Shown one piece after another: positions 1-64,000 of a DNA stretch of 64,000 nt; the first letter of the stretch is position 1; each line of letters starts with the position of its first letter. The stretch lies in the IMG/VR virus record IMGVR_UViG_3300044638_007755, one strand, 5' to 3'. This stretch comes from an uncultured virus (IMG/VR IMGVR_UViG_3300044638_007755). Lineage: Duplodnaviria > Heunggongvirae > Uroviricota > Caudoviricetes. A program made the position numbers and the translations under genes. The notes under the pieces are model-generated. The model was not told the DNA's origin. It saw only the letters and a program-made list of their open reading frames with translations, and ran no database searches.

Positions 1-121
1 TTTCCTCCATATACATGATATTTGACATACTAGCATACAATACAATACCACAAATATAACCGAAAGCAACACTAATAAAGTCGAACTGATACATCCGTGT
101 ATCTCCATTTTGTTTAAGTGG

Positions 122-310
122 TCAATCCCCGTACCCTACCCAGAAATCATCATCCTTATCATTCTTCATAAGAGTAAAACCCCTGGCCCTCATAGCCTCG
201 TACTCATTTATCCTCTGCCACACTTCGCCCACAATAGAGAGAAAGTAGACAAACCCCAAAACTAAAAGAGTAACACCCATCCAAACCCACACCAGAATAA
301 AATCGCTCAT
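122..310 (-). CDS. small hypothetical membrane protein (early region)
   Basis: 62-aa ORF with an N-terminal hydrophobic stretch; directly downstream of 314..508. Confidence 0.6.
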   Translation of the reverse strand: MSDFILVWVWMGVTLLVLGFVYFLSIVGEVWQRINEYEAMRARGFTLMKNDKDDDFWVGYGD

Positions 311-313
311 GGG

Positions 314-508
314 TCAAGCCTCCACAGTGTTAGCAACATGGATCATATTCTCACACTGTTCAAGATAGCACGAACGATATTCGGTCAGACCGATTTTCAC
401 AACCATCATCTTTCCCTTGGGCTTATCAAGAACCCTACGAACTTCACCACGGTAATTCTCACCCTTATAATCAAACTCGACCCAATCATACCGCTTAATA
501 TAGTCCAT
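314..508 (-). CDS. small hypothetical protein (MDYIKRYDWVEF...)
   Basis: GAGGA RBS before ATG at 508; promoter TTGACA(586-581)-17-TAGAAT(563-558). The ORF-track N-terminal extension overlaps the promoter. Confidence 0.65.
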   Translation of the reverse strand: MDYIKRYDWVEFDYKGENYRGEVRRVLDKPKGKMMVVKIGLTEYRSCYLEQCENMIHVANTVEA

Positions 509-648
509 CGTACATTCCTCTTGGTTACTGGTCATCTTCTCTACATCTATTATCGACATTCTACACTGCAAAACTTTAGTTGTCAACCTTACAAGTCCCA
601 CAGGGTTCGCTGACTAGCCTGACTAGGCCACGTTTCGACCCCATAGGG

Positions 649-876
649 TTAGCTGAGACTAACCGGGGTTGGATTCGACCGATAGTATTTTGCCCACAGC
701 TCATCCATCACAAACTGGACAACACGATCATGAGTACCGCGACAAACGTAGTATCCCATGTGAATGTCGAACAGGGCAAACGATCCATCCTCTTTCGGAT
801 GAAACGTGAACCCACACTTGTAGGCATAGCCATTGATGCTACGCTTGACGGTCGAAACTTTCGGAGGCTTTCTCAT
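649..876 (-). CDS. small hypothetical protein (MRKPPKV...)
   Basis: Purine-rich leader and perfect TTGACA-17-TATAAT upstream; start trimmed from 933. Confidence 0.65.
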   Translation of the reverse strand: MRKPPKVSTVKRSINGYAYKCGFTFHPKEDGSFALFDIHMGYYVCRGTHDRVVQFVMDELWAKYYRSNPTPVSLS

Positions 877-1023
877 TTTCACTTTCTCTCTTTCTTGTCT
901 TACCATTATACATCTATTATCGTCATTTGTCAATAGGGTAGAACAGAAAAAGTTTCCTTACAATCTCGTAAGGTTCGGATGCCTATATATTGGTCAACAT
1001 ATGCAAACATTTTAATCATTGGA

Positions 1024-1105
1024 CGTAAGTCTATACAACATAAGCACTTACGACACGCCCGGCCCACCCCTCTCACCCTAAGTCCTTATGTGGTAAGGGT
1101 TTGTG
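1024..1105. repeat. 82-bp double-palindrome element, copy 1
   Basis: cgtaagtctat-acaacat-aagcacttacg, 24-bp GC-rich spacer, cctaagtcctt-atgtggt-aagggtttgtg. Confidence 0.9.
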
Positions 1106-1110
1106 TCGAG

Positions 1111-1266
1111 CTATTTGGCTAGGCGATACCTAAACAGCAGTTCAGTAGCAAGGTAGCTGATCAGCAGCTTGTAACCATCCCTCACTTCGGGAATTTTGCA
1201 AGTTTCCAGTTTGATCTGAGTATTCCTCAGAAGGTCTTGCATTGTACGGGTGTTCATGTCTTTCAT
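1111..1266 (-). CDS. small hypothetical protein (MKDMNTRT...)
   Basis: Own promoter and AG-rich leader; stop lies 5 bp from element copy 1. Confidence 0.6.
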   Translation of the reverse strand: MKDMNTRTMQDLLRNTQIKLETCKIPEVRDGYKLLISYLATELLFRYRLAK

Positions 1267-1316
1267 CTTTCTCTCTCTTTCTTGTGCTGCTATTCTACCA
1301 AACTTTTCCGATACTG

Positions 1317-1493
1317 TCAATTCCCCTTTTTTCTGCTAAGAGCAGCATGGCATACGATCTGATCAAGCGTATACCATTCACCATCACCGTATCGGCCGGA
1401 AAGCCGAATCTTCAGATTCTTTCCGATGATTTGCTGAACAATACCATATCCGTCAACCACTTGAACCACATCGCCAACCATGATCTTCTGCAT
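1317..1493 (-). CDS. small hypothetical protein, SH3/KOW-like (MQKIMVGDVVQV...)
   Basis: Own promoter; VGDxV start typical of small beta-barrel phage proteins. Confidence 0.6.
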   Translation of the reverse strand: MQKIMVGDVVQVVDGYGIVQQIIGKNLKIRLSGRYGDGEWYTLDQIVCHAALSRKKGN

Positions 1494-1601
1494 CTCTTTC
1501 TCTCTTTCTTGTGCTATGATTATACCACTATTATCGTCCAAAGTCAATAGGCTAGACCAGAAAAAGTTTCCTTACAATACCGTAAGGTTTGATGATCACG
1601 A

Positions 1602-1618
1602 TTGGCACAGCATTTGCT
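1602..1618 (+). promoter_or_regulatory. sigma54-type -24/-12 motif
   Basis: TTGGCACAGCATTTGCT matches YTGGCACGRNNNTTGCW; identical copy at 4087-4103, variant TTGGTACAACATTTGCT at 2806-2822. Confidence 0.55.
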
Positions 1619-1626
1619 ACATGATA

Positions 1627-1708
1627 CGTAAGTCGTTATCTGACAAGTACTTACGCTTCGCGTGGCGGGCCGCGTTTGCCCTAAGTGCTTATAGGGTAAC
1701 GCTTTACG
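1627..1708. repeat. 82-bp double-palindrome element, copy 2
   Basis: cgtaagtcgtt-atctgac-aagtacttacg ... cctaagtgctt-atagggt-aacgctttacg, 53-bp offset. Confidence 0.9.
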
Positions 1709-1741
1709 TCAACTGCTATATTTTTGTGCAGTAGTGTACGT

Positions 1742-2122
1742 TCATTCATCACTTTTGAAGCTGAACGGACTGATTTCTTCACCACAAGCAGCAATGGCAG
1801 CATACTGTCTGGTCAGTTCTTCGACACGTTCACGCGAACCCGGCTTGCCAACCGGAACGATCATGGTATCCTCACCCCCTACATAGCGGGGGTCAGCCTT
1901 TTCCTTGCGAACCTTTCCCAGATTCTTCAAAGCAGTACGATTGAACTTGATAACCTTTTCACTCACGACATAACGCTTCTGGTCAGTCACGCCGTAGACG
2001 TAATCGGTATCTTCTGTGATTCGATCATCTGGGATTTCCACGAGCATCGGCACGGCGATACCCTTGAAGATCATACGGGCTTGACGCTTGGCATTTTCGA
2101 TGATGGGGAACTTGGTTTTCAT
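1742..2122 (-). CDS. hypothetical protein (MKTKFPIIENAK...)
   Basis: 126-aa ORF with purine-rich leader and upstream promoter. Confidence 0.7.
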   Translation of the reverse strand: MKTKFPIIENAKRQARMIFKGIAVPMLVEIPDDRITEDTDYVYGVTDQKRYVVSEKVIKFNRTALKNLGKVRKEKADPRYVGGEDTMIVPVGKPGSRERVEELTRQYAAIAACGEEISPFSFKSDE

Positions 2123-2188
2123 TTTCTTTTTCTCTCTAAGGTCTATCGTTCTCTTGTTCGTGGATTCTATCAACAATTCTTTTCTCTA

Positions 2189-2398
2189 TCAACCCCCATT
2201 GTGGGTGGGCCGACGAGTCCAAGGGTGTCCGTAGGCATCGACTGCGGGCGAAAGCTCATGGTCTGCACAGTCATGAAGATTTCCACCTTCGGTACGCACT
2301 ACCCACACATTTCCCTCATCATAGTGATAGGAAACAATCTTTCCAACAATCTGCTTCTCGAATCCCTTGAGCATCACACTGTCGCCAATCTCGTACAT
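2189..2398 (-). CDS. small hypothetical protein, SH3-like (MYEIGDSV...)
   Basis: Own promoter and leader. Confidence 0.65.
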   Translation of the reverse strand: MYEIGDSVMLKGFEKQIVGKIVSYHYDEGNVWVVRTEGGNLHDCADHELSPAVDAYGHPWTRRPTHNGG

Positions 2399-2467
2399 TC
2401 TTTTCTCTCTTTCTCTTTCTGGTATTCTATCAAAGTTTTTGTGCTTGTCAATCCCCTCTAACGGGGG

Positions 2468-2671
2468 TCACATTCTCCATTCCACAAACTTGAGAACACA
2501 CACCTTTCCAGGATACTTTGCATCGATATACTTCTGTGCAGTAGTCTTGCTATTGTCTGTAGCAGAGCAACACTGAACAATCGTACCGTCGATTGAAACG
2601 CTCCAAATCCTACGCTTCCGAATCTTGGGAAGCGAACCAATGAAACCATTCACACTCATAACCTTTTCCAT
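2468..2671 (-). CDS. small hypothetical protein (MEKVMSVNG...)
   Basis: Own promoter and AG-rich leader. Confidence 0.6.
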   Translation of the reverse strand: MEKVMSVNGFIGSLPKIRKRRIWSVSIDGTIVQCCSATDNSKTTAQKYIDAKYPGKVCVLKFVEWRM

Positions 2672-2829
2672 TTTCAACTCTCTCTTTCTTTCTTCTCTAT
2701 CTCTTATATCGACATTATACCATGCTCATCTTGAGCTTTCAAGCTAAATCCAGAAATTTTTGTGTCAAGAGATTTTGACAAAACTTTTCTCGATTTTGTT
2801 GAGTTTTGGTACAACATTTGCTAAGTTGT

Positions 2830-2911
2830 CGTAAAGTCTTATATGGTAAGCACTTACGTCAAATCCGTCCCGCCCCGCTCGTCGTAAGTCTTTACGAGCT
2901 AAGGGCTTACG
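2830..2911. repeat. 82-bp double-palindrome element, copy 3
   Basis: cgtaaagtctt-atatggt-aagcacttacg ... cgtaagtcttt-acgagct-aagggcttacg. Confidence 0.9.
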
Positions 2912-3095
2912 TCGGACTCAGCTCATATAGTGAACAGTTGTATACGTTACCATCCTCATCCTGTACGGATGCCCACGCATTTGCCGTACCATATACAGCA
3001 TCCGCAAGCACGCCCATGAACGAACGTACAGTAACAACCTTAGAGCCGTGCATCACGGTTTGCCCATATCGAGGAGTATTTTCTACAGTGAACAT
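2907..3095 (-). CDS. small hypothetical protein
   Basis: AAAGGAAA leader; stop codon lies inside the right arm of element copy 3. Confidence 0.6.
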   Translation of the reverse strand: MFTVENTPRYGQTVMHGSKVVTVRSFMGVLADAVYGTANAWASVQDEDGNVYNCSLYELSPT

Positions 3096-3109
3096 TTGTT
3101 TTCCTTTGT

Positions 3110-3427
3110 TTAGTAGATAAGATTCATATCGGCTACAACCATACCATCTTCATACTCTAGGCCACTTTCCAGATACCACTCTCCCTTGCGTTGATATACA
3201 CGCACGGGCGAATACTGGTTGATTCTATCCTTAGTGGTGGCACTATACCATCCACCAGTGTTGAGCGTAGCACTATTGTCAGGATGAATCTTTACTACAT
3301 AGGTACTATGCAGCATAATCCCTACGCTACCATCAGGAAGAATTTCCGCATAGGTATTGTTGCCTACCTTGCGAGTATCCTTATTAGTCTTACCACGAAC
3401 CAATTTCACTGCTTCAGAGTGTGTCAT
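3110..3427 (-). CDS. hypothetical phage protein
   Basis: 105-aa ORF with an LNTGGWYSATTKDRIN motif that looks like a conserved small phage protein. Confidence 0.7.
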   Translation of the reverse strand: MTHSEAVKLVRGKTNKDTRKVGNNTYAEILPDGSVGIMLHSTYVVKIHPDNSATLNTGGWYSATTKDRINQYSPVRVYQRKGEWYLESGLEYEDGMVVADMNLIY

Positions 3428-3580
3428 ATTACATTATCCAAACGTATAGAGGAAGAAAAACAAACAGGAAAGCCCAACTACCAAACAGCAAAGCCAAGAT
3501 ACCTAATCCAGAAACTATTCCGAAAGTATCGATAGTCTCAGGATTCTCTCCCAACAGATTATAGCAAATCCACTTTTTCA

Positions 3581-3700
3581 TCAGTCGTTCTCATGCAGAA
3601 TGGAGTGAACAGCGTTACTTACCTCGTGAACAGTGTACGAGATGAAACCGGCAAAAGCAATCAAGGCAAACAGCTGAACGTATTCGATAGGCGTAATCAT
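3581..3700 (-). CDS. 39-aa membrane peptide (MITPIEYVQLFALIAFAGFISY...)
   Basis: Translated by hand (below the ORF-track cutoff); own promoter at 3726-3753. Confidence 0.5.
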   Translation of the reverse strand: MITPIEYVQLFALIAFAGFISYTVHEVSNAVHSILHEND

Positions 3701-3772
3701 TAGGTTCTCTCTTTCTTGTGTTTGTATTCTAGCAAGTTTTCTTGTGGTGTCAACCTTACAATGTCGTAAGGT

Positions 3773-3958
3773 TCACTTTTTCTGTCCGATGGTCATCCAG
3801 CCATCATTGACGGCTTTGATGGTAAACTTTGCATGGTCGATCATGCGAGAATCAGTGAACGTAGTACCATTCCTGTACACACGTACAATCTCGATTTCCT
3901 TGCCAATCACATGGTAATCGGCATACACACCACCAACAGCTATCATCATCGTTTGCAT
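3773..3958 (-). CDS. small hypothetical protein (MQTMMIAVGG...)
   Basis: Own promoter and leader. Confidence 0.6.
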   Translation of the reverse strand: MQTMMIAVGGVYADYHVIGKEIEIVRVYRNGTTFTDSRMIDHAKFTIKAVNDGWMTIGQKK

Positions 3959-4110
3959 CTTTGTCTCTCTTTCTCTCTTACTTCTTATATCGACATTATA
4001 CCCTCTCACACTTGAGCTTGCAAGAGAAAAATCCAAATTTTTATGTCAAGAAATTTTGACAAAACTTTTCTGAATTTTGAGTACGATTGGCACAGCATTT
4101 GCTAATGAGT

Positions 4111-4192
4111 CATAAGTGCTTATCTGTCAGGTACTTACGTCAAGCCCGGCCCGCCCGCCTAGCCCTAAGTACTTATAGGGCAGGGGTTTACG
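4111..4192. repeat. 82-bp double-palindrome element, copy 4
   Basis: cataagtgctt-atctgtc-aggtacttacg ... cctaagtactt-atagggc-aggggtttacg. Confidence 0.9.
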
Positions 4193-4408
4193 TCATGAGG
4201 CGTGAATGAACACCGTTTCGCTTACTGTACGGTTGGTCACCGTCACAATCCACTTCTTTCCGCTACCATCCTCACGCATGATGCCATTGATAAGACCCAC
4301 ATGGGCGTTACCCCTTGGATCGATCACACAGTGATACTTACCAGTTCGCATAGCAGCGAAAATCTTGTCAAGGTTGTTCATCACAGTTTTGTAGTTGGTC
4401 TGAAGCAT
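4193..4408 (-). CDS. small hypothetical protein
   Basis: Own promoter; stop codon abuts element copy 4. Confidence 0.65.
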   Translation of the reverse strand: MLQTNYKTVMNNLDKIFAAMRTGKYHCVIDPRGNAHVGLINGIMREDGSGKKWIVTVTNRTVSETVFIHAS

Positions 4409-4467
4409 CTTTTTTCCTCTTGTGTTGATTCTATTCTACCGTTTTGCTCTTACATTGTCAATACTGT

Positions 4468-4713
4468 TCAGAAGTATACGCTAGAATTAATGATCTTTCC
4501 GGTTTCATCGATTTCCATCGATTCGCCTTCACCCATATCGTATTCTTCCATATATCCAAAATACTCGCAAGAAGGCCACCAATCCTTACGGGCATTCTCC
4601 GCATGATTGCGAAGCATATCGAACAACTCGCCCGAAGCGTAGTGTCCGTCCAGATTCTCGGGCTGGTTGTCTTGGATATAGTCTAAAACTTCTTGCATCG
4701 TATTGAAGATCAT
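4468..4713 (-). CDS. small acidic hypothetical protein
   Basis: Own promoter; D/E-rich, 81 aa. Confidence 0.65.
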   Translation of the reverse strand: MIFNTMQEVLDYIQDNQPENLDGHYASGELFDMLRNHAENARKDWWPSCEYFGYMEEYDMGEGESMEIDETGKIINSSVYF

Positions 4714-4843
4714 TTTCTTATCCTTTTCTTCTTTCGTTTTCTCTTGTGTTCTTATTATACAGTATTTATCGACGCTTTCAAGAGAAATCTTTGGAATTTT
4801 TGAAATATAATTTCATGCCAAACAAAATCTTTTTTATATTTGT

Positions 4844-4925
4844 TGTAAGTCTATACGTGGCAAGTACTTATGTCGAATTCGGCCCGCCCGGCAAATCGTA
4901 AGTGCTTACCTCATAAGGCTTTACG
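4844..4925. repeat. 82-bp double-palindrome element, copy 5
   Basis: tgtaagtctat-acgtggc-aagtacttatg ... cgtaagtgctt-acctcat-aaggctttacg. Confidence 0.9.
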
Positions 4926-4927
4926 TC

Positions 4928-5077
4928 TTATAGAATCGTACCATCGCCACGAATGCGATACATGATACCCCCGATACTGTACAGGCTTATACCCTCTCCC
5001 ATGTGCTGTACAAATGTAGCAGAATAACCGTGTCGAGCAACTAGGCGGCGAATCGTGTGCTGTACTTGAATGGTCAT
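4928..5077 (-). CDS. 49-aa hypothetical protein (MTIQVQHTIRRLVARHGY...)
   Basis: Translated by hand; GAGGGA RBS, promoter 5102-5131; stop 2 bp from element copy 5. Confidence 0.55.
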   Translation of the reverse strand: MTIQVQHTIRRLVARHGYSATFVQHMGEGISLYSIGGIMYRIRGDGTIL

Positions 5078-5140
5078 CGTATTCCCTCTTGTGTTGATTC
5101 TATTATAGCTTATCGTCTACGATGCTGTCAATAGATGAAT

Positions 5141-5389
5141 TTAAAATTCCCCATCGTCAAGGCCCGGAATATAGTCAGCCTCATCCGCACAAGCTTCACA
5201 CACCATGTCATAGTAGAGGGCGTTTACGTTGTTCAGAATCTGATTCTCTGAACGAATCCACACACCGTCATGGATCATGTCTTTCGGCTCAATTTTGAAC
5301 GATGCTCCTGCTTGAATCACTCGCACCTTATGCGAATCCTTGCCAAAAATCTGTCGAACAGCAGCCATCACCTTGTCGAGCGTAATCAT
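5141..5389 (-). CDS. small hypothetical protein with acidic C-terminus
   Basis: Own promoter and leader. Confidence 0.65.
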   Translation of the reverse strand: MITLDKVMAAVRQIFGKDSHKVRVIQAGASFKIEPKDMIHDGVWIRSENQILNNVNALYYDMVCEACADEADYIPGLDDGEF

Positions 5390-5453
5390 TTTCTTTTCCT
5401 TTTCTCTTGTGTTGGCTCTATTATACAGTATCGGCTATTCCGTTGTCAATACC

Positions 5454-5696
5454 TTAGTAGTAAAGAAAATCTCGCACAACCTCACCATCACGAGCAACCT
5501 CGATATACTCTCCCTCGTCACCCATCGGGAAAAAGTATTCGATATATCCGGTAACATCGTTAGCAATATCGCTAGCAAGAGCCTCAGCGAGCAACTCTCC
5601 ACCGATACGAGCAACACCCACCAAAGTATCGGGGCTGGTCGAATCAGCACCATAGAGAAAGTTTTCGAGTTCGTTGCGGTTGTTGATGGTGATCAT
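5454..5696 (-). CDS. small acidic hypothetical protein (MITINNRNELE...)
   Basis: Own promoter; start trimmed from 5759. Confidence 0.65.
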   Translation of the reverse strand: MITINNRNELENFLYGADSTSPDTLVGVARIGGELLAEALASDIANDVTGYIEYFFPMGDEGEYIEVARDGEVVRDFLYY

Positions 5697-5827
5697 TTTC
5701 TTGTCCTCTTGTTGTCTCTTGTTCTCTTGTGCTTTCATTATACAGTATTTATCGGCCATTGCAAGAGAAATCTTTGGATTTTTTCGAATATATTTTCATG
5801 CCAAACATAAAAATTCTTCAAATTAGC

Positions 5828-5909
5828 CATAACCCTATACTACACAAGCACTTACATCAAATTTTGCCCACTAGTATCGTCGTAAGTGCCTATGCCATAT
5901 AGAGTTAGG
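5828..5909. repeat. 82-bp double-palindrome element, copy 6 (most divergent)
   Basis: cataaccctat-actacac-aagcacttaca ... cgtaagtgcct-atgccat-atagagttagg, 53-bp offset. Confidence 0.8.
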
Positions 5910-6019
5910 GGGTTTTTTCGTTTCGGCTTGACAGTTGGTAGTTTAGGTAAAAAACTCGGGGAGGTGCAAACACAATAGGCACCCCCATAGAATTAATTAG
6001 CCAGTTTATTAGCCATTTA

Positions 6020-6301
6020 TTAATATCTTACTGGCACATAAACCGTTTGAGGTACCGACACCACCTCAGTTTTTTTTAAAAGAGTCCAGCACCTACGTTC
6101 AACCAGAACATTTTGATACAATGTCACAGGAACATACTGTGGAGCCACAGGCACCATAGTTACCATTGGAACATAATAATATGGAACTACCGGAGCTTGT
6201 TGAATCACTACCGGAGCTTGATAAACATAAGGCATCCACTCACCACCATGAGCACTAACTCCTGCAACACTCATCAACAATCCCGCTAATAGCTTTTTCA
6301 T
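6020..6301 (-). CDS. small secreted Pro/Val/Tyr-rich protein
   Basis: Signal peptide MKKLLAGLLMSVAGVSAHG followed by low-complexity APVV/PYY/VPV sequence. Confidence 0.65.
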   Translation of the reverse strand: MKKLLAGLLMSVAGVSAHGGEWMPYVYQAPVVIQQAPVVPYYYVPMVTMVPVAPQYVPVTLYQNVLVERRCWTLLKKTEVVSVPQTVYVPVRY

Positions 6302-6376
6302 AAATTTTCCTACGAGTTAAAAATAAATTGACCAGTTTCCCGCTACTAGAGATATCGACAGATTGTTGTTGAAACT

Positions 6377-7306
6377 TTAGTAGTCTTTACAACACACGGA
6401 TAAATAGTAATCTATCGTATTCCTCAATCCAGTATCAAAATTTGTTTTAGCTTCCCAATCCAACAGACTTTTCGCCCTAGAAACATCAAGAAATCTTCGA
6501 GGTTGTCCATCTGGCTTATTAGAATCCCACTGAATAATTCCTTTATATCCAACCATATCCTTAATTTTATACACAAGATCACTTATACTAATTTCAAACC
6601 CACTCCCCAAATTAATAGGATCAGGATCGTTTATTTTTTCCAAAGCCTTAATTATTCCAGATGAAGCATCTTCAACATATAAAAACTCCCTTGTAGCATT
6701 GCCCGATCCCCAACATTGTATACTTGATAAATTATCTCTCTTAGCCACAACCAACTTCTTAATCAAAGCCGGAATAACATGACTCTTATCATCATCAAAA
6801 CTATCATTTGGCCCATATAAATTAGTTGGTATAACCACACAACCATTTAGATCATATTGAGCCTTATAACTCTGCATCATGACCATAATGCTCTTTTTTG
6901 CTATTCCATATGGAGCATTAGTTTCTTCTGGATATCCGTTCCAAATGTCGTCTTCTTTAAAAGGGGCCGGACAAAACTTAGGATAACAACAAACCGTACT
7001 AACAAACACAAACTTTTTAATATTCATCAACCGAGCATGTTCCACCAAATTAATTCCCATACTAATATTATTATAGAAGAACCTTCCAGGATTGACCATA
7101 TTCGCCCCTATACCTCCAACATCAGCAGCCAAATGAAGAATAACATCCGGAGATATTCTTTTTAGATAGGATCCTGTTTGTTCAAAATTGGTCAAATCAC
7201 AATCGGCTTTTCTAACAACAACAATATCTTGATATCCTTGGGACAATAGCTTCTTAACTACATTTTGTCCTAAAAATCCCGCTCCTCCAGTAACTAATAT
7301 TTTCAT
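6377..7306 (-). CDS. fcl: GDP-L-fucose synthase (GDP-4-keto-6-deoxymannose epimerase/reductase)
   Basis: TGGAGFLG Rossmann motif, HLAADVGGIGAN, YGIAK, PTNLYGPND, SHVIPALI, WGSG..TREFLYV, KPDGQPRR. Confidence 0.95.
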   Translation of the reverse strand: MKILVTGGAGFLGQNVVKKLLSQGYQDIVVVRKADCDLTNFEQTGSYLKRISPDVILHLAADVGGIGANMVNPGRFFYNNISMGINLVEHARLMNIKKFVFVSTVCCYPKFCPAPFKEDDIWNGYPEETNAPYGIAKKSIMVMMQSYKAQYDLNGCVVIPTNLYGPNDSFDDDKSHVIPALIKKLVVAKRDNLSSIQCWGSGNATREFLYVEDASSGIIKALEKINDPDPINLGSGFEISISDLVYKIKDMVGYKGIIQWDSNKPDGQPRRFLDVSRAKSLLDWEAKTNFDTGLRNTIDYYLSVCCKDY

Positions 7307-7342
7307 AGATGATTCTTTATGTGGGTTTGGCCTATTTAATAT

Positions 7343-7377
7343 AAAAGGAGCAAGCTTAACTAAATAAACTTACTCCT
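7343..7377 (-). terminator. probable intrinsic terminator downstream of 7412..7663
   Basis: Minus-strand AGGAGTAAGTTTA-loop-TAAGCTTGCTCCT followed by TTT; its G-U pairs form only on this strand. Confidence 0.55.
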
Positions 7378-7411
7378 ATTATACGGTATTAAATTTTAAT
7401 TAAGAACTACT

Positions 7412-7663
7412 TCAAGTGGTTGTCTGTTCTGTTGAAACAGTACCAACAACATTCTGCACAACAGGAGAACTCTTTGACTTATTTGGTCGTCCTCTTGGCT
7501 TACTTAGCCTAAGTTTGCGTCGTTGACGACGAATCATAGCCATAGTAATATTTTGGCTGGTAATTTGGCTAAGCTTAACAGCTAGCTCTTCATCAGGGAT
7601 AGAGGTATGATTATTGCGAATATAGTCAATTTCGCTATCTGTCCACTTTTTATAATTTCCCAT
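7412..7663 (-). CDS. small HTH DNA-binding protein with AT-hook-like KPRGRP
   Basis: KKWTDSEIDYIRNN..PDEELAVKL..IRRQRRKLRL pattern; AAGGAG RBS. Confidence 0.7.
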   Translation of the reverse strand: MGNYKKWTDSEIDYIRNNHTSIPDEELAVKLSQITSQNITMAMIRRQRRKLRLSKPRGRPNKSKSSPVVQNVVGTVSTEQTTT

Positions 7664-7688
7664 AAACTCTCCTTTGGTGTTATTAATA

Positions 7689-7717
7689 TTGACAAATCTT
7701 TCGAAAGATCATATTAT
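7689..7717 (+). promoter_or_regulatory. sigma70 promoter with a palindromic operator in the spacer
   Basis: TTGACA-17-TATTAT; perfect 14-bp palindrome ATCTTTCGAAAGAT at 7696-7709. Confidence 0.7.
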
Positions 7718-7752
7718 ATTACATCTTGGCAAGTTAAGTGCAAGGAGAAAAA

Positions 7753-7956
7753 ATGTCAAATTCAAATTTTGATCATAATCTTATAAATTCGATACTAACA
7801 GTAAAAGCGTCAGAACAATCGAATTCTGATGTTGCTAAAGACCTAAATCTTCCCGAAGGAAAAACCATAGCAGAATTATTAGATGACAAAAAAAATATCG
7901 CCAGACAAACAGAAGAAACAGAGCAAGAAGAAATCGACCAAGCTGAAGAAAACTAA
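7753..7956 (+). CDS. small acidic hypothetical protein
   Basis: AAGGAG RBS before ATG at 7753. Confidence 0.55.
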   Translation: MSNSNFDHNLINSILTVKASEQSNSDVAKDLNLPEGKTIAELLDDKKNIARQTEETEQEEIDQAEEN

Positions 7957-8620
7957 AACTAAATCTAGTAAAAGTTCTCCACAAACCTTATCTAATAATG
8001 TTAGCGAAGAAGAGTTTTTATTAGTTTTAGATAATATCAGCAGAAGATTAGCTCATAAATTCAAATTTGCTTACCATAGTTTTGATGACATGAAGCAACA
8101 AGCTGCTATTTTTGCTCTTGAGGGACTAGAAAAATACGACAGAAGTAGACCATTAGAAAATTTTCTTTGGACCCACGTAAGAAATAGATTATTTAATTAT
8201 AAGAGAAATAATTATCAAAGACCAGATAAACCATGCATCTCTTGTCCTCTTTTTGATAAGACTTATAAATGCTCTAACAACCAATGCTCTGCTTATACAA
8301 ATAAAAAAGACTGTGAGCTTTATGCTGCTTGGAGCAAACGGAACGAAACTAAAAAAAATATTATTCAACCATCATATATCGAAGACGATAATCATCATGT
8401 AGATAAAAGCTCTAATATTACAGACATAATACAAAATCAAGAAATTATTAGTTTTTTGGATGCAAACATTCGTAACGAATATAGAGAATCATATCTCAAA
8501 CTTAAACACGGCATGAAGATTCCAAAGCAACAACTCAATAAACTTCAAAATCATATCCTTAAACTTATGGAGAATACAAAGTGGAAAAACCATCAGCTCC
8601 ACGAAAACGAGGACAACTAA
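7883..8620 (+). CDS. phage RNA polymerase sigma factor (sigma70 region 2-like) with a Cys-rich insert
   Basis: FDDMKQQAAIFALEGLEKYD..LENFLWTHVRNRLFNYKR resembles region 2.2-2.4; CISC..C..C..C cluster follows. Confidence 0.7.
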   Translation: MTKKISPDKQKKQSKKKSTKLKKTKTKSSKSSPQTLSNNVSEEEFLLVLDNISRRLAHKFKFAYHSFDDMKQQAAIFALEGLEKYDRSRPLENFLWTHVRNRLFNYKRNNYQRPDKPCISCPLFDKTYKCSNNQCSAYTNKKDCELYAAWSKRNETKKNIIQPSYIEDDNHHVDKSSNITDIIQNQEIISFLDANIRNEYRESYLKLKHGMKIPKQQLNKLQNHILKLMENTKWKNHQLHENEDN

Positions 8621-9408
8621 GTTTAGACGAAGAAAAATTTATTCGAGATAATGTAACTAAGATGTCCATGGAAGACATAGCAGAAAATCTCAATAGAAAT
8701 ACTGCTCCAATTAAACGATATATTAATGAAAACCAACTATTAATAACGGATGAAGATAAAAGCAGTAATGAATTTTTAAGATATAAACTGTATAGCAAAA
8801 CCTTTTGGGGAGAAATTAAAAGACAATTTGATGAAGATACTGGCGAATTAAAATATTTTGAAGATACATGGATTGGCCTAATAAAACAATTTAGAGAAGA
8901 CGTTTTACCAGCTGAAGAACTACAGATCAAACAATTTATTACAATTGATATTCTTATTAATCGAAGTATGAAAGAGCGCAAAAGACATATCGCAGAAACT
9001 GAAAAACTTCAAAAACAGGTTGATAAAGAATATGAGAGACCTGAATCAGAACGAGATATTCCTAAACTGGCTAATCTTGAGACACAACTTTCGTTCGCAC
9101 GTAACAGTATCGCTAATTACACTAATGAATATACCAAGCTCCTTAATGAACAGCAAAAAATTAGCAAAGATCTTAAAGCAACAAGAGAGCAAAGAATCAA
9201 ACGAATAGAAGACGGTAAGAGCTCTTGGACAGGATTAATACGAATGCTAGAAGATGAACAGATCAGAGAGAAAGAAGGACGAGAGATGGAAATTTTAAAC
9301 ATGGCTACAGAGAAGACCATGAAACAACTTAGTTCTTTACATACATTCCAGGATAATACTGTAGACAGACCATTTTTAACCCCAGAAACAGTAGAGGAAG
9401 ATTCATGA
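8581..9408 (+). CDS. HTH plus coiled-coil protein, candidate terminase small subunit
   Basis: N-terminal HTH (MSMEDIAENLNRNTAPIKRY), long coiled coil, located upstream of TerL. Confidence 0.45.
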   Translation: MEKPSAPRKRGQLSLDEEKFIRDNVTKMSMEDIAENLNRNTAPIKRYINENQLLITDEDKSSNEFLRYKLYSKTFWGEIKRQFDEDTGELKYFEDTWIGLIKQFREDVLPAEELQIKQFITIDILINRSMKERKRHIAETEKLQKQVDKEYERPESERDIPKLANLETQLSFARNSIANYTNEYTKLLNEQQKISKDLKATREQRIKRIEDGKSSWTGLIRMLEDEQIREKEGREMEILNMATEKTMKQLSSLHTFQDNTVDRPFLTPETVEEDS

Positions 9409-10400
9409 CTAAAACTGCTCTAATAACAGGAATCACAGGACAAGATGGATCATACTTAGCAGAACTTTTACTTCAAAAAGACTATACAGTAGTAGGCTTA
9501 TATAGAAGAACTAGTATTGATCATTTTGACAGAATTAAACATTTAGGCCAAAACCCTAACTTAACATTAGAAGAATTCGATTTAACAGATCCCTCGAATG
9601 TAATTAATACTATAGACAAATATCAACCAGATGAATTCTATAATTTAGCTGCACAAAGTCATGTTGAAACTAGTTTTCGACAGCCAACCACAACTTTTGA
9701 AATTGACACTATAGGTGTTATTAATATTTTAGAGGCTATTCGACACTATTCGTCTTCTACAAAATTCTATCAAGCTAGTACTAGTGAGATGTTTGGTCGT
9801 AATTTTAGTACTTGTCCAGATACTAATATTAAATATCAGGATGAAAATACTGAGCTTTTACCTCAAAGTCCATACGGAGTGGCAAAAGTAGCTAGTCATC
9901 GCATGGTACAAATTTATCGAGATGGTTATGGTTTATTTGCTACTAGCGGAATTTTATTTAATCATGAAAGTCCACGACGAGGCGAAAACTTTGTTACTCG
10001 TAAAATAACTAAGTATATCGGCAATTTAGTTAATAATGGGTACTCAGAAAATTTAAAACTAGGAAATCTTAGGGCCCAACGAGATTGGGGACATGCTAAG
10101 GATTATGTTAGAGCAATGTGGCTAATGTTACAGCAGGATGTTGCTGATGACTTTGTTATTTGTACCGGTCAAACTTGGAGTGTACTAGACTTTGTTAGAA
10201 CCTCATTTGAATATGTTAATTTGGATTATACAAAATATTTAGAAATTGATCCATCTTTATGTCGTCCAGCCGAAGTTGATTATTTAAGAGGACGTAATAC
10301 CAAAGCGCATAACATATTGAACTGGTCACCAGAAATAGACTTTAATACTCTTATTAAAGATATGGTAGATCATGATATAGGAACAGTATCTAATGTCTAG
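9405..10400 (+). CDS. gmd: GDP-mannose 4,6-dehydratase
   Basis: ALITGITGQDGSYLAELLL, YNLAAQSHV, FYQASTSEMFG, PQSPYGVAK, LFNHESPRRGENFVTRKIT, RDWGHAKDYV. Confidence 0.97.
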   Translation: MTKTALITGITGQDGSYLAELLLQKDYTVVGLYRRTSIDHFDRIKHLGQNPNLTLEEFDLTDPSNVINTIDKYQPDEFYNLAAQSHVETSFRQPTTTFEIDTIGVINILEAIRHYSSSTKFYQASTSEMFGRNFSTCPDTNIKYQDENTELLPQSPYGVAKVASHRMVQIYRDGYGLFATSGILFNHESPRRGENFVTRKITKYIGNLVNNGYSENLKLGNLRAQRDWGHAKDYVRAMWLMLQQDVADDFVICTGQTWSVLDFVRTSFEYVNLDYTKYLEIDPSLCRPAEVDYLRGRNTKAHNILNWSPEIDFNTLIKDMVDHDIGTVSNV

Positions 10401-10671
10401 AAATTATGATGATCCAATATATAAAAAATGGAGATTACAAATTTACGAAAGAGACAAATTTAAGTGCCAATGGCCAGGATGTAATATTACTAAAAAATTA
10501 AATGCTCACCATATTAAAAGATGGGCAGATAATCCTGGGTTAAGATATAATCCTTTAAACGGTATTACATTATGTAAAAATCATCATAAAATGGTAACTG
10601 GCTTAGAATCTTACTATGAAGCAATTTTTCTAAAAATAGCAGCAAATAACAATGACAACAAATCACAATGA
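10393..10671 (+). CDS. HNH endonuclease
   Basis: RDKFKCQWPGC..AHHI..NGITLCKNHH. Confidence 0.85.
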   Translation: MSRNYDDPIYKKWRLQIYERDKFKCQWPGCNITKKLNAHHIKRWADNPGLRYNPLNGITLCKNHHKMVTGLESYYEAIFLKIAANNNDNKSQ

Positions 10672-11137
10672 CTTTACTATAATCGTAGATACACGAGAAC
10701 AACAACCTTGGACATTTGATAATTATGCCGTAGCTCATAGAAAGCTTGACGCTGGAGACTATAGTATTGAGGGACTTGAAAATATTTTGGCTATTGAAAG
10801 AAAAAAAAGTGTAAATGAAATTGCTAACAATATTATTGAAAGTAGATTTAAGGACGCTATAGCAAGACTATCAGAACATAAGTATGCTTTTTTGTTATTA
10901 GAATTTGATATTCAAAATGTATTAAACTATCCTATTGGAAGCAATTTACCTAAAAGGCTTTGGGATAAAATTAAGATTAGCCCAGCTTTCTTAATGAAAC
11001 ATATTTTGGAGTGGCAAACGGAACATAATATTAAAGTCATGTTTTGCGGATCATCTAGCGATGCTGAAAGCGTGGCGGAATTCATACTAAACAAGGTTTA
11101 TTATTTAGAAGTAATTAAAAAGGAGAAATTATCATGA
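10652..11137 (+). CDS. ERCC4/XPF-family structure-specific nuclease
   Basis: IIVDTREQ, LDAGDY, IERK motifs. Confidence 0.85.
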   Translation: MTTNHNDFTIIVDTREQQPWTFDNYAVAHRKLDAGDYSIEGLENILAIERKKSVNEIANNIIESRFKDAIARLSEHKYAFLLLEFDIQNVLNYPIGSNLPKRLWDKIKISPAFLMKHILEWQTEHNIKVMFCGSSSDAESVAEFILNKVYYLEVIKKEKLS

Positions 11138-11694
11138 ATCTTAATCAAACAATCACTCTTAATCCACCACCATACACAGATACTAATACTAATAAAGTTA
11201 TAACACCACCTCCTATTGTAATGGATGTTTTAGATGTGACATATAGTGATAATCCATTAAATAAAAATGTTATCGCCAATATTAAAAATATACCAAGCGC
11301 TATCGGACTACTACATGGTGCAGACTATGATGCTGCCGGAGATTATTCTCAAGCATTTATTGAAAATAAACTACGTCAATATCTAGGTAATGATCCAGCT
11401 GCGACTTTACGTGCTTTATTTCCTAAAACTCTGGAAGAAAATCCAAATGGAGCTGGTACTATTTTAACAGGTATGATTAGTGCTTTGGGAATTAAGAGTA
11501 GTAGCACATGTTCTTGTAGGAGACATGCTTTAGAGATGAATGAAAAGGGCAACGACTGGTGTGATCAGAACATCGATACTATTGTTTCTTGGCTCAAGGA
11601 AGAAAGCTCTAAGAGAGGTTTACCGTTCGTAGAAACAGTAGGTCGTATGATGGTCAACAGAGCCATTTCTAAGTCTAGAAAATTACAAGGCTAA
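11134..11694 (+). CDS. hypothetical protein
   Basis: 186-aa ORF translationally coupled to TerL; CSC..MN..WC motif. Confidence 0.7.
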   Translation: MNLNQTITLNPPPYTDTNTNKVITPPPIVMDVLDVTYSDNPLNKNVIANIKNIPSAIGLLHGADYDAAGDYSQAFIENKLRQYLGNDPAATLRALFPKTLEENPNGAGTILTGMISALGIKSSSTCSCRRHALEMNEKGNDWCDQNIDTIVSWLKEESSKRGLPFVETVGRMMVNRAISKSRKLQG

Positions 11695-13715
11695 TGACCA
11701 AAAACTTTGATTTCGATGATTCCTGGTTAGGTTTAGGTGATCTATCCAAACTTCAGATCGACAAGAATCTCATGATTCATCGATCCAAGATTGACATAGA
11801 ACAACCAGACTTACATCTAATTAAGATACTGAGAAATCCAGACTATATTGGATCTACATGTAAACTCTTATTTAATATAGAACTACATCCTATTCAAATT
11901 GCTATTATTCAAGAATTTTGGATACGAGCATTTCCTATGTATATAGCTAGTCGTGGTTGGGGAAAGTCTTTTCTATTAGCTTTGTACTGCGTATTAAGAT
12001 GTTCTTTTTATCCTGGAACCAAGATAGTTGTTGTTGGAGCAGCATTTAGACAAAGTAAGATTATCTTTGAATATATGGAAACCATTTGGAGAAACAGCCC
12101 TATTTTACGCAGTATCTTTAATAGCAACGATGATGGACCTAGACGAGACGTAGATAGATGTACTATGAGACTGGGAGACAGTTGGACCATTGCTATTCCC
12201 ATGGGTGACGGTAGCAAAATCAGAGGTCTTAGAGCACATATTATTATTGCTGACGAATTTGCATCTATCAGTCCAGATATTTATGAAACGGTAGTATCTG
12301 GTTTCGCTGCTGTTTCAGCTAGCCCAATACAGAACGTAAAAGAAGAAGCTAAAAAAGATGCTATGAGAGCAGCAGGATTATGGAATGAAGAGCTAGAAGT
12401 TCTAAATAAAAAGATGGGTAACCAAGCTATTATTTCTGGTACAGCAGATTATGCTTTTAAACACTTTGCTAGCTATTGGAGAAGATACAAAGCTATTATT
12501 GAAAGTAAGGGAGATACTAATAAGTTAGAAGAATTATTTAAGGGTGAAGTACCAAGTAATTTTAATTGGAAAGATTATAGCATTATAAGAATACCTTATG
12601 AGTTAATTCCAAAAGGATTCATGGATGATAAACAAGTATCTCGCGCTAAAGCTACTATCCATAATGGAATATACAATATGGAGTATGCAGCTTGCTTTGT
12701 TAGTGATAGTGAAGGATTTTTTAGAAGAAGTTTAATTGAAAGTTGTGTTGCTAATGATAATAAGCCAATAGTTATAGGAAATAAAAAGATTGTTTTTGAT
12801 GCAGTCACCAGAGGTAGTAACGAACATAAATATGTATACGGGATCGACCCAGCATCCGAACAAGATAATTTTAGTATCGTAGTTTTAGAGTTACATAACG
12901 ATCATAGTCGCATAGTATATTGTTGGACTACTAATCGTAGTAATTTTAAAGAACGTCAAAAAACAGGATTAATTAAGGAACACGATTTCTACGGATTTTG
13001 TGCTAGAAAAATTCGAAATTTGATGAAAACTTTTCCTCCAGTAAAGATAGGTTTAGATGCTCAGGGTGGAGGTGTTTCTATTGAAGAAGCTCTACACGAT
13101 CCTAGCAAGCTTGAAGACGGAGAATTAGTTATTTGGCCGATTATAGATCCAAACAAATCAAAAGATACAGACGACCAATCTGGTTTACATATATTAGAAT
13201 TGGTGCAATTTGCCAAAGCAGAATGGACAGCACAAGCTAATCATGGTTTAAGAAAAGACTTAGAAGATAAAGTATTATTATTTCCAAGATTTGATAACTT
13301 AACATTAGGGTTAGCTTTAGATAAAGAAGGCAAAGACATTTTAGACACAGACCTCAATCCTATTTATGATAGTGTTAGTGAATGTATTTTAGAAATAGAA
13401 GAACTAAAAAACGAATTGACAACAATAGTAATGACTCAAACTAGCACCGGAGCGAACGCTAGAGATCGATGGGATACTCCCGAAGTAAAACTACAAAACG
13501 GCAAAAAAGGCAGACTAAGAAAAGATAGATATAGCTCCCTATTAATAGCAAATATGATAGCTCGTCAAGCTCAAAGAATACTACAGCCCATAACATACGA
13601 TGTTGTTGGAGGTAATAGAAGAGAAATGGTCAAGAATGATGGAGCAATGTACAAAGGTCCAGAATGGTTTACTTCCGCTGCAAATGATGATATTTATAAG
13701 GGAGTATATAGATAA
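11694..13715 (+). CDS. terL: terminase large subunit
   Basis: Walker A ASRGWGKS, IRGLRAHIIIADE Walker B, nuclease YGIDPA..D and KDRYS. Confidence 0.92.
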   Translation: MTKNFDFDDSWLGLGDLSKLQIDKNLMIHRSKIDIEQPDLHLIKILRNPDYIGSTCKLLFNIELHPIQIAIIQEFWIRAFPMYIASRGWGKSFLLALYCVLRCSFYPGTKIVVVGAAFRQSKIIFEYMETIWRNSPILRSIFNSNDDGPRRDVDRCTMRLGDSWTIAIPMGDGSKIRGLRAHIIIADEFASISPDIYETVVSGFAAVSASPIQNVKEEAKKDAMRAAGLWNEELEVLNKKMGNQAIISGTADYAFKHFASYWRRYKAIIESKGDTNKLEELFKGEVPSNFNWKDYSIIRIPYELIPKGFMDDKQVSRAKATIHNGIYNMEYAACFVSDSEGFFRRSLIESCVANDNKPIVIGNKKIVFDAVTRGSNEHKYVYGIDPASEQDNFSIVVLELHNDHSRIVYCWTTNRSNFKERQKTGLIKEHDFYGFCARKIRNLMKTFPPVKIGLDAQGGGVSIEEALHDPSKLEDGELVIWPIIDPNKSKDTDDQSGLHILELVQFAKAEWTAQANHGLRKDLEDKVLLFPRFDNLTLGLALDKEGKDILDTDLNPIYDSVSECILEIEELKNELTTIVMTQTSTGANARDRWDTPEVKLQNGKKGRLRKDRYSSLLIANMIARQAQRILQPITYDVVGGNRREMVKNDGAMYKGPEWFTSAANDDIYKGVYR

Positions 13716-13773
13716 TTAGTGTATATCTTTTTGACAGTTCTATTATAATCCTATTACAATACCAATATAAATT

Positions 13774-15975
13774 ATGGCTAAAAAATATCCGAAAAGTCAA
13801 GTTATCCAAGACGCCACAACAGGTAATCAGGAAGCATATATTGCTTGGGGTGAAGATTTATCTAGTAAACAAGACGCTTTAAAGAAAGCTTCTGAGTCTT
13901 TAGACGAATATACCGGAATCCAAAAAGCAGAAGCCGCTGGTCGTAGATATAGTCTTGATTATTCTAATTTGGACGGAATAACTGGTGGTCGTCCAGGATT
14001 AACTCGTACAGATTATGACTTTTTCAGACCAGACGAAGCAGTACCTAGGCGCAGTATTAAGTTGATTATGCGCAGAGCTGAGGATATTTATCAAAGAGTT
14101 GGTCTAGTTAAAAATGTCATTGATCTTATGGGAGATTTCGGAGTACAAGGTATCAAAATTGTCCATCAGAATAAAAGAATAGAAAAATTTTATAGACAAT
14201 GGTTTAAGAAAATATCTGGCAAAGATCGTAGTGAAAGATTTTTAAACAACATCTATAAAGTAGGTAATGTTGTTATACATAAACAAACCGGAAAATTAAG
14301 TCTTAAAGTTACAGATAAATTATATAGAACAGTTGCTGCTCCCGACTTAGATATTACCGATCTAGACTCTATTGCTCTAGAAAAAAGAGAAATTCCTTGG
14401 AGATATACTTTTATTGATCCTGTATTTGTTGAAGTAGCAGCTGGATCTTTATCTTCTTTTGTAACGCAAAAAAGATATGAACTTGTATTACCAGCTTCTC
14501 TTCGTAAAACTATTAATAGTCCAAAGACAGACGCAGAAAAACAAATTATAGATAAGTTACCTCCACAGATTGTACAAGCAGCAAAACAGAAAACAGCATA
14601 CCCACTAGATCCAGATAAAATTATTGTATACCACTATAAAAAAGACGATTGGCAGACATGGGCTTTTCCTATGATGTATGCCATTATGGACGATATTACA
14701 GTTATAGAAAAACTTAAATTAGCTGATATGGCAGCTCTTGATGGGGCTATCTCAAATATTCGTATTTTTAAACTTGGTAGTCTCGAACACAAAATAGCTC
14801 CAACCAAAGCAGCAACCGCTAAATTGGCTCAGATACTAGGAAATAACGTCGGTGGCGGAACAATGGATTTGGTTTGGGGTCCAGATATTGAGCTTCTAGA
14901 GTCTAAAACTAATGTGCATCAATTTCTTGGAGAAGGTAAATATATTCCTCATTTAAATTCAGTATATGCCGGTTTAGGTATTCCTCCAACCTTAACTGGT
15001 ACGTTTGGAGCTGCTGGAACAACCAATAACTTTATTTCTTTAAAGACACTCACCCAAAGACTTCAATATGGTAGAGATATATTAGTAAATTTTTGGGAGA
15101 AAGAAATAGAACTAGTACAAAAAGCTATGGGATTTAGATATCCAGCAAAAATAGAATTTGATAGAATGGATCTAAGTAATGAAGATTCAGAAAAAGCTCT
15201 TTTAATTCAATTAGCTGATAGAAATCTTATTAGTGACGAGCTATTGCAAACTAGATTTGGCTTCGATCCAGACATGGAAAAGAGTAGACTCAATAGGGAG
15301 TCTAGAGATAGAAAAGGTGATCGTATGGTCAAAAAGGCTGGACCATGGTATGATCCAGAATTTGAAAATTCTCTTAAAAAGATTTCTTTGCAGTTAGGAG
15401 CAGCAACTCCAAGTCAAGTTGGTCTGCAACTCGAAAAGAAAAAACCTGGAGAAAAAACTGTCCTCGAAATGAAGATGCCCGTAGTTCCTCCTTCAACGAA
15501 GTTGGCAAACGATCCGTCTTCGGATTCGTTGCCCAAAGAACCTGGAGAAGGCAGACCCAAACTATCTAAAGACACCGAGAAAAGAGCAGATAGAAAATTT
15601 TCACCCAGAACTGGCGCAAAACTTTTAATCTGGGCAACCAACGCCCAAGAAAAAATTAGCGAGATAGTTAACCCCATGGTTTTGGAATTCTATACTAAAA
15701 AAAATCTCAGAACATTATCTAGTGCAGAAGCAGAAGAATTAGAATCCCTTAAAACTAATATACTGCTCAACATGTCCCCATACTCTAAGATAGATCAAGA
15801 CAATGTTTTATTAGCATGTAGTTCTAATGAATCATTAACAGATATTGTTGTCAACTTTCGTAATTGGATTAGAGCATTACAATCAGATTTAAGCAGAGAA
15901 TTATCTATGGACGAATATAAACAAGCTAAAGCTTCTTATTATTCTATGGTGTATGGTAATTTGGATCCAACCTAA
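13774..15975 (+). CDS. portal protein
   Basis: Position after TerL, 733 aa, helical with a low-complexity C-terminus containing GRP. Confidence 0.8.
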   Translation: MAKKYPKSQVIQDATTGNQEAYIAWGEDLSSKQDALKKASESLDEYTGIQKAEAAGRRYSLDYSNLDGITGGRPGLTRTDYDFFRPDEAVPRRSIKLIMRRAEDIYQRVGLVKNVIDLMGDFGVQGIKIVHQNKRIEKFYRQWFKKISGKDRSERFLNNIYKVGNVVIHKQTGKLSLKVTDKLYRTVAAPDLDITDLDSIALEKREIPWRYTFIDPVFVEVAAGSLSSFVTQKRYELVLPASLRKTINSPKTDAEKQIIDKLPPQIVQAAKQKTAYPLDPDKIIVYHYKKDDWQTWAFPMMYAIMDDITVIEKLKLADMAALDGAISNIRIFKLGSLEHKIAPTKAATAKLAQILGNNVGGGTMDLVWGPDIELLESKTNVHQFLGEGKYIPHLNSVYAGLGIPPTLTGTFGAAGTTNNFISLKTLTQRLQYGRDILVNFWEKEIELVQKAMGFRYPAKIEFDRMDLSNEDSEKALLIQLADRNLISDELLQTRFGFDPDMEKSRLNRESRDRKGDRMVKKAGPWYDPEFENSLKKISLQLGAATPSQVGLQLEKKKPGEKTVLEMKMPVVPPSTKLANDPSSDSLPKEPGEGRPKLSKDTEKRADRKFSPRTGAKLLIWATNAQEKISEIVNPMVLEFYTKKNLRTLSSAEAEELESLKTNILLNMSPYSKIDQDNVLLACSSNESLTDIVVNFRNWIRALQSDLSRELSMDEYKQAKASYYSMVYGNLDPT

Positions 15976-15986
15976 GAGGTCAAACT

Positions 15987-17504
15987 ATGCATATTTTTGA
16001 ACAAGAAAAAATCGACGGCTTGGCAGACCTAATGAGCACATCTGCATCAATTTCTTATGCTTGCGTTGCAGAACCTTGTTCGTTAACCTACAAAAAGCCA
16101 CCTAAAATAAAAAGTATCGCATCTTATAGCGATGAAGATCTATATTATGTACAGTCTATTTTAGTAACATCTTCTTGGAATAAGAATGATGATATTTTTG
16201 ATAAAACAGAGGTTTGGAAAGCTAAACACACTCCAGAACACAAGCCAACAAACCTAGAGCATAATGAAGATATTATTATAGGTCATATTATTTCTAATTG
16301 GCCCATTACAGAAGATGGCGATTTAATTGATGAAAATACTCCTATACAAGATCTTCCTAATAAATTTCATATATTAACAGGCTCGGTTATTTATAGAGGA
16401 TTTAGTAATCCAGAGTTAAAAGAAAGATCAGAAAATCTTATTTCACAAATTCAGGCTGGTACTAAGTATGTTAGTATGGAATGCTTTTTTAAGGGTTTTG
16501 ACTATGGTGTTTTAAATACTCAAACTAATGAATATAAAGTATTAGCTAGGAATGAAGAAACAGCATATTTAACAAAATTTCTTAGATCATATGGCGGAAT
16601 GGGACAACACCAAGACTATAAAATTGGTAGAGTCTTACGTAACATTACATTTACTGGGAAGGGTTTTGTTGACCGTCCAGCAAATATCGATAGTATTATT
16701 TTTATTAAAAACTTATTTCCTGAGACAAATAAAGATAATATTGAAGAAAAAAATTCAGAAATGGTTCAATCGGGTGTATTTATTTCACAGTCCAATATTA
16801 ATTCGGAGAAACTAATTATGAGTTCAGATAATCAAGAAACAGAAATGCAAAAAACAGAAGTTGAAAATGTCAATGTTGAGTTTACGGCTTTATCTTCTGA
16901 AGTTGCAGAGCTAAAACTTGTCAAAGAAAAACTCGAAGCAGATCTATCTGATCTCGCTCAGACCAAAGAATCTGAAATTACTGCTTTAAAAGAAGAAGCA
17001 GCTAACAAGACAAAAGAGATGGAAGAAGAAAAGAAGCAAATGGAAGAAGAAAAGAAGAAAATGAAAGCAGAACTAGATGCTGCTCTCGAAGCCATCGCTG
17101 GCTACAAAACGAAAGAAGCAGAGATGGAAAAGAAAGCTAAGACTATGAAAAGAAAAGCTTCTTTAATCGAGCAGGGAGTAGATGCTGAAATTGCTGCTAA
17201 TATCATAGAGAAATTTGATTCTATGGAAGATGAAGCTTTTGAAGCTATGACAGTCATTTTTGCTGGCAAGATGCCTCCTTGGCTAGATAAAAGCAAAAAA
17301 GATGAAACCAAAGAAGACGAAAAAGACATGAAGGCAAAGAAGAAGGCTTCAGAAGAAAATTCAGATCCAGCTGTTCTAGAAACCGTTGAGATCGCAGAAG
17401 AAGTTAATCTTGGTGTTGGTAGTGCAATTGAATCTGAAGTAGACTCAACTAGAGCGGCTCTTGTTGATTTCGTTCGCAGCAAAATCGGTAAAAAGGTCAA
17501 ATAA
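15987..17504 (+). CDS. prohead protease fused to a coiled-coil scaffold
   Basis: NKNDD..EH..IGH, VSMEC and FTGKGFVDRPAN protease-like motifs, then an E/K-rich coiled coil. Confidence 0.75.
   Translation: MHIFEQEKIDGLADLMSTSASISYACVAEPCSLTYKKPPKIKSIASYSDEDLYYVQSILVTSSWNKNDDIFDKTEVWKAKHTPEHKPTNLEHNEDIIIGHIISNWPITEDGDLIDENTPIQDLPNKFHILTGSVIYRGFSNPELKERSENLISQIQAGTKYVSMECFFKGFDYGVLNTQTNEYKVLARNEETAYLTKFLRSYGGMGQHQDYKIGRVLRNITFTGKGFVDRPANIDSIIFIKNLFPETNKDNIEEKNSEMVQSGVFISQSNINSEKLIMSSDNQETEMQKTEVENVNVEFTALSSEVAELKLVKEKLEADLSDLAQTKESEITALKEEAANKTKEMEEEKKQMEEEKKKMKAELDAALEAIAGYKTKEAEMEKKAKTMKRKASLIEQGVDAEIAANIIEKFDSMEDEAFEAMTVIFAGKMPPWLDKSKKDETKEDEKDMKAKKKASEENSDPAVLETVEIAEEVNLGVGSAIESEVDSTRAALVDFVRSKIGKKVK
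16818..17504 (+). CDS. probable nested in-frame scaffolding protein
   Basis: Internal GGAG RBS at 16805, in-frame ATG at 16818, GTGTAT late motif at 16774. Confidence 0.6.
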   Translation: MSSDNQETEMQKTEVENVNVEFTALSSEVAELKLVKEKLEADLSDLAQTKESEITALKEEAANKTKEMEEEKKQMEEEKKKMKAELDAALEAIAGYKTKEAEMEKKAKTMKRKASLIEQGVDAEIAANIIEKFDSMEDEAFEAMTVIFAGKMPPWLDKSKKDETKEDEKDMKAKKKASEENSDPAVLETVEIAEEVNLGVGSAIESEVDSTRAALVDFVRSKIGKKVK

Positions 17505-17531
17505 CTAACTAATTATAGGGAGAGAACTAAC

Positions 17532-17978
17532 ATGGCTCTAAAACCAGATCGTATCGAATTACTAACTGATGTATCATTTTTCATGAACTCCACAGCCGAG
17601 CGCGGTGGTGTTGCCTGTGTTACCACAGGAGGTTCTGGTATCTCTATGGACGATGCCAATGCTGTTGTCGCATATGCCGCAACTGTTTCTGGCTCAAAGC
17701 CCGTAGGCGTTTTACTTAACGATGTTGTAAATATTGATCTAACAAGACAGCACATCAACTGGCACAAAGACGAAGTGCAACTTGGTGGTAAGGTAACATT
17801 GCTCCGTAATGGACAGGTTACAACCAACAAGGTCACAGGTAGTCCAGCTGCTGGTGTTGATGCTTATGTTGGTGTAAGCGGCTTAATTGGTACAAGCTCA
17901 ACAAACTCTGTTAAGATTGGCCAGTTCTTAAGTGCTGTAGACGCCGACGGTTACGCAAAAGTATCAGTTAATCTATAA
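17532..17978 (+). CDS. head decoration/cement protein
   Basis: 148 aa, Gly/Val-rich, located between scaffold and major capsid protein. Confidence 0.7.
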   Translation: MALKPDRIELLTDVSFFMNSTAERGGVACVTTGGSGISMDDANAVVAYAATVSGSKPVGVLLNDVVNIDLTRQHINWHKDEVQLGGKVTLLRNGQVTTNKVTGSPAAGVDAYVGVSGLIGTSSTNSVKIGQFLSAVDADGYAKVSVNL

Positions 17979-18002
17979 TTTTTAATCATAGGGAGAAAAT
18001 AT

Positions 18003-19013
18003 ATGTCAGCTAAAACCGAAAGATTCCAACCAACACCAGAATTAACAGATCTTTTGATGCGTTCTGGTTCAGCTAACAGAGAGGTGGCTCTAGCCGCTAA
18101 TGCAGAAATTGCAAAAGCTCTAGAACTACCTCTACGTCAAGGTGTGCTAAACGGCGACGTTCTAGATGGTATTTTCGAGCCAATTCAACTTGCTCAAAGT
18201 GCTACTCCTGAGTTTCCTTTAGACTTCCTTGCTCCTGGCACAGAGAAGGATTTTGTGGCCTACACAATTCCTAATCATGGTTATGTTCCAGAACGTCATG
18301 TTGAAGGCGATTACGTCATGGTTCCAACCTATGACGTTGGTTCTTCAATCGATTATCTTCTAAAGTATGCTCGCGATGCTCGTTGGGACGTTGTGGGTCG
18401 TGCCATGGAAGTTCTCGAAGCTTCTTTCGTTAAGAAGATGAATGACGACGGCTGGCACACCATTCTTGCTGCTGGTGTTGATCGTAATATCGTTGTTTAC
18501 GATAGTGATGCCAATGCAAGTCAGTTCACAAAGCGTCTCGTTAGTCTCATGAAGACCGTTATGCGTCGTAACGGTGGTGGTAACTCAGCCAGCAACAATC
18601 GTGGCTTACTAACAGATCTATACGTTTCTCCAGAAGCAATGGAAGACATTCGCAACTGGGGCATCGATCAGGTAGACGAAGTAACACGTCGTGAAATTTA
18701 CACAGCTGCTGATGGTACTCTTAACCGTGTATTCGGCGTAAATCTTCATGATCTCGATGAACTAGGTGTTGGTCAAGAATACCAGCTATTCTATACCGAT
18801 ACTTTATCAGCTTCTCTTCCAAGTGGTGACACAGAAGTAGTAGTTGGTCTAGATCTAAGAAAGAGAGATAGCTTTATTATGCCAGTTCGTCAAGAAGTTC
18901 AGATCTTCGAAGATGATACTCTTCATCGTCAGAAGAGAGCTGGTTTCTATGGATGGGCTGAACTCGGCTTTGCTGTTCTAGATAACCGCAGAGTTCTAGT
19001 TGGTTCTCTCTAA
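18003..19013 (+). CDS. major capsid protein (HK97 fold)
   Basis: Position, size, strong codon bias, GGGAG RBS, followed by a terminator. Confidence 0.85.
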   Translation: MSAKTERFQPTPELTDLLMRSGSANREVALAANAEIAKALELPLRQGVLNGDVLDGIFEPIQLAQSATPEFPLDFLAPGTEKDFVAYTIPNHGYVPERHVEGDYVMVPTYDVGSSIDYLLKYARDARWDVVGRAMEVLEASFVKKMNDDGWHTILAAGVDRNIVVYDSDANASQFTKRLVSLMKTVMRRNGGGNSASNNRGLLTDLYVSPEAMEDIRNWGIDQVDEVTRREIYTAADGTLNRVFGVNLHDLDELGVGQEYQLFYTDTLSASLPSGDTEVVVGLDLRKRDSFIMPVRQEVQIFEDDTLHRQKRAGFYGWAELGFAVLDNRRVLVGSL

Positions 19014-19052
19014 TCATTTAGATCTTTAGATCGATATAATTAAAAGAAGATC

Positions 19053-19083
19053 GGCCAGTAGCAATACTGGCCTTTCTTTTTTT
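19053..19083 (+). terminator. intrinsic terminator after the major capsid gene
   Basis: GGCCAGTA-GCAA-TACTGGCC followed by a long T run. Confidence 0.9.
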
Positions 19084-19155
19084 ATATACAATAAGATACC
19101 TCATTAAGGGTGTATATTCTGATATACTAACAACATACCACAATAGGCTTTAATT

Positions 19156-19563
19156 ATGGCAGCTAGTAAGTATGACTTTGTTATAGAGCAAGGGTCATCT
19201 TTTAAACTATCGTTAGTCTACAAAGATGCTAATGGAGATCCAATAAATCTAACAAACTGGTGCGCTAGACTAGTTTGGAAAACCAATCTTGCAACCACAC
19301 AAATATTTTCCACAGAAAACTTGGATTATAGTGTTTATAAATTCACTATAGAACCTCTTTTAGGAAAAATCACATTACTTATTCCAGCAAATACAACGAA
19401 TAGCCTCACTTTTAATACTGCAAAATATGACCTAGAACTACAAAGCGATGATGATTTATATGTTGGTGGAGGCAAATCTATTATTAGACTTTTATATGGG
19501 AAAACATCAATAATAAAAAGATTTAGTGAAACATCTGACATGTTGGAGTGCAATATTATATAA
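19156..19563 (+). CDS. virion structural protein, BppU-N-like adaptor domain
   Basis: YDFVIEQGSSF..YKD..PINLT..YDLEL..RLLYG; paralogous to the N-terminus of 28842..29888. Confidence 0.6.
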   Translation: MAASKYDFVIEQGSSFKLSLVYKDANGDPINLTNWCARLVWKTNLATTQIFSTENLDYSVYKFTIEPLLGKITLLIPANTTNSLTFNTAKYDLELQSDDDLYVGGGKSIIRLLYGKTSIIKRFSETSDMLECNII

Positions 19564-19784
19564 TGACAAGTTTAGATATAATAGAAAATATTACATATTT
19601 AGAAATCGAATCAACTGTTGGAACAGAGACTAATAATATAGAAATCACATCATCTAATTTTGGATCTGTTGATATTACTTCAGGTTATGCTAGTATGATT
19701 GTTTATGCCAGTGATGTTGTTGGACTAGATAATTATCTATCTAATTTTATAGATCAATATGAAATAGATTGTGGGTCACCCTAA
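19563..19784 (+). CDS. small virion protein ending in IDCGSP
   Basis: ATG overlaps the upstream stop; C-terminus resembles IDGGTP of the next gene. Confidence 0.55.
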   Translation: MTSLDIIENITYLEIESTVGTETNNIEITSSNFGSVDITSGYASMIVYASDVVGLDNYLSNFIDQYEIDCGSP

Positions 19785-19818
19785 TTCTTAATGCTTTTAA
19801 ATTTTAACGGAGAAGACT

Positions 19819-21156
19819 ATGTCAGTTCAAACATTAATTCAAATTAGAAGAGGAACCACATCAGAGTGGTCTTCGGTCAATCCAACACTAGGTGCTGGAG
19901 AATGGGGTTATGATACAACATCTAAAAGATATAAACTAGGAGACGGATTAACCTCATGGAATAGCTTATTATATTCCTCTATAAGACCATCGTCTAACGA
20001 TCTTGTTGGAACTAGTGGTATAGGAATAACATTTGCGGCAACAACAGGGATTCCAGTAACTATTGCTGTTACAGGAATAGTGTCATCACAAATTACAGAT
20101 TTTAATACTGCTGTAGATAATAGAATTAGTAGTGCTGCTATTGATGCAGAAGGAATACAAGATATTGTTGGTAGTGGTAATCATACCTCGACGGGATTTT
20201 TAAGAAATGGTACTGGGATCTTATTAGATTATAATGACAGTTCTAATTATTTAACTATTAATGTTAGTGGATATGCGCCCTCTGGCCACACACATGATGA
20301 TAGATACTATACCGAAACAGAGCTAAATACTAGCGGAGGTGGAGGTCAAGTTCATTGGGATAATCTAACGAGTAAACCAGCAACATTTACACCATCGAGT
20401 CATAATCATTCGTGGAGTGAGATTACAGATGCTTCCGCAAGAGCAACTCTCGGAGAATTATCTTATTTATCTGGAGTAAGTGCTGGAACAGCATCTGCTA
20501 ATAGAGCTGTAATATTAGATATAAATAAAGATATATCTGGTATTGGATCAATTTCTACAACTGGTAATATTACGGTTGGTGGTAATTTAACAGTTAACGG
20601 AACTACTACTACTGTTAATAGTACTACTGTTGATATTGGAGACAATATTATTAGAGTTAATGTTTCTGGCGCGGCTACTCAAGGCGGTTTGGAAGTTAAA
20701 AATACATCAACAGCTGGTATAACTCAATTAGTTTGGGACACAGAGGATAGTAGATGGGAGTTTACTGGTGGTAATGTTTATACTAGTGGATATTTCATTG
20801 GGTCATTAAGTGGAAATGCTAGTACCGTAACTAATGGAGTTTATACTAGCGATAGTGGAACAGTAACTAGTTTAATGATTGCTAATAATACAATTGTTAA
20901 TGCAGATATTAATAGTAGTGCTGCAATTGATTATAGTAAATTAAATCTATCAAATTCTATTCAAAATAGTGATATTAGTAATTCCGCAGGCATAAGTGTT
21001 ACTAAACTAGCTAGTAGTGGTATTACTATCGGTTCCACAACCGCTGTTCTAGGCACCACCATATCTAGTATTGTTGGATTGACATCTATTAGTGGTACGA
21101 GTACAGGCTCACCAACAGCCTTATACAACTGTCTTATTGATGGCGGTACTCCATGA
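19819..21156 (+). CDS. fibre protein with Mtd-like N-terminal domain
   Basis: IQIRRGT..EW..NPTL..GEWGYDT..KLGDG..WNSL; HTHDDRYYTE fibre motif. Confidence 0.8.
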   Translation: MSVQTLIQIRRGTTSEWSSVNPTLGAGEWGYDTTSKRYKLGDGLTSWNSLLYSSIRPSSNDLVGTSGIGITFAATTGIPVTIAVTGIVSSQITDFNTAVDNRISSAAIDAEGIQDIVGSGNHTSTGFLRNGTGILLDYNDSSNYLTINVSGYAPSGHTHDDRYYTETELNTSGGGGQVHWDNLTSKPATFTPSSHNHSWSEITDASARATLGELSYLSGVSAGTASANRAVILDINKDISGIGSISTTGNITVGGNLTVNGTTTTVNSTTVDIGDNIIRVNVSGAATQGGLEVKNTSTAGITQLVWDTEDSRWEFTGGNVYTSGYFIGSLSGNASTVTNGVYTSDSGTVTSLMIANNTIVNADINSSAAIDYSKLNLSNSIQNSDISNSAGISVTKLASSGITIGSTTAVLGTTISSIVGLTSISGTSTGSPTALYNCLIDGGTP

Positions 21157-21273
21157 GACATTTTTTCTTAGAACATAAAGTCATATTTGCTTAAATTCAA
21201 CATTTGTCAATGGGTGTATTAACCATTATTATAGCATAGATAATAACCCTATAAATAGGATCAATATTTCAAG

Positions 21274-22923
21274 ATGGCAGTAAATGACCTAATAACATTT
21301 CGCAAAGGAACATCTGAACAATGGAATTCTGCTAATCCTATTTTAGCTAGTGGTGAGCCCGGATATGATTTAACGAATAGTGTTCTTAAGATAGGTGATG
21401 GTGTTTCTAATTGGGTGGCTCTTAGTGGAATAGGATCGACTAGTGTTGGTGGGTCATCGTCCTCCTATGTTGGAGTTAGAGGAATAATAAGCACAACAGG
21501 AACATTGACCAGTTTTGCAGTATCGGGAGGCTATCCAGTCGGATATCTGGACCTGTTCCAAGATGGAGTTAAGTTAGTATCAACTTTAGATTTTTCTGCA
21601 ACAGACGGATCTAATGTTACTCTCAATAACAGTGTCCCATCAGGAACAGTTTTAGAATATGCTAGTTTAGGAGCTTCAGTATCTTCTTCTAATTATACTA
21701 AACTAGATAATATAAGCTCATCTTTTAACGGATCATCTACATCATTTGGATTAGCGGTTAGTGGAACAGCGTATTATCCAGTAAGCGCCAATACTTTGGG
21801 AATTTATGTGGGAGGTGTTGCTCAGGAACCAATCTCTTCATATAGTGTTAGTGGATCAGATATAGTTTTTACCGAAGCTCCAGCTAGTGGATTAACTTTC
21901 TGGGGAGTCGGCTATGGAACAACGGCGGTGGCTACATTAAATGGAATAGTTCCTGGCTCATCAGGATCACCAGCTATTAGTTCATCCAGAGACCCTTCAA
22001 CAGGATTTTATTTTCCAAGTTCTGGTAATATTTCTGTAGCTGGCAATTTAGGAATAGGAACATCATCACCATCGAGCAAACTTCATGTAGTTGGTAGCAT
22101 TACTGCTACTAGTGGTAATTTTACTAATAATTTACAAGTTAATAATGTTAATGTTAGCGTTAGTGGACACTCTCATACTGTTAGTGATATTATTAATTTT
22201 AATAGTAGTGTTAGCGGCTTATTGCCAATTACTAATATAATTGCTGAAAGTGGAATCAATGTTTCTATTAGCGGAACAACAGCTACTATAACTAGTAATG
22301 ATACTACTAAGTGGAACTTGTTTTTACCTGCTGCTCCGACTAACCTTGTGGCTACCGCTGGCAACGGTCAGGTATCACTATCATGGACTGCGCCATCGGG
22401 TGTGATATCGCAGGCTCCGATCACAGACTATCTCGAACAGTACAGCACAAATAGCGGAACAACGTGGACGACATTTTCTGCGACTGCATCGACAGCTACG
22501 AATGCTACAATAACAGGGTTGACCAACGGTACTTCGTATGTATTCCGTGTGGCGGCGACGAATGGCATCGGAACAGGAAGCTACTCGGAGGCATCGAGTG
22601 CCGTGACGCCGAATTCGGCGAGCGTTCCTGGTGCTCCGACTTCACTGCGAAATGCCGACAACTACTGGGGATGTTCGTCTAACGATACTATGTGGAACAC
22701 ACCAGTGTCTAACGGCGGGTCGGCAATTACGGGATACGTTTGGCGAATCGGTAGCGGAGCGACGACCAGTGTGGCTCCGTCCAGCGGAACCCGGCCCGCA
22801 GGGTCTTATACGGGCGGTTTTATCGACAATCACGCGCCCACCGGCTCGTTCCAAGTTGCTGCCGTCAATGCCGTTGGGACGGGGCCGTTTGCGTCAATCA
22901 CTCTTCAACAGGACTGCAACTAA
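21274..22923 (+). CDS. fibre protein, Mtd-like N-terminus plus two FN3 domains
   Basis: RKGT..W..NPILASGEPG..KIGDG; PAAPTNL..LSWTAP..GLTNGTSYVFRVAA. Confidence 0.8.
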   Translation: MAVNDLITFRKGTSEQWNSANPILASGEPGYDLTNSVLKIGDGVSNWVALSGIGSTSVGGSSSSYVGVRGIISTTGTLTSFAVSGGYPVGYLDLFQDGVKLVSTLDFSATDGSNVTLNNSVPSGTVLEYASLGASVSSSNYTKLDNISSSFNGSSTSFGLAVSGTAYYPVSANTLGIYVGGVAQEPISSYSVSGSDIVFTEAPASGLTFWGVGYGTTAVATLNGIVPGSSGSPAISSSRDPSTGFYFPSSGNISVAGNLGIGTSSPSSKLHVVGSITATSGNFTNNLQVNNVNVSVSGHSHTVSDIINFNSSVSGLLPITNIIAESGINVSISGTTATITSNDTTKWNLFLPAAPTNLVATAGNGQVSLSWTAPSGVISQAPITDYLEQYSTNSGTTWTTFSATASTATNATITGLTNGTSYVFRVAATNGIGTGSYSEASSAVTPNSASVPGAPTSLRNADNYWGCSSNDTMWNTPVSNGGSAITGYVWRIGSGATTSVAPSSGTRPAGSYTGGFIDNHAPTGSFQVAAVNAVGTGPFASITLQQDCN

Positions 22924-23465
22924 TGAGCGTTATTCTTCTAAGCAATTTTGTTAGCGAGAGCGAACGAGCCTCACTGCTGGCGTGGTGCGACACCAATGCT
23001 GCGTGCCTCGGAGACGCAAGAACTGCGGACGGCGAGTCGTATTTGTTGCGTAAAATCTCCAACAGCAACGCGGTGGTGGAGGCTGGCGGATTCCCCGAAG
23101 TTGCCTATCAGGTGCAGAGCCGTATCAGGGAGCGGTTCCCGATGCTGGGGGTCTCGCTGCCGCGATTCCTAGACGGTATGACGGTTGGTGTTCTCCTTCC
23201 CGGCGGAGAGTTTCCAGAACACGTTGACCATCATTTCCGGCAGGACGGTCTGGTGTGTGTCGGCGTGAACGCATTGCTTTCCGCTCCAGCGTCAGGCGGC
23301 GTAGTGAGCGTTGACGGCGTGGAGCGAGAGCAGCGGGAAGGAGACGCGCTGGTCTATCTTCTGTCGGAACAGATTCATGGCGTTTCCCAAGTTAATGGCA
23401 ACGTCAAGCGAGTCGTCTGGTCGTGGCGCTTCATGGTCGATCCGGCTGCTTGGGGTGCGACGTGA
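22923..23465 (+). CDS. 2OG-Fe(II) oxygenase (prolyl 4-hydroxylase-like)
   Basis: HVD..GG..H.V..V....R facial-triad pattern; GC-rich. Confidence 0.8.
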   Translation: MSVILLSNFVSESERASLLAWCDTNAACLGDARTADGESYLLRKISNSNAVVEAGGFPEVAYQVQSRIRERFPMLGVSLPRFLDGMTVGVLLPGGEFPEHVDHHFRQDGLVCVGVNALLSAPASGGVVSVDGVEREQREGDALVYLLSEQIHGVSQVNGNVKRVVWSWRFMVDPAAWGAT

Positions 23466-23618
23466 AACACTTAATCGAATTCCTAATCTGCGGCACCCTA
23501 CCCTCGTATACACCAAGCGACCGCGGCACCGCCACACTGAGCATCTCATAGGAGTAGTAACAATATAGTGTATATTATCATAAACCTACTAATTATAATC
23601 TTTATTTAAATAACCATT

Positions 23619-24446
23619 ATGTCTCTTTCAAGAATACAAACAACTTTATTGTCTGGAGATATTTCAGATTCTGTTTTGCGATCTCTATTGGTACCCCCTG
23701 CTCCTACAGACTTGACTGTAACTGGTGGTAATGAGCAGGTTTTACTTTCTTGGGTAGCTCCTACTGTACTGGCTCAAACTCCAATTACAGATTATACGGT
23801 TCAGTTCAGTACCAACAGCGGGTCAACGTGGACGACGTTTTCCGACGGCACCTCGACCGCGACTTCAGCGACGGTCACCGGGCTGACCAACGGAACGGGC
23901 TATATCTTCCGCGTGGCGGCAGTGAATGGCGTTGGCACTGGGGCTTACTCCAGCGCGACGAGCAGCGTGACGCCGGGTGACGTGTTTCGCGCAATCCCGA
24001 CGATGACTTCGCTCACATCGCCCAGCGGCGAAGTGTCGGGCGTCAATAACATTGAAAGCCCCACCTTTCAGCCGCGATGGATGGCGTTTGACGGCGACTC
24101 GTCAACGTGGGCGCAGTTTCAGCGTGCTGGCTTCAACAACCCCGCTCGGACATTGCAATATGCGTTCCCAGAAGGGCAGAAATCCAGAGCTACGGGCTAC
24201 ATGCTGAGAGTAGCATTTCCGGGCTATGGCGAACCGCCAAATCAATGGAAGTTTTTTGGCAGCGACAACCTGACAGATTGGACGCTGTTGGACTCGCGCA
24301 GCGGTCAGAGCTTTTCGTCCGGTTCTCCCTCCAGCAATTTTACGCTGGCAAGCCCCGCGAACTACACAGCCTACCGCTGGGTTTTTCAGGACGTTTCCGA
24401 CCTCGGCGATTCCATCCTGATTGCCACAGTCCAGCTACTTGAATGA
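23619..24446 (+). CDS. FN3 plus discoidin/F5-8-like carbohydrate-binding protein
   Basis: FN3 similar to that of 21274..22923; AFDGD..TW..P..W.F.GS....WT.LD..Y..YRW. Confidence 0.75.
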   Translation: MSLSRIQTTLLSGDISDSVLRSLLVPPAPTDLTVTGGNEQVLLSWVAPTVLAQTPITDYTVQFSTNSGSTWTTFSDGTSTATSATVTGLTNGTGYIFRVAAVNGVGTGAYSSATSSVTPGDVFRAIPTMTSLTSPSGEVSGVNNIESPTFQPRWMAFDGDSSTWAQFQRAGFNNPARTLQYAFPEGQKSRATGYMLRVAFPGYGEPPNQWKFFGSDNLTDWTLLDSRSGQSFSSGSPSSNFTLASPANYTAYRWVFQDVSDLGDSILIATVQLLE

Positions 24447-24546
24447 TCCGCCCAGTGACGCAATACAGGAGTTGGTCCCCAAATCATCATAAAAAATCTC
24501 ATCCAATATTCCTCAAAACTTTACACCTTAATAATAAACACATAAA

Positions 24547-26940
24547 ATGACAAAAGCATACGATAATTCACTATTAGCAAGAAATATAAATGTCAGTGGA
24601 GTTAATACTACTGTTAGTGGGTTTTTATCTGCAACTAGTGGTAATTTTACTAATTCATTACAAGTTAATGGCACAAATGTTAGTGTTAGTGGCCATACTC
24701 ATACCTCATCAAATATTACAGATTTTAATACTGCGGTTAGTGGATTATTACCAGTCAAAAATATTCTTGGTGGTTATGATATTAATATTACTAATAATAG
24801 TGGTATTTATACTGTTGCTTCTACAAACTTAGTTCATGTTGATAGTAAACAACCTCAAGGATTTGTTAATAGAACTGATAGTAGAATTAGTGTTAGTGGT
24901 AATATTTTCACAATAGAACCCACAGGAAGTTCATATAGTTATTATAATCAAGGTATCAAAGTTGTTAAAACTAGTGGTGATAGTTTAACTATACCTAATA
25001 TTACTCAAATTAATTATATTCATTTTGATACTGTTAATAATCAAATATCAAATAAAACTACAAGCTTTGATTTTTCTACTGATATTCCTATCGCATATAT
25101 AGCTTGGAATAGCGGAGTTGGTCCCAGTGGACAAATGACTTTCTTTGCTGAAGAGCGTCACGGCATTGTGATGGATACCAGCACTCACAAGTGGATTCAT
25201 AATACTTTTGGCGCACAATATGTTGATGGTTTGAGTATTGATAATTATATTTTAGGCGGGAATGGGTCTAGTAATAGTCATGCAACTATATCAGTTGGTA
25301 ACGGTACTCTTTATCAAGAAGATATTGAGATAAATATTACCGATAGTTCTAGTACCGATCCATTCTGTCAAGAGTTAAGCCCGATTGCTCAAATTCCCGT
25401 TTATTATCATGAAGGAACTACTGGTCAATGGGTTAAGAATACCGCCACAAACTATCCTGTTAAATATGGTGCTAATGGACCACAATATAACTCATTAAGC
25501 GGTGGAACTTGGACAATCCCAGATGTTAGCCCCAATGGACAACAAAGATACTTTGCAGTATGGATTCTTGCAACTAATCAGATTGATGATCCTATAATTA
25601 GTATTATGGGTCAAAGAATTGATAGCAATCAAGGATCGGCTGAGAGCAATAACTCTTGGAGTGATGTTAATCTTACTAATCTTCCATTAAGTGAAGTTAA
25701 ACCTCTTTATCGACTAATATTTGCTGGTGATAGTGATTATACAAATGTTCCCAAATGTACTTTACTTAGTATTCTTGATATACGAGTATCTGTAATTAGT
25801 ACTATTGCTGGAGTTTCTCAGAATGATCACGGAAGTTTATTCGGATTGGGCGATGACGATCACTCTCAATATTTACATGTTGATAATAATCGAACAGTTA
25901 ATGCAACTCATAATTTTGTTAATGGACTTACGTCTAATGGGCTAATAAATTCTACTAGTGGAAATTTTACAAATCTAACCGTAAATAATACGGGCGTTAG
26001 TCTTAATGGTCATACTCATAGTTCTAGTGATATTACTGATTTTAATAGCTCTGTTAGTGGACTATTACCTACTATAGCTAATAGTGGAGATAATAGAATT
26101 CTTACTAGTACAGGATCAACAGTTGGTATTAATGCCGAGTCCAATTTAACTTTTGATGGAACTAATTTAACAGCACCATATTTAGTAGCTAGTAATTCTT
26201 CTGGAGACGAAGGAGGAGAAATACAATTAGCAAAACCTCCAAATGGAACATTGTCTGGTGGAATAACTATCGACGCTTATCAAAATAGGCTCAGGTTTTT
26301 TGAACAAGGAGGTAGTGCTCGTGGATTTTATTTAGATCTTTCATCTGCTGGTGCTGGTGCTTCTACAAACTTAGCTGTTGACAGGACCATTCATTCTACA
26401 ACCACCGCTATTGATTGGCTTCCGAGAGGTCACGGTACTATCGGTAATGCTGGCGCTACTAGTGGAGGTCTGATGCTGGCGTTTTTCACAGCCCCGTACT
26501 CGTTTACCGCCACCACACTGACATTTATAACGGGCGGCACTGCCACTGCCTCGCTGTCGCTGTGTAGGTTTGCGCTTTTTACCGTAGACGAGACGATTAT
26601 CGACTCTGTCACAGGCACGTCGCCGATAATTACGATGGTCGCAAGGACGGCAAACGACACAACAATCGGAAACGCCATACAGACTATTTACTCGCGAGTG
26701 TTTGCGGCAACTGGCGGATACCCAGCCTCGTACAACATTGTCGCTGGAACGCGATATGCCGCTGGCGCGTTGGTTGTCGGCGGTACGGTCGGCACATGGC
26801 AAGCGGGCACGGTTTCAACAGGTGCGATCACGCGACTACCTCCTATGGTTGCTGGTTTGGTCACGTCTCTTAGTGATCTCCCAACATCGCCGACAAGCGT
26901 GTCTAATGGATCTTTCGTTCTATATGGGAGAATTTCATGA
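24547..26940 (+). CDS. fibre protein
   Basis: GHTH..ITDFN..VSGLLP repeats, DHGSLFGLGDDDHSQY motif, GC-rich C-terminal tip. Confidence 0.75.
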   Translation: MTKAYDNSLLARNINVSGVNTTVSGFLSATSGNFTNSLQVNGTNVSVSGHTHTSSNITDFNTAVSGLLPVKNILGGYDINITNNSGIYTVASTNLVHVDSKQPQGFVNRTDSRISVSGNIFTIEPTGSSYSYYNQGIKVVKTSGDSLTIPNITQINYIHFDTVNNQISNKTTSFDFSTDIPIAYIAWNSGVGPSGQMTFFAEERHGIVMDTSTHKWIHNTFGAQYVDGLSIDNYILGGNGSSNSHATISVGNGTLYQEDIEINITDSSSTDPFCQELSPIAQIPVYYHEGTTGQWVKNTATNYPVKYGANGPQYNSLSGGTWTIPDVSPNGQQRYFAVWILATNQIDDPIISIMGQRIDSNQGSAESNNSWSDVNLTNLPLSEVKPLYRLIFAGDSDYTNVPKCTLLSILDIRVSVISTIAGVSQNDHGSLFGLGDDDHSQYLHVDNNRTVNATHNFVNGLTSNGLINSTSGNFTNLTVNNTGVSLNGHTHSSSDITDFNSSVSGLLPTIANSGDNRILTSTGSTVGINAESNLTFDGTNLTAPYLVASNSSGDEGGEIQLAKPPNGTLSGGITIDAYQNRLRFFEQGGSARGFYLDLSSAGAGASTNLAVDRTIHSTTTAIDWLPRGHGTIGNAGATSGGLMLAFFTAPYSFTATTLTFITGGTATASLSLCRFALFTVDETIIDSVTGTSPIITMVARTANDTTIGNAIQTIYSRVFAATGGYPASYNIVAGTRYAAGALVVGGTVGTWQAGTVSTGAITRLPPMVAGLVTSLSDLPTSPTSVSNGSFVLYGRIS

Positions 26941-27287
26941 TCACCAATTATCTCGGCATTATCGATGGAATTCGCACTTGGGAAGTGCGTGACGAGAATG
27001 GCAATATCGTAGGCATGAATCAACAGGCCGTGGACGAATCTGTCCCTACGAGCGTCTCCGCTCGCCAGATACGTCTCTGGCTCGTGCGGCATGGCATAAG
27101 CCTCGTGCAAGTTGAGACGGCCATAAACGCAATCCCCGATCAAATGCAGCGAGATCTTGTCAGAGTTGAGTGGGAATACGCTCCCTATGTTGAGCGCACT
27201 CATCCCATGCTAATTCCACTTGCTGCGGCTCTTGGACTGACCGAGCAGCAAGTTGACCAAGCTTTTATAGAAGCAAGTAATATTTAA
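26937..27287 (+). CDS. fibre-associated chaperone-like protein
   Basis: VSARQIRLWL..VEWEYA..R.HP..LGLT..QVDQAF, typical of genes following fibre genes. Confidence 0.65.
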   Translation: MITNYLGIIDGIRTWEVRDENGNIVGMNQQAVDESVPTSVSARQIRLWLVRHGISLVQVETAINAIPDQMQRDLVRVEWEYAPYVERTHPMLIPLAAALGLTEQQVDQAFIEASNI

Positions 27288-27312
27288 ACAGATTTTAGAG
27301 TTTAGTTTAATA

Positions 27313-28278
27313 ATGCAAAAAATAGCAATACTTCTCTGGCTTTACCATGAAGATTTAGTAACAGAGTTCGTTGACCTGTTGAATCCTTTACAAGATATCT
27401 CGGATATTTATCTAGGTCTCTGTAAAGATAACGATAACTCAAAAACTCTATCTCAATTTAATAATCTAAATAATATTAAAAGTATTAATTATTATTCTAA
27501 TATTGGAGCAGACCTTTATTCTTTTATTAACACTTTACCAAATATAGAAACTGAATATTTTATTAAGATACATTCCAAAAAAAGTTTGTGGGGAGTTAAC
27601 AATAAATGCAACTGGAGAGCAATGCTTTTAGATTCTCTCATTGGAAATAGAGATACTTTAATAGACAACATAAAATATATGAACAAATATAGTTTGGGTT
27701 CTATTGGCTGTAGACCCTTAATCTATAAAGATGTTGGATCAGTACATTCTTATAAAGTTAATGATATTTGTCAGATTATTGGATTAGATCATCCTAAAAA
27801 TAATCTTTTTGTTGGAGGTAATATGTTTATGGGTAGAACAAAAACATATCAAAATTATCTTAATGAAAATACTATAGAACTTTTAAATAACTTATTAGAA
27901 CTAGAATGTGGTAAAATAAAAGAAAACAAAAATGGAACATATAGCCACGCCTTAGAAAGAGTATTGGGTTATATCGGAAATACTCAAAATCTCAAATCTT
28001 GTCCTTTTCATACTTTTAGAATCAAGGTTCTGGACAATCAACTAGTCAACAAGATAAAGTATCTTCATATCAGGAAAATGTACAATAATGAAATATATTG
28101 TATTGAGCAGCCAAATCTATACGGTAGAGTTAATGACGACTCAAAAGATTCAGAAATAATACAAATTTTCTGGAAACATAAACAACAAGAAATATTAGCC
28201 ACATATCAAAAAATTTCTCAAAATACATATATTAATAAAATCCATCTTACCAATAGGGCTAATGATAAGGTGTATTAG
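27313..28278 (+). CDS. RgpF (rhamnan synthesis F)-like glycosyltransferase
   Basis: N.GAD..F, IKIHSKKS..WR..L..L, FVGGNMF.GR, HALER. Confidence 0.75.
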   Translation: MQKIAILLWLYHEDLVTEFVDLLNPLQDISDIYLGLCKDNDNSKTLSQFNNLNNIKSINYYSNIGADLYSFINTLPNIETEYFIKIHSKKSLWGVNNKCNWRAMLLDSLIGNRDTLIDNIKYMNKYSLGSIGCRPLIYKDVGSVHSYKVNDICQIIGLDHPKNNLFVGGNMFMGRTKTYQNYLNENTIELLNNLLELECGKIKENKNGTYSHALERVLGYIGNTQNLKSCPFHTFRIKVLDNQLVNKIKYLHIRKMYNNEIYCIEQPNLYGRVNDDSKDSEIIQIFWKHKQQEILATYQKISQNTYINKIHLTNRANDKVY

Positions 28279-28314
28279 ATGTTGGATCTTTTTCTTAACT
28301 AAAGAGGCTAAAAT

Positions 28315-28830
28315 ATGAGTTGGAATATAGAATTACCTTTGATAGTGAGAACTCTCATAAGTGATGTGTCTGATAATCCAACATATAGTGACGAAAGATT
28401 ATTGCAAACTATCGTTGTAGCAGCAAAATATGTTCAATTTGATGTTGTGCTAGATTACTCTTACACCCTGAATATAGCAGAGCCTAATATAAGTCCGGAT
28501 CCAACCATAAATGACGATAGTATTTTTATCAGCCTTGTTTGCTTAAAGTGTGCTTGTTTAATCGATCAAAGCTCCCTAAGAACCAAAGCTGCTCTAGAAG
28601 GGATCAGGGCTGCCTTAGGACCAGCTTCTTTAAGTGTTGGTGGTAGTTTACAAGGTTTACAAATGATTTTAGATCATGGTCCCTGTGCAGCTTATGACGA
28701 GCTTACATCTCATTGGGATGTTAAAGAAGCTACAGCAGTTCGTGCAGTACTTAGTCCATTCGTTGGCAATCGTTTTGACCCAACAAGTCTCACATATCCG
28801 GGCGATCCAAGAAGAGACATATATAGTTAA
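28315..28830 (+). CDS. probable head-tail adaptor
   Basis: VRTLISD...YSDERL start typical of connector proteins; position. Confidence 0.55.
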   Translation: MSWNIELPLIVRTLISDVSDNPTYSDERLLQTIVVAAKYVQFDVVLDYSYTLNIAEPNISPDPTINDDSIFISLVCLKCACLIDQSSLRTKAALEGIRAALGPASLSVGGSLQGLQMILDHGPCAAYDELTSHWDVKEATAVRAVLSPFVGNRFDPTSLTYPGDPRRDIYS

Positions 28831-28841
28831 GGAATTTTTAT

Positions 28842-29888
28842 ATGCCAGCAGTTTCTCATAACTTTCAAATAGAACAAGGTTCGCACTTTGAAATTAATTT
28901 TCAATACTTAAACGAACAAAATCAACCTATAAATTTAAGTAATAAATGTATTATTCTTAGATGGCTAGAATCTGATACAAATAATGTGGTAACTTTTTCA
29001 TCAGCCACCCCTGCGAGCGTAGATAATGCTAGTGGTTATTCATTAACCGGAAATGATTTGGGCATCATTAATTTTCAAATATCTTCTGCACAAACTAAAA
29101 CTTATAACTTCACAACAGCAATCTATGATCTAGATATAGTTGAGAATAGCGGATCGGGTAATAGTAAAAACATTAGACTGGTTACCGGTACTATAGGATT
29201 AATTACTAGAAATTTTAGTATTGTTGAAAATTGTGCTATTATTAGTTCTGATTCTAAAGTTCCGGTAGCAGGAGATGCTCCAACTGTTACAGCAACCCCA
29301 CCTCCTACATCTGGGATATCTCCCTCTCCAACTCCTTCGGGATCGGATAATAATGATTTATGTTTACCAGATGATTGTTTTACTTTAGATATTTATGCTA
29401 CCCAATATGCTGGTAGTGGATTTAATATAAACGATAATCAAAATAATAGTGGAAGTATTACCATAGGAGTTTCTAAAGTAATAGAGAACATAGAATTGTC
29501 AGTTAATGGATTAAGACACAATAGTCCACAAGATCTTACTTTCATTTTGGCTCCTCCTTCTGGTAGTGGTATTTTACTATCTTCAAACAGTAAGATTACT
29601 AACTATAGTGTTAATAATGGATTTAGTTTTATGTTTTCTAATAAAGCTCCTTCAGGAGCATATCTTAATAACATAGCTAATGGAGGTATGTGTAATATTA
29701 GAGATAGAACTGATATTGTAAAATTTAATAATGGAAATCTATTATATAGTTTCAATCATCTTTTAAATAGTAGTATTACTGGAATATGGACATTATATGC
29801 TAATGATAATGATGTTGATGTTTCTGGTAGTATTGATTCATGGAAATTAATATTAACATATCCACCAGAAATTGTTGGAGATGAATAA
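28842..29888 (+). CDS. BppU-N-like domain, Pro/Thr linker and proprotein-convertase P-domain
   Basis: FQIEQGSHF..; VNGLRHNSPQDL..LAPPSG..GIWTL..D....G.IDSWKL. Confidence 0.7.
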   Translation: MPAVSHNFQIEQGSHFEINFQYLNEQNQPINLSNKCIILRWLESDTNNVVTFSSATPASVDNASGYSLTGNDLGIINFQISSAQTKTYNFTTAIYDLDIVENSGSGNSKNIRLVTGTIGLITRNFSIVENCAIISSDSKVPVAGDAPTVTATPPPTSGISPSPTPSGSDNNDLCLPDDCFTLDIYATQYAGSGFNINDNQNNSGSITIGVSKVIENIELSVNGLRHNSPQDLTFILAPPSGSGILLSSNSKITNYSVNNGFSFMFSNKAPSGAYLNNIANGGMCNIRDRTDIVKFNNGNLLYSFNHLLNSSITGIWTLYANDNDVDVSGSIDSWKLILTYPPEIVGDE

Positions 29889-29890
29889 TA

Positions 29891-30085
29891 ATGAATCTTT
29901 TATATATCAATGAGACTCAGAACAAAAGAGTTGAAATTACCTCAAAAGATCTAGGCATTATTAATACTGAAAAAGATATTGTAATTAGAGAAATCAGTTA
30001 TACTCGTGGATTAGGCCTGGGATCAAATACTACTGTTGGAATTGGCGCTATTCAACCCAGAACTGTCACAGTGAAACAAGTATAA
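29891..30085 (+). CDS. small hypothetical virion protein
   Basis: ORF tightly packed in the operon. Confidence 0.55.
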   Translation: MNLLYINETQNKRVEITSKDLGIINTEKDIVIREISYTRGLGLGSNTTVGIGAIQPRTVTVKQV

Positions 30086-30087
30086 TT

Positions 30088-30618
30088 ATGACAGATTTTT
30101 CAACAATATTAAGCTCAGAATTTAAACAAACCTTCAATGATGCAATAGATGCTGTTTTATCTCAAACAGGATTAACTGTACAATGTGTTCTTTCGTATGC
30201 TGGACAGAAAAATACAGAAGTTTGTAATAATTGTATATATGATCCTATTTCTAGATTATCAGCTAATTTATATAACGGAACTGGATCATCACCATTTCCA
30301 GACAATTCAATATGTCCTGTATGTTTAGGTATGGGACAAAAAGATTCCGATACTACCACAGAAAAGATTTTTTTAGCAGTGTTATTTGATAGTAAATATT
30401 GGCTTAATTGGTCATCAAAAACCATGAATATTCCTGACGGTATGATTCAAACGATTTGCAATGTTAATCTGCTTCCTAAGATTAGAGCAGCTAGTGATAT
30501 CACTATAGATCCTGCTCTAGCAGTATATGGGAATTATACATATGAGAGAGCTGGTGATCCTATGCCGGTTGGACTAGGCAGCAATAGATATATTATAACT
30601 ATGTGGACTCGTAAATAA
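30088..30618 (+). CDS. probable head closure/neck protein with CxxC motifs
   Basis: CNNC and CPVC motifs; position. Confidence 0.5.
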   Translation: MTDFSTILSSEFKQTFNDAIDAVLSQTGLTVQCVLSYAGQKNTEVCNNCIYDPISRLSANLYNGTGSSPFPDNSICPVCLGMGQKDSDTTTEKIFLAVLFDSKYWLNWSSKTMNIPDGMIQTICNVNLLPKIRAASDITIDPALAVYGNYTYERAGDPMPVGLGSNRYIITMWTRK

Positions 30619-31260
30619 ATGAATATTACAGTAAAACTAGTTGATAGTACTCCTGATATTACTAAAGCTATCTTAGGTAGTATCAGAGATTATTTAGATC
30701 CTAAAATTAAACAAGCAGCATCAAAAACCTCCGAAAAATTACCAAAATTAGTATCAGAAGCATTAAGACAAGAACCTGAATATTTATCATTATTAAGTGG
30801 ACAGCTAAAAGCAGAACTTGGGTTAGCTAGTAGTTCTGATGTTGAAGCTGTAATTGAAGCTATAAGTTCTTCGATAGAACTAAAAACACAATCTTTAAGT
30901 GCTAATAGGTCTGGTATTAAGGGTGGTTTTACAATAAATATGATCAGAGCCAAAGATGCTGGAGGAGTTATAGGATTAGATATTGCAAAGATAAATGACA
31001 AGGGATATTCCTTACCATGGCTACAATGGCTATTATTTGCCGGTAATGAAGTATTAATTAAAAACTATAAAGTAGAGTTTGGACCAGATCCAAATTCAAG
31101 ATCTGGATTAGCCATTATGAAACCGTCATCTTCAAGTAGCTGGAGAGTTCCTCCAGAATTTGTTGGATCAGAAGAAAACAACTGGATTACTAGAGCAATT
31201 ACCAGAATTGAAAATAATGTTTATGATCTAATTGTTAAAGCTGTTGAAGGTGAAATATGA
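30619..31260 (+). CDS. probable neck/tail-completion protein
   Basis: Position; LPWLQWLL..NNWITRA. Confidence 0.5.
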   Translation: MNITVKLVDSTPDITKAILGSIRDYLDPKIKQAASKTSEKLPKLVSEALRQEPEYLSLLSGQLKAELGLASSSDVEAVIEAISSSIELKTQSLSANRSGIKGGFTINMIRAKDAGGVIGLDIAKINDKGYSLPWLQWLLFAGNEVLIKNYKVEFGPDPNSRSGLAIMKPSSSSSWRVPPEFVGSEENNWITRAITRIENNVYDLIVKAVEGEI

Positions 31261-32186
31261 CTACTTTCCATTTTGTAGAATCTATAGGCAAAAAAAATGC
31301 TGTAGCTAGTCTAGAAGATAATCTTAAAGGATTTTTAGACTGGTCTTTCTTACACGTAGGAGGATTTATTAATGTTGAAATTCCAACTAGTGGATTACAG
31401 GGTTCCTCTTTTCACCAACTAAAGGCCGTTTCGGATCCTTCTCAAAAAATGAAACTATGGGAAGCTCCAAGAAAAGACTGGGTATATGAGACGGGAGTAT
31501 CATACAACTCAACAAACCCCATAGCAATATCTGGGATTTCTTTAAATGGAGTATTTTTACCAGCCCCAACTGGTAGTGGAGCATATGCCTACAATATTAA
31601 TTATCCGTTAGGCAGAATAGAGTTTTCAAGCAATGTCTCTGCAACAAGTAATGTTTCTTTAGAATATTCATATAGATATGTTCAAACATATAAGGCCAAT
31701 GAGTCTTTATGGTGGAAAGAATTACAGTCCGATACATATAATCCAGCCAATTTTAAACCTAGTGGAGATTATAGCATAACAGCTAATCATAGAATACAAT
31801 TACCGGCAATTATAATAGAAACAGTATCTCGTACAGTATTAACTCCTAGAGAATTAGGAACAGCACAAAATATAATCTTACAAGATGTTTTATTACATAT
31901 ATTTGCCCAAAATATTAATCAAAGAAACATTCTAACAGAAACACTTTTATTACAAAAAGACAAAACGCTCAATTTATACGATATTAGCAACATTATTTCT
32001 GATACTAAATATCCTTTAAATAGAAATGGGTCAATTAATCCTAGTGGCTTAACATACCCTGAACTTTGTTCAGAATATAGAAGCAACTCATGTTGTATCA
32101 AAAATAGTTCTATTTCTGAAACCAATCAGCTAACAAGCTCTCTTTATAATAGTATTGTGAGATGGTCTATTGAGATTTTTCCATAA
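31257..32186 (+). CDS. probable tail terminator
   Basis: Immediately before the tail tube; QLPAIIIE motif. Confidence 0.5.
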   Translation: MTTFHFVESIGKKNAVASLEDNLKGFLDWSFLHVGGFINVEIPTSGLQGSSFHQLKAVSDPSQKMKLWEAPRKDWVYETGVSYNSTNPIAISGISLNGVFLPAPTGSGAYAYNINYPLGRIEFSSNVSATSNVSLEYSYRYVQTYKANESLWWKELQSDTYNPANFKPSGDYSITANHRIQLPAIIIETVSRTVLTPRELGTAQNIILQDVLLHIFAQNINQRNILTETLLLQKDKTLNLYDISNIISDTKYPLNRNGSINPSGLTYPELCSEYRSNSCCIKNSSISETNQLTSSLYNSIVRWSIEIFP

Positions 32187-32283
32187 GTTAGCAAACCTTG
32201 GTGTATGTCTAACATAGACGATTTATCATTAAATATAGCTTAAAAACAGTAATTCTTACCAACATACAATTCGGAGAAATGCC

Positions 32284-33384
32284 ATGCCAGCAAATAATAG
32301 AATTTTTTATGCTACACAAGCTGTTGCTCTATTACCACAAAATTCAGACGGAAGCGCTGTAGGATCATGGTATCTTCCCAAAGGTATTCAAAGTGTTGGT
32401 ATGACAACTAATTTTAATCTTGAACAAGTCTTCGAACTAGGTCAGATTGAAATTTATGATCAGGTCGAAGATGTTCCAGAAATAGAAGTGACCCTAAATA
32501 AGGTTATTGATGGAACACCTCCTCTGTATCTAATGTGTATGGGTGGTAGTGCTGGTATAACTGGAGCTAATGGTAAAGAATTAGCATCTATAGCTAATAA
32601 TAGAGTTAATTTTAAATTAGCTGTATTCTCAGACTCAAACAGTGCCGCAACAGGAAACGCACAAAATTATGTTGATTGCAGCGGCATGTATTTGTCTAGT
32701 GTTTCTTATACCTTTCCTGTCGATGGCAACGCTACCGAAGATGTTACTCTTGTTGGCAACAACAAATTTTGGAATAGCGGTTCATTATTTGCTACTAATC
32801 TTACTTCTAATTTTTCTACTGGTAGTGGTACTTCTCCATCTACCGTAAGAAGATATAATGTTGATCTTACTAGCGGAACTACAATACTACCAACAGGCGA
32901 TGGTGGTATTCCTCTTCCTTCAGGAAGAAATGAGCAAAGACCATATCTACAAAATATCACTATTAGTAGCGATCTTGGTCGCGAAGCTATTAACGAACTT
33001 GGCAGAATGGCTCCATATTATCGTTATGTAAATTTCCCTGTGGAAGTTACGAGCGAGTTTGAAGTTGTAGCTGCTGATGGAGATCAGATGAATGCTAGTG
33101 ACTTTAGTAGTAAGAGCGGTTGTGGTCAAAGCTATAAGAACCTTACTGATAAACCAATTAAGATTAATGTTTGTGGTAGTGGTACTGGTGATTCTCTTAC
33201 CATAGATCTTGGACTTAAGAATAAGCTTACTAGCGTAAATTATACTGGAGGAGATACTGGTGGTGGTAATGCTACTATTACTTATAGTTTCCAAACGTTC
33301 AATAAGCTAGTCGTAACAGCATCGGGTACGTATTCAAATACTCAATGGATCGATACAACAAATGATGCTGGTATTAACGAGTAA
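32284..33384 (+). CDS. major tail (tube) protein
   Basis: GIQSVG..FNLEQVFELGQ, REAINELG two-domain pattern; GGAG RBS; position. Confidence 0.75.
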   Translation: MPANNRIFYATQAVALLPQNSDGSAVGSWYLPKGIQSVGMTTNFNLEQVFELGQIEIYDQVEDVPEIEVTLNKVIDGTPPLYLMCMGGSAGITGANGKELASIANNRVNFKLAVFSDSNSAATGNAQNYVDCSGMYLSSVSYTFPVDGNATEDVTLVGNNKFWNSGSLFATNLTSNFSTGSGTSPSTVRRYNVDLTSGTTILPTGDGGIPLPSGRNEQRPYLQNITISSDLGREAINELGRMAPYYRYVNFPVEVTSEFEVVAADGDQMNASDFSSKSGCGQSYKNLTDKPIKINVCGSGTGDSLTIDLGLKNKLTSVNYTGGDTGGGNATITYSFQTFNKLVVTASGTYSNTQWIDTTNDAGINE

Positions 33385-33437
33385 TAATTACAAGTATTGA
33401 TTTAGGTTTTCGATAAAGTATATAGGAATAGGAAATT

Positions 33438-33581
33438 ATGGATGAGTTATTTAATATAATAGGAAAACTGTATGTAGACATATATAATATGCAAAAAGTA
33501 TTAGAAATGTTACAAAAACAGTTACAAGAAAAAGATCAGGAACTACAAAGTCTTAAGAAGACTAGGACAAGGGATGAATGA
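33438..33581 (+). CDS. 47-aa coiled-coil protein (MDELFNIIGKLYVDIY...)
   Basis: Translated by hand; AGGA RBS; overlaps the start of the next gene. Confidence 0.6.
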   Translation: MDELFNIIGKLYVDIYNMQKVLEMLQKQLQEKDQELQSLKKTRTRDE

Positions 33582-34620
33582 TGCAGAAATTGAGCTACTT
33601 CTGTATAGGATACTATCTGGGAAATTGGTTTTTTTCTACAAAGGGGAAAAATACGAATTAAAATCTGCTGATTATAATATTAGGTATGAAAGCCAATTAT
33701 TATATGATCAAATTCTTAATGAAGAAAAATACGCGGATTGGATCAGAGAAGAAGATTTAATTCCTGTGATGATTAATTTAGGATTATGGACAAGAGACAC
33801 AATGAAAATAGTTAAAGACCTAGAAAAAAGAATAGAAAATTTAAAAGTTGACTTATTTAAGTTCTCTGCTCTTCCAGATAAAGAAAAAACTAATAGGAAA
33901 AATTTAAATCAATCCAGAGTACAGCTTAATCAGATTCTAAATAAAAAATCTGATTTTCTTAGCAATACTCTAGAAGGATATGCTATTTCTATTAAAAACG
34001 AATATATAGTATGTAATACGTTATATAAAAATAACAAACGGGTTTTTCCTAGTAACTTAGAAAATAACCAAACTTCATATACGTATTTTAATGATCTAAT
34101 AAACGAAATCAATAAGCATACTATCTCCATAGGACAATTTAAGTCTTTAGCTAGACATCAATTATGGAGGTCTTATTGGCATTGTAATAAACAGAATATT
34201 TTTCATGATTCTATAGTTAATATAACAGATGATCAAAGAACATTAATTAATGTAAGTAGAATGTATGATAGCGTATATGATCATCCAGAAGCGCCATCTG
34301 ATAAAATCATAGACGACGATGATATGCTAGAAGGTTGGATGATTGTTCAAAGAAGAAAAGCCGATAAGGCTAAAAATGAAAAAAGAATTGATGAGTTAAA
34401 TCCAAAACTCAAAAATGCTCAAGAAGTTTTTCTAATGGCAAATGATACAGAATCTTATGAGGAGATCATGTCGTTAAATAGTGGAGAGAGTAAATATAGA
34501 ATCCAAGAAAAGATGAATTTTATTAACAATCAGCAAGGGCCGGTTGCTGACGTTCAGTTACCGGATGTTCAAAGAGATATATTAAATAGGTCAAATACAA
34601 TGTTTAAGAATAGGAAATAA
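33574..34620 (+). CDS. hypothetical, tail assembly chaperone region
   Basis: Lies between tube and tape measure genes. Confidence 0.6.
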   Translation: MNDAEIELLLYRILSGKLVFFYKGEKYELKSADYNIRYESQLLYDQILNEEKYADWIREEDLIPVMINLGLWTRDTMKIVKDLEKRIENLKVDLFKFSALPDKEKTNRKNLNQSRVQLNQILNKKSDFLSNTLEGYAISIKNEYIVCNTLYKNNKRVFPSNLENNQTSYTYFNDLINEINKHTISIGQFKSLARHQLWRSYWHCNKQNIFHDSIVNITDDQRTLINVSRMYDSVYDHPEAPSDKIIDDDDMLEGWMIVQRRKADKAKNEKRIDELNPKLKNAQEVFLMANDTESYEEIMSLNSGESKYRIQEKMNFINNQQGPVADVQLPDVQRDILNRSNTMFKNRK

Positions 34621-34622
34621 TT

Positions 34623-34928
34623 ATGAACGAACAGTTATTACTAAATAATATTTACAAGAAATTTCAAACAACAATGATTGGTGCTTTGGCTAGGTTTGAA
34701 GAAAATTTTGGGTTTTTATGGGACAATGATACTAAGGAAGCAGAAAGATTTGATCTTCTATGGGAAGAAACTAGAAATAGTATTTTAAACAATGGAAACA
34801 AACAATCTAGAGCTGCACTAACAGAGATTTCTGACTATATTAACAATAATAATCGAGTTAAACAAAAATATCACTATAAATTTTATTTTGATAAGAACGA
34901 TAACAACAACCCAGGAGAAGGAAAATGA
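34623..34928 (+). CDS. hypothetical protein
   Basis: ORF in operon. Confidence 0.65.
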   Translation: MNEQLLLNNIYKKFQTTMIGALARFEENFGFLWDNDTKEAERFDLLWEETRNSILNNGNKQSRAALTEISDYINNNNRVKQKYHYKFYFDKNDNNNPGEGK

Positions 34929-35830
34929 AAACAAAAACTTTTAAGACTCTTGTAGATAATGGAAACAATGAAAAAGTAGAGAAAGAATTCTTGGTTCGTA
35001 GTCCTTCTTTGAATGACCAGAGAGAGGCCCAGAAGGTATATAATCAAGCTTTTACCGACGCTATTAAAAGTAAGAGTGTCGTTAGGGCTAGACTTGAAGA
35101 TCTTTTAAAAGATCAAGGATTATGGGATGATGAAAAACAGGCTAAGTTCACTGAACTCCAAAAAGAATTGCTTGATGGAGAGAAGAGATTAGCTAAGGGT
35201 GGTTTTAGTCTTAATGAGGCTAAAGATCTGGCCGTTAAGATGAAATCTGTAAGAGATGACATCAGAGACCTTATCAGCGTTAGAACTAGTTTAGATAATC
35301 ATAGCGCTGAAGGACAAGCTGATAATGCTAGATTTAATTATTTAGCATCTGTTTGTGTGGTGTATAGTGATACTAAGCAACCATATTTCAAAGATATGGA
35401 AGAGTATCTAAATAGAGCCACAGAACAGGTGGCTATATTAGGAGCTCAAAATTTGGCTAATATGTTGTATGGTTTGGATAATGATTATGAAAGCAATTTA
35501 CCAGAAAACAAATTTTTAAAGAAATATAAGTTTGTTGATGATAAATTAAGACTAATAGATAAAAAGGGTAGATTGATTGATGCAGAAGGAAGACTGGTTG
35601 ACGAGGATGGTCGATACATTGACGATGCTGGAAATTTTGTTGATAGATATGGTAATAGAGTTAGTAAAGACGGCGATTATATGGTTGAGGCAGAACCGTT
35701 TCTCGACGACAATGGAAAACCAGTCATATTAGATGAAGTAGCTAATGAAGAACAACAACCAGAACCAACTGTATCAGAACCAGAACCAAAGACGGAGCCA
35801 CCAGCTTCAACAGAGCCACCAGCTAGTTGA
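34925..35830 (+). CDS. probable tail assembly chaperone
   Basis: Position; repeated (L/I)(I/V)DxxG(R/N) motifs, Pro/Glu tail. Confidence 0.55.
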   Translation: MKTKTFKTLVDNGNNEKVEKEFLVRSPSLNDQREAQKVYNQAFTDAIKSKSVVRARLEDLLKDQGLWDDEKQAKFTELQKELLDGEKRLAKGGFSLNEAKDLAVKMKSVRDDIRDLISVRTSLDNHSAEGQADNARFNYLASVCVVYSDTKQPYFKDMEEYLNRATEQVAILGAQNLANMLYGLDNDYESNLPENKFLKKYKFVDDKLRLIDKKGRLIDAEGRLVDEDGRYIDDAGNFVDRYGNRVSKDGDYMVEAEPFLDDNGKPVILDEVANEEQQPEPTVSEPEPKTEPPASTEPPAS

Positions 35831-35874
35831 TTGCGTTTGCTTAACTTATACTTATTGTAACATTCCTAAGTTTT

Positions 35875-35902
35875 CCCCATTTAGTAGAAATGCTAAGTGG
35901 GG
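35875..35902 (+). other. RNA hairpin in the tape measure leader
   Basis: CCCCATTTAGTA-GAAA-TGCTAAGTGGGG: 12-bp stem with two G-U pairs and a GNRA loop. Confidence 0.65.
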
Positions 35903-35931
35903 ATTACTATTGAATTAGGTTCAATTATACT

Positions 35932-38900
35932 ATGGCACAAGCTTTTAATTTAACAGCTCAATTAAATTTGAGAGGTCCTAATAATGTTGGTAAGATTGTA
36001 TCTCAAATAAAAAAACAACTGGGAACAATTAATGCCAATGTTAATATAGCAATTAATCCAGCAGCCATACAAACTGTTACACAACTCAATTCTGCTCTTA
36101 CAACATTAAATACAACTCTTGCTACAACATCAGCTAACGCTACTACAACCGCTGCTGCTGTTAATAGTTTAATGCAAGCCATGAATGCTGCTGCAAACTC
36201 TAATATTAATCAGTCGTTAAATAATGCTTCTAATGCTGTTCAGCAGTTGGGGGCAAATGCTAATGCTGCTGCTGGAGGAGGTGCTGGTGGAGGTGGAGGT
36301 GGAGGGGTTACACAATTACGAACCGAAATGGAAGAGTTCGGAAGACAATCTGCTCTCGCAGTTAGAAGATTTGCCGCTTTTAGTCTTGTAACATCAACAG
36401 TATTTGCATTAACTAATGCTTTTAACCAAGCCTTTAAAGCTTTTATTGATTTTGATAAAGAGTTTGTTAAATTACAACAGGTCACCGGCGAATCTGCTGC
36501 TAGACTACAAAACTTAGCAGGAACTATTACTGAACTTTCTACCAGTCTTGGAGTTTCTTCTTCTCAATTAGCAGTAGTATCATCTACTCTTGCTCAGGCT
36601 GGTCTTAGTGCAAAAGATACAGAAAGAGCTCTTAAGGCTTTGGCTTTGAGTTCTTTAGCTCCATCATTCGACGATATGAATCAGACAGTAGAAGGATCAA
36701 TCGCTTTAATGAGACAGTTCGGTATTAGCGCAGATCAATTAGGTGCTGCATTAGGTTCTGTTAACGCAGTATCTGCTCAGTTTGCTGTTGAATCTAGCGA
36801 CATTATTGCTGCTATTCAGCGTACTGGTGGAGTGTTCGCATCTGCTAGTAAGGGAGTTAGTGAAGGTACTCAAGCTTTAAATGAATTTATTGCAGTATTT
36901 ACAAGCGTTAGAGCTACTACTCGTGAAAGTGCTGAAACTATTGCTACTGGTTTGAGAACAATTTTTACTCGTATTCAACGAGGAAGTACTATAGAAGCCT
37001 TAAAAGAGTTCGGAGTAACTCTCACAGATGCCGAAGGTAAATTCGTTGGAGCATATAAAGCTGTTGAATTATTATCTAGAGGATTAAATAGTATAGATCC
37101 AAGAGATTTAAAGTTTTCTCAGATTATAGAAGAGCTTGGTGGATTTCGTCAAATTGGCAAAGTTATTCCTCTTATTCAACAGTTTGGAACAGCACAACAA
37201 GCTTTGGCAATAGCTCAAGGAGGACAAACATCTTTAACAGAAGATGCTATAGTTGCTCAACTATCTTTAGCTAATCAATTTGCTAAAGTTAGAGAAGAAT
37301 TTGTTGCTATGGTAAGAGAAATTGGAGGAACAGATACTTTTCAAACTCTCGCCAAAGGAGCATTACAACTAGCAAGTGCTTTAATTCAAATAGCAGATAG
37401 TGTAAAGGGGGTTTTGCCAGTTCTTGCTGTGATTACTGCTGTTCGTGGGGCTGGAGCACTGAGACAGTTTGGAAGAGGTTTTGTTGGAGGTATGAGAGGA
37501 GGACAACAAAACGCTGCAGCAGGAGGTATGATACGAAAGTATGCTATTGGAGGACAAGTACCAGTAGCTCTTATGCCTGGAGAAACTGTTGTTTATCCCG
37601 ATATGGTGAATAGAATTGGAGTACCAAAACTAAGACAATTAAATCATGCTGATAAAAAAATGGCTAGGGGTGGTGGAGTTGGCTTGGTTCCAGGTAAAGG
37701 ACGTACTGATAGTTTCAAAACAACATTACCAGTAGGTAGTTTTGTTATTAGAACAGATGCTACAAAAGCTTTGGGTGGTCCAGTAGGAGTCATGAAAGAA
37801 GCTCGATATCAGGGTGGTGGATATGTTCAGCGTTTTAGGAAAGGAACTCAAAACAAACTACAAAAACGAACCCAGAGAACCCATTTTGGACCTAAAACTC
37901 CTTTGAGTCCAGAAGAAGCTAAATTAGCTGAAAGTATGGGAACAGGATCTTTACGTGTTGTAGCAGGTAAAACTGAAAGACAGATTAATTTTCAACCGAA
38001 TATAGATTCTTTAATTAATCAAAGACTAAGAAGAGGAACCCAAAAAACAGGAGTACCTAAAACAGACTTATTAAAAGATATCTCACAAAGATCGGCTATA
38101 GAGCTCTTTGAAGCTAAAGGTATACCAGCAACTATTTTCAAACAATTAGTTGCTTCTAAAAAACTAGACGGATTAAAAGATGCATTATTAAAGGGAGTAA
38201 AAAGTAAAAAAGTACCAGCATTATTAAAGTCGGATTCTGAACTAGATTTTATCCTAAAAGATTTTATTAAACCATACTTAGGAAAAGTTAAAACATCTGC
38301 TGGAAGCTTATGGGATGAATTAGTACAATATCAAGCACTTACTAATCCTAGAGAAGTAGGAGGAAGAACAACATTACCAACAGTCAAAAAATCATTAAGT
38401 AAAACACTCGGAGAGACATTGGCTTTTGGTGGTTTAATTCAAAAATTTGGTAAAGGTTCTTTTAAGCCTTTGGAAAGTATGGGTAAATCAGATTTACTAA
38501 AAGAAGCTCTTGACAGCGGACTTTTAGAGAGAGTACCAACAGGATTTAGAGAAAGTATAGATAAAAGAAGTAAATCATTTGATCAAGTTATATATGATAA
38601 ATTATTAAAAGACTTAGGAGAGAAAAGAGGATCAGCAGAAGTCTCTGCCACACGAACATCTAAAAGAGCAAAAAAAAGAAATATAGCAGTTGTCGGATTG
38701 GGTGGAGAAAAGTCTTCTACTGAATTAACTACGCCAGGAATAGAAGCTAACCTTAAAAAGGGCACAAGGGCATTTCCAGGAGTTCCAGCAACTTTACAAA
38801 CAGGATCATTACCTCCAGATGTAGCTAAAAAAGTACAAGCTATTATTCGTAATCAAAGTGAAAGAATAGCTTCTGTAGTTGGAAAATTAATAGCAGGTAA

Positions 38901-41900
38901 AGCTGGATCAACACCAGTTACAGATAAAAAACAAATTAGAGCTATTGTAGGTAAACAACTAGATAATTTATCTGGACTATTGTTCGAGAGTGGTCTTGCT
39001 GTTGCTGGGGCTCCATATGATCCTGCGTCTAAAGCTATAGACTTTAGCAAAGGACTAGGCGATAAATTAGGTACTATGTTTGGCGTAGATCCAAAAGCTC
39101 TTACTGACGCTACAAATCAAGCAACAAAAGAAGTAGCTAAAACCAAGGTTGCTAAAGGACAATTCGATAGAGGTCGTAAAGCTGCTTTAGTATCTAAAAG
39201 ACAACAGAAAAGAAATTTTGGTGGTTTTATCCAGAGATTTGCAAAAGGATCATCAACTCCAGTTCGCAATCTCGGATATATCGATGGAGACGTATTAAAT
39301 GATCCCGCCAATGCCGAAATTGTTCGTAAAGAAATGGAAAGACTGGGAATTACAGATATTCATAAATATAAATCTCATCTGTCAACTATGTCGGCTGCAA
39401 GAAGAAAGTCCGGAGATCTTAGTAGATTAAGTACCATATATGGAGTTGCAGGATCCGGGAAAAGTACATTTGTTCAAGGAGGCGCAAGAGCAGCCGAAGC
39501 AGATAATGCAAAATTACGCAAAACTAATAGATATCCAATTTTAACAGAAGAAGATGTATTAAGATCTAGTCAAATTATAGATTCTACATCTGTTGCTGGT
39601 CCCAACCAAAAAGAAGTACTAAGTCAATCAGATAGAATTGTTAATTTGTCTTCTAGGACCAAAGAATCTCAAGAAGTTTTAAAAGGTAATAGAAAAAGTA
39701 GAGACTTAACAGGTAAGGGATTATTTGGTCGTAAACCAGGAGCCACCAAGGATGCATCATTAGATAGCGGGCCGGGGGAAGCATATATTGCTGCTAGTGA
39801 GGTGTCTGGTGTTAATCCCAAAAAGGTTGCAACCTATGCAATAGGTCCAAACTTTAGCAAAAAAAGAACTAGTCAACCAAAAGTGAGATCTCCAGAAAAA
39901 ACGGGTTTATTCTATGGTAATTTTGGTCCTACTACTTCTGGACATTTGAGCGTTGTAGAAGAAGCCAAGAAAAGAGGAATTAAACCTGAAGATTTTGTTG
40001 CTTTAGTTAGTGGAGATACTCCTATAGACTATGCTAGTGCTGATGAACATTCTAAAAGAACAGCTATTTTTCCACAAACTTCAAAAACCGGACCTTCTAG
40101 ACTAGGAATGGCAAGAGCCACGTTCGGAGCTGTGGGAGCTAATGTAGCAGCAATGCCGAAGGGGAGTGGTCCTGGTAGTATACCTAGTGCATTTAAGGTA
40201 GGAGACGACTCATATATTGTTCCAAGAGGACAAAAAGATATTGCTTTTGCCGGAGACGAAAAAGGAGAAGGTTCTCTAAATCAGTATACAAAATCAGGAT
40301 ATTCAGTAGAGTCTTTACCCAGAACAGGAGGTATCAGCGGAACAGATGCTAGAAATGCCATAATGAATAATGATATGGTAGCAATGAAAAAATTGCTGTC
40401 ACCAGAGGGAATGTCTTATGTACAACAACATTTAGAAACCATACAAAAGAGACCCGGTATATTAGATAGTATTTTACAAAGATTTCAGGAGAACAGTCAA
40501 TCAGGAAAAGGATCTGCTGGAAGACTATCTTCGGTTAAAGAACAACTCTCGAAACTACCAGCCAGAAAAAGTAAAACCACACCTCCCGAAGTAGTGGAGC
40601 AAATGGAGAGTTTGAGAAAAGAAAGAGACAAACTAACTAGTAAAGTAGGTAGAAGACCAGCTAGAATGTTATCTAGATTAGAGTCTAGAAGACCAAAAGC
40701 TGTTGGTGGAATTATTCAAAGATTTGGAAGAGGTGGACTAAGTAATCGTTTGGGTGTTTTTGATTTTGATATGACAACAGGAGAAGGTGCACAACAAGAA
40801 ACACCAAGCTTGTCTGGATTTAAAAATCCTGACCTAGCTGTTCCAGACATACTAGGAGCTAAGCCTACTGGTGTGATTAAGTTAATGAAACAATATGGAG
40901 CTAGTAGACTATTAACTGCTCGAAGTGGTGGACCAAAAGGAGAAATGACAACAGCACTAGGATCCTTTTTTAAGAAAAATGGAGTATATTTACCATCTAA
41001 TAGAATTGAAACATTAGGAGATCAAGTTAACAACCTTTCTACAGCAGAAAAAAAGGCCAGATCTTTATATGATTTGGTTAAAAAATATGGGGGAGTTGAT
41101 TTTTTTGATGATCATCCAGACAACATTAATGCCGCTAAAATGGTGAGGGGTGTTGATGCTCGTAGAGTTAAATTGAGAAAGGCTGCAGGAGGAGAAATAC
41201 CAATTATCGCCCAAGAAGGCGAATATGTAGTTAATAGAAAATCAGCACAATCTTTTGGATATGATAATCTTGCTAAAATTAACAAGTATCATAGTGGTGG
41301 TAGGGTTGGTAGAGTACAGAAATTTGCTAGTGGAGGTCAGCCCAAACTAGACACTCTAGGAGCTACTGCGACAGGATTAAGTCCTAGAGCATTTCAAATA
41401 TTTGAAAAAACACTATTTAAAGTTAGCGATTTATTTAATGGAATGGGAGCAAGAACACTAAAAACCACCCAAGCTATGGATATGATAGCAGCAGTATCTC
41501 CTCAACTAGCTGCTGATATACAATATAATGGAATGGTCCATAAGAGAACAGCAACAGCACAAGAGTCGGTGGCTGTTCGCTATGCTACATTGATGCAACA
41601 GCTACAGAAAACTAATCTTACACAACAGCAGTTGGATAAGATCACTGCAGCGTATTCTAATACAATCCAAGCAGACACCAACGCTAAAAACTTATCTATC
41701 ATGCAGACAAAAAGCTTAGGTAGTAAAATAGCATCAGCTTGGAATAAGGCAAGTGGAATAGTATCTCAAGCAGCTTCGTCTTTTGCTGCTACTTTGGGTA
41801 AAAAAACAAGTACGGCCACACCTTCACCAGCAACCAATCCTCAACCGTCAGGCATTAGTCCAGCACAGCAAGTAGCTCAATTTCAGTCCCAAGGAATACA

Positions 41901-44900
41901 AGGAGCAGCTTTAAAACAAGCTATGCAAAATGCTGGTTATGGTAAAGGGGGAGTTAATAATCCAATTGCCCAACAAGCAATTTCTCAAGTACAGGGTATG
42001 TCTGCCCAAGCTCAACAAGCTCAAACACAAAGACCATCCATGATGGGTCGTATTGGACAAGGTGTTAGAGGAATAATGGGCGGCCAAGCTAGTATGTCTA
42101 TGGGATTTGCTTTACCTATGTTAGCAAGCTCATTAACTAGCGAAGAGCCAGTATCAGCAGAACAAGCTAAGAGTAATGCTACACTAGGAGGAGTAGCTAC
42201 AGGTGCTGGTATAGGAGCATCTTTAGGAGGACTGCCCGGAGCTCTTATTGGTGCTGTGGGAGGACTAATTACTGGTATAGATGCTGGAGCTAAAGCTGCA
42301 CGTCAATTCGCTATAAATATAGCAAGAAACAAGATAGAAGATAGTGGTGAAAAACTAGCAAAAACTTTTGAGGAAATTAATAAACAGAGTTCAGCGACTC
42401 CAGCTCAATTAGCTTCTTTAAATACTGCTTTAAAAGCTAGTATAAACGCTGCTTTAGAATCTGGAACACAAGCTTTACCAAAAGCCAGCTTATCTCAACT
42501 ATTGACCGAAGTTGGAGTAGCGGCTCTAGGTGGAGGTCAAACGTCCACCAAAGAAAATGTTGATACTAGAGCAGCTATTTTCGAACAAAAAGGATTTATG
42601 GGACTTATAAAAGCTATGAGAGGTGGACAAGATGTAGAAAATAGTATGTATAGAGATATTGCTCCTACGCTAGCCAGAGAAACATCCAAAGGATATGCTG
42701 TTGCTGCTAGTCAAGCAAAGAGCGTATTTGAACAACAGTTTAAACAAGGACAATCCATAGAAGACTTAATGAATGGACCAGAATGGAATAAGCAAGCAGA
42801 AGTATTAGCAAGATCTAATGCCGCTATTCAAGAGCAAATATTGTTAATACAAAATCTTAGTGGTGTGTCTGAGACGGAGAAAAAAGCTCGCATAGACAGT
42901 ATTATTGCTACAGAAGCTGAAGGTCAAGCAAGAAAACAGTTCTCAGAAGTTAAAATTGCTGAAGATTTAAAGAAACTACAAAAGGATATCAATAATCTTT
43001 CTTTTTCATTCAACAGAATGCTTGGAAACATGGATGCCGCAGTTCAATCATCGGTAGCCAATCTTGCTAAATTAGACGAATCATTATCCTTATCGTCAGC
43101 TTCTTTATCTGGCGGGGCTAAAGTTGGAGGATCATCTTCTGGCGTTCAGAATACATTAGATGTACTTAAAAATCCACAAGGATATAGTGAGAGCCAAAAG
43201 AACACAGCATTCAGTAGAGCAGCCAGCCCATTTGGGTCTCAGGCCGGTAATATAGAAAAAGTACTTAAAGCTGGTTCTGGATTAGAATCTACTATTTTAG
43301 GAACAATTAATAAAACTCTTTCGGGAACACCAAAAGGAGAAACTCAAGAAGCAGTTACAGCAAAGATAGAATCGGCTATTAGAGGACAGCTCAAAGACTT
43401 ACAATTACCTCCGTCTCTTGCCGATAAATTATCCAAACAAATAGGACAGTCTGTTGGAAAACTTAGACAAGATGGAGAAGACACTGTTGACTATAGTCAA
43501 TTAATAGAAAGTGTACCAGAATTATCTAAAACTATAGACTTATTTAAAAATACTGCTGACCAAGCATCTAAAGCTATGGAGTTTAATAAACAAGCTTTTG
43601 ATAGATTGTCTGAGGCTACTAATCAACAAATAGACCTAACTGTAGAATCTAATGCTCGCACAAGAAATGCTCAAAACATTCTAGCTAAAGGATCTATGGA
43701 CTTAAATAAAGCACTAGGAATGAATGTTTCGTTAGGAGCACGTAGATCAGCTATTGAAAGTCCAATTAGGTCCATGACAGGTGGTACCACAGATCCGTCT
43801 GCTATAGGTATGAATTATAACAGACTAGAAGCACAAAGACAACAATTACAAACGGGTAGGAATCAAGCTGCTGCCAGTGGTGATGTTGGAGCAGTAAGAG
43901 CATTTGATAATCAGCTAGCACAAACAAATACTTCTTTAAGAGAAAATATAGATGCTTTAAAGGGTATGGCAGATAGTTCGGAATTAGCATCAGCAGCACT
44001 AGATGAAATAGACAAAGCACAAAAGCGTCAACAGGCTGGTGTGGGTTTCATGGAGAAGTTGGTAACATCTACTCCTAAAGAATTAGCAAATATGAATCAG
44101 GCTTTTGCTAGACTAGATGCAAATATGAAAGGAATAGCTGTTGGAGGAACCAATCCTGAACAAAGAAAACAAAGTTTGGAAATGTTTCAAATGATAGCTC
44201 CTTTTCTAGGCGATCAAGAAAAAGGATTACAAGCAAATGTCCTACAAAGTATGCTACAAGAATCTGGTGTAGGCATATCTCCAATGTTACAACAAGTTCT
44301 TGATGGTATGAGAAATCCCACTGCTGATCCTCAACAGGCTCTAGCTATACAAACATATCAAGAAGCTACTCAGAAACAAGCTGAGGCTAATTTGCAATTA
44401 GCAACTATGAATACTAATTTAGCTAATGATATTAGTACAAAAACAGGTAATGCCGTAGCAGCAGCTATTCAAAGCAATAATATTAAATTTGAACAAAAAC
44501 AATTAGACGATTTAATAAGTAGAATTAATATAGTTCCAACAGACGTAGTCCCGGCCGTTGGTAAGGCCGACGGAGGTCTTATTTATAAGGCTGTTGGAGG
44601 AAGCATATTTAAGCCAAAAGGCACAGACACCGTACCAGCGATGTTGACTCCTGGAGAGTTTGTTGTCAATAGATCTGCAACACAAGCTAATTTGCCACTA
44701 CTGAAATCTATAAATAATGGATATAGTAAGGGAGGAAAAGTTAAATATTTGGCTGGTGGAGGATATGTTAGCAGTAATATTCTTAAAAAAGATGTTGATG
44801 TACTTAATCCAAGTTTGAATACCGATCAAGATATATCTAATGATAATTTACCAATTTATAATCCAGAATTATTTCCTACAACAGACGCTAAGAAATTTTC

Positions 44901-47900
44901 TAAACTTTCCGGATTTATCTCTTCTACTACTAGATCATGGAGTTATGCTGGTATAGTTAACGGATTATCCACTTATCTTAATGAGCTTAAGAAATCTGGA
45001 GGATCTAGTGATTATTGGGGCGGACAAGAAATAAGATCTGCTGCTGATGTTAATGACTATAATACTAAAATTATAGCTAATGGTGGACCAGACATGAGCA
45101 AGTTTCCTATCGATTTCATGACAGGTAGTACAGAAGAATTTGGGTATGCTCCAAGTTTTCAATTAGAAACTAAAAGATCTGGTTTTGGTAATCGGTGGAT
45201 GCTTCCCAGTATTAGTTCGTTAAAAGACTCAGGTAATGCAACAGCTGCTGGTAAACTAGAAAAATCAATAAAAGCACAGACACTTGTTTCCAATATTCCT
45301 TTTGATGCAGAAATTTTGAATAAGATTATATCTAACTCAATTTCAACCATTATAGGATCAGCAAAATTAAGAAAGGGAAAGTCAGCAGCAGATATTACAA
45401 AATATTCAGAAAAAAAATTATTAGACATTAATGAATCATCAGATTATGGATATGTAGGTAATCAATTAGACATTCTAGATGCAGCCAGATCCGCTAGTTC
45501 AATAGCAAAAGTTTTTGAGCCAATAGATATTATTAAAAATAAATTGCAAGATAAGCCATCATCACTTGGAAGTGCAGTCTTAGGGATATCCGATGTAGCA
45601 AAATTATATCAGATGAGTGCTGGTGGTGGATTTAGATTTGATCCTAACGCTATAGATCCAGATAAATATATGGGAGGAGTTTTTGTATCTCCTAATAAAA
45701 AAGAAAGTACTGTTATAGGATCCAACTTTAAAGGTAATGTTTTAGCTGGTGCTGCTGGAGCAGGTAGTGGTGGAGGTAGTAATGGGGTAGGTTTTTCTGA
45801 AAATTCAATGGCTGTTGGACTTCCTACAGAAGCTACTATTGGTAGTAAATTACTCAATACACAAATGTTAGATGTTCTCAAAACAAAAGCAACAGAATAT
45901 GAAACCGCTGTAAATACCGCTTATAGTGAATTAGATACATATATCAAAAATCCAGATAATTTTAATAGTACTAGCACACAAACTCAAAAAGCAAGTAATA
46001 TTAGTGGATTATTACGTAGAATATATGATAGTAATTGGCCAGGATTATATATAAAACTACCAACAGATAATTTAAACGATGAATGGAAATCTAAAGGAAC
46101 TAATGGTTTAGCGATCTTTAAACCCGATCTAGCAAGTATATGGGAAGCAAAAATTGCCCTAGCATTAACTACTCCAAATAAAGATCTATATAAAAAAGCT
46201 AAAGGATATAAGCTAAATGGAGAGCCCTCTCTAGTAAAAATAGGCAATCAAAGTCAAGAAACCATAGAGGCGGCTGGTGAAGAATACTTAGACGGGGTTA
46301 AATCTTTTCCGTGGATCGGAGATATTAAACTAGCTGAAGAATTTTCTAACAATATTTTAAGACTCGAACAAGAAGCAAGTCAAAAGAGTTTTGTTTCAGC
46401 TTTTAAAGTAGATGAACAACCCATACCAGAAAAAGTAACGCTCGATAAAATTACACTAGATAAATTAGGTCCTGGGTTTTCTAAAGACACCAAGGCAGAA
46501 TTTGGTTTTCAATACAGAAATATTGAGGTACCTAAACTCTCAAGAAATACGGGATATGCTCCTCCTCAAAACGGAGAGATTCTTAAGGGAATAATAGTAT
46601 CAGCAGGTGGCGCTCTAGACACTTCTGTACTGAATCCTTTTCTAGGAGAAGACATAACTGCTGGTAAAGGAAATATTTTTGCAAACAGTCTTGATGAAAT
46701 AAAACAAAAATTAATTGATACTTATACTAAATATTTTGAGGGAGATCAAGCAGCTTTTACCAGTTTTTCTTTGGCTACATTAGCAACACCACAGACATGG
46801 ATGACAGATTTGGAAAAATTAAATGCTTATACTACAGAAGATGGTCTTATTACAAATCCATGGTTTCCAAAAATATCTGCAGATGCATATAAGAATCAGC
46901 TACTAACATCCCCTGGTTCTGGTGGACAAGCAACAACCATACCAGGAGCAACAATATCTATTGGAGATAAACTCAAAACAGCACAACAATTAATCAATCA
47001 AATTATTGGTCCGAAGATCGGAGTTATAAGAGCATTTGGATATGGTCTCTCTCCATTAAGCGTTCCCGCTCAAATTGGACAATATGCTGAAGGTCTTATA
47101 TCTTTATCAAAATCTTTTGGAAGTAAAATTGTTGGTCAAAATGGATCTGTGAATCCTAATCTTGCTGATGTATGGGGTCGTATTACTGCTGTTGGAGAAA
47201 CTTTTAAGTTTTTAGCTAAAGATGATTTATTAGGATTAAGCAATAAGATTGGACTAGGCCAATCAGCTATGGGTGTTCCAGATACTGGAGCCATATCATC
47301 ACAGGTTGCTCAATATGCTCAATTCTTAGCAACACAAGGAACATTCTTGGCTGGTGTTAGTGGTCAAGCCCAGCAGACTTTAGAAAAACAAGTTACTGGA
47401 GATCAACAGATTGCTAGTACCTCTTTGAGTGGCGGTAAATCACAAAGTATATCAGATATATTTAAGGGAGCATCCGATACAACTGTTGCTAAAGATGGTA
47501 AAATCCAAAGCAAAGAAGCTACTCCACCAAAGACCTTATTAGATTTAGGTAAGAAGGTTTTTAATCCATATAATTCATTTGCTAATCCAAACGATAGAGC
47601 TAGTCTTATAGATTATTTAATGTCACAAATTAAGGATCAGGTAAATCCTTATTTTAAGTCTGGTGTTACAATATTAAGAAATTATTTATTGGGCATGGAT
47701 ACTTTGATAAGTGGAGCAACAGTTAATGAACAAGATTTGGATGTTAACTACAAAGGCGCTAATAGTGCTTTATTAGCATTAACTAACGGGGAATTTGGCG
47801 CATTACCTAATGTTCAAAAAATTAAAGAACTAGCAGCATTTAGAGCTGCTCAACAACAAGCTAAAAAAGACAAAGCAAAGCAGGAAGCTCAAAATCCTGG

Positions 47901-48558
47901 TCAAGTAGCCGCTATGGCAACAGGTGGCGTAGTATATGCTAGTAATGGAACGCTAGTTAACTATCAACCAAGAGGTACAGATACTGTTCCGGCGATGTTA
48001 ACTCCTGGGGAATTTGTGGTCAATAGGTCTGCTACTCAGAAAAATCTACCTTTACTTCATGCTATTAATAGTGGTGGAACCCAAGGATTAAATCGTGGAG
48101 GTATTGTTAATTATTTACAAAGCGGTGGTATTATACTGCCACAGTATCATGCTGATGGAGCAGTTGCTAGTTCAACCAATAGCGTTGTTGGTGGAGGATC
48201 AATTAAGGTAGATGGATCATCTGCTGCTCGTGGACTAGAGTCTGCCCTAACCGTTGGAACAAATGCTCTCAAACAAGTATTACAAGGTTTTGGTATTTCT
48301 CCAGAATCTATAACTGCTATTAATAGCTTTGTAACAGGATTACAAAAGGTTAGTGAAGTACTAGCAAATATAAATATAACTCCTGAAGTCAAATTTACTG
48401 GTAGTGTTGACGTTAATGTTAGGGGAGCAGAAGGTTTAACTGGCCCAATGAGAGATTTAGTTAATGGAGCAATTAATAATGCTATGACAAGACTACAGTC
48501 TGCTAACAGCGGAGCTAAACTAGAAGTTCCACAAGGAGATTTTACTAGTGGAAAATGA
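35932..48558 (+). CDS. giant tape measure protein with embedded kinase, nucleotidyltransferase and HAD domains
   Basis: TP901-like TMP core (aa about 130-480), two GTDTVPAMLTPGEFVVNR motifs, GVAGSGKST, FYGNFGPTTSGH, VFDFDMT. Confidence 0.9.
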   Translation: MAQAFNLTAQLNLRGPNNVGKIVSQIKKQLGTINANVNIAINPAAIQTVTQLNSALTTLNTTLATTSANATTTAAAVNSLMQAMNAAANSNINQSLNNASNAVQQLGANANAAAGGGAGGGGGGGVTQLRTEMEEFGRQSALAVRRFAAFSLVTSTVFALTNAFNQAFKAFIDFDKEFVKLQQVTGESAARLQNLAGTITELSTSLGVSSSQLAVVSSTLAQAGLSAKDTERALKALALSSLAPSFDDMNQTVEGSIALMRQFGISADQLGAALGSVNAVSAQFAVESSDIIAAIQRTGGVFASASKGVSEGTQALNEFIAVFTSVRATTRESAETIATGLRTIFTRIQRGSTIEALKEFGVTLTDAEGKFVGAYKAVELLSRGLNSIDPRDLKFSQIIEELGGFRQIGKVIPLIQQFGTAQQALAIAQGGQTSLTEDAIVAQLSLANQFAKVREEFVAMVREIGGTDTFQTLAKGALQLASALIQIADSVKGVLPVLAVITAVRGAGALRQFGRGFVGGMRGGQQNAAAGGMIRKYAIGGQVPVALMPGETVVYPDMVNRIGVPKLRQLNHADKKMARGGGVGLVPGKGRTDSFKTTLPVGSFVIRTDATKALGGPVGVMKEARYQGGGYVQRFRKGTQNKLQKRTQRTHFGPKTPLSPEEAKLAESMGTGSLRVVAGKTERQINFQPNIDSLINQRLRRGTQKTGVPKTDLLKDISQRSAIELFEAKGIPATIFKQLVASKKLDGLKDALLKGVKSKKVPALLKSDSELDFILKDFIKPYLGKVKTSAGSLWDELVQYQALTNPREVGGRTTLPTVKKSLSKTLGETLAFGGLIQKFGKGSFKPLESMGKSDLLKEALDSGLLERVPTGFRESIDKRSKSFDQVIYDKLLKDLGEKRGSAEVSATRTSKRAKKRNIAVVGLGGEKSSTELTTPGIEANLKKGTRAFPGVPATLQTGSLPPDVAKKVQAIIRNQSERIASVVGKLIAGKAGSTPVTDKKQIRAIVGKQLDNLSGLLFESGLAVAGAPYDPASKAIDFSKGLGDKLGTMFGVDPKALTDATNQATKEVAKTKVAKGQFDRGRKAALVSKRQQKRNFGGFIQRFAKGSSTPVRNLGYIDGDVLNDPANAEIVRKEMERLGITDIHKYKSHLSTMSAARRKSGDLSRLSTIYGVAGSGKSTFVQGGARAAEADNAKLRKTNRYPILTEEDVLRSSQIIDSTSVAGPNQKEVLSQSDRIVNLSSRTKESQEVLKGNRKSRDLTGKGLFGRKPGATKDASLDSGPGEAYIAASEVSGVNPKKVATYAIGPNFSKKRTSQPKVRSPEKTGLFYGNFGPTTSGHLSVVEEAKKRGIKPEDFVALVSGDTPIDYASADEHSKRTAIFPQTSKTGPSRLGMARATFGAVGANVAAMPKGSGPGSIPSAFKVGDDSYIVPRGQKDIAFAGDEKGEGSLNQYTKSGYSVESLPRTGGISGTDARNAIMNNDMVAMKKLLSPEGMSYVQQHLETIQKRPGILDSILQRFQENSQSGKGSAGRLSSVKEQLSKLPARKSKTTPPEVVEQMESLRKERDKLTSKVGRRPARMLSRLESRRPKAVGGIIQRFGRGGLSNRLGVFDFDMTTGEGAQQETPSLSGFKNPDLAVPDILGAKPTGVIKLMKQYGASRLLTARSGGPKGEMTTALGSFFKKNGVYLPSNRIETLGDQVNNLSTAEKKARSLYDLVKKYGGVDFFDDHPDNINAAKMVRGVDARRVKLRKAAGGEIPIIAQEGEYVVNRKSAQSFGYDNLAKINKYHSGGRVGRVQKFASGGQPKLDTLGATATGLSPRAFQIFEKTLFKVSDLFNGMGARTLKTTQAMDMIAAVSPQLAADIQYNGMVHKRTATAQESVAVRYATLMQQLQKTNLTQQQLDKITAAYSNTIQADTNAKNLSIMQTKSLGSKIASAWNKASGIVSQAASSFAATLGKKTSTATPSPATNPQPSGISPAQQVAQFQSQGIQGAALKQAMQNAGYGKGGVNNPIAQQAISQVQGMSAQAQQAQTQRPSMMGRIGQGVRGIMGGQASMSMGFALPMLASSLTSEEPVSAEQAKSNATLGGVATGAGIGASLGGLPGALIGAVGGLITGIDAGAKAARQFAINIARNKIEDSGEKLAKTFEEINKQSSATPAQLASLNTALKASINAALESGTQALPKASLSQLLTEVGVAALGGGQTSTKENVDTRAAIFEQKGFMGLIKAMRGGQDVENSMYRDIAPTLARETSKGYAVAASQAKSVFEQQFKQGQSIEDLMNGPEWNKQAEVLARSNAAIQEQILLIQNLSGVSETEKKARIDSIIATEAEGQARKQFSEVKIAEDLKKLQKDINNLSFSFNRMLGNMDAAVQSSVANLAKLDESLSLSSASLSGGAKVGGSSSGVQNTLDVLKNPQGYSESQKNTAFSRAASPFGSQAGNIEKVLKAGSGLESTILGTINKTLSGTPKGETQEAVTAKIESAIRGQLKDLQLPPSLADKLSKQIGQSVGKLRQDGEDTVDYSQLIESVPELSKTIDLFKNTADQASKAMEFNKQAFDRLSEATNQQIDLTVESNARTRNAQNILAKGSMDLNKALGMNVSLGARRSAIESPIRSMTGGTTDPSAIGMNYNRLEAQRQQLQTGRNQAAASGDVGAVRAFDNQLAQTNTSLRENIDALKGMADSSELASAALDEIDKAQKRQQAGVGFMEKLVTSTPKELANMNQAFARLDANMKGIAVGGTNPEQRKQSLEMFQMIAPFLGDQEKGLQANVLQSMLQESGVGISPMLQQVLDGMRNPTADPQQALAIQTYQEATQKQAEANLQLATMNTNLANDISTKTGNAVAAAIQSNNIKFEQKQLDDLISRINIVPTDVVPAVGKADGGLIYKAVGGSIFKPKGTDTVPAMLTPGEFVVNRSATQANLPLLKSINNGYSKGGKVKYLAGGGYVSSNILKKDVDVLNPSLNTDQDISNDNLPIYNPELFPTTDAKKFSKLSGFISSTTRSWSYAGIVNGLSTYLNELKKSGGSSDYWGGQEIRSAADVNDYNTKIIANGGPDMSKFPIDFMTGSTEEFGYAPSFQLETKRSGFGNRWMLPSISSLKDSGNATAAGKLEKSIKAQTLVSNIPFDAEILNKIISNSISTIIGSAKLRKGKSAADITKYSEKKLLDINESSDYGYVGNQLDILDAARSASSIAKVFEPIDIIKNKLQDKPSSLGSAVLGISDVAKLYQMSAGGGFRFDPNAIDPDKYMGGVFVSPNKKESTVIGSNFKGNVLAGAAGAGSGGGSNGVGFSENSMAVGLPTEATIGSKLLNTQMLDVLKTKATEYETAVNTAYSELDTYIKNPDNFNSTSTQTQKASNISGLLRRIYDSNWPGLYIKLPTDNLNDEWKSKGTNGLAIFKPDLASIWEAKIALALTTPNKDLYKKAKGYKLNGEPSLVKIGNQSQETIEAAGEEYLDGVKSFPWIGDIKLAEEFSNNILRLEQEASQKSFVSAFKVDEQPIPEKVTLDKITLDKLGPGFSKDTKAEFGFQYRNIEVPKLSRNTGYAPPQNGEILKGIIVSAGGALDTSVLNPFLGEDITAGKGNIFANSLDEIKQKLIDTYTKYFEGDQAAFTSFSLATLATPQTWMTDLEKLNAYTTEDGLITNPWFPKISADAYKNQLLTSPGSGGQATTIPGATISIGDKLKTAQQLINQIIGPKIGVIRAFGYGLSPLSVPAQIGQYAEGLISLSKSFGSKIVGQNGSVNPNLADVWGRITAVGETFKFLAKDDLLGLSNKIGLGQSAMGVPDTGAISSQVAQYAQFLATQGTFLAGVSGQAQQTLEKQVTGDQQIASTSLSGGKSQSISDIFKGASDTTVAKDGKIQSKEATPPKTLLDLGKKVFNPYNSFANPNDRASLIDYLMSQIKDQVNPYFKSGVTILRNYLLGMDTLISGATVNEQDLDVNYKGANSALLALTNGEFGALPNVQKIKELAAFRAAQQQAKKDKAKQEAQNPGQVAAMATGGVVYASNGTLVNYQPRGTDTVPAMLTPGEFVVNRSATQKNLPLLHAINSGGTQGLNRGGIVNYLQSGGIILPQYHADGAVASSTNSVVGGGSIKVDGSSAARGLESALTVGTNALKQVLQGFGISPESITAINSFVTGLQKVSEVLANINITPEVKFTGSVDVNVRGAEGLTGPMRDLVNGAINNAMTRLQSANSGAKLEVPQGDFTSGK

Positions 48559-48612
48559 ACATAGAATACTGAATTAAAACAATAATGGCAAGGTGTATAC
48601 TATATTAGTCTC

Positions 48613-51600
48613 ATGAGGAAAATTATGATCAATTCCCCAATATACATATTCGATAGTATAGGATGTAAATTTTCTATACTAAATGGTAATTTTTTAATCG
48701 GCCAATCCCTATCTGGCTATAATAGTTTATCGTCATCTCATGTTGGTTGTTATATTCCATATTTGGTCAGAAGTGGTTCTTCTTGGGAGGTTGGTGTTGG
48801 TTATATAACCAATAATTCTGGTGGAATTGTAGTAGAAAGAACTAAAATAGTTCGATCTTCTAATCAGGATAGTATTGTCTCTTTTGACAATTATGATAAA
48901 TCAGAGTTTTATGTTTTTGCAAATGAGAGTAATTTTAATGTTGGTTTTAATAATGTTATTGTAAAGAATAATGATTTCGTTATTGATAAAATTCAAGCAA
49001 CCTATTTAGTAGACTCTTCGGATAAGACAGTATATGCCACACTACCCAGCATAGAGAGTACTAAAAATCTAATCATAGAACTTAAACTAGTTAGTGGTAA
49101 TAATTTAGTTTATATCTCCAATCCAGCTGGTAAAATATTTGCTACTCTAAGCACAGATAATTCATATATCCGTATTGTATCAGACGGTGTCAACTGGGTT
49201 GGTTTGAATACGACAAATAATGTAGAGCTTAAATCTCTATCGTCTGATGATTTGATGTTTAGTGCGATGTCTGGGATTAATGCTAGTCCAACGTTATCTT
49301 TTCAATATAATACAGGAAGTAATAATATTGGAGGAGCAGAATTATATTACGGTTCGGGTAATAAGGTTCTATTCGGAGACGATGTTGAAACTAGTGCCCA
49401 CCATATTATTCCAGTCTCTGGTTCTGCTAATACGGTATTTAATAATGATAATGCTAATAGTAATTTTATTGTAGAAGGAAGCGGTACTAGAAATCTATTT
49501 TTTGATTATCGAGGAAGACTTGGACTTAATATTCCCTCTGGAAGTACCCCTGATACTATTTTCCATATAGTTAATACAACTTGCAGAGAGGGTATTAGAC
49601 TAGAAAATAGAACATCTTGCCACCCAGCTAACATAACACTATACCATAAGCCCGTTTCAGCAATAACAGCTAACTCCGTAGTAGCAGAAATCAACCTATC
49701 TGCAAAAAACTCATTAGGCAACCAAACAGATTTTTCTACTATACAATCAAAAGCCATAGATAATACTGCTGGAACTTCAAAAGGTCAGTTTAATATTGTT
49801 GTAGCAACAACGGATGCTGCTGGTACTGGAATCCAAACTATATCCACAGATCCAGATACTACTATGATTGGATATAGTGGGGTTAATTTAACAGTAAACA
49901 ATGGTGGATCAGCTAGCTTGGGTTATAGTAATAGTAAAGTTATTTCTACTAGTAATGCTATTACTATACAAGCGCCAACAATTAACTTAAATTCTAGCAA
50001 TATTGTTCTTGGAACAGGAGTAGCGACTAATATAACTGTTCCAACATTATATGCTACTAATCTTGAAAGTAACAGAATAAAGATCAACGGTATTTCACAA
50101 GATAGTATTTTAAGTATTAATAGTTCAGGAAATATCTCTGCTGGTAGATCTGTTCGATTGCCTATCACAGAGAACATGATACTAACCACTACAACAAGTG
50201 GAGCTATCACAGGAATATATAGTACAACAGACTATTTCCTTACCAATGGAGATGTACTATGGAATCAATATGACGATAGGTCTTGTTCTGTGGCTGTTAG
50301 ACAAGTTATATTTCCAAGTGCAGTTCCGGCCCAAGAATTTATCGTCGGAGACCAAGTAGAAATAAATATTTCTGGAACTAAATATTATCGGAATATTACT
50401 GATATTGAAATAGATAATAACAATATAGTAGCATTATTACTTAATCAGAACGTAACATCAGATTCATTTGCTAATGCAACCATACAATCTGTTAGTCAGG
50501 GTGGATATTTATCCATATCTAAAACAGTAGACGATCCGAATATTTCTGATGCTACTAGCAACACTCTTAGTATTCGTCCATTAACAGATACCGTATTTAA
50601 TACCAAGCAAAAAGATATTAATTTTTCAGTATACGGTGTGGATCCTACACCAGCATTAACTGTTAAAGCAAATTCTGGCAGAAGTACTGTACCATCTGGA
50701 TTATTTCATCCTTTTGCTAGTCAAAGACCACAATGCGAACCTTGCGTATTATATTATCCTCCAAATGCAAGTATCGCTCCTTTTCCAATTGTTGTAAATA
50801 GTGGAGGAAGTGGTCTTAGTACCCAACATATCTCAGCTAATTTTAATAGAGCTGCCTCTGGTATTTTTTCTGGAATGCTCACCTCTGTTGGAACAAATGG
50901 TTTACCGTCTTTTTATGGTACATATGATCAAAACGGTAACGTAGCAGAATGGGTAGAAGATGCTAGTGCTACTTCTACTGGAGGTTCACAGTTTGTGGCT
51001 GGTGGTTCTTGGTTAACAGAGATTGATGGTACTATTGGTGCCAGTGGACTAAAGAACATAGAGTCATTACCAAGAATAAGTGGTTATGAACACGTTGGTT
51101 TTAGAGTGGCAAGTCAATATAACTTAACAGATATAACAACCATAGCAGACGATCTAGATATAAATTTCGTTTCCGTGTCAAATCCAAATAACATATCAGA
51201 TGATGGATTATTTTATCTCTTACAAGATGATTCATATATTGCATTTGAATTACCAAATCTTGGTTCTGTAAATAAAAACTATAGAATAGGTAAATACGAA
51301 ATAACAAATGATCAGTACTGTATATTTTTAAACGCTGTAGCAACAGCTAATGATAGAGGTCTTTATAAGACAAAAATGTCTACTGAACCAGTTGGAGGCA
51401 TTTTAAGAAGTGGAGACGGATCCATCAATCCATACGAGTATACTGTTAAGTCTAATATGGGTAATAAGCCGGTTGTATTTGTAGACTATCTTAGTGTAAC
51501 CAGATTCACTAATTGGTTGCATAATGGAGCTCCAACAATTAATGTTGTTGATGTAGATACAATCTTAGATTTTGGGGCCTATGATATTTTTCCAATTGGA

Positions 51601-52131
51601 GAAGCTTCTTATCTAGTTAATAAAAATATTTATCAAAAATATTGGATTCCTAGCTTAAACGAATGGCATAAAGCAGCATATTTTGAACCAAGAGAGGGAG
51701 TAATCACAACAGGCTCGTCAACAGTTCTTGTGAAACGAAACGAACCATATACTGTGGTTTCTGGTACAGCTACTTCGGAAACGCTCTTAGCTAATCTCAG
51801 TGTAAGTGGCTGGTTATATGTTGACCATTTAATAGTCGGAGACAACATAAGATCTTCGTCTACCATACCTCGTAGAGAGCTTCCTTCTACGGGAGGAGGA
51901 ACAGGAGAAGTTAATCCAGGATTTTTATGTTCTTCAAATACCGACTGTGAAACTTGTGAAGTATGCTCTGGCGGTCTTTGTGTTGCGAGTAATGATGAAT
52001 GCTGCTTGGCAGACTGCTGTTTACCCGGAGGATGGAATGCTTCTCAGGCAAGATGTGATTTGTGTAGCAATTGTAGCACAGAGGCCATTGGAGGAGGAGA
52101 ACTACCATGTACAATATTAGGAACATGCTAA
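48613..52131 (+). CDS. tail-tip/fibre protein with a permuted FGE-sulfatase-like domain and Cys-rich C-terminus
   Basis: DQNGNVAEW..GGSW..GFRVA followed by IGKYEITNDQY..EWHKAAYF. Confidence 0.75.
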   Translation: MRKIMINSPIYIFDSIGCKFSILNGNFLIGQSLSGYNSLSSSHVGCYIPYLVRSGSSWEVGVGYITNNSGGIVVERTKIVRSSNQDSIVSFDNYDKSEFYVFANESNFNVGFNNVIVKNNDFVIDKIQATYLVDSSDKTVYATLPSIESTKNLIIELKLVSGNNLVYISNPAGKIFATLSTDNSYIRIVSDGVNWVGLNTTNNVELKSLSSDDLMFSAMSGINASPTLSFQYNTGSNNIGGAELYYGSGNKVLFGDDVETSAHHIIPVSGSANTVFNNDNANSNFIVEGSGTRNLFFDYRGRLGLNIPSGSTPDTIFHIVNTTCREGIRLENRTSCHPANITLYHKPVSAITANSVVAEINLSAKNSLGNQTDFSTIQSKAIDNTAGTSKGQFNIVVATTDAAGTGIQTISTDPDTTMIGYSGVNLTVNNGGSASLGYSNSKVISTSNAITIQAPTINLNSSNIVLGTGVATNITVPTLYATNLESNRIKINGISQDSILSINSSGNISAGRSVRLPITENMILTTTTSGAITGIYSTTDYFLTNGDVLWNQYDDRSCSVAVRQVIFPSAVPAQEFIVGDQVEINISGTKYYRNITDIEIDNNNIVALLLNQNVTSDSFANATIQSVSQGGYLSISKTVDDPNISDATSNTLSIRPLTDTVFNTKQKDINFSVYGVDPTPALTVKANSGRSTVPSGLFHPFASQRPQCEPCVLYYPPNASIAPFPIVVNSGGSGLSTQHISANFNRAASGIFSGMLTSVGTNGLPSFYGTYDQNGNVAEWVEDASATSTGGSQFVAGGSWLTEIDGTIGASGLKNIESLPRISGYEHVGFRVASQYNLTDITTIADDLDINFVSVSNPNNISDDGLFYLLQDDSYIAFELPNLGSVNKNYRIGKYEITNDQYCIFLNAVATANDRGLYKTKMSTEPVGGILRSGDGSINPYEYTVKSNMGNKPVVFVDYLSVTRFTNWLHNGAPTINVVDVDTILDFGAYDIFPIGEASYLVNKNIYQKYWIPSLNEWHKAAYFEPREGVITTGSSTVLVKRNEPYTVVSGTATSETLLANLSVSGWLYVDHLIVGDNIRSSSTIPRRELPSTGGGTGEVNPGFLCSSNTDCETCEVCSGGLCVASNDECCLADCCLPGGWNASQARCDLCSNCSTEAIGGGELPCTILGTC

Positions 52132-52155
52132 CAATAATGTGGAGATTAAATTAAT

Positions 52156-54609
52156 ATGTCGAGTATATACCTAAGATATAGCCCAGTGCCTGTTGTTGTT
52201 TCTCAATCTTACGAAAAGGATAGCTTTCGTAATGAGGATGGAGAGTTAATAACTCCTAATTTTCCTAACCAATGGGGTTCTTATACTACTTCTTTCGCTT
52301 CTTCTGGTTGGATTTCTTTAGCTGCTGGTAGTGGTATATTTCTAAATACTCCTGGTTATGTAGATGCTAGTGGACTAAGAGTTAATTCTATTTTAGCTCA
52401 AACTTACAACAGAATTGATAGCGAAGGTCAGATTATTCCATTGTATAATGGATCTAACGGAGGGTTATTATATAAGCAAACAAATGATGTGGTTAATACT
52501 ATACCAGACTTCGTTTATAATACTGGAATCAACAAATTAACTAGTCCTAGTGGAATTGTGGGACATCCCTTTTATGTAAGTCCAGGGAGCAATCCAAATA
52601 GTCCCACTAGAGAAATAGCTCAATTTATACCTCTAGAACTTATTCCGCAAATTACTATTCCTGGAGAAGGCGGCACTTCTATTACTACGCCAGCCGAAGT
52701 AAACATAAGTGGGGCAAACTTTTTTACTTCTAATATTATTATTGGTACTGGTGGTAATGAGTATAAAAATACTATTTTAACACATCAAGGAGCCGATGCT
52801 CCAGCAGAGTGGATCAAAGCAGACTACCTTCAAGCAGACGGAGCATTATGGAACAGATATCCTAAACGAGCTGTCAGAATAGAAAATAATAGGATCATAT
52901 TTTATAATAGAAAACCCAAATGGGCTATATTATCTAATAATGATGATTATGAAGATTTTGATTTAGCTGTTTTAGAAAAAGAATTTGGAAATAACGATAC
53001 AATAGCCTTAATTGACGCAGAAACTCTTGTAACAGAGTATATTAAACCAGCTCTAACCATAACCTATCCTTATGTCGATTCAGATCCTGACACATCATTT
53101 TCTCCAGTTTTTGAAAGCCAAATAATAACAGATGTAGGTTCTCCTCCTGAATCTTATGAAGGCTATGCAATGTCTATCTGTCCTGGTGCTTCTTTAGTAG
53201 AGGAAAGCGATCCAAATAGTATTGCTTATAAGAATGGATACGCATTCTCTGTTAAAAAAGGAGCATATCTTACGATGCAACTCGGACCAGATGCTACTGG
53301 TCCTTGGGCTTGTGCTGATTTTCCAGAAAATTCAGGATATAGATTTAAACCTAGCACCGCTAATACTATTAGCATTAGACCTAATATTCATACAGCTTTT
53401 AATATGTTGGCAGAAAATATTGACTTTTTAATTTATGGACAATATTTTTCACAATACGATAATTATGAAGCTAATATTTTTGGTCTAAACGCAAATAATA
53501 TACCATCAGGGCTTACACCCGCTTTTATGGTCGATGCCAATATTAGTAATGCTGTAAGCGGAACTATTGGTTCTGGTGTTATTTTCCAAAAATATTTAGA
53601 TAGAGCTAAAACCATTCCTAGTGGTTATCTTGTTGATGAAACTCCAAAAGTTTGTATTAATACCAATAAGCCGTATACTATTTCTAGTATTGTTAGTGGA
53701 TTAGGTTTCTTATCTAATTATTCTTCATTAACCGTTAGTGGAGTTACATTCTCTAATAGTATCTTAACAGAAGAAATCTATTTAACGCCCAGACCGAGTA
53801 CAGATAATTCTGGTAAATATATCGCTAATGCTCTATTAACACTAAATGCTGCAGGACAAATTGTTTCAAGACAACCTCGTACAAATCCAACAGTTCCTGA
53901 TAAGCCTATAAACATTGAAATATTAATATTAGGCAATAATGAATTTTCAATTAAGTGGGTTGCAGGAGAAGACGGTGGTAGTACCGTTGTGAACTATATA
54001 ATAGAATTTTCTGTAAATAATGGTAACACCTGGACAGAGGTTCCTTCTGGTCAAATTTTAAGAGGATCAAATGATCAGAAATCTTGCACAATTATCGGTC
54101 TCGAAACATCTATTCAGTATTTATTTAGAGTTAAAAGCCAAAATTCTGTTGGAGTTAGTTCAGGGTCATTACCATCATCGCCTGTTCAATCCAATAATTC
54201 TGTTCCCCAAAGTCCAAAAGACTTTGTGTATACTAGATTTTTTGGCGAAAATAGCTCAGAAATTGAACTTTCTTGGAGAGAACCAGATTCAGAAGGTCTT
54301 TCTCAAATTTCTGGTTATATCATAGAGGAATCCGACAATAATGGCATGAGTTGGGTCTATTACAACAGTCCGTCCTCGCCAATCGTCAATACTTCCGAAA
54401 TGATTTATGGTTTGACTAATGAAATAAATTATTTATATCGTATTAGTGCAATAAACGATTCTGGTCAAGGAACATTTAACTTTGTCTATAGTACTGGTAA
54501 TGTTATTGTAGATAGTATCTTAGAAGAAGAAGAAAAGAAAAAATCAGAAGATGTATTAAGCAACTGGGATTTCGGGTCCATACTATTCACAGGAGTTTGT
54601 TCCACATGA
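52156..54609 (+). CDS. tail protein with two C-terminal FN3 domains, partial paralogue of 48613..52131
   Basis: Shared LWN.Y..R and NT.SIRP..FN...I.F..YG blocks; FN3 W..YxFRV and YxYRI. Confidence 0.75.
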   Translation: MSSIYLRYSPVPVVVSQSYEKDSFRNEDGELITPNFPNQWGSYTTSFASSGWISLAAGSGIFLNTPGYVDASGLRVNSILAQTYNRIDSEGQIIPLYNGSNGGLLYKQTNDVVNTIPDFVYNTGINKLTSPSGIVGHPFYVSPGSNPNSPTREIAQFIPLELIPQITIPGEGGTSITTPAEVNISGANFFTSNIIIGTGGNEYKNTILTHQGADAPAEWIKADYLQADGALWNRYPKRAVRIENNRIIFYNRKPKWAILSNNDDYEDFDLAVLEKEFGNNDTIALIDAETLVTEYIKPALTITYPYVDSDPDTSFSPVFESQIITDVGSPPESYEGYAMSICPGASLVEESDPNSIAYKNGYAFSVKKGAYLTMQLGPDATGPWACADFPENSGYRFKPSTANTISIRPNIHTAFNMLAENIDFLIYGQYFSQYDNYEANIFGLNANNIPSGLTPAFMVDANISNAVSGTIGSGVIFQKYLDRAKTIPSGYLVDETPKVCINTNKPYTISSIVSGLGFLSNYSSLTVSGVTFSNSILTEEIYLTPRPSTDNSGKYIANALLTLNAAGQIVSRQPRTNPTVPDKPINIEILILGNNEFSIKWVAGEDGGSTVVNYIIEFSVNNGNTWTEVPSGQILRGSNDQKSCTIIGLETSIQYLFRVKSQNSVGVSSGSLPSSPVQSNNSVPQSPKDFVYTRFFGENSSEIELSWREPDSEGLSQISGYIIEESDNNGMSWVYYNSPSSPIVNTSEMIYGLTNEINYLYRISAINDSGQGTFNFVYSTGNVIVDSILEEEEKKKSEDVLSNWDFGSILFTGVCST

Positions 54610-55163
54610 GTAAACTATTATTAAAAAGAGACGATCAAAGTGAGTCTCATCCACACCCAAATCAGGTGGACGTTGGAGAATTAGTGATCAATTCTGTAAC
54701 AGGTAAACTGTATTCTAAACTTGTAGACGGATCTCTGGTGGAATGGTATTCTCAGAAAGTCTGTTTTGATACGGCTCCTACTATTAACTTTTTTTACGGT
54801 AGCACTCTTGCTATTGATAGTCTTAATAATTTTTGCTGTGCTGGAGACATGTTTACTGTTGATGTGTCTGAATTAAAAGTTCCGCCCAAAGAATATTCCT
54901 TTGAATTTACTGAACTTACAGAAAATACATCAGCTGGAAGTATTATCTTATCTCCTCCTCAGTATACTCTATATGCATCTACAAAAGAACCAACAATAAC
55001 TCTTAGAAAAGCTTTAATTCCTGTTAATCTTACTATCGGTCAAACAAATAATATTAGTATATTTAAATTTACAGTACTATCAGAAGGTAGAAAATTAATT
55101 GAAAAACTCTTAACTATTAAGTGTTATGAACAATCTTGTTCTTCGTCAACAACAGGGGGTTGA
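54606..55163 (+). CDS. virion protein
   Basis: LLLKR...P.P...GELVIN...GKLY N-terminus typical of fibre proteins; ATGA overlap. Confidence 0.6.
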   Translation: MSKLLLKRDDQSESHPHPNQVDVGELVINSVTGKLYSKLVDGSLVEWYSQKVCFDTAPTINFFYGSTLAIDSLNNFCCAGDMFTVDVSELKVPPKEYSFEFTELTENTSAGSIILSPPQYTLYASTKEPTITLRKALIPVNLTIGQTNNISIFKFTVLSEGRKLIEKLLTIKCYEQSCSSSTTGG

Positions 55164-56029
55164 TTGTGTTAAATATCTCTAATTTTAGTTTGAAAGAATG
55201 TGAATGTGGAGTTACTCTGGATTTTCCGAATCCTAGTGGTAATTTACAAAGAAAAGAAGAATATTTAATATATTTTACTGTCGAATCTTCATTGCCATCA
55301 GAACCTCCTAGTTCTGTTTCGTTAACTCCATCTTCTTATGTTTTGAGTGGTACGAATAGTTTTATTCCCAAAGTCATATCTAAAGTAGTATCTATTCACA
55401 GAGGAGAAACACAGTCTTTGATTAAGATGTCTATTAAAGACAGATTTGATCAAACTTTATTTGTTGATTACGTTAAACTTATTTGTTCTCCACAAACGTC
55501 TGTAACTAAAAAAGGTTTCTTTAAGACCGGTCAAAATAATATAGGTTTTAATGGTGGATCATTAATGACAATAATGAGATTAGAAGGAGAAGAATCCTCT
55601 ACTTTTGATTTAGATATAGGAATGGTTGTTACGGGTGGTGTTCTTACTACTAATCCATATATTGTAGAGATTTCCAATGACGACATAGAACTGTCTCAAA
55701 AAATAGATACTTTAAGTATAAACCCGATTCCTGGTAATTATACCTTTACTAGAACAACAAGTTGTATTGATCCAGATATTCTCAGGAGAAGAGAAACTCA
55801 GCAACAATATGTTATATTAGACTCAACAAATAATTGGACATATAAATCTAGCGATAAAGTTATTATTCAATTTATTAGAGAAAATATGAATGATAATTCA
55901 ATATCAGTAGTTGTTCCGGCTAAAAACCAGGCTGTTCTACCAACGGATTCTCAGAAAACAGACATTCCAACATTGGCTATGGTTTATACTAATGGTCGGG
56001 TTAATAATGATCAATATTGTATTAATTAA
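55136..56029 (+). CDS. hypothetical virion protein
   Basis: ORF in structural operon; start uncertain (GTG near 55166 is possible). Confidence 0.6.
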   Translation: MFFVNNRGLIVLNISNFSLKECECGVTLDFPNPSGNLQRKEEYLIYFTVESSLPSEPPSSVSLTPSSYVLSGTNSFIPKVISKVVSIHRGETQSLIKMSIKDRFDQTLFVDYVKLICSPQTSVTKKGFFKTGQNNIGFNGGSLMTIMRLEGEESSTFDLDIGMVVTGGVLTTNPYIVEISNDDIELSQKIDTLSINPIPGNYTFTRTTSCIDPDILRRRETQQQYVILDSTNNWTYKSSDKVIIQFIRENMNDNSISVVVPAKNQAVLPTDSQKTDIPTLAMVYTNGRVNNDQYCIN

Positions 56030-56085
56030 GCGGTTGTCTATATTGGTGTATTCAATTTTTAGTATCTTAATTTCGTGAGCTTTAT

Positions 56086-57342
56086 ATGAATATTAATAGT
56101 CAATTCTGTATTACAAACTATACTGGACAAGAACCATTAAATTTAATGGTCAAACCGGCTAGTATTACTGGTGTGGCAGAAGTAGCTGACTATAACAGAT
56201 TTATAGAGGCTGTTAGTACCATCTATGGGAATCAAAATTCTACTGGAAATATTCCTACATTTTGGACAACAAGAAATTCTTCTACTGATTCGGCAGGACA
56301 CATTAAATATGTTTATGCTCCTAGTGCAGAATCTAGTTTAAGAACACTACAATCTGCTGAACCTTATTATTTTATAATTAGAGATACTTCATATCTTCCC
56401 TTAAAAATTCCAACAATCGGAGGAACCGTTCCGGGATTTGTAGACTATGATGGAACACAGAGATATAATCTTCCTGTTATAGTGAATCCTTCTTCTATTA
56501 TATTAGGACCAAACCAGGGTAATGTTCATACTTTTTCTGTGTCTATAGATAAGTTGGAACCACAAGAAACCTATAAGTATGAATTTAAAGCAGTATCTTC
56601 TAACTGGCCCACGGTTATTAACTCAATATCTGGTATAATTAAACCATCAGAACCACAAACCTCTATAGATGCAACTCTAACCTTTTGTGTTAGTACAGGA
56701 GTTTGTGTATCGGGTTCAGAAGGCTTAATAGACTACACTTTAGATAATAGCCAAACAGGATCAGCATATAACAAGTCTATGTATAATTTACATACCACGA
56801 TACAGTTATCTGTTGAACCAATTTCTTACGATGGTCCAGAAATACTTGGAAAACAGTTTACAGCATTATGCGAGGATTGCTTACCAGAACTTATGGTGAA
56901 TATACCTACGGACCCAATAACCTTAGCAGGGAAAAATAATTATTGTCAAGATATTATAGCTACAGTTTCTGGATTGATTCCCAATCATACTTATAACTAT
57001 GAATTTAGTTCTGTAATCGGTAATTGGCCAGCAGTTATAACCCCGCCAACAGGAACTTTTAGGGCTTCCAAAAAAACAGCAGAGATTAGAAGTCGTTTGG
57101 CTTTTTGTCCGTCAACTATTCTTTGCACCGGCGGAACTCCGGGCTTATTAGACTATGATTTAAATTCTTATCAATATTTATTTGATAATACTTGTGGTAA
57201 ATTTGTAACATTAGAACTTTCAGTAAATACAGAAGACGAAACTACTCAACAAGGCATTAGCGATAGACTCACAGTCTATTGTCAAGATTGCTTGGGTGAC
57301 ACAATGGTTCCATCATTAACTATATCTGCTAACCAAGCCTAA
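56086..57342 (+). CDS. Cys-rich repeat virion protein (2 repeats)
   Basis: About 120-135-aa unit L.P..TY.YEF...NWP..SG..FC.ST..C..DY..C.DCL. Confidence 0.7.
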   Translation: MNINSQFCITNYTGQEPLNLMVKPASITGVAEVADYNRFIEAVSTIYGNQNSTGNIPTFWTTRNSSTDSAGHIKYVYAPSAESSLRTLQSAEPYYFIIRDTSYLPLKIPTIGGTVPGFVDYDGTQRYNLPVIVNPSSIILGPNQGNVHTFSVSIDKLEPQETYKYEFKAVSSNWPTVINSISGIIKPSEPQTSIDATLTFCVSTGVCVSGSEGLIDYTLDNSQTGSAYNKSMYNLHTTIQLSVEPISYDGPEILGKQFTALCEDCLPELMVNIPTDPITLAGKNNYCQDIIATVSGLIPNHTYNYEFSSVIGNWPAVITPPTGTFRASKKTAEIRSRLAFCPSTILCTGGTPGLLDYDLNSYQYLFDNTCGKFVTLELSVNTEDETTQQGISDRLTVYCQDCLGDTMVPSLTISANQA

Positions 57343-57362
57343 TTTTCGAAAGAGTATCAAAT

Positions 57363-58553
57363 ATGTCATATGTAGATATTAAAACAGAACTTTCTGGATT
57401 ATTACCTTTTGAAAAATACGACTATAAATTCGAAGGTATGGGAGGTAATTGGCCATGCACTGTTACTCCGTATAGCGGCTCAATACGACCTTATGGTAGT
57501 ACAATGATATTTGAAGGAAAAGTTCATTTCTGTTCTGCTAAAACTGCTTGCTCAGGTTCTAGCGGTATTCTTCCGTACAGCAATCATCTTTGTGAACCAA
57601 CTTCTGATTTATTTACTACTCTCAGATTATCTTTAAAGCCTGAAAATTTTCCACATACCTTATATACTAATACTTTAGTAGCTTCTTGTGCTAATTGTTT
57701 TCCTCAGCCTAGTATCACAACTCCAACAAGCGTTACATTGAATCAAATTCAAGGTAATGAATATACTTTAACGTCTGTTATTGCTGGTTTACAACCAAAT
57801 GAAACCTACACATATAATTTTGAGAGTATTGATGCTAATTGGCCAGTAAAAATAAATCCAGTATCTGGATCAATTAAAACATCAAGAGATAGAACGACGC
57901 TTGTTTCTAATGTCATGTTCTGTAACAGTACTGGTTTATGTAATAACGGTAATGATATCTTAGATTATTCAACAACTAGTAGTTGTTTATTAGAAAAAAA
58001 CCTATATTCAATTATACAATTATCGGTAGTTCCCCCTGCATCCTGTGAAGCCGAAACTGTTGTTAGTAATCCTATTCCAATTTATTGCAAAGACTGCTTA
58101 CCTTCTGTTAATATAAAAATATTACCAACAACAAAAAAGATTGTTTCTTTATCAGAAAATGCTGCTGGATTATTACTAGAGCCCACTATTAGTGGAATAG
58201 AGCCTAATAAAAAATATTCTTATATATTTAAGGGTATAAGTTCTAATTGGCCGGTATTTATTAGTCCTATCTCAGGAATACTTCAGTCGTCAACTTCTTC
58301 ATCCAGTCTAAGCTCTCAGATGTTCTTTTGCTCAAGCACTGGAGTATGCGCATCTGGTACCAGGGGTGTATTAGACTATAGACTGGACGCTGTATCATCA
58401 AATAAGATTAATAACGATCCTTTTGTAAATCTACAATTAGAATTAACATCACTATCTTGTGGTACAATCTATGCTAGTGATACACTAATACTTTATTGTA
58501 ATGATTGTTTATCGAAATCTGATCCAAGAATAGTAACTAGTAGAATTACTTAA
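57363..58553 (+). CDS. Cys-rich repeat virion protein (3 repeats)
   Basis: Same NWP/FC/CxxC unit. Confidence 0.7.
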   Translation: MSYVDIKTELSGLLPFEKYDYKFEGMGGNWPCTVTPYSGSIRPYGSTMIFEGKVHFCSAKTACSGSSGILPYSNHLCEPTSDLFTTLRLSLKPENFPHTLYTNTLVASCANCFPQPSITTPTSVTLNQIQGNEYTLTSVIAGLQPNETYTYNFESIDANWPVKINPVSGSIKTSRDRTTLVSNVMFCNSTGLCNNGNDILDYSTTSSCLLEKNLYSIIQLSVVPPASCEAETVVSNPIPIYCKDCLPSVNIKILPTTKKIVSLSENAAGLLLEPTISGIEPNKKYSYIFKGISSNWPVFISPISGILQSSTSSSSLSSQMFFCSSTGVCASGTRGVLDYRLDAVSSNKINNDPFVNLQLELTSLSCGTIYASDTLILYCNDCLSKSDPRIVTSRIT

Positions 58554-58573
58554 ATATAAGGTATTGAAATATA

Positions 58574-60076
58574 ATGTTGAATACTAAAAACGTTTTTATT
58601 ACCGTTAGTGGCTTAATGCCATACTCTAAATATATTTATGAGTTCAGCGGAGCTGGGGCCAATTGGCCTACTACAGTAACACCAGCTACAGGGGTTATTT
58701 CAACAAATAACTTAACGTCAAAAGTTATTAAAACAAAAGTTCATTTTTGTGCTAGCACAGGAATATGTCCGCTGGGTGAGAATGGGGTATTTGACTATTC
58801 TATTATTGAATGCCAGTCTGATCCTATAAACTTATATAGTAATATGGCATTTTCCTTAAAAGAATATGATACCAATAATATAGTATTTGATGATATTGTA
58901 GAAGTAGTTTGTCAAGATTGTTTACCCAAAATTAATATCACAATGCCCACATCTGCCGCTATAACAAGTAATAATACCTACACCATAGCTGCTTCTGTTA
59001 ATGGTTTGGTGCCAAAACAAACCTATAGCTATAGATTTATTGGAATAGAAGCAAATTGGCCCTCTACTTTATCCCAAACGTCAGGACGATTTATTGCTAA
59101 AGATAATACTGAAACATTATTAACAGACTTAACTTTTTGTCCAACATCTGGCATATGTAGTGGCGCTAATAAAACAATAGGAAACTATAGCTTAGATAAT
59201 AGTTGTGTTTTTGGATCAACGTCTCAGTATTCAAAAGTAAAATTTGAACTAACTCCACTAACATGTAATGTGGGTACTATTTTTACCGATAATTTAACTG
59301 TTACTTGCGCTAATTGTTTACCAAACATAACAGTTACTCTACCAAATAATACCGTATTAAGAACAGCAAATACCAATAGGTATGATGTTACCGCTTGGCT
59401 TTCTGGTTTAAGGCCCAATGAAACTTATACTTATGAGTATATCCCTGACTCATCTAATTGGCCCACTGTTATGATCCCGCGCACCGGATCATTTACTTCT
59501 ACTGGAAGAACTCATACTCTATCTTCTAAAATGATGTTTTGTTCACCAAAAAGTATTTGTCCCTCAGGAACAGAGGGACTATTACCATATTCTTTTGATG
59601 ATAGTGCTAGTAAAATTTTAAAAGAGAACGTGTTAAGCACAACGATTAAATTAAAAGTTAATCCAGAAACTTGTGATATCCCAGAAAAAACAAGCATACC
59701 GTTTACACTTAGCTGCTCAGGTTGTTTACCTTCTTTTTCCTACGCAACCATTAATTTTTCAGATACTCCAGAAATTACATTAGATTCTGGATGCTGTTCA
59801 GGTGTTAGAGCTATTACGGTAGACGTTAGCGGAGCCGTCCCAGGAGATAAATACAATTACAGATTCGATTCTGCATCAGCTAATGTGAGTTTTAGTCCTA
59901 TTACCGGTGTTATATATTTTGGAGCCAATGGTAGAGGGGCTATTAATACGGTATTGGGTGTTGACCTCATAGAATCCCAACAGGTCATTATCAATTGTGT
60001 TTTACAGCATGACGATACAGACATTGAAACAATTGACTTTTTAGCTGTTAAATGCGACGGAATTTGTGTATCATAA
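58574..60076 (+). CDS. Cys-rich repeat virion protein (3 repeats plus a degenerate 4th)
   Basis: Same NWP/FC/CxxC unit. Confidence 0.7.
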   Translation: MLNTKNVFITVSGLMPYSKYIYEFSGAGANWPTTVTPATGVISTNNLTSKVIKTKVHFCASTGICPLGENGVFDYSIIECQSDPINLYSNMAFSLKEYDTNNIVFDDIVEVVCQDCLPKINITMPTSAAITSNNTYTIAASVNGLVPKQTYSYRFIGIEANWPSTLSQTSGRFIAKDNTETLLTDLTFCPTSGICSGANKTIGNYSLDNSCVFGSTSQYSKVKFELTPLTCNVGTIFTDNLTVTCANCLPNITVTLPNNTVLRTANTNRYDVTAWLSGLRPNETYTYEYIPDSSNWPTVMIPRTGSFTSTGRTHTLSSKMMFCSPKSICPSGTEGLLPYSFDDSASKILKENVLSTTIKLKVNPETCDIPEKTSIPFTLSCSGCLPSFSYATINFSDTPEITLDSGCCSGVRAITVDVSGAVPGDKYNYRFDSASANVSFSPITGVIYFGANGRGAINTVLGVDLIESQQVIINCVLQHDDTDIETIDFLAVKCDGICVS

Positions 60077-60099
60077 TTTTAATTAAGGAAACCACTTAA

Positions 60100-60429
60100 A
60101 TGTCATTAACAACTACAGATAGCATACAGCTTCAAATGCAAAATTTGGTGCCAGCACATGAATACAAAGTAGAATTTAAGATAAATAATCCTAGTAATAA
60201 TTCTCTTGTAGCCTATTTAGATAAATATCTGGTTACGTTTAGCGCTGCTTCTACCAAACAAAATATATTCGTACTTTTAACTAAAGATGCAGATTTACCA
60301 ATTGTTACTCTTGAAGTAACAACAACAAACTTAACAGACAATAAAATCGGATCATCCAGCATGATAATACAGTGTCCAGACTTTACTGGTTGTGATGCTA
60401 GTTACTTACCTTTAAGTATAAATTCATAA
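60100..60429 (+). CDS. small virion protein, degenerate single repeat
   Basis: NLVPAHEYKVEF..C.D resembles the unit above. Confidence 0.6.
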   Translation: MSLTTTDSIQLQMQNLVPAHEYKVEFKINNPSNNSLVAYLDKYLVTFSAASTKQNIFVLLTKDADLPIVTLEVTTTNLTDNKIGSSSMIIQCPDFTGCDASYLPLSINS

Positions 60430-60468
60430 CTATTAATTCTAAGATAGGACATTAAAGGATAAACAATA

Positions 60469-60600
60469 ATGGCATTACCTAATAGTATAAATTCTAATTG
60501 TTGTTATTTTGATGTTACTCCAACACCAACCCCTAGTGTGACTCCAACAGTAACTCCTACTCTTACCATTACGCCGACTCCCACTCCAACTAAAAATTAG
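60469..60600 (+). CDS. 43-aa Pro/Thr-repeat peptide
   Basis: Translated by hand: MALPNSINSNCCYFDVTPTPTPSVTPTVTPTLTITPTPTPTKN; AAGGA RBS. Confidence 0.6.
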   Translation: MALPNSINSNCCYFDVTPTPTPSVTPTVTPTLTITPTPTPTKN

Positions 60601-60671
60601 GAATTATTATAATGCAATTAGCTATTCTGCTATTTACTATATAAAAGAACAATCAACATAGGACTCAGTTA

Positions 60672-62612
60672 ATGGTATATTTTCAACCACAAAATCAAAC
60701 TTTTGATACCTTAGCAATATCTCGAAGCCGACCAGTAGAAGTAATCTATAACAATAGCGGTTTACACACAATAGCTGGACCAGTTCCTTTTGTTGATATT
60801 TCACATAGTGTTCTTCGTAATGGTGCTGGCGCCGTAGAAGGACATGTAACTAGAATCGATATTACTGGCAAGATTGTTAGAAATGGAGTAGACCCACATG
60901 TTATTCCTGCTGGTTCTGGTATTGGTCCAGTAATGAGTGGAATTATAGGCTTAAGAGATTTGTTTTCTAAAAGCAATTTTGGACATTTACAGATCAAATG
61001 TGGTGTAACTAATACTCTTTTTGATGCTAGTGGTGTCAAAGTATTAGATATGTCTTTTAATAAGAGCGATGATAATTGGCTCTTTACAGCAGACTATTCT
61101 ATTAATTTAGAGTATTATCAACCTAGTGGACTTTCTGCTGGTTACTATGTTCAATCTACTAATGATAGTTGGAGTATAGAACCTTTAGAGGAAGCAACAT
61201 ATGTGAATTTTAGTAAAACCGTCTCTCAAAAAGGCGAGACCAATAATCCCAAACTACTACCAGCTGCTCCATCTAACAATAGTCCTGTTCCAGGAGGATA
61301 TAATGGAGGAGGACCTGTTGCAACTAATACATTAAATATTGTAAATATTCCTCAGTATAGAATTTCTCATAGAGTAAGCGCGGTAGGTATTCCTAGTGGT
61401 ACTGGTGTTGGAATATCTAATATGGCTTATTTAGAAGCTAAAAAGTGGGTAGAATTTAGACTTTCTACAGCTTTTTATCAATCTAGTCCATCATCGGGGT
61501 TGGCTTCTTTTTTAAATAATAGCAATCCTAGTCTCACCGATTTGGGCACAGCTAATATGTTTTTATACAATCATTTGCGTAGTACTAACTTTAGCGTGTC
61601 TGAGGGTAGTTATGAAATTAATGACACTTGGTTAGCTATGCCGTCTGGTATACCATATGTTGAAGATTACAGCATAGACGCTTCAACAGATGAAAAATTT
61701 ATGAAAACAGTAAGAGTACAAGGACAAATTAGAGGATTAAATATTACTCCTTTTTCTGTTATGAGTGGTAGCTCTTCATATACTATTCCTGATTCTAGTG
61801 GTAAAATCAATTTGTCTGGTGGAAATCAATTATTGACCACGTCTTCTATGCCAACACATCCTGTCTTAGATCTTTTATCATCTAACAGTACCGTTACAAG
61901 TATGTACCCAAATAAATATGAGAATGCTTTAAGCGGATGGATATATGATATTAAACCATATGCTTATAGAAGAGCTTCTTTGGCAATGAGATCTCCTGAT
62001 AGAGCAGGAAACATATACACAAACCCCGCTAATACAAGAACCCCTCCCAACAATCCTTTTTATTGCGAAGAAAATTTATTAAACCCTAATCCAACCAGTA
62101 CAACAGAAGGTCATGATCCTAGAAAAGGTACGATCAGTTATAGTGTAGAATATACAAATAAACTTAATTTGATTAGTGGGGTTTTATCTGAAAATATTGG
62201 CATAAACGATACTGGTCCTGCCGACGTATTCGGAGAATCTTTTATTATTGGTCGTAGACTTGGACCTATATTACAGTCTTTAAATGCTAAAACCTCTGCT
62301 CGTAAAGACGTATCTATTGATATTACTGTTGTTCCTCCTTCTTCTGCAGCTAATTTGGTTATGACTTCAAGTGGATGTCCGATGTATACGGGTGGAACAA
62401 TTTATACATCGATTAATAATCTAATAGAAGCTCTTAGACCATTTGGCGCTCGCACTGCAGATTATTTTGGTACTGTGAGAACCAGCGCAGCTGGACAAGT
62501 TTTTGTTAGTCAAGACAACCAAAGCTGGAACCCTAGCGATGGAAGATATAGTAGAAATGTTTCTTGGGTTTACCAGCAATGTGATAATTCAACGAACTAT
62601 CTGGACCATTAA
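60672..62612 (+). CDS. probable distal tail/baseplate protein
   Basis: 646 aa, beta-rich, internal D.(W/Y)SI repeats; position. Confidence 0.6.
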   Translation: MVYFQPQNQTFDTLAISRSRPVEVIYNNSGLHTIAGPVPFVDISHSVLRNGAGAVEGHVTRIDITGKIVRNGVDPHVIPAGSGIGPVMSGIIGLRDLFSKSNFGHLQIKCGVTNTLFDASGVKVLDMSFNKSDDNWLFTADYSINLEYYQPSGLSAGYYVQSTNDSWSIEPLEEATYVNFSKTVSQKGETNNPKLLPAAPSNNSPVPGGYNGGGPVATNTLNIVNIPQYRISHRVSAVGIPSGTGVGISNMAYLEAKKWVEFRLSTAFYQSSPSSGLASFLNNSNPSLTDLGTANMFLYNHLRSTNFSVSEGSYEINDTWLAMPSGIPYVEDYSIDASTDEKFMKTVRVQGQIRGLNITPFSVMSGSSSYTIPDSSGKINLSGGNQLLTTSSMPTHPVLDLLSSNSTVTSMYPNKYENALSGWIYDIKPYAYRRASLAMRSPDRAGNIYTNPANTRTPPNNPFYCEENLLNPNPTSTTEGHDPRKGTISYSVEYTNKLNLISGVLSENIGINDTGPADVFGESFIIGRRLGPILQSLNAKTSARKDVSIDITVVPPSSAANLVMTSSGCPMYTGGTIYTSINNLIEALRPFGARTADYFGTVRTSAAGQVFVSQDNQSWNPSDGRYSRNVSWVYQQCDNSTNYLDH

Positions 62613-62615
62613 TTT

Positions 62616-64000
62616 ATGACGAATACATGTTCGACTGGAAAATCTAGTATCGCGGCACAAACATTATTTTTAGGCGCTAGTATTTCTGACTTTAATGTTA
62701 ATATGGCTTGGGGAGGAAGACCTTCTCAGTTAAGCGTTAAGTTAGTAGAGGACACCAACTGTATTAAATCTGATAATAGTGTCGAAAAAGCGCCATTTAA
62801 AGCAGCATCATATCCTGATAATCACTTTCATGATTGCTCTAGTAATGAGGATTGTTTTATAGACGAAACTGGTAAAGCCTATGATCTTTCAAAGTCCAAA
62901 GAAAAAATAGTACCAGGAAAAGTTTATTATTCTTGGAACGGGAGTGGATTTGTTTCTAAGTATTGGTACGATCCAGATCCTGGATTTTTTGGTAACAAAA
63001 CCTGTTTTACTACAGATGGTGTTTATTCTAGATCTAATTATAGTACGTCTAAAGGCTTTGACATTATCAATACTCCTGTTATGTTTAGAATAGGTCAATT
63101 TTCTTTTACTGGATTAGTGCAATCTTGGGAAAGAAGTTATGACAATGGCGGTTTAACTTATGATGTTACTATTGAGAGTGTAGACGGGATATTAGATCAG
63201 TGTTATATTATTCTTGACAAGTACGCTGGTGCAGTATACGGTAAATTAGCATCTAATACCTACGGCGGTCCAACTAGTCATATAGATGGAGGAAGCGTAG
63301 CGTATAAGGGTAAAATAATACAAGGAAATATCCCAAATGTATTCAATGTTTATGGATTTTTAGAATCTATGGGATTAAGAGATTTCGGAGGATCTCAAAG
63401 AAACGACAATGGCATTAGTGCTTCATTAATAGTTGATGCTTTAAGCGTATTAACATCGTCAGTATCATCAACAGCTGATCCGGCTTCGGCTTTGGATAGT
63501 ATGAACAAAAGAGCATTTTCTCCATTTGGCAGAATACTATTAAAAGTCCCCCAAGAAAATGAAACATATACTAGAGTTCAACCAACTTTTACAAACACCT
63601 ATGGTATGGGATTCCTACCAGTTACATATGATGGTTTAAGTGTAGAAAGATGTCATTTTGCTCTAGATCTATCTGAGTTACCTAAGGTTCCATTAGATTT
63701 TAGAATTTCAGAACCCACAATTAGCATAATGCAATTGATTCAGAGCATCACAACTGCTTCTGGTGTAGATTTTTATTTTGACGTCATTCCGGCAACAATT
63801 AGTGGTGTTGCGTATAATGTTCTAAAAATTAGAACTATTTTTAGAAGCTCTCAACCAGACCCAAAACAAATAGAGAAAACAATAAAGACTTTTGAAGAGA
63901 ACAGTTATAATATCTCTTCTTCCAGAATAGGTAAAGAAAAAAATACAAATGTATCTAGAACAATGTATATTGGGCCAAAACAACAGCGTTTATATCAAGC
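62616..64000 (+). CDS. large tail/baseplate hub-like protein, truncated by the window end
   Basis: MTNTCSTGKSSIAAQTLFLGASISDFNVNMAWGG..; same frame still open at the window end (MYIGPKQQRLYQ). Confidence 0.7.
   Translation, partial: MTNTCSTGKSSIAAQTLFLGASISDFNVNMAWGGRPSQLSVKLVEDTNCIKSDNSVEKAPFKAASYPDNHFHDCSSNEDCFIDETGKAYDLSKSKEKIVPGKVYYSWNGSGFVSKYWYDPDPGFFGNKTCFTTDGVYSRSNYSTSKGFDIINTPVMFRIGQFSFTGLVQSWERSYDNGGLTYDVTIESVDGILDQCYIILDKYAGAVYGKLASNTYGGPTSHIDGGSVAYKGKIIQGNIPNVFNVYGFLESMGLRDFGGSQRNDNGISASLIVDALSVLTSSVSSTADPASALDSMNKRAFSPFGRILLKVPQENETYTRVQPTFTNTYGMGFLPVTYDGLSVERCHFALDLSELPKVPLDFRISEPTISIMQLIQSITTASGVDFYFDVIPATISGVAYNVLKIRTIFRSSQPDPKQIEKTIKTFEENSYNISSSRIGKEKNTNVSRTMYIGPKQQRLYQ

Follow-up and report, generated by a model that had tools for sequence, protein, structure and literature searches.

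Twin-dyad elements in an early mini-gene array

The DNA analysed here (the window) is a 64,000-nt stretch from an uncultured virus of the Caudoviricetes, whose left end carries part of an array of small early genes read from the minus strand. The GC content of the array is 42–45%, compared with ~33% in the remaining window. In a near-identical record (G001), the array extends past the window's left end and includes five further copies of the element described below. Six such elements, each consisting of two 29-bp sites around a spacer, punctuate the part of the array seen in the window (Table 1). Their positions agree with those given in the preliminary description, as do the 53-bp offset of the site starts and the 24-bp length of the spacer, both of which were found in all six copies. 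The spacer is GC-rich (0.62–0.79) in five copies and has a GC content of 0.38 in e6. The sites had been described as 11-7-11 dyads; indeed, all 12 sites have this geometry, but their arms are imperfect, with 4–9 Watson–Crick and 0–3 G–T pairs out of 11 per site. The 7-bp cores vary as reported and differ among all six copies. Also as reported, stop codons lie near or in the elements: inside or within 6 bp of four of the five copies that have a minus-strand neighbour (stops at 1111, 2907, 4193 and 4928), the fifth stop, at 1742, being 34 bp away. Searched with an nhmmer profile built from the six elements, the 64,000-bp window gave six matches, one at each element and all within 1022–5912, and no further copy was detected. 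The bare motif TAAGT-N15-ACTTA with up to two mismatches is no more frequent outside the array than chance predicts (57 matches over the complete window versus 70.8 expected).

The genes of the array are self-promoted, as had been proposed: 15 minus-strand promoter sites matching at least 10 of 12 consensus positions were found between positions 1 and 5800. Several promoters belong to repeated modules of three types, and one relative (L008) lacks the stretch that separates the two type A copies. A terminator scan of positions 1–9000 listed terminator-like sites in this region and nothing at any of the six elements. Neither a T-run nor a U-tract follows the element on its 3' side, and canonical terminators lie beside e1, e2 and e6; an intrinsic (Rho-independent) terminator was therefore rejected as the identity of the element.

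To the right of the array lies a gene for a sigma-70 region-2-like protein, which served as the conserved marker for collecting the phage family. It is adjoined in all five related records by the gene of an 83-aa protein.

Table 1 Features of the array and its surroundings in the window (the strand given for e1–e6 is that of the genes they punctuate)
Feature	Position	Strand	Remarks
Early mini-gene array (part in the window)	1..5909	-	~18 ORFs of 39–126 aa
Type A module	879..975; 1493-1589	-	terminator hairpin, promoter and leader; copies 85% alike
Intrinsic terminator	956..973	-	canonical; CCTTAC hairpin, then T-run; between e1 and the next promoter
Element e1	1024..1105	-	sites 1024-1052 and 1077-1105; 24-bp GC-rich spacer
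Second intrinsic terminator	1570-1587	-	CCTTAC type; after e2
Element e2	1627..1708	-	twin dyad
Type B module	2671..2913; 3952-4194	-	element, linker, promoter and leader; copies 72% alike
Element e3	2830..2911	-	twin dyad; its outer-arm TTA is the stop codon of gene 2907-3095
Element e4	4111..4192	-	twin dyad; abutted by the stop of gene 4193-4408
Type C module	4708..4827; 5691-5810	-	promoter and leader; copies 84% alike
Element e5	4844..4925	-	twin dyad; stop of gene 4928-5077 at 3 bp
Element e6	5828..5909	-	twin dyad, most degenerate copy; right border of the array, upstream of its first promoter
Intrinsic terminator	5950..5986	-	canonical; of gene 6020-6301; 8-bp GC-rich stem, then UUUUUU; just upstream of e6
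83-aa small protein	7412..7663	-	weakly similar to transcriptional regulators of phages (phrog_323, E 7e-5)
Sigma-70 region-2-like protein	7883..8620	+	Pfam 22.7 bits, below the 24-bit cut-off

The elements form a family in related phages

A profile scan of related viral contigs, a check proposed at the outset, showed that the elements form a family, with 474 distinct copies across 317 loci. The phages are uncultured freshwater (lake) viruses of about 230–245 kb, and their terminase is at most 28% identical to that of any cultured phage. Each of the four complete genomes (229–244 kb) has 18–25 copies, all confined to one ~20-kb array of small genes. In each array, 24–32 sigma70-type promoters (up to two mismatches) lie on the coding strand within the array span, whereas only 0–4 were found on the opposite strand of the retrieved region. 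Of 81 ORFs in two arrays and their flanks, most belong to no Pfam family.

Although the copies are overall only ~60–75% alike, their net length over the 88-nt profile is unchanged in 456 of the 474. In these 456 copies, A6, T27, T28, A59, A60, T80 and T81 are 99–100% conserved; TAA, TT, AA(G) and (C)TTA blocks recur in both sites at fixed spacing, and positions 40–47 are nearly always G or C. The variable parts are the arm interiors and the 7-bp cores, and the low information content of the core columns (0.03–0.35 bits at 15–19 and 68–72) means that cores differ from copy to copy. The copies are related to one another and are thus not independent samples.

The order of features is the upstream stop codon, the element, an A/T-rich stretch and a promoter, mostly in one orientation. 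In 157 of 341 copies, the upstream open frame closes at −5 to +9 relative to the first base of the element. Within 150 bp, 184 of the 341 have a promoter-like site on their downstream side and only 3 on their upstream side; the count for the opposite strand on the other side is 36. The linker carries a conserved A/T-rich ATTTTTCTAAAG-type stretch, and the element lies 19–90 bp upstream of the −35 box of the next unit. Distances from site to −35 box peak at 19, 29–30 and 40 bp, in steps of roughly one helical turn, but because the distance distribution is single-peaked, the test for periodicity overstates the signal. In five arrays, a stringent promoter is missing within 150 bp of 33 of 91 elements, and 75 of 137 promoters are element-free, so the element is neither required for, nor linked with, every promoter. 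Promoters with a preceding element have on average 1.22 mismatches, compared with 1.27 for the others; since they are not weaker, there is no sign of activator dependence.

Pairing and folding of the palindromes

The position of the element, after a stop codon and before the next promoter, is that of a terminator. This raises the alternative that the palindromes act at the level of RNA or single-stranded DNA: in early transcripts each site would form its own hairpin, or site 2 would pair with site 1 in a single long stem, and the fold would serve as factor-dependent or U-less terminators or attenuators, RNase processing sites or 3' stabilisers. RNase III sites between T7 early genes and the stem-loop part of the promoter-early stem-loops (PeSLs) of T4-type phages would be parallels at the RNA level. 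Canonical terminators are rare within arrays: the 16.5 kb of the G005 array contain one convincing case, and terminator-like sites in this stretch number 8, against 11.8 in shuffled sequences. The mean predicted minimum free energy of the 88-nt copies is −25.6 kcal/mol, with a family median z of −1.8 against mononucleotide shuffles, and e3 RNA reaches z = −2.9. In addition, the stem-loops of PeSLs, which occupy the equivalent place, have been shown to terminate transcription (Arbiol et al. 2010, PMC2839356).

However, column-shuffled copies fold practically as well (−24.9 kcal/mol), and e4 RNA, at z = −0.35, is no better than its dinucleotide shuffles. In the 456 copies, base-pair covariation is absent in all three possible helices: the observed pairing was 0.677 within site 1, 0.693 within site 2 and 0.652 between the sites, compared with 0.688, 0.686 and 0.659 from independent columns, and the highest mutual information was found between neighbouring columns. 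Only 64% of arm positions form Watson–Crick pairs, leaving 36% unpaired, and in the mRNA sense G·U is no more frequent than C·A in the arms. Near-invariant bases are also atypical for a stem, and the missing U-tract and the separate terminators adjoining e1, e2 and e6 likewise speak against punctuation by RNA, which we regard as unlikely. Without covariation and a U-tract, the palindromic part appears to behave as a protein site, unlike a terminator stem. This favours the second possibility raised in the preliminary description, cooperative sites for one protein, with which the fixed bases and fixed spacing over 456 copies agree.

Cassette turnover and the search for recombinases

The first possibility had been that the elements are integron- or pdif-like crossover sites. 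Core-type sites (dif/pdif, loxP-like) consist of two inverted 11–13-bp arms around a 6–8-bp centre and are served by a cognate tyrosine recombinase. Each 29-bp dyad could be such a site, used by a host XerCD-like or an unrecognised phage enzyme: its 11-7-11 geometry fits, and the element sits at the 3' end of a cassette with the stop codon inside or abutting. Among relatives, 86 of 354 homology-block ends lie within 10 bp of an element, compared with 35.5 ± 5.5 under the null model (2.4-fold). The position of a 194-bp insertion with one gene coincides exactly with the outer edge of e3, and the g03 unit (ORF plus element) is found elsewhere in G005.

Several results stand against this. Core-type recombination requires matching overlap regions, whereas the cores here are not conserved. 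No recombinase was found in the window, in agreement with the preliminary description (58 ORFs searched against Pfam and 21 against PHROGs without a recombinase match), nor among the 81 ORFs of the two arrays and flanks. The search for a tyrosine recombinase elsewhere in the phage genomes found none above the Pfam cut-off (PF00589) in five related records, four of them complete, the single sub-threshold match (24.2 bits) being in G002; serine recombinases (PF00239) and Y1 transposases (PF01797) were likewise not found in the four complete genomes. The block ends near elements are scattered over profile positions −15 to 96 rather than focused, although BLAST ends are too imprecise at ~80% identity to locate a crossover. 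Promoter modules are enriched too (86 of 354 versus 48.8 ± 6.6 under the null model, 1.8-fold), and gene order among relatives is mostly collinear, differing by presence or absence. Finally, attC-like structural covariation is missing, and the cassettes have their own promoters. Site-specific recombination at the dyads is thus very improbable in our judgement, and the crossover-site proposal is not upheld. The term "cassette-like" is appropriate in the looser sense that relatives differ by the gain, loss and, occasionally, relocation of units; the enrichment at both elements and promoter modules agrees with ordinary homologous recombination between repeated regulatory modules.

The enrichment of elements at block ends, the linkage to duplicated promoter modules and the restriction of 18–25 copies per genome to a hyperplastic array would also be expected of a functionless repeat. 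Such a repeat could be a miniature selfish element, or a joint inherited with duplicated cassettes and maintained because cassettes spread by recombining at it. Unselected decay, however, would not keep single bases 99–100% conserved beside free positions, nor preserve the length of 456 of 474 copies whose sequences are otherwise so dissimilar; the orientation bias is strong (184 versus 36), and no transposase was found. We therefore consider this explanation improbable.

Discussion

Judged by its sequence, the element looks like a docking site for a DNA-binding protein and not like a cut-and-paste recombination site, and the interpretation given in the preliminary description is partly supported. 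Our own reading, in which we place about even confidence, is that the elements are paired double-stranded protein sites, predicted to mark the boundaries of early units and, together with the promoter modules, to act as homology linkers for cassettes. The 82-bp element would be a cis-acting site made of two 29-bp dyads five helical turns apart on either side of a GC-rich centre. A sequence-specific phage or host protein probably binds both sites cooperatively. Placed after the stop of one unit and before the promoter of the next, the element would delimit early transcription units, and the bound protein may insulate, block or time early transcription over the whole ~20-kb array. Both the binding and its consequence are what we infer from this arrangement. 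The 83-aa regulator-like protein can be named as a speculative candidate binder, a guess from its neighbourhood. Because elements and promoter modules recur ~20–30 times in one orientation, they may further serve as homology patches for the gain, loss and occasional move of mini-gene cassettes, and this turnover would proceed through ordinary recombination, like that at PeSLs.

A bolder version, that the twin dyads dock a phage protein which is dedicated to them, belongs to no recognised family, and both fences early units and targets cassette capture and exchange, appears to us quite improbable. If true, the array would allow giant phages to collect genes much as integrons do, but with no need of a tyrosine recombinase.

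Comparison with known systems

In phage phi29, the small protein p4 binds cooperatively at the A2c, A2b and A3 promoters and shuts off early transcription. The likeness lies in dyad sites that occur in pairs, carry A/T blocks and are located both upstream of and between early promoters, but phi29 has one such control region, compared with ~20 copies over 20 kb here, and the motif is unrelated. REP/BIME sequences of enterobacteria are chromosomal, bind gyrase, IHF and Pol I, and are spread by RAYT transposases. They share with our elements the paired palindromic units around a linker and the extragenic location at gene 3' ends; they differ in that RAYT was found in none of the four genomes, in sequence, and in that BIMEs are not tied to a downstream promoter. 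An integron comprises the IntI integrase, attI, a common promoter and promoterless cassettes, with attC structure conserved by pairing. An imperfect palindrome right after each ORF of small cassettes in one orientation recalls attC and pdif, but here the integrase gene is absent, covariation of a folded structure is lacking and cores vary. In addition, unlike in integrons, the cassettes bear promoters (24–32 per array), and, unlike in pdif, the twin sites are in direct order and do not alternate between XerC and XerD.

The GntR-type regulator PMM1637/PlmA binds a host site, CGRE1 (Lambrecht et al. 2018, PMC6191309). This is one 21–22-nt site flanked by GTTG or GTTA, not TAAGT...ACTTA, and begins 55–57 nt upstream of the transcription start. 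The elements, by contrast, have two 29-bp sites 53 bp apart, lie further upstream and precede promoters with a full −35 box.

In PeSLs (Arbiol et al. 2010, PMC2839356; Comeau et al. 2014, PMC4122927), most stem-loops overlap the −35 and −10 boxes or lie in the interval separating them, whereas our element lies upstream of the −35 box. It also differs in its palindromic part, a fixed-length 82-bp twin dyad with near-invariant bases and a GC-rich centre, lacking covariation and a U-tract, and in belonging to an unrelated phage family. In both systems, the small ORFan genes of a hyperplastic early region are separated by composite joints, with the order stop, palindrome, A/T-rich stretch, sigma70-type promoter and leader; in both, a strong sigma70 early promoter with an upstream A/T-rich stretch precedes the ORFan genes. 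Insertions, deletions and replacements between relatives end at these joints, as they do here at elements and promoter modules (86 of 354 block ends each), and in both systems many copies per genome accompany cassettes that bring their own expression signals.

Twin-dyad elements in the window

The six 82-bp elements e1-e6, each consisting of two 29-bp dyad sites (11-bp arms around a 7-bp core) and a spacer, were all found where the preliminary description had placed them, and the distance of 53 bp between site starts was confirmed in 6/6 copies. The spacer is indeed 24 bp long, and its reported richness in GC holds for five copies (0.62-0.79) but not for the border copy e6 (0.38). The dyads themselves are imperfect, with 4-9 of 11 arm positions paired plus 0-3 G-T. 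A profile built from the six copies matched only the elements themselves across the 64-kb window, with every match inside 1022-5912.

The elements belong to an array of early mini-genes, where every gene (about 18 ORFs of 39-126 aa) is on the minus strand and GC is 42-45%, versus mostly 30-40% in the remaining window apart from a few richer 1-kb stretches. This remainder is a plus-strand virion module with the large terminase, the portal and a 4208-aa tape-measure protein. The mini-genes had been called self-promoted; in agreement with this, 15 promoter-like sites with at least 10/12 consensus positions were present on the minus strand of the array. Read in the gene sense, the stop codon of the upstream gene is followed by site 2, the G+C-rich spacer and site 1; a linker then leads to the -35 and -10 boxes, a purine-rich leader and the ATG. 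The leader ACAAGAAAGAGAGAAAG, immediately 5' of the ATG, is common to most array genes, whereas the late genes use shorter sites of the GGAG or GAGG type. A small hairpin, CCTTAC-loop-GTAAGG, carries the element-arm word GTAAG/CTTAC in reverse order; a T-run follows two of its copies, which are terminator-like, and the third overlaps a -35 box.

Coordinates of the features discussed (positions in the window unless a related record is named)
Feature	Coordinates	Strand	Remark
Array, window portion	1-5909	-	mini-genes
Elements e1, e2, e3	1024-1105; 1627-1708; 2830-2911		82 bp each
Elements e4, e5, e6	4111-4192; 4844-4925; 5828-5909		82 bp each
Type A modules	879-975; 1493-1589		hairpin, promoter, leader
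Purine-rich leader, examples	1267-1291; 1494-1518; 2399-2423		5' of ATG
CCTTAC-loop-GTAAGG hairpin	956-973; 1570-1587; 3754-3771		
NAD-dependent sugar epimerase	6377-7306	-	
83-aa protein	7412-7663		phrog_323-like
Sigma-like protein	7883-8620		
GDP-mannose 4,6-dehydratase	9405-10400	+	
HNH endonuclease and ERCC4-type nuclease	10393-11137		immediately upstream of large terminase
First Mtd_N protein	19819-21156		
Second Mtd_N protein	21274-22923		adds fn3
GC-rich stretch	22000-24000		48-54% GC
Tape-measure ORF	35932-48558	+	PhageMin_Tail at residues 198-403
Sigma-like gene of relative G004	G004:C1:44321-45007		2 in-frame TAG codons
L7/L12-like array proteins	L333:10144-10590; L334:7311-7682; L327:10351-10722		

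Occurrence in related phage genomes

The record G001 was 100% identical to the window over 9 kb and was used as its genome-scale stand-in; its array extends past the left end of the window, and the stretch fetched contains 11 elements, including the window's own 6. For the sigma-like protein, 169 relatives were found on IMG/VR contigs, which reach ~244 kb, and a search of viral contigs with the twin-site pattern matched more than 240 stretches, often several on one contig. With nhmmer, 317 fetched loci yielded 910 places, 474 of them distinct, although these copies are related to each other and were partly retrieved by the profile and pattern derived from the window. The net length was unchanged over the 88-nt profile in 456/474 distinct copies. 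Four complete genomes of 229-244 kb (three with terminal repeats) contained 18, 19, 18 and 25 elements, every copy within one ~20-kb array, and a reversed control pattern gave 0-1 matches there. Promoters with at most 2/12 mismatches numbered 24, 26, 32 and 32 on the coding strand of the four array spans, versus 0-4 on the opposite strand of each fetched stretch. No cultured relative was found in the phage collection: blastn of 1-8000 gave a single, unrelated 162-bp match, TerL was at most 28% identical to that of any cultured phage, and the sigma-like protein had no match among them.

Base conservation versus folding

The family consensus is gtCgTAAgtcgTTgnnnnatAAGnACTTACGtCaAanncGGcCggCCcnncTnGcCcTAAGTcCTTatgnnncAAgGntTTAcGtcaa. 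Positions A6, T27, T28, A59, A60, T80 and T81 are 99-100% conserved across the family, the 7-bp cores and arm interiors are nearly free (0.03-0.35 bits), and the best-kept portions are the inner arms, on the side facing the spacer. A dyad of this kind could also be maintained as a folded structure, for instance a terminator. Covariation did not support this: the pair shares for the first local hairpin, the second local hairpin and the long stem joining the two sites were 0.677, 0.693 and 0.652, versus 0.688, 0.686 and 0.659 from independent columns, and an anti-diagonal scan gave nothing more than 0.016 above expectation. The strongest mutual information was between adjacent columns, which points to variants in register, for example TAAGT and TAAAG. 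Real copies had a predicted folding energy of -25.6 kcal/mol versus -24.9 for column-shuffled ones, Watson-Crick pairs occurred at only 64% of arm positions, and G.U was not favoured over C.A in the mRNA sense. Furthermore, a T-run 3' of the element is absent, and separate canonical hairpin-plus-T-run terminators adjoin e1, e2 and e6. An Rfam scan of 1-8000 (E up to 1) returned only a chance miR-430 match (24 bits versus a 47-bit cut-off), and a tRNA search of the window returned zero.

Since covariation is lacking, shuffled copies fold almost equally well, arm pairing is weak, no T-run follows and terminators stand separately, we conclude from the sequences that selection probably acts on duplex DNA and preserves particular bases at a fixed spacing, which would be the mark of a protein site and not of folded RNA or DNA. 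Thus, of the two readings offered in the preliminary description, cooperative binding sites for one protein are favoured by the fixed bases, the fixed spacing and the missing covariation.

Position relative to genes and promoters

Among 341 distinct copies with 300-bp flanks, a promoter-like site followed the element within 150 bp in 184 and lay upstream in 3; on the element's other side, an opposite-strand promoter-like site was present in 36. The upstream open frame stops at -5 to +9 of the element's first base in 157/341 copies, and the stop codon is often the TGA or TAA contained in the element's conserved TTGACGTAA edge. Within the linker lies an A/T-rich stretch of ATTTTTCTAAAG type, which resembles an UP element. 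Distances from site 1 to -35 peak at 19, 29-30 and 40 bp, and after linker clustering a Rayleigh test gave R = 0.43-0.49 for periods of 10.5-11.5 bp; since the single-peaked spread inflates this test, helical phasing is suggestive only.

The tie between element and promoter is not strict: across five arrays, a stringent promoter followed 58/91 elements and an element preceded 62/137 promoters. Promoters with and without an element had on average 1.22 versus 1.27 consensus mismatches, and A+T in the 25 bp upstream was 0.65 versus 0.53. Because canonical terminators are rare within the arrays, a role of the element as a transcriptional boundary, by a bound protein or by other means, remains attractive.

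Candidate binding proteins and host

The 83-aa protein matches the phage transcriptional-regulator family phrog_323 weakly (E 7e-5), had no match in a PDB search, and adjoins the sigma-like gene in 5/5 records, 1.5-12 kb from the array. From gene neighbourhood only, we would guess it to be a candidate binder of the element. The pair is flanked by the epimerase and dehydratase genes, and sulfotransferases occupy the equivalent zone of related genomes. The element as a promoter for the phage sigma-like factor was rejected, as the motif is absent across 58 kb of late genes, and so was a CGRE1/PlmA-type site, whose arms and spacing differ. An IHF-like core (AA-N4-TTR) was also considered; the conserved C of the IHF core is T here.

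A search of bacterial genome contigs with a 19-base pattern gave 8 loci, but no host-encoded site and no host. Six of the eight were phage arrays with several elements in MAG bins, and two were chance matches. The six (L319, L320, L322, L323, L325 and L326) are short contigs in bins labelled Gammaproteobacteria, Ca. Planktophila, Alphaproteobacteria, Methylococcaceae and Planctomycetota, and are most likely wrongly binned phage contigs. As the matches were phage contigs under five different bin labels, we name no host or host site.

Exchange of units within the arrays

The other reading offered earlier was that the dyads are crossover sites of a tyrosine recombinase. In the four complete genomes, no tyrosine recombinase above the Pfam cut-off, serine recombinase or Y1 transposase was found (search controls matched in 14, 12 and 6 of 14 reference genomes); a single sub-threshold tyrosine recombinase match in the related record G002 (24.2 bits) lies 60 kb away from the array. 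The 81 ORFs of two arrays and their flanks included zero recombinases; most had no family, and a few were phage DUFs, Kyano_Gp96, DUF932 or PRTase.

The arrays are nevertheless mosaic. Comparison of five arrays gave 354 homology-block ends inside array spans, of which 86 lay no more than 10 bp from an element (null 35.5 ± 5.5; maximum over 2000 random draws 15%), 86 in promoter modules (null 48.8 ± 6.6) and 182 elsewhere, with the reservation that block ends depend on one another and that an alignment can be halted or lengthened by a conserved island in itself. The element-near ends were scattered over the full element length, at a sequence identity (about 80%) at which BLAST ends do not place a crossover. 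Three examples illustrate the mosaicism: relative L008 lacks the stretch from ~980 to 1496, between two 85%-alike type A modules, a 194-bp one-gene insertion in the window has its start precisely at e3's outer edge, and in G005 a unit of mini-gene g03 plus element is placed ahead of g01. Otherwise, homologues of the 18 window mini-genes keep a collinear order in G002, G003, L003 and L008, apart from presence/absence differences, and a few are relocated in G004, G005 and L006. Since a core-type recombinase would require matching cores, this pattern is not that of such an enzyme, and with free cores, no above-threshold enzyme and scattered block ends, tyrosine-recombinase crossover sites are not supported.

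Further genes in the window and its relatives

Two adjacent proteins, each with Mtd_N (major tropism determinant N-terminal) as its first domain, adjoin a GC-rich stretch in a phage of ~33% GC; they may be receptor-binding proteins or the target of a diversity-generating system. The single tape-measure ORF would imply a very long tail. The in-frame TAG codons in the sigma-like gene of the complete relative G004 may reflect stop-codon recoding or a broken gene. In two relatives, small array proteins weakly resemble ribosomal protein L7/L12 in its C-terminal domain, with matches just under the Pfam cut-off (E about 2e-5 to 5e-5).

Comparison with known systems

In large phages, the genes that evolve fastest sit in arrays of tiny cassettes that drive their own expression, and many of these genes probably serve host takeover and counter-defence. 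To our knowledge, control and reshuffling of such arrays are known solely for the promoter-early stem-loops (PeSLs) of T4-type phages. The setting here is an uncultured family of freshwater giant phages (~230-245 kb) unrelated to the T4-type phages. If one protein reads all copies, the element would offer a single handle on the phage's entire early programme and a defined bait for that regulator, perhaps for the host too. It is also a simple sequence marker of this family in metagenomes, including contigs misplaced in bacterial MAGs.

Literature word searches, in which the motif is not searchable as sequence, matched only PeSL papers. PeSLs undergo recombination at repeated promoter-terminator joints, yielding mini-circles (PMC2839356; PMC4122927), which is the same exchange pattern at repeated joints as in this array. 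The earlier term cassette-like therefore holds in the PeSL sense, as mosaic exchange at repeated joints, but not as a core-type recombinase system. We infer that the element functions as a protein-read joint of early units. It is a novel version of a phage early-region joint already known in kind, in which the fixed twin-dyad geometry and the ~20 copies per genome stand out: compared with PeSLs, the joint is far more elaborate, an 82-bp twin dyad of invariant length that contains near-invariant bases.

Follow-up and report, generated by a model that had tools for sequence, protein, structure and literature searches.

Why does a phage tape measure protein (TMP) reach 4,208 residues, and what is the short motif that recurs along it? 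The window, that is, the whole 64,000-nt stretch of DNA analysed here, comes from an uncultured phage of lake-water metagenomes. The ORF in question and its core domain are:

35932..48558, plus strand: tape measure protein ORF, a single open frame of 4,208 aa with matches to PF10145, TIGR01760 and phrog_28
36523..37140, plus strand: TP901-type TMP core domain, aa 198-403 (PF10145)

The initial annotation had called this ORF a tape measure protein, and two profiles lie far above their cut-offs (PF10145, 83.4 bits, E = 2.5e-23, cut-off 33.2; TIGR01760, 86.8 bits, cut-off 28.8), which confirms a TMP of the TP901 type. Profile searches of the ORF detected no peptidase family; nor was any RNA polymerase found in it.

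The recurring motif, hereafter the joint, has an 11-residue consensus, GG-x-(I/V)-Q-(K/R)-F-x-x-G-(G/S/T). The copies reported initially are all in frame within the one ORF and lie where they had been placed:

37522, plus strand: joint GGMIRKYAIGG, aa 531-541, the N-flank of GEFV module copy 1 (see below)
37816..37845, plus strand: joint 2, GGYVQRFRKG, aa 629-638 (joint HMM 13.7 bits)
38428..38457, plus strand: joint 3, GGLIQKFGKG, aa 833-842 (joint HMM 19.1 bits; model pLDDT <50)
39220..39249, plus strand: joint 4, GGFIQRFAKG, aa 1097-1106 (joint HMM 25.4 bits; first residues of the segment-4 model disordered)
40705..40737, plus strand: joint 5, GGIIQRFGRGG, aa 1592-1602 (joint HMM 17.4 bits)
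41308..41337, plus strand: joint 6, GRVQKFASGG, aa 1793-1802 (joint HMM 9.8 bits), the C-flank of GEFV module 2

Looser copies occur at nt 44572, 44731, 47923 and 48097. Five matches to the strict pattern G[GR]x[IV][QR][RK][FY]xxG were found in the TMP, and none in any of 2,000 shuffled versions of it. With the joint HMM, 298 matches of at least 8 bits were found in 111 giant relatives (at least one in 97 of them) and none in shuffled copies; since these proteins also supplied the HMM, only the shuffle control carries weight.

A second repeated element is the GEFV module, which spans ~60 aa and is present in four copies, the last followed by the C-terminal tail:

37507..37815, plus strand: GEFV module copy 1 and its N-flank joint, together with a degenerate second unit at aa 573-628 (PGETVV at aa 549)
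41167..41307, plus strand: GEFV module copy 2, aa 1746-1792 (EGEYVV)
44542..44781, plus strand: GEFV module copy 3, aa 2871-2950 (DTVPAMLTPGEFVV at aa 2907)
47887..48141, plus strand: GEFV module copy 4, aa 3986-4070 (motif search)
48142..48555, plus strand: C-terminal tail, aa 4071-4208 (37% identity to the C-terminus of the TMP of G002)

In 70 relatives the stretch at aa 573-628 is retained beside the module, and homology picks up again at copy 2 in G002, G003 and near relatives. The module HMM matched residues 730-792 of lambda gpH (27.5 bits, E = 1.1e-10; best of 1,000 shuffles, 8.5 bits), and the two are homologous. A tblastn search with aa 3990-4208 retrieved TMPs in 58 cultured-phage records, including Mycobacterium, Gordonia, Nodularia and Ralstonia phages; among the 30 matches listed, 24 are annotated as tape measure, two as 'endolysin' and four are unannotated. 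On their own, the first ~620 residues resemble a complete lambda/TP901-type TMP: the core is followed by a stretch that is hydrophobic and rich in Gly, and the conserved GEFV module closes the C-terminal side. The module then recurs three times, with folded cassettes inserted between the copies. Four cassettes separated by the joint measure ~200 aa, 250 aa, 495 aa (a predicted kinase-transferase) and 150 aa (a predicted HAD-type phosphatase). The remaining elements are:

37846..38427, plus strand: cassette 2, aa 639-832, rare (2 relatives only)
38458..39219, plus strand: cassette 3, aa 843-1096, predicted folded alpha/beta module (26 relatives)
39262..39879, plus strand: cassette 4a, aa 1111-1316, predicted P-loop kinase-like domain (Walker A Lys at aa 1177)
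39880..40689, plus strand: cassette 4b, aa 1317-1586, predicted HIGH-superfamily nucleotidyltransferase (NMNAT/NadD-like) with a C-terminal helical hairpin
40738..41166, plus strand: cassette 5, aa 1603-1745, HAD-like phosphatase by motifs
41347..44541, plus strand: second Ala/Gln-rich tape region, aa 1806-2870 (A+Q 23%)
44782..47886, plus strand: large acidic cassette between modules 3 and 4, aa 2951-3985 (pI 6.0, aromatic-rich)

The inter-motif segments had been described as basic and unlike the Ala/Gln-rich tape, and their composition agrees (pI 9.7-10.2, K+R 14-19%, A+Q 10-14%, against K+R 8-10% and A+Q 23-24% in the flanking tape regions). That they are also globular held for aa 833-1096 and aa 1097-1591, both confidently modelled by AlphaFold; in aa 629-832, pLDDT is mostly <50. 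Cassette 2 has no Pfam match. Cassette 3, modelled with pLDDT 84-95 over model residues 220-460, matched nothing in Pfam or PDB by sequence, and its fold gave no significant match in PDB or BFVD. The large acidic cassette occurs in 8 relatives, and Pfam and PDB sequence searches with it were empty. The second tape region shares 32% identity with aa 1451-2698 of G002 and belongs to cluster 3, with 64 relatives.

Two segments had been singled out for their enzyme motifs, which are indeed present: Walker A, GxFxPxTxGH and ISGTxxR in aa 1097-1591, and DxDxT, LTAR, K and FFDD in aa 1592-1745. In cassette 5 the latter read DFDMT (1611-1615), LTARSGG, K1708 and FFDD (1724-1727), all four being conserved in its alignment. 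Its ESM Atlas look-alikes are viral HAD clusters, and 7 of 10 stand-alone relatives have weak HAD Pfam matches; the TMP's own segment has no Pfam match and gave E-values of 0.11 or worse in a PDB profile search. By motifs and sub-threshold matches only, cassette 5 is a predicted HAD-type phosphatase.

Segment 4 (aa 1097-1591, 495 aa) is predicted to combine a P-loop kinase with an NMNAT/NadD-like HIGH nucleotidyltransferase. Its Walker A reads GxAGSGKS, the Lys (K81) being invariant in 23/23 sequences, and TxGH and ISGTxxR are kept across the alignment of cassette 4b. Structurally, cassette 4b matched NadD 4rpi_A (Z 14.7, rmsd 2.5, 154 residues aligned) and TmcAL 5y0n_A (Z 10.8), and Foldseek returned NadM/NMNAT/PPAT; PDB profile matches were 3gmi (E = 4.2e-9) and, over the transferase core, 9x6f (E = 1.1e-4). 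For cassette 4a the best match was the zeta-toxin kinase 6epg_B (Z 8.3, 153 residues aligned). Our leading guess for segment 4 is nucleotide-cofactor synthesis, from nicotinamide riboside via NMN to NAD+, a weak reading because kinase and transferase stand in reversed order relative to NadR and the best kinase match is a zeta toxin with a Z of only 8.3. The NadR-like Bas30_86 of the phage NARP3 pathway (PDB 9X6F/9X6H), as presented in the excerpted text of PMC13464706, likewise combines an NMNAT-type HIGH nucleotidyltransferase and a P-loop kinase in one polypeptide; in contrast, segment 4 has the opposite domain order and forms part of a structural protein, and no match linked its kinase domain to the RNK of NadR. 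If segment 4 makes NAD+, NAD+-depleting defence would be blunted. The small number of enzyme copies per virion seems insufficient for rebuilding a metabolite pool.

The linker had further been proposed to be a module-swap junction, at which predicted domain borders would fall and the cargo of related TMPs would change. Domain borders do coincide with the joints: the segment-4 model (pLDDT 89.7, pTM 0.85) drops below 50 only at residues 1-3 and 493-495, and the segment-3 model is confident from ~15 aa past joint 3. For these two confidently modelled cassettes, the models show the joints as borders of units predicted to fold independently. In a search of 1.84e9 protein representatives, matches to segment 4 begin at query positions 517-525 and stop at 1017-1020, corresponding to joints 4 and 5. 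Comparing aa 560-1830 of the TMP with 110 relatives, we found 59% of 157 HSP starts and 72% of 256 HSP ends within -20 to +30 of a joint, compared with 20% of positions overall.

Near relatives, with a backbone that is 83-96% identical, lose, exchange or reorder cassettes at the joints. The HAD cassette (aa 1596-1734) is missing from P0003 (83% identical), and in P0024 aa 1109-1586 are replaced; joint 5 is the left edge of both the deletion and the segment-4 replacement. In P0022, unrelated sequence takes the place of aa 647-1092 between flanks of 96% and 90% identity, and segment 4 shares 45% identity only. Cassette order varies as well among the 110 relatives (segment 4-segment 3 in 6, segment 3-segment 4 in 3, segment 3-segment 5 in 4). 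Cutting the 111 proteins at joints and modules gave 653 segments, 165 clusters and 129 singletons. These alignments show a variable region with changes falling at the joints, which are the points of cassette insertion, deletion, replacement and reordering in related phages. The literature searched yielded no description of a multi-cassette TMP.

We favour, with moderate confidence, a reading in which the TMP is built from cassettes, the joints are swap borders and the cargo would be delivered as pre-made effectors. A TMP occupies the tail tube and is the first component out, so the cassettes would reach the host envelope or cytoplasm along with it, ahead of any phage gene expression. If this is true, the tail probably brings ready-made enzymes into the host. 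We infer storage of the cargo in the tail lumen and delivery before transcription, backed by one published case, gp96 of the Thermus phage P23-45, a 5,002-aa TMP to which a virion RNA polymerase is fused (Chaban et al. 2024, PMC10770324), like which the delivered cassettes would act. Both are giant TMPs with a non-lytic, cytoplasm-acting enzyme, here a predicted one, in the same chain. According to the excerpted text of that paper, the gp96 enzyme is in virions and active before phage gene expression. It is a single enzyme at the N-terminus, whereas the cassettes here are several, internal and of different enzyme classes; neither a repeated joint nor cassette exchange is described in that text. 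A further published precedent for delivery is provided by Sle1-type effectors of actinobacterial contractile injection systems, which have a TMP-related scaffold in a tail-like tube and an exchangeable ejected domain; as excerpted (PMC13277306), these are bacterial nanomachines rather than phages, and they carry one functional domain and lack a repeated joint. Phages and conjugative elements also encode polyvalent proteins (Iyer et al. 2017, PMC5512222), which are likewise giant, multi-enzyme and thought to be injected with DNA, with a variable domain repertoire that includes ADP-ribosyltransferases. Here, the carrier is a TMP, and its modules are bounded by a conserved peptide joint; 'tape measure' appears 0 times in the text of PMC5512222.

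Alternatively, the joints could be uncleaved hinges or docking strands, leaving the cassettes tethered to the TMP to act at the envelope pore; the peptide would then serve assembly (putative chaperone or tube binding, or pairing of TMP copies), and the repeats would be recombination microhomology. We consider this plausible, if short of probable. It fits the disorder of the joints in monomer models and the pore-tethered enzyme proposed by the P23-45 authors (PMC10770324, as excerpted). The joint is also conserved at the protein level and not as DNA (20-25/33 nt identical among the four canonical copies). Furthermore, its (F/Y)-A-x-GG half appears to resemble the GEFV module flanks and was seen by eye on both sides of the module in lambda gpH (FATGG, YATGG), although the joint HMM is insignificant there (<=0.4 bits) and the strict joint undetectable. 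Lambda gpH has one module and no cargo, whereas here there are four modules and the flank is multiplied as a stand-alone inter-cassette joint. Against a tether, cytoplasmic enzymes held in this way would require the whole chain to cross the membrane.

It is rather unlikely that the joints are proteolytic processing sites, cut at tail maturation or after ejection to free the enzymes. Lambda gpH is cut in a Gly-rich region just upstream of residues 730-792, giving gpH* and gpHC, so that the module match lies just downstream of the cut; in the excerpted text of the same source (PMC12617516), however, cleavage site and protease are given as not known. T5 pb2 is cut after R1127, its muralytic domain being separated and kept in the tail (PMC10038345, as excerpted), but this cargo is a cell-wall hydrolase, the joint HMM has no match in pb2 and the GEFV-module HMM none in its cleavage region. 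Polyvalent proteins are thought to be processed by MPTase peptidase domains (PMC5512222, as excerpted), whereas the TMP lacks a detected peptidase family. Basic residues often directly precede the joint (for example, KRNF or RPKAV before GG), yet 11 conserved residues exceed the needs of a typical protease site. We judge the initial statement that TMPs are often proteolytically processed to be overstated; joint cleavage may occur.

It is improbable that the cassettes are not delivered effectors but act in the producer cell, serve as length spacers only or are trimmed during tail assembly. In its favour, and against our preferred reading, the lumen of a tail tube measures a few nm, so a folded 55-kDa module should not fit; the cargo would have to be stored unfolded or extended, or elsewhere. 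Folded domains are hard to reconcile with the narrow lumen. Cassette content is also highly variable and partly unrecognisable. Against this, 23 diverse sequences, with identities as low as 26%, keep the catalytic motifs of segment 4 with little or no change. The abundance of segment 4 among the relatives reflects selection bias because these were gathered by similarity to aa 560-1800. It occurs almost exclusively within giant TMPs: of 95 relatives with at least 80% coverage, 93 are proteins of >=1,500 aa (87 of them >=2,000 aa) and 2 are <1,500 aa, whereas a producer-only enzyme would be expected as a free gene. The relative P0040 moreover carries a predicted ADP-ribosyltransferase cassette (PF03496, 32.7 bits, cut-off 23.4), a classic type of injected effector.

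It is next to impossible that the giant ORF arose by chimeric assembly or that several separate genes were mistaken for a single one: the unusual ORF length and nothing else speaks for it, and against it stand 12.6 kb without a stop codon, PF10145 in 45/45 relatives of 2,429-7,122 aa, identical viral contigs (L001 and L002, 100% over 714 aa; G001, 100% over 3,108 aa) and contigs of four independently deposited runs that cross the joints and show 0 differences (for example, X6 record 18, covering 37281-39309).

The open reading frame at 35932–48558 (+), 4,208 codons without a stop, encodes a TP901/lambda-type tape measure protein (TMP) of the tail. It matched PF10145 (83.4 bits against a cutoff of 33.2, aa 198–403), TIGR01760 (86.8 bits against a cutoff of 28.8) and phrog_28 (E 3.4e-27), and its gene stands in the order terminase, portal, capsid, two ORFs, TMP, and then ORFs of 1,172 and 817 aa:

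11694–13715, same transcriptional direction as the TMP gene, terminase
13774–15975, same transcriptional direction as the TMP gene, portal
18003–19013, same transcriptional direction as the TMP gene, capsid gene
34623–34928 and 34925–35830, two ORFs before the TMP gene, candidates for the chaperone position
48613–52131, the 1,172-aa ORF directly 3′ of the TMP gene (distal-tail position), with an FGE-sulfatase-like domain at aa 886–1034 (E 3.4e-11)

Most ORFs neighbouring the TMP gene showed no family match, and neither the tail type (sheath or not) nor a maturation protease could be identified among them. About half of the TMP itself falls in no recognisable family. The gene is real. Identical TMP copies are present in two other viral contigs (L001 and L002), a further record (G001) is 100% identical over 3,108 residues, up to its contig end, and contigs of four further public lake-water metagenome runs cover the repeated GGx(I/V)Q(K/R)FxxG motifs of the protein (hereafter joints) without a single difference. 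At least half of the sampled words of the stretch were present in 14 of the 24 public runs listed; no RNA run was listed among those with it. No cultured phage is close: the terminase is 24–28% identical to those of Bacillus siphophages, the TMP core is 25–33% identical to those of Rhodococcus and SPbeta-like phages, and the whole cargo region (1,291 aa) found no tblastn match in 50,697 cultured-phage records.

All ten motif positions given in the initial annotation were right to the base. The strict pattern G[GR]x[IV][QR][RK][FY]xxG occurs five times in the protein (aa 531, 629, 833, 1097 and 1592) and never in 2,000 shuffles of it; another, sixth copy reads GRVQKFASGG and has its first residue at aa 1793. 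The family-wide consensus runs GG-x-(I/V)-Q-(K/R)-(F/L)-(A)-x-G-(G/S/T), with V or I at position +3 in 220 of 220 unique instances and Q in 88%, and modules typically start 3–8 residues past the joint. Since the four canonical copies in the window have only 20–25 of 33 nucleotides in common, the joint is conserved as a peptide and not as a DNA site. The segments between the motifs are indeed basic, with a pI of 9.7–10.2 and 14–19% Lys+Arg compared with 8–10% in the flanking tape regions, where Ala+Gln make up 23–24%.

From N- to C-terminus, the protein consists of a TMP core, module 1, cassettes 2–5 (aa 629–832, 833–1096, 1097–1591 and 1592–1745), module 2, a 1,065-aa Ala/Gln-rich tape, module 3, a 1,035-aa acidic cassette, module 4 and a C-terminal tail. 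The four modules (aa 549, 1762, 2907 and 4025) are copies of a ∼60-residue unit with the core D(T/S)VPAMLTPGEFV(V/I)N, the GEFV module, bordered on both sides by joint-like GG motifs. An HMM built from 349 module instances of the family matched residues 730–792 of lambda gpH with 27.5 bits (E 1.1e-10), compared with 8.5 bits for the best of 1,000 gpH shuffles. Similarly, a tblastn search with the last module matched 58 cultured-phage records; among the 30 matches listed, 24 were annotated 'tape measure', 4 were unannotated records and 2 were annotated 'endolysin', the latter being RefSeq twins of records annotated tape measure. Given these matches to gpH and to cultured phages, the GEFV module is the usual C-terminal module of many siphophage TMPs. 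Residues 1 to ∼620 by themselves resemble a small but complete TMP. The (F/Y)AxGG half of the joint resembles, by eye, both flanks of the lambda module (FATGG and YATGG), and the full joint was not detectable in gpH with the joint HMM (insignificant). We read the joint as a multiplied flank of an ancestral C-terminal module, and the homology of the module to gpH may offer a route to the cleavage site of gpH and its protease.

The proposal that the motif is a module-swap junction is strongly supported by four independent lines of evidence: predicted folds, a library search, alignment breakpoints and close relatives. Checked against the linkers, predicted fold edges lay at the joints in both models concerned. 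In the model of aa 1097–1591, folded with a 23-sequence alignment (mean pLDDT 89.7, pTM 0.85), only residues 1–3 and 493–495, which belong to the joints, scored below 50. In that of aa 629–1106, residues 833–1096 were predicted with confidence (84–95) from about 15 residues past joint 3, and joint 3 itself scored below 50. Querying 1.84 billion representative proteins with aa 573–1760 returned 115 matches (95 at E ≤1e-10, 82 at E ≤1e-30). The dominant one spans query positions 517–525 to 1017–1020 and so extends between joints 4 and 5; matches to cassette 3 ran from 251–274 to 526–538, or joint 3 to joint 4. Comparison of the protein with 110 relatives, each 1,500 aa or longer, gave 698 HSPs. 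In the part from aa 560 to 1830, 59% of the 157 starts and 72% of the 256 ends lay between −20 and +30 of a joint, a zone that makes up 20% of positions there, and the starts away from joints were mostly at module 2.

Aligning the relatives revealed gain and loss of cargo at the linker in the form of deletion, replacement and reordering. One relative, P0003 (83% identical), lacks exactly aa 1596–1734, the HAD cassette (cassette 5), and in another, P0024, aa 1109–1586 are exchanged for 180 unrelated residues. This replacement cassette (P0024 aa 1168–1347) begins ...VYHGTG. A third, P0022, is a recombination mosaic: it is 96% identical over aa 1–646 and 90% over aa 1735–4205, carries unrelated sequence at the place of aa 647–1092, and shares only 45% identity in cassette 4. 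Among the 110 relatives, cassette 4 precedes cassette 3 in 6, cassette 3 precedes cassette 4 in 3 and cassette 5 in 4, and cassette 4 stands alone in 83; how often cassette 4 occurs among them is no population estimate, since the relatives were gathered by similarity to aa 560–1800. The combination in the window is unique among them. Division of 111 giant TMPs at their joints and modules yielded 653 segments in 165 clusters, 129 of them singletons. Contigs of the four runs (85% likeness) also gave four 'joints', for example 37302 to 47979 and 37768 to 42955; with sides only 21–28 letters long, these probably stem from repeats or other organisms and were not counted as cassette polymorphism.

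Enzyme motifs had been noted in two of the inter-linker segments, and in both they turned out to be conserved, in cassette 4 across 23 sequences and in cassette 5 as the four motifs of HAD enzymes. The predicted structure of cassette 4 comprises two domains and a long helical hairpin. Its C-terminal domain resembled NadD (4rpi_A; Z 14.7, rmsd 2.5 Å, 154 residues) as well as PPAT, NMNAT and NadM (Z 13–14), and TmcAL (5y0n_A) matched with Z 10.8 over 211 residues, hairpin included. A profile of the cassette 4 alignment matched MJ0951 (3gmi, E 4.2e-9) and 9x6f (E 1.1e-4), the latter being Bas30_86, a NadR-like protein from the NARP3 pathway of phages (PMC13464706); with the single sequence, there was no PDB match at E ≤1. 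In the 23 sequences, whose identity goes down to 26%, conservation is complete or reaches at least 90% at G233, P237, T239, G241 and H242 (GxFxPxTxGH), at S373, T375 and R378 (ISGTxxR) and at the Walker A residue K81. PF01467 matched 8 of these 23 members at E ≤0.1 (best 4.7e-7) and PF16581 matched 17 (best 2.3e-7), while the window's own cassette scored below the Pfam cutoffs for both. By fold and motifs, the C-terminal domain is a HIGH-superfamily nucleotidyltransferase of the NMNAT/NadD/PPAT class.

The N-terminal domain of cassette 4 has a predicted P-loop kinase fold, with a modest best match to zeta toxin (6epg_B; Z 8.3, 153 residues). The NadR structures 6gye (Z 11.0) and 8x7f (Z 10.7) matched the transferase only, and membership of the NadR family is ruled out because the domain order is reversed (kinase, then transferase) and the kinase is not specifically RNK-like. 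Our leading guess for the putative reaction, by analogy with NadR, is nonetheless NR to NMN to NAD+. Among 95 relatives covering at least 80% of cassette 4, 87 reach 2,000 aa or more, 6 have 1,500–1,999 aa and 2 are shorter, suggesting that this is essentially a TMP-borne predicted enzyme.

In cassette 5, the four HAD motifs are represented by DFDMT, LTARSGG, a conserved Lys and FFDD; in a 17-sequence alignment, D20 and T71 are nearly invariant and K117, D135 and D136 invariant. The window's copy had no Pfam match and, as a single sequence, no PDB match at E ≤1, and its profile found nothing significant in the PDB (best HAD match E 0.24). Sub-threshold HAD-family matches were obtained for 7 of 10 free-standing relatives. 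Look-alikes in the ESM Atlas, which we take as leads only, were viral HAD clusters at 0.88–0.90 and included the T5 dNMPase and 'Swiss army knife' RNA-repair HADs. By its motifs, cassette 5 is a HAD-like segment and a putative HAD-superfamily phosphatase.

Cassette 3 was predicted to adopt a confident fold, for which the PDB and BFVD searches made yielded no look-alikes. The model of segments 2 and 3 had no Foldseek match in the PDB at E ≤0.001; a wide VIA search reached Z 5.8 at most (48 residues), and the best BFVD match had E 0.016 at TM 0.06; a fold match may be missed here because half of this 478-residue model is disordered. The profile of both segments found nothing significant in the PDB, and cassette 3 had no usable match in the ESM Atlas. 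Cassette 2 has only two relatives, and no fold was obtained for it. In the alignment behind this model, 1 of 15 rows (a P0115 fragment) was aligned to segment 3 and not to segment 2. Another alignment (aa 629–1760, 41 fragments) was left out of folding, being misaligned because the repeated joints had anchored segment 4 rows at the wrong joint.

Cargo of other kinds occurs in relatives. In P0040, an ADP-ribosyltransferase cassette (aa 1156–1370) matched PF03496 with 32.7 bits against a cutoff of 23.4, and precomputed Pfam labels indicate staphylococcal nuclease, EF-hands and SHD1 in others. The large cassette between modules 3 and 4 (window 44782–47886, TMP aa 2951–3985; 1,035 aa, pI 6.0, aromatic-rich) has 8 relatives, with no Pfam match and no single-sequence PDB match at E ≤1; other relatives carry different ∼1,000-aa cassettes there (clusters 4, 9 and 10). 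Two complete, jumbo-sized relatives were also found, L011 in a 224-kb record (G002) and L012 in a 187-kb record with terminal repeats (G003); their TMPs of ∼5,270 and ∼5,390 aa have seven GEFV modules each and are 64% identical end to end.

The TMP fills the tail tube and leaves it first. It is a structural protein needed by every long-tailed phage, and here it has been turned into a carrier of exchangeable predicted enzymes with a recognisable joint. Phage counter-defence is usually seen as early gene expression, and virion proteins act sooner; to our knowledge, few routes exist for virion-borne proteins, namely head-packaged polyvalent proteins, T4 Alt and virion RNA polymerases. The window TMP belongs to a known kind, that of TMP-borne cargo and polyvalent injected proteins. 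Like the polyvalent proteins (Iyer et al. 2017), it is a giant phage protein that combines several unrelated domains of enzyme or effector type, a likeness based on the kinase, nucleotidyltransferase and HAD-like segment and on the ADP-ribosyltransferase, nuclease and EF-hands of the relatives. No peptidase (MPTase) domain, a feature of polyvalent proteins believed to serve their processing, appeared among the Pfam and NCBIfam matches at E ≤1, and 'tape measure' does not occur in the text of the polyvalent-protein paper (PMC5512222).

The closest published counterparts are P23-45 gp96 and, in actinobacterial injection systems, the Sle1 effectors, which are TMP-related and domain-swappable (PMC13277306). 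P23-45 gp96 has a two-barrel RNA polymerase at the TMP N-terminus. The window TMP begins with an ordinary TMP core, and no polymerase family appeared among its Pfam, PHROG and NCBIfam matches. According to the respective papers, the TMP-fused polymerase of P23-45 is present in virions and transcribes pre-early genes (PMC10770324), lambda gpH* forms a trans-envelope channel (PMC12617516), and cleavage of T5 pb2 after R1127 splits off an enzyme domain, which stays in the tail (PMC10038345). Around R1127, a look-alike of the joint (FVPR/AEGG) was seen by eye only and is unsupported by profiles: module and joint HMMs gave no match at this site, and the joint HMM did not detect the joint in pb2. 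As far as our searches show, a multi-cassette TMP is not in print; no description was found in the literature, judged by titles and abstract openings, supplements aside.

It is plausible that the cassettes are delivered effectors and that the joints are candidate processing sites. The cassettes would then be stored unfolded or extended, accompany the TMP and be active in the host ahead of phage transcription. A further-reaching 'effector integron' model, which we regard as unlikely, would make the joints both recombination points and release sites, cut at maturation or on ejection to give an injected enzyme cocktail. One tail would thus inject strain-specific free enzymes before genome entry, in this case a kinase–adenylyltransferase pair, a phosphatase and two modules without an assigned function. 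The pair might rebuild NAD+ or another nucleotide cofactor, and the cocktail could forestall abortive-infection defences against which any phage-encoded gene would come too late. If delivery is true, such TMPs would represent a large unexplored reservoir of first-minute effectors and a natural design for loading proteins into tails; because of the joint, this cargo is easy to find, as is illustrated by the 110 giant relatives and the 165 module clusters, 129 of them singletons.

Several other features of the window were recorded. Within the TMP gene, contigs of all four runs break at 36270–36305 (TMP aa 113–126, AAGGGAGGGGGGGV) leaving loose ends to either side, and the bin has a depth of 50–520 compared with ∼5 elsewhere; the stretch is a Gly-run that many co-occurring phages share or in which they differ. 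The first ∼6 kb (1–6300) have a GC content of 0.42–0.44, compared with 0.33–0.36 for the rest, and a strongly negative GC skew. ORFs in this region do not exceed 253 aa, whether in the standard code or with any single stop codon read through; neither Rfam families nor tRNAs were found there, and its tandem repeats amount to a single small one. Two genes resembling nucleotide-sugar epimerases and one RgpF-like gene (rhamnan synthesis) are situated in and beside the structural block:

6377–7306 (−), 9405–10400 (+) and 27313–28278 (+), nucleotide-sugar epimerase-like (two) and RgpF-like genes

Lastly, 19819–23465 holds collagen-like, tail-fibre-like ORFs with N-terminal fibre motifs, which account for the GC peak of 0.506 at 22–24 kb.
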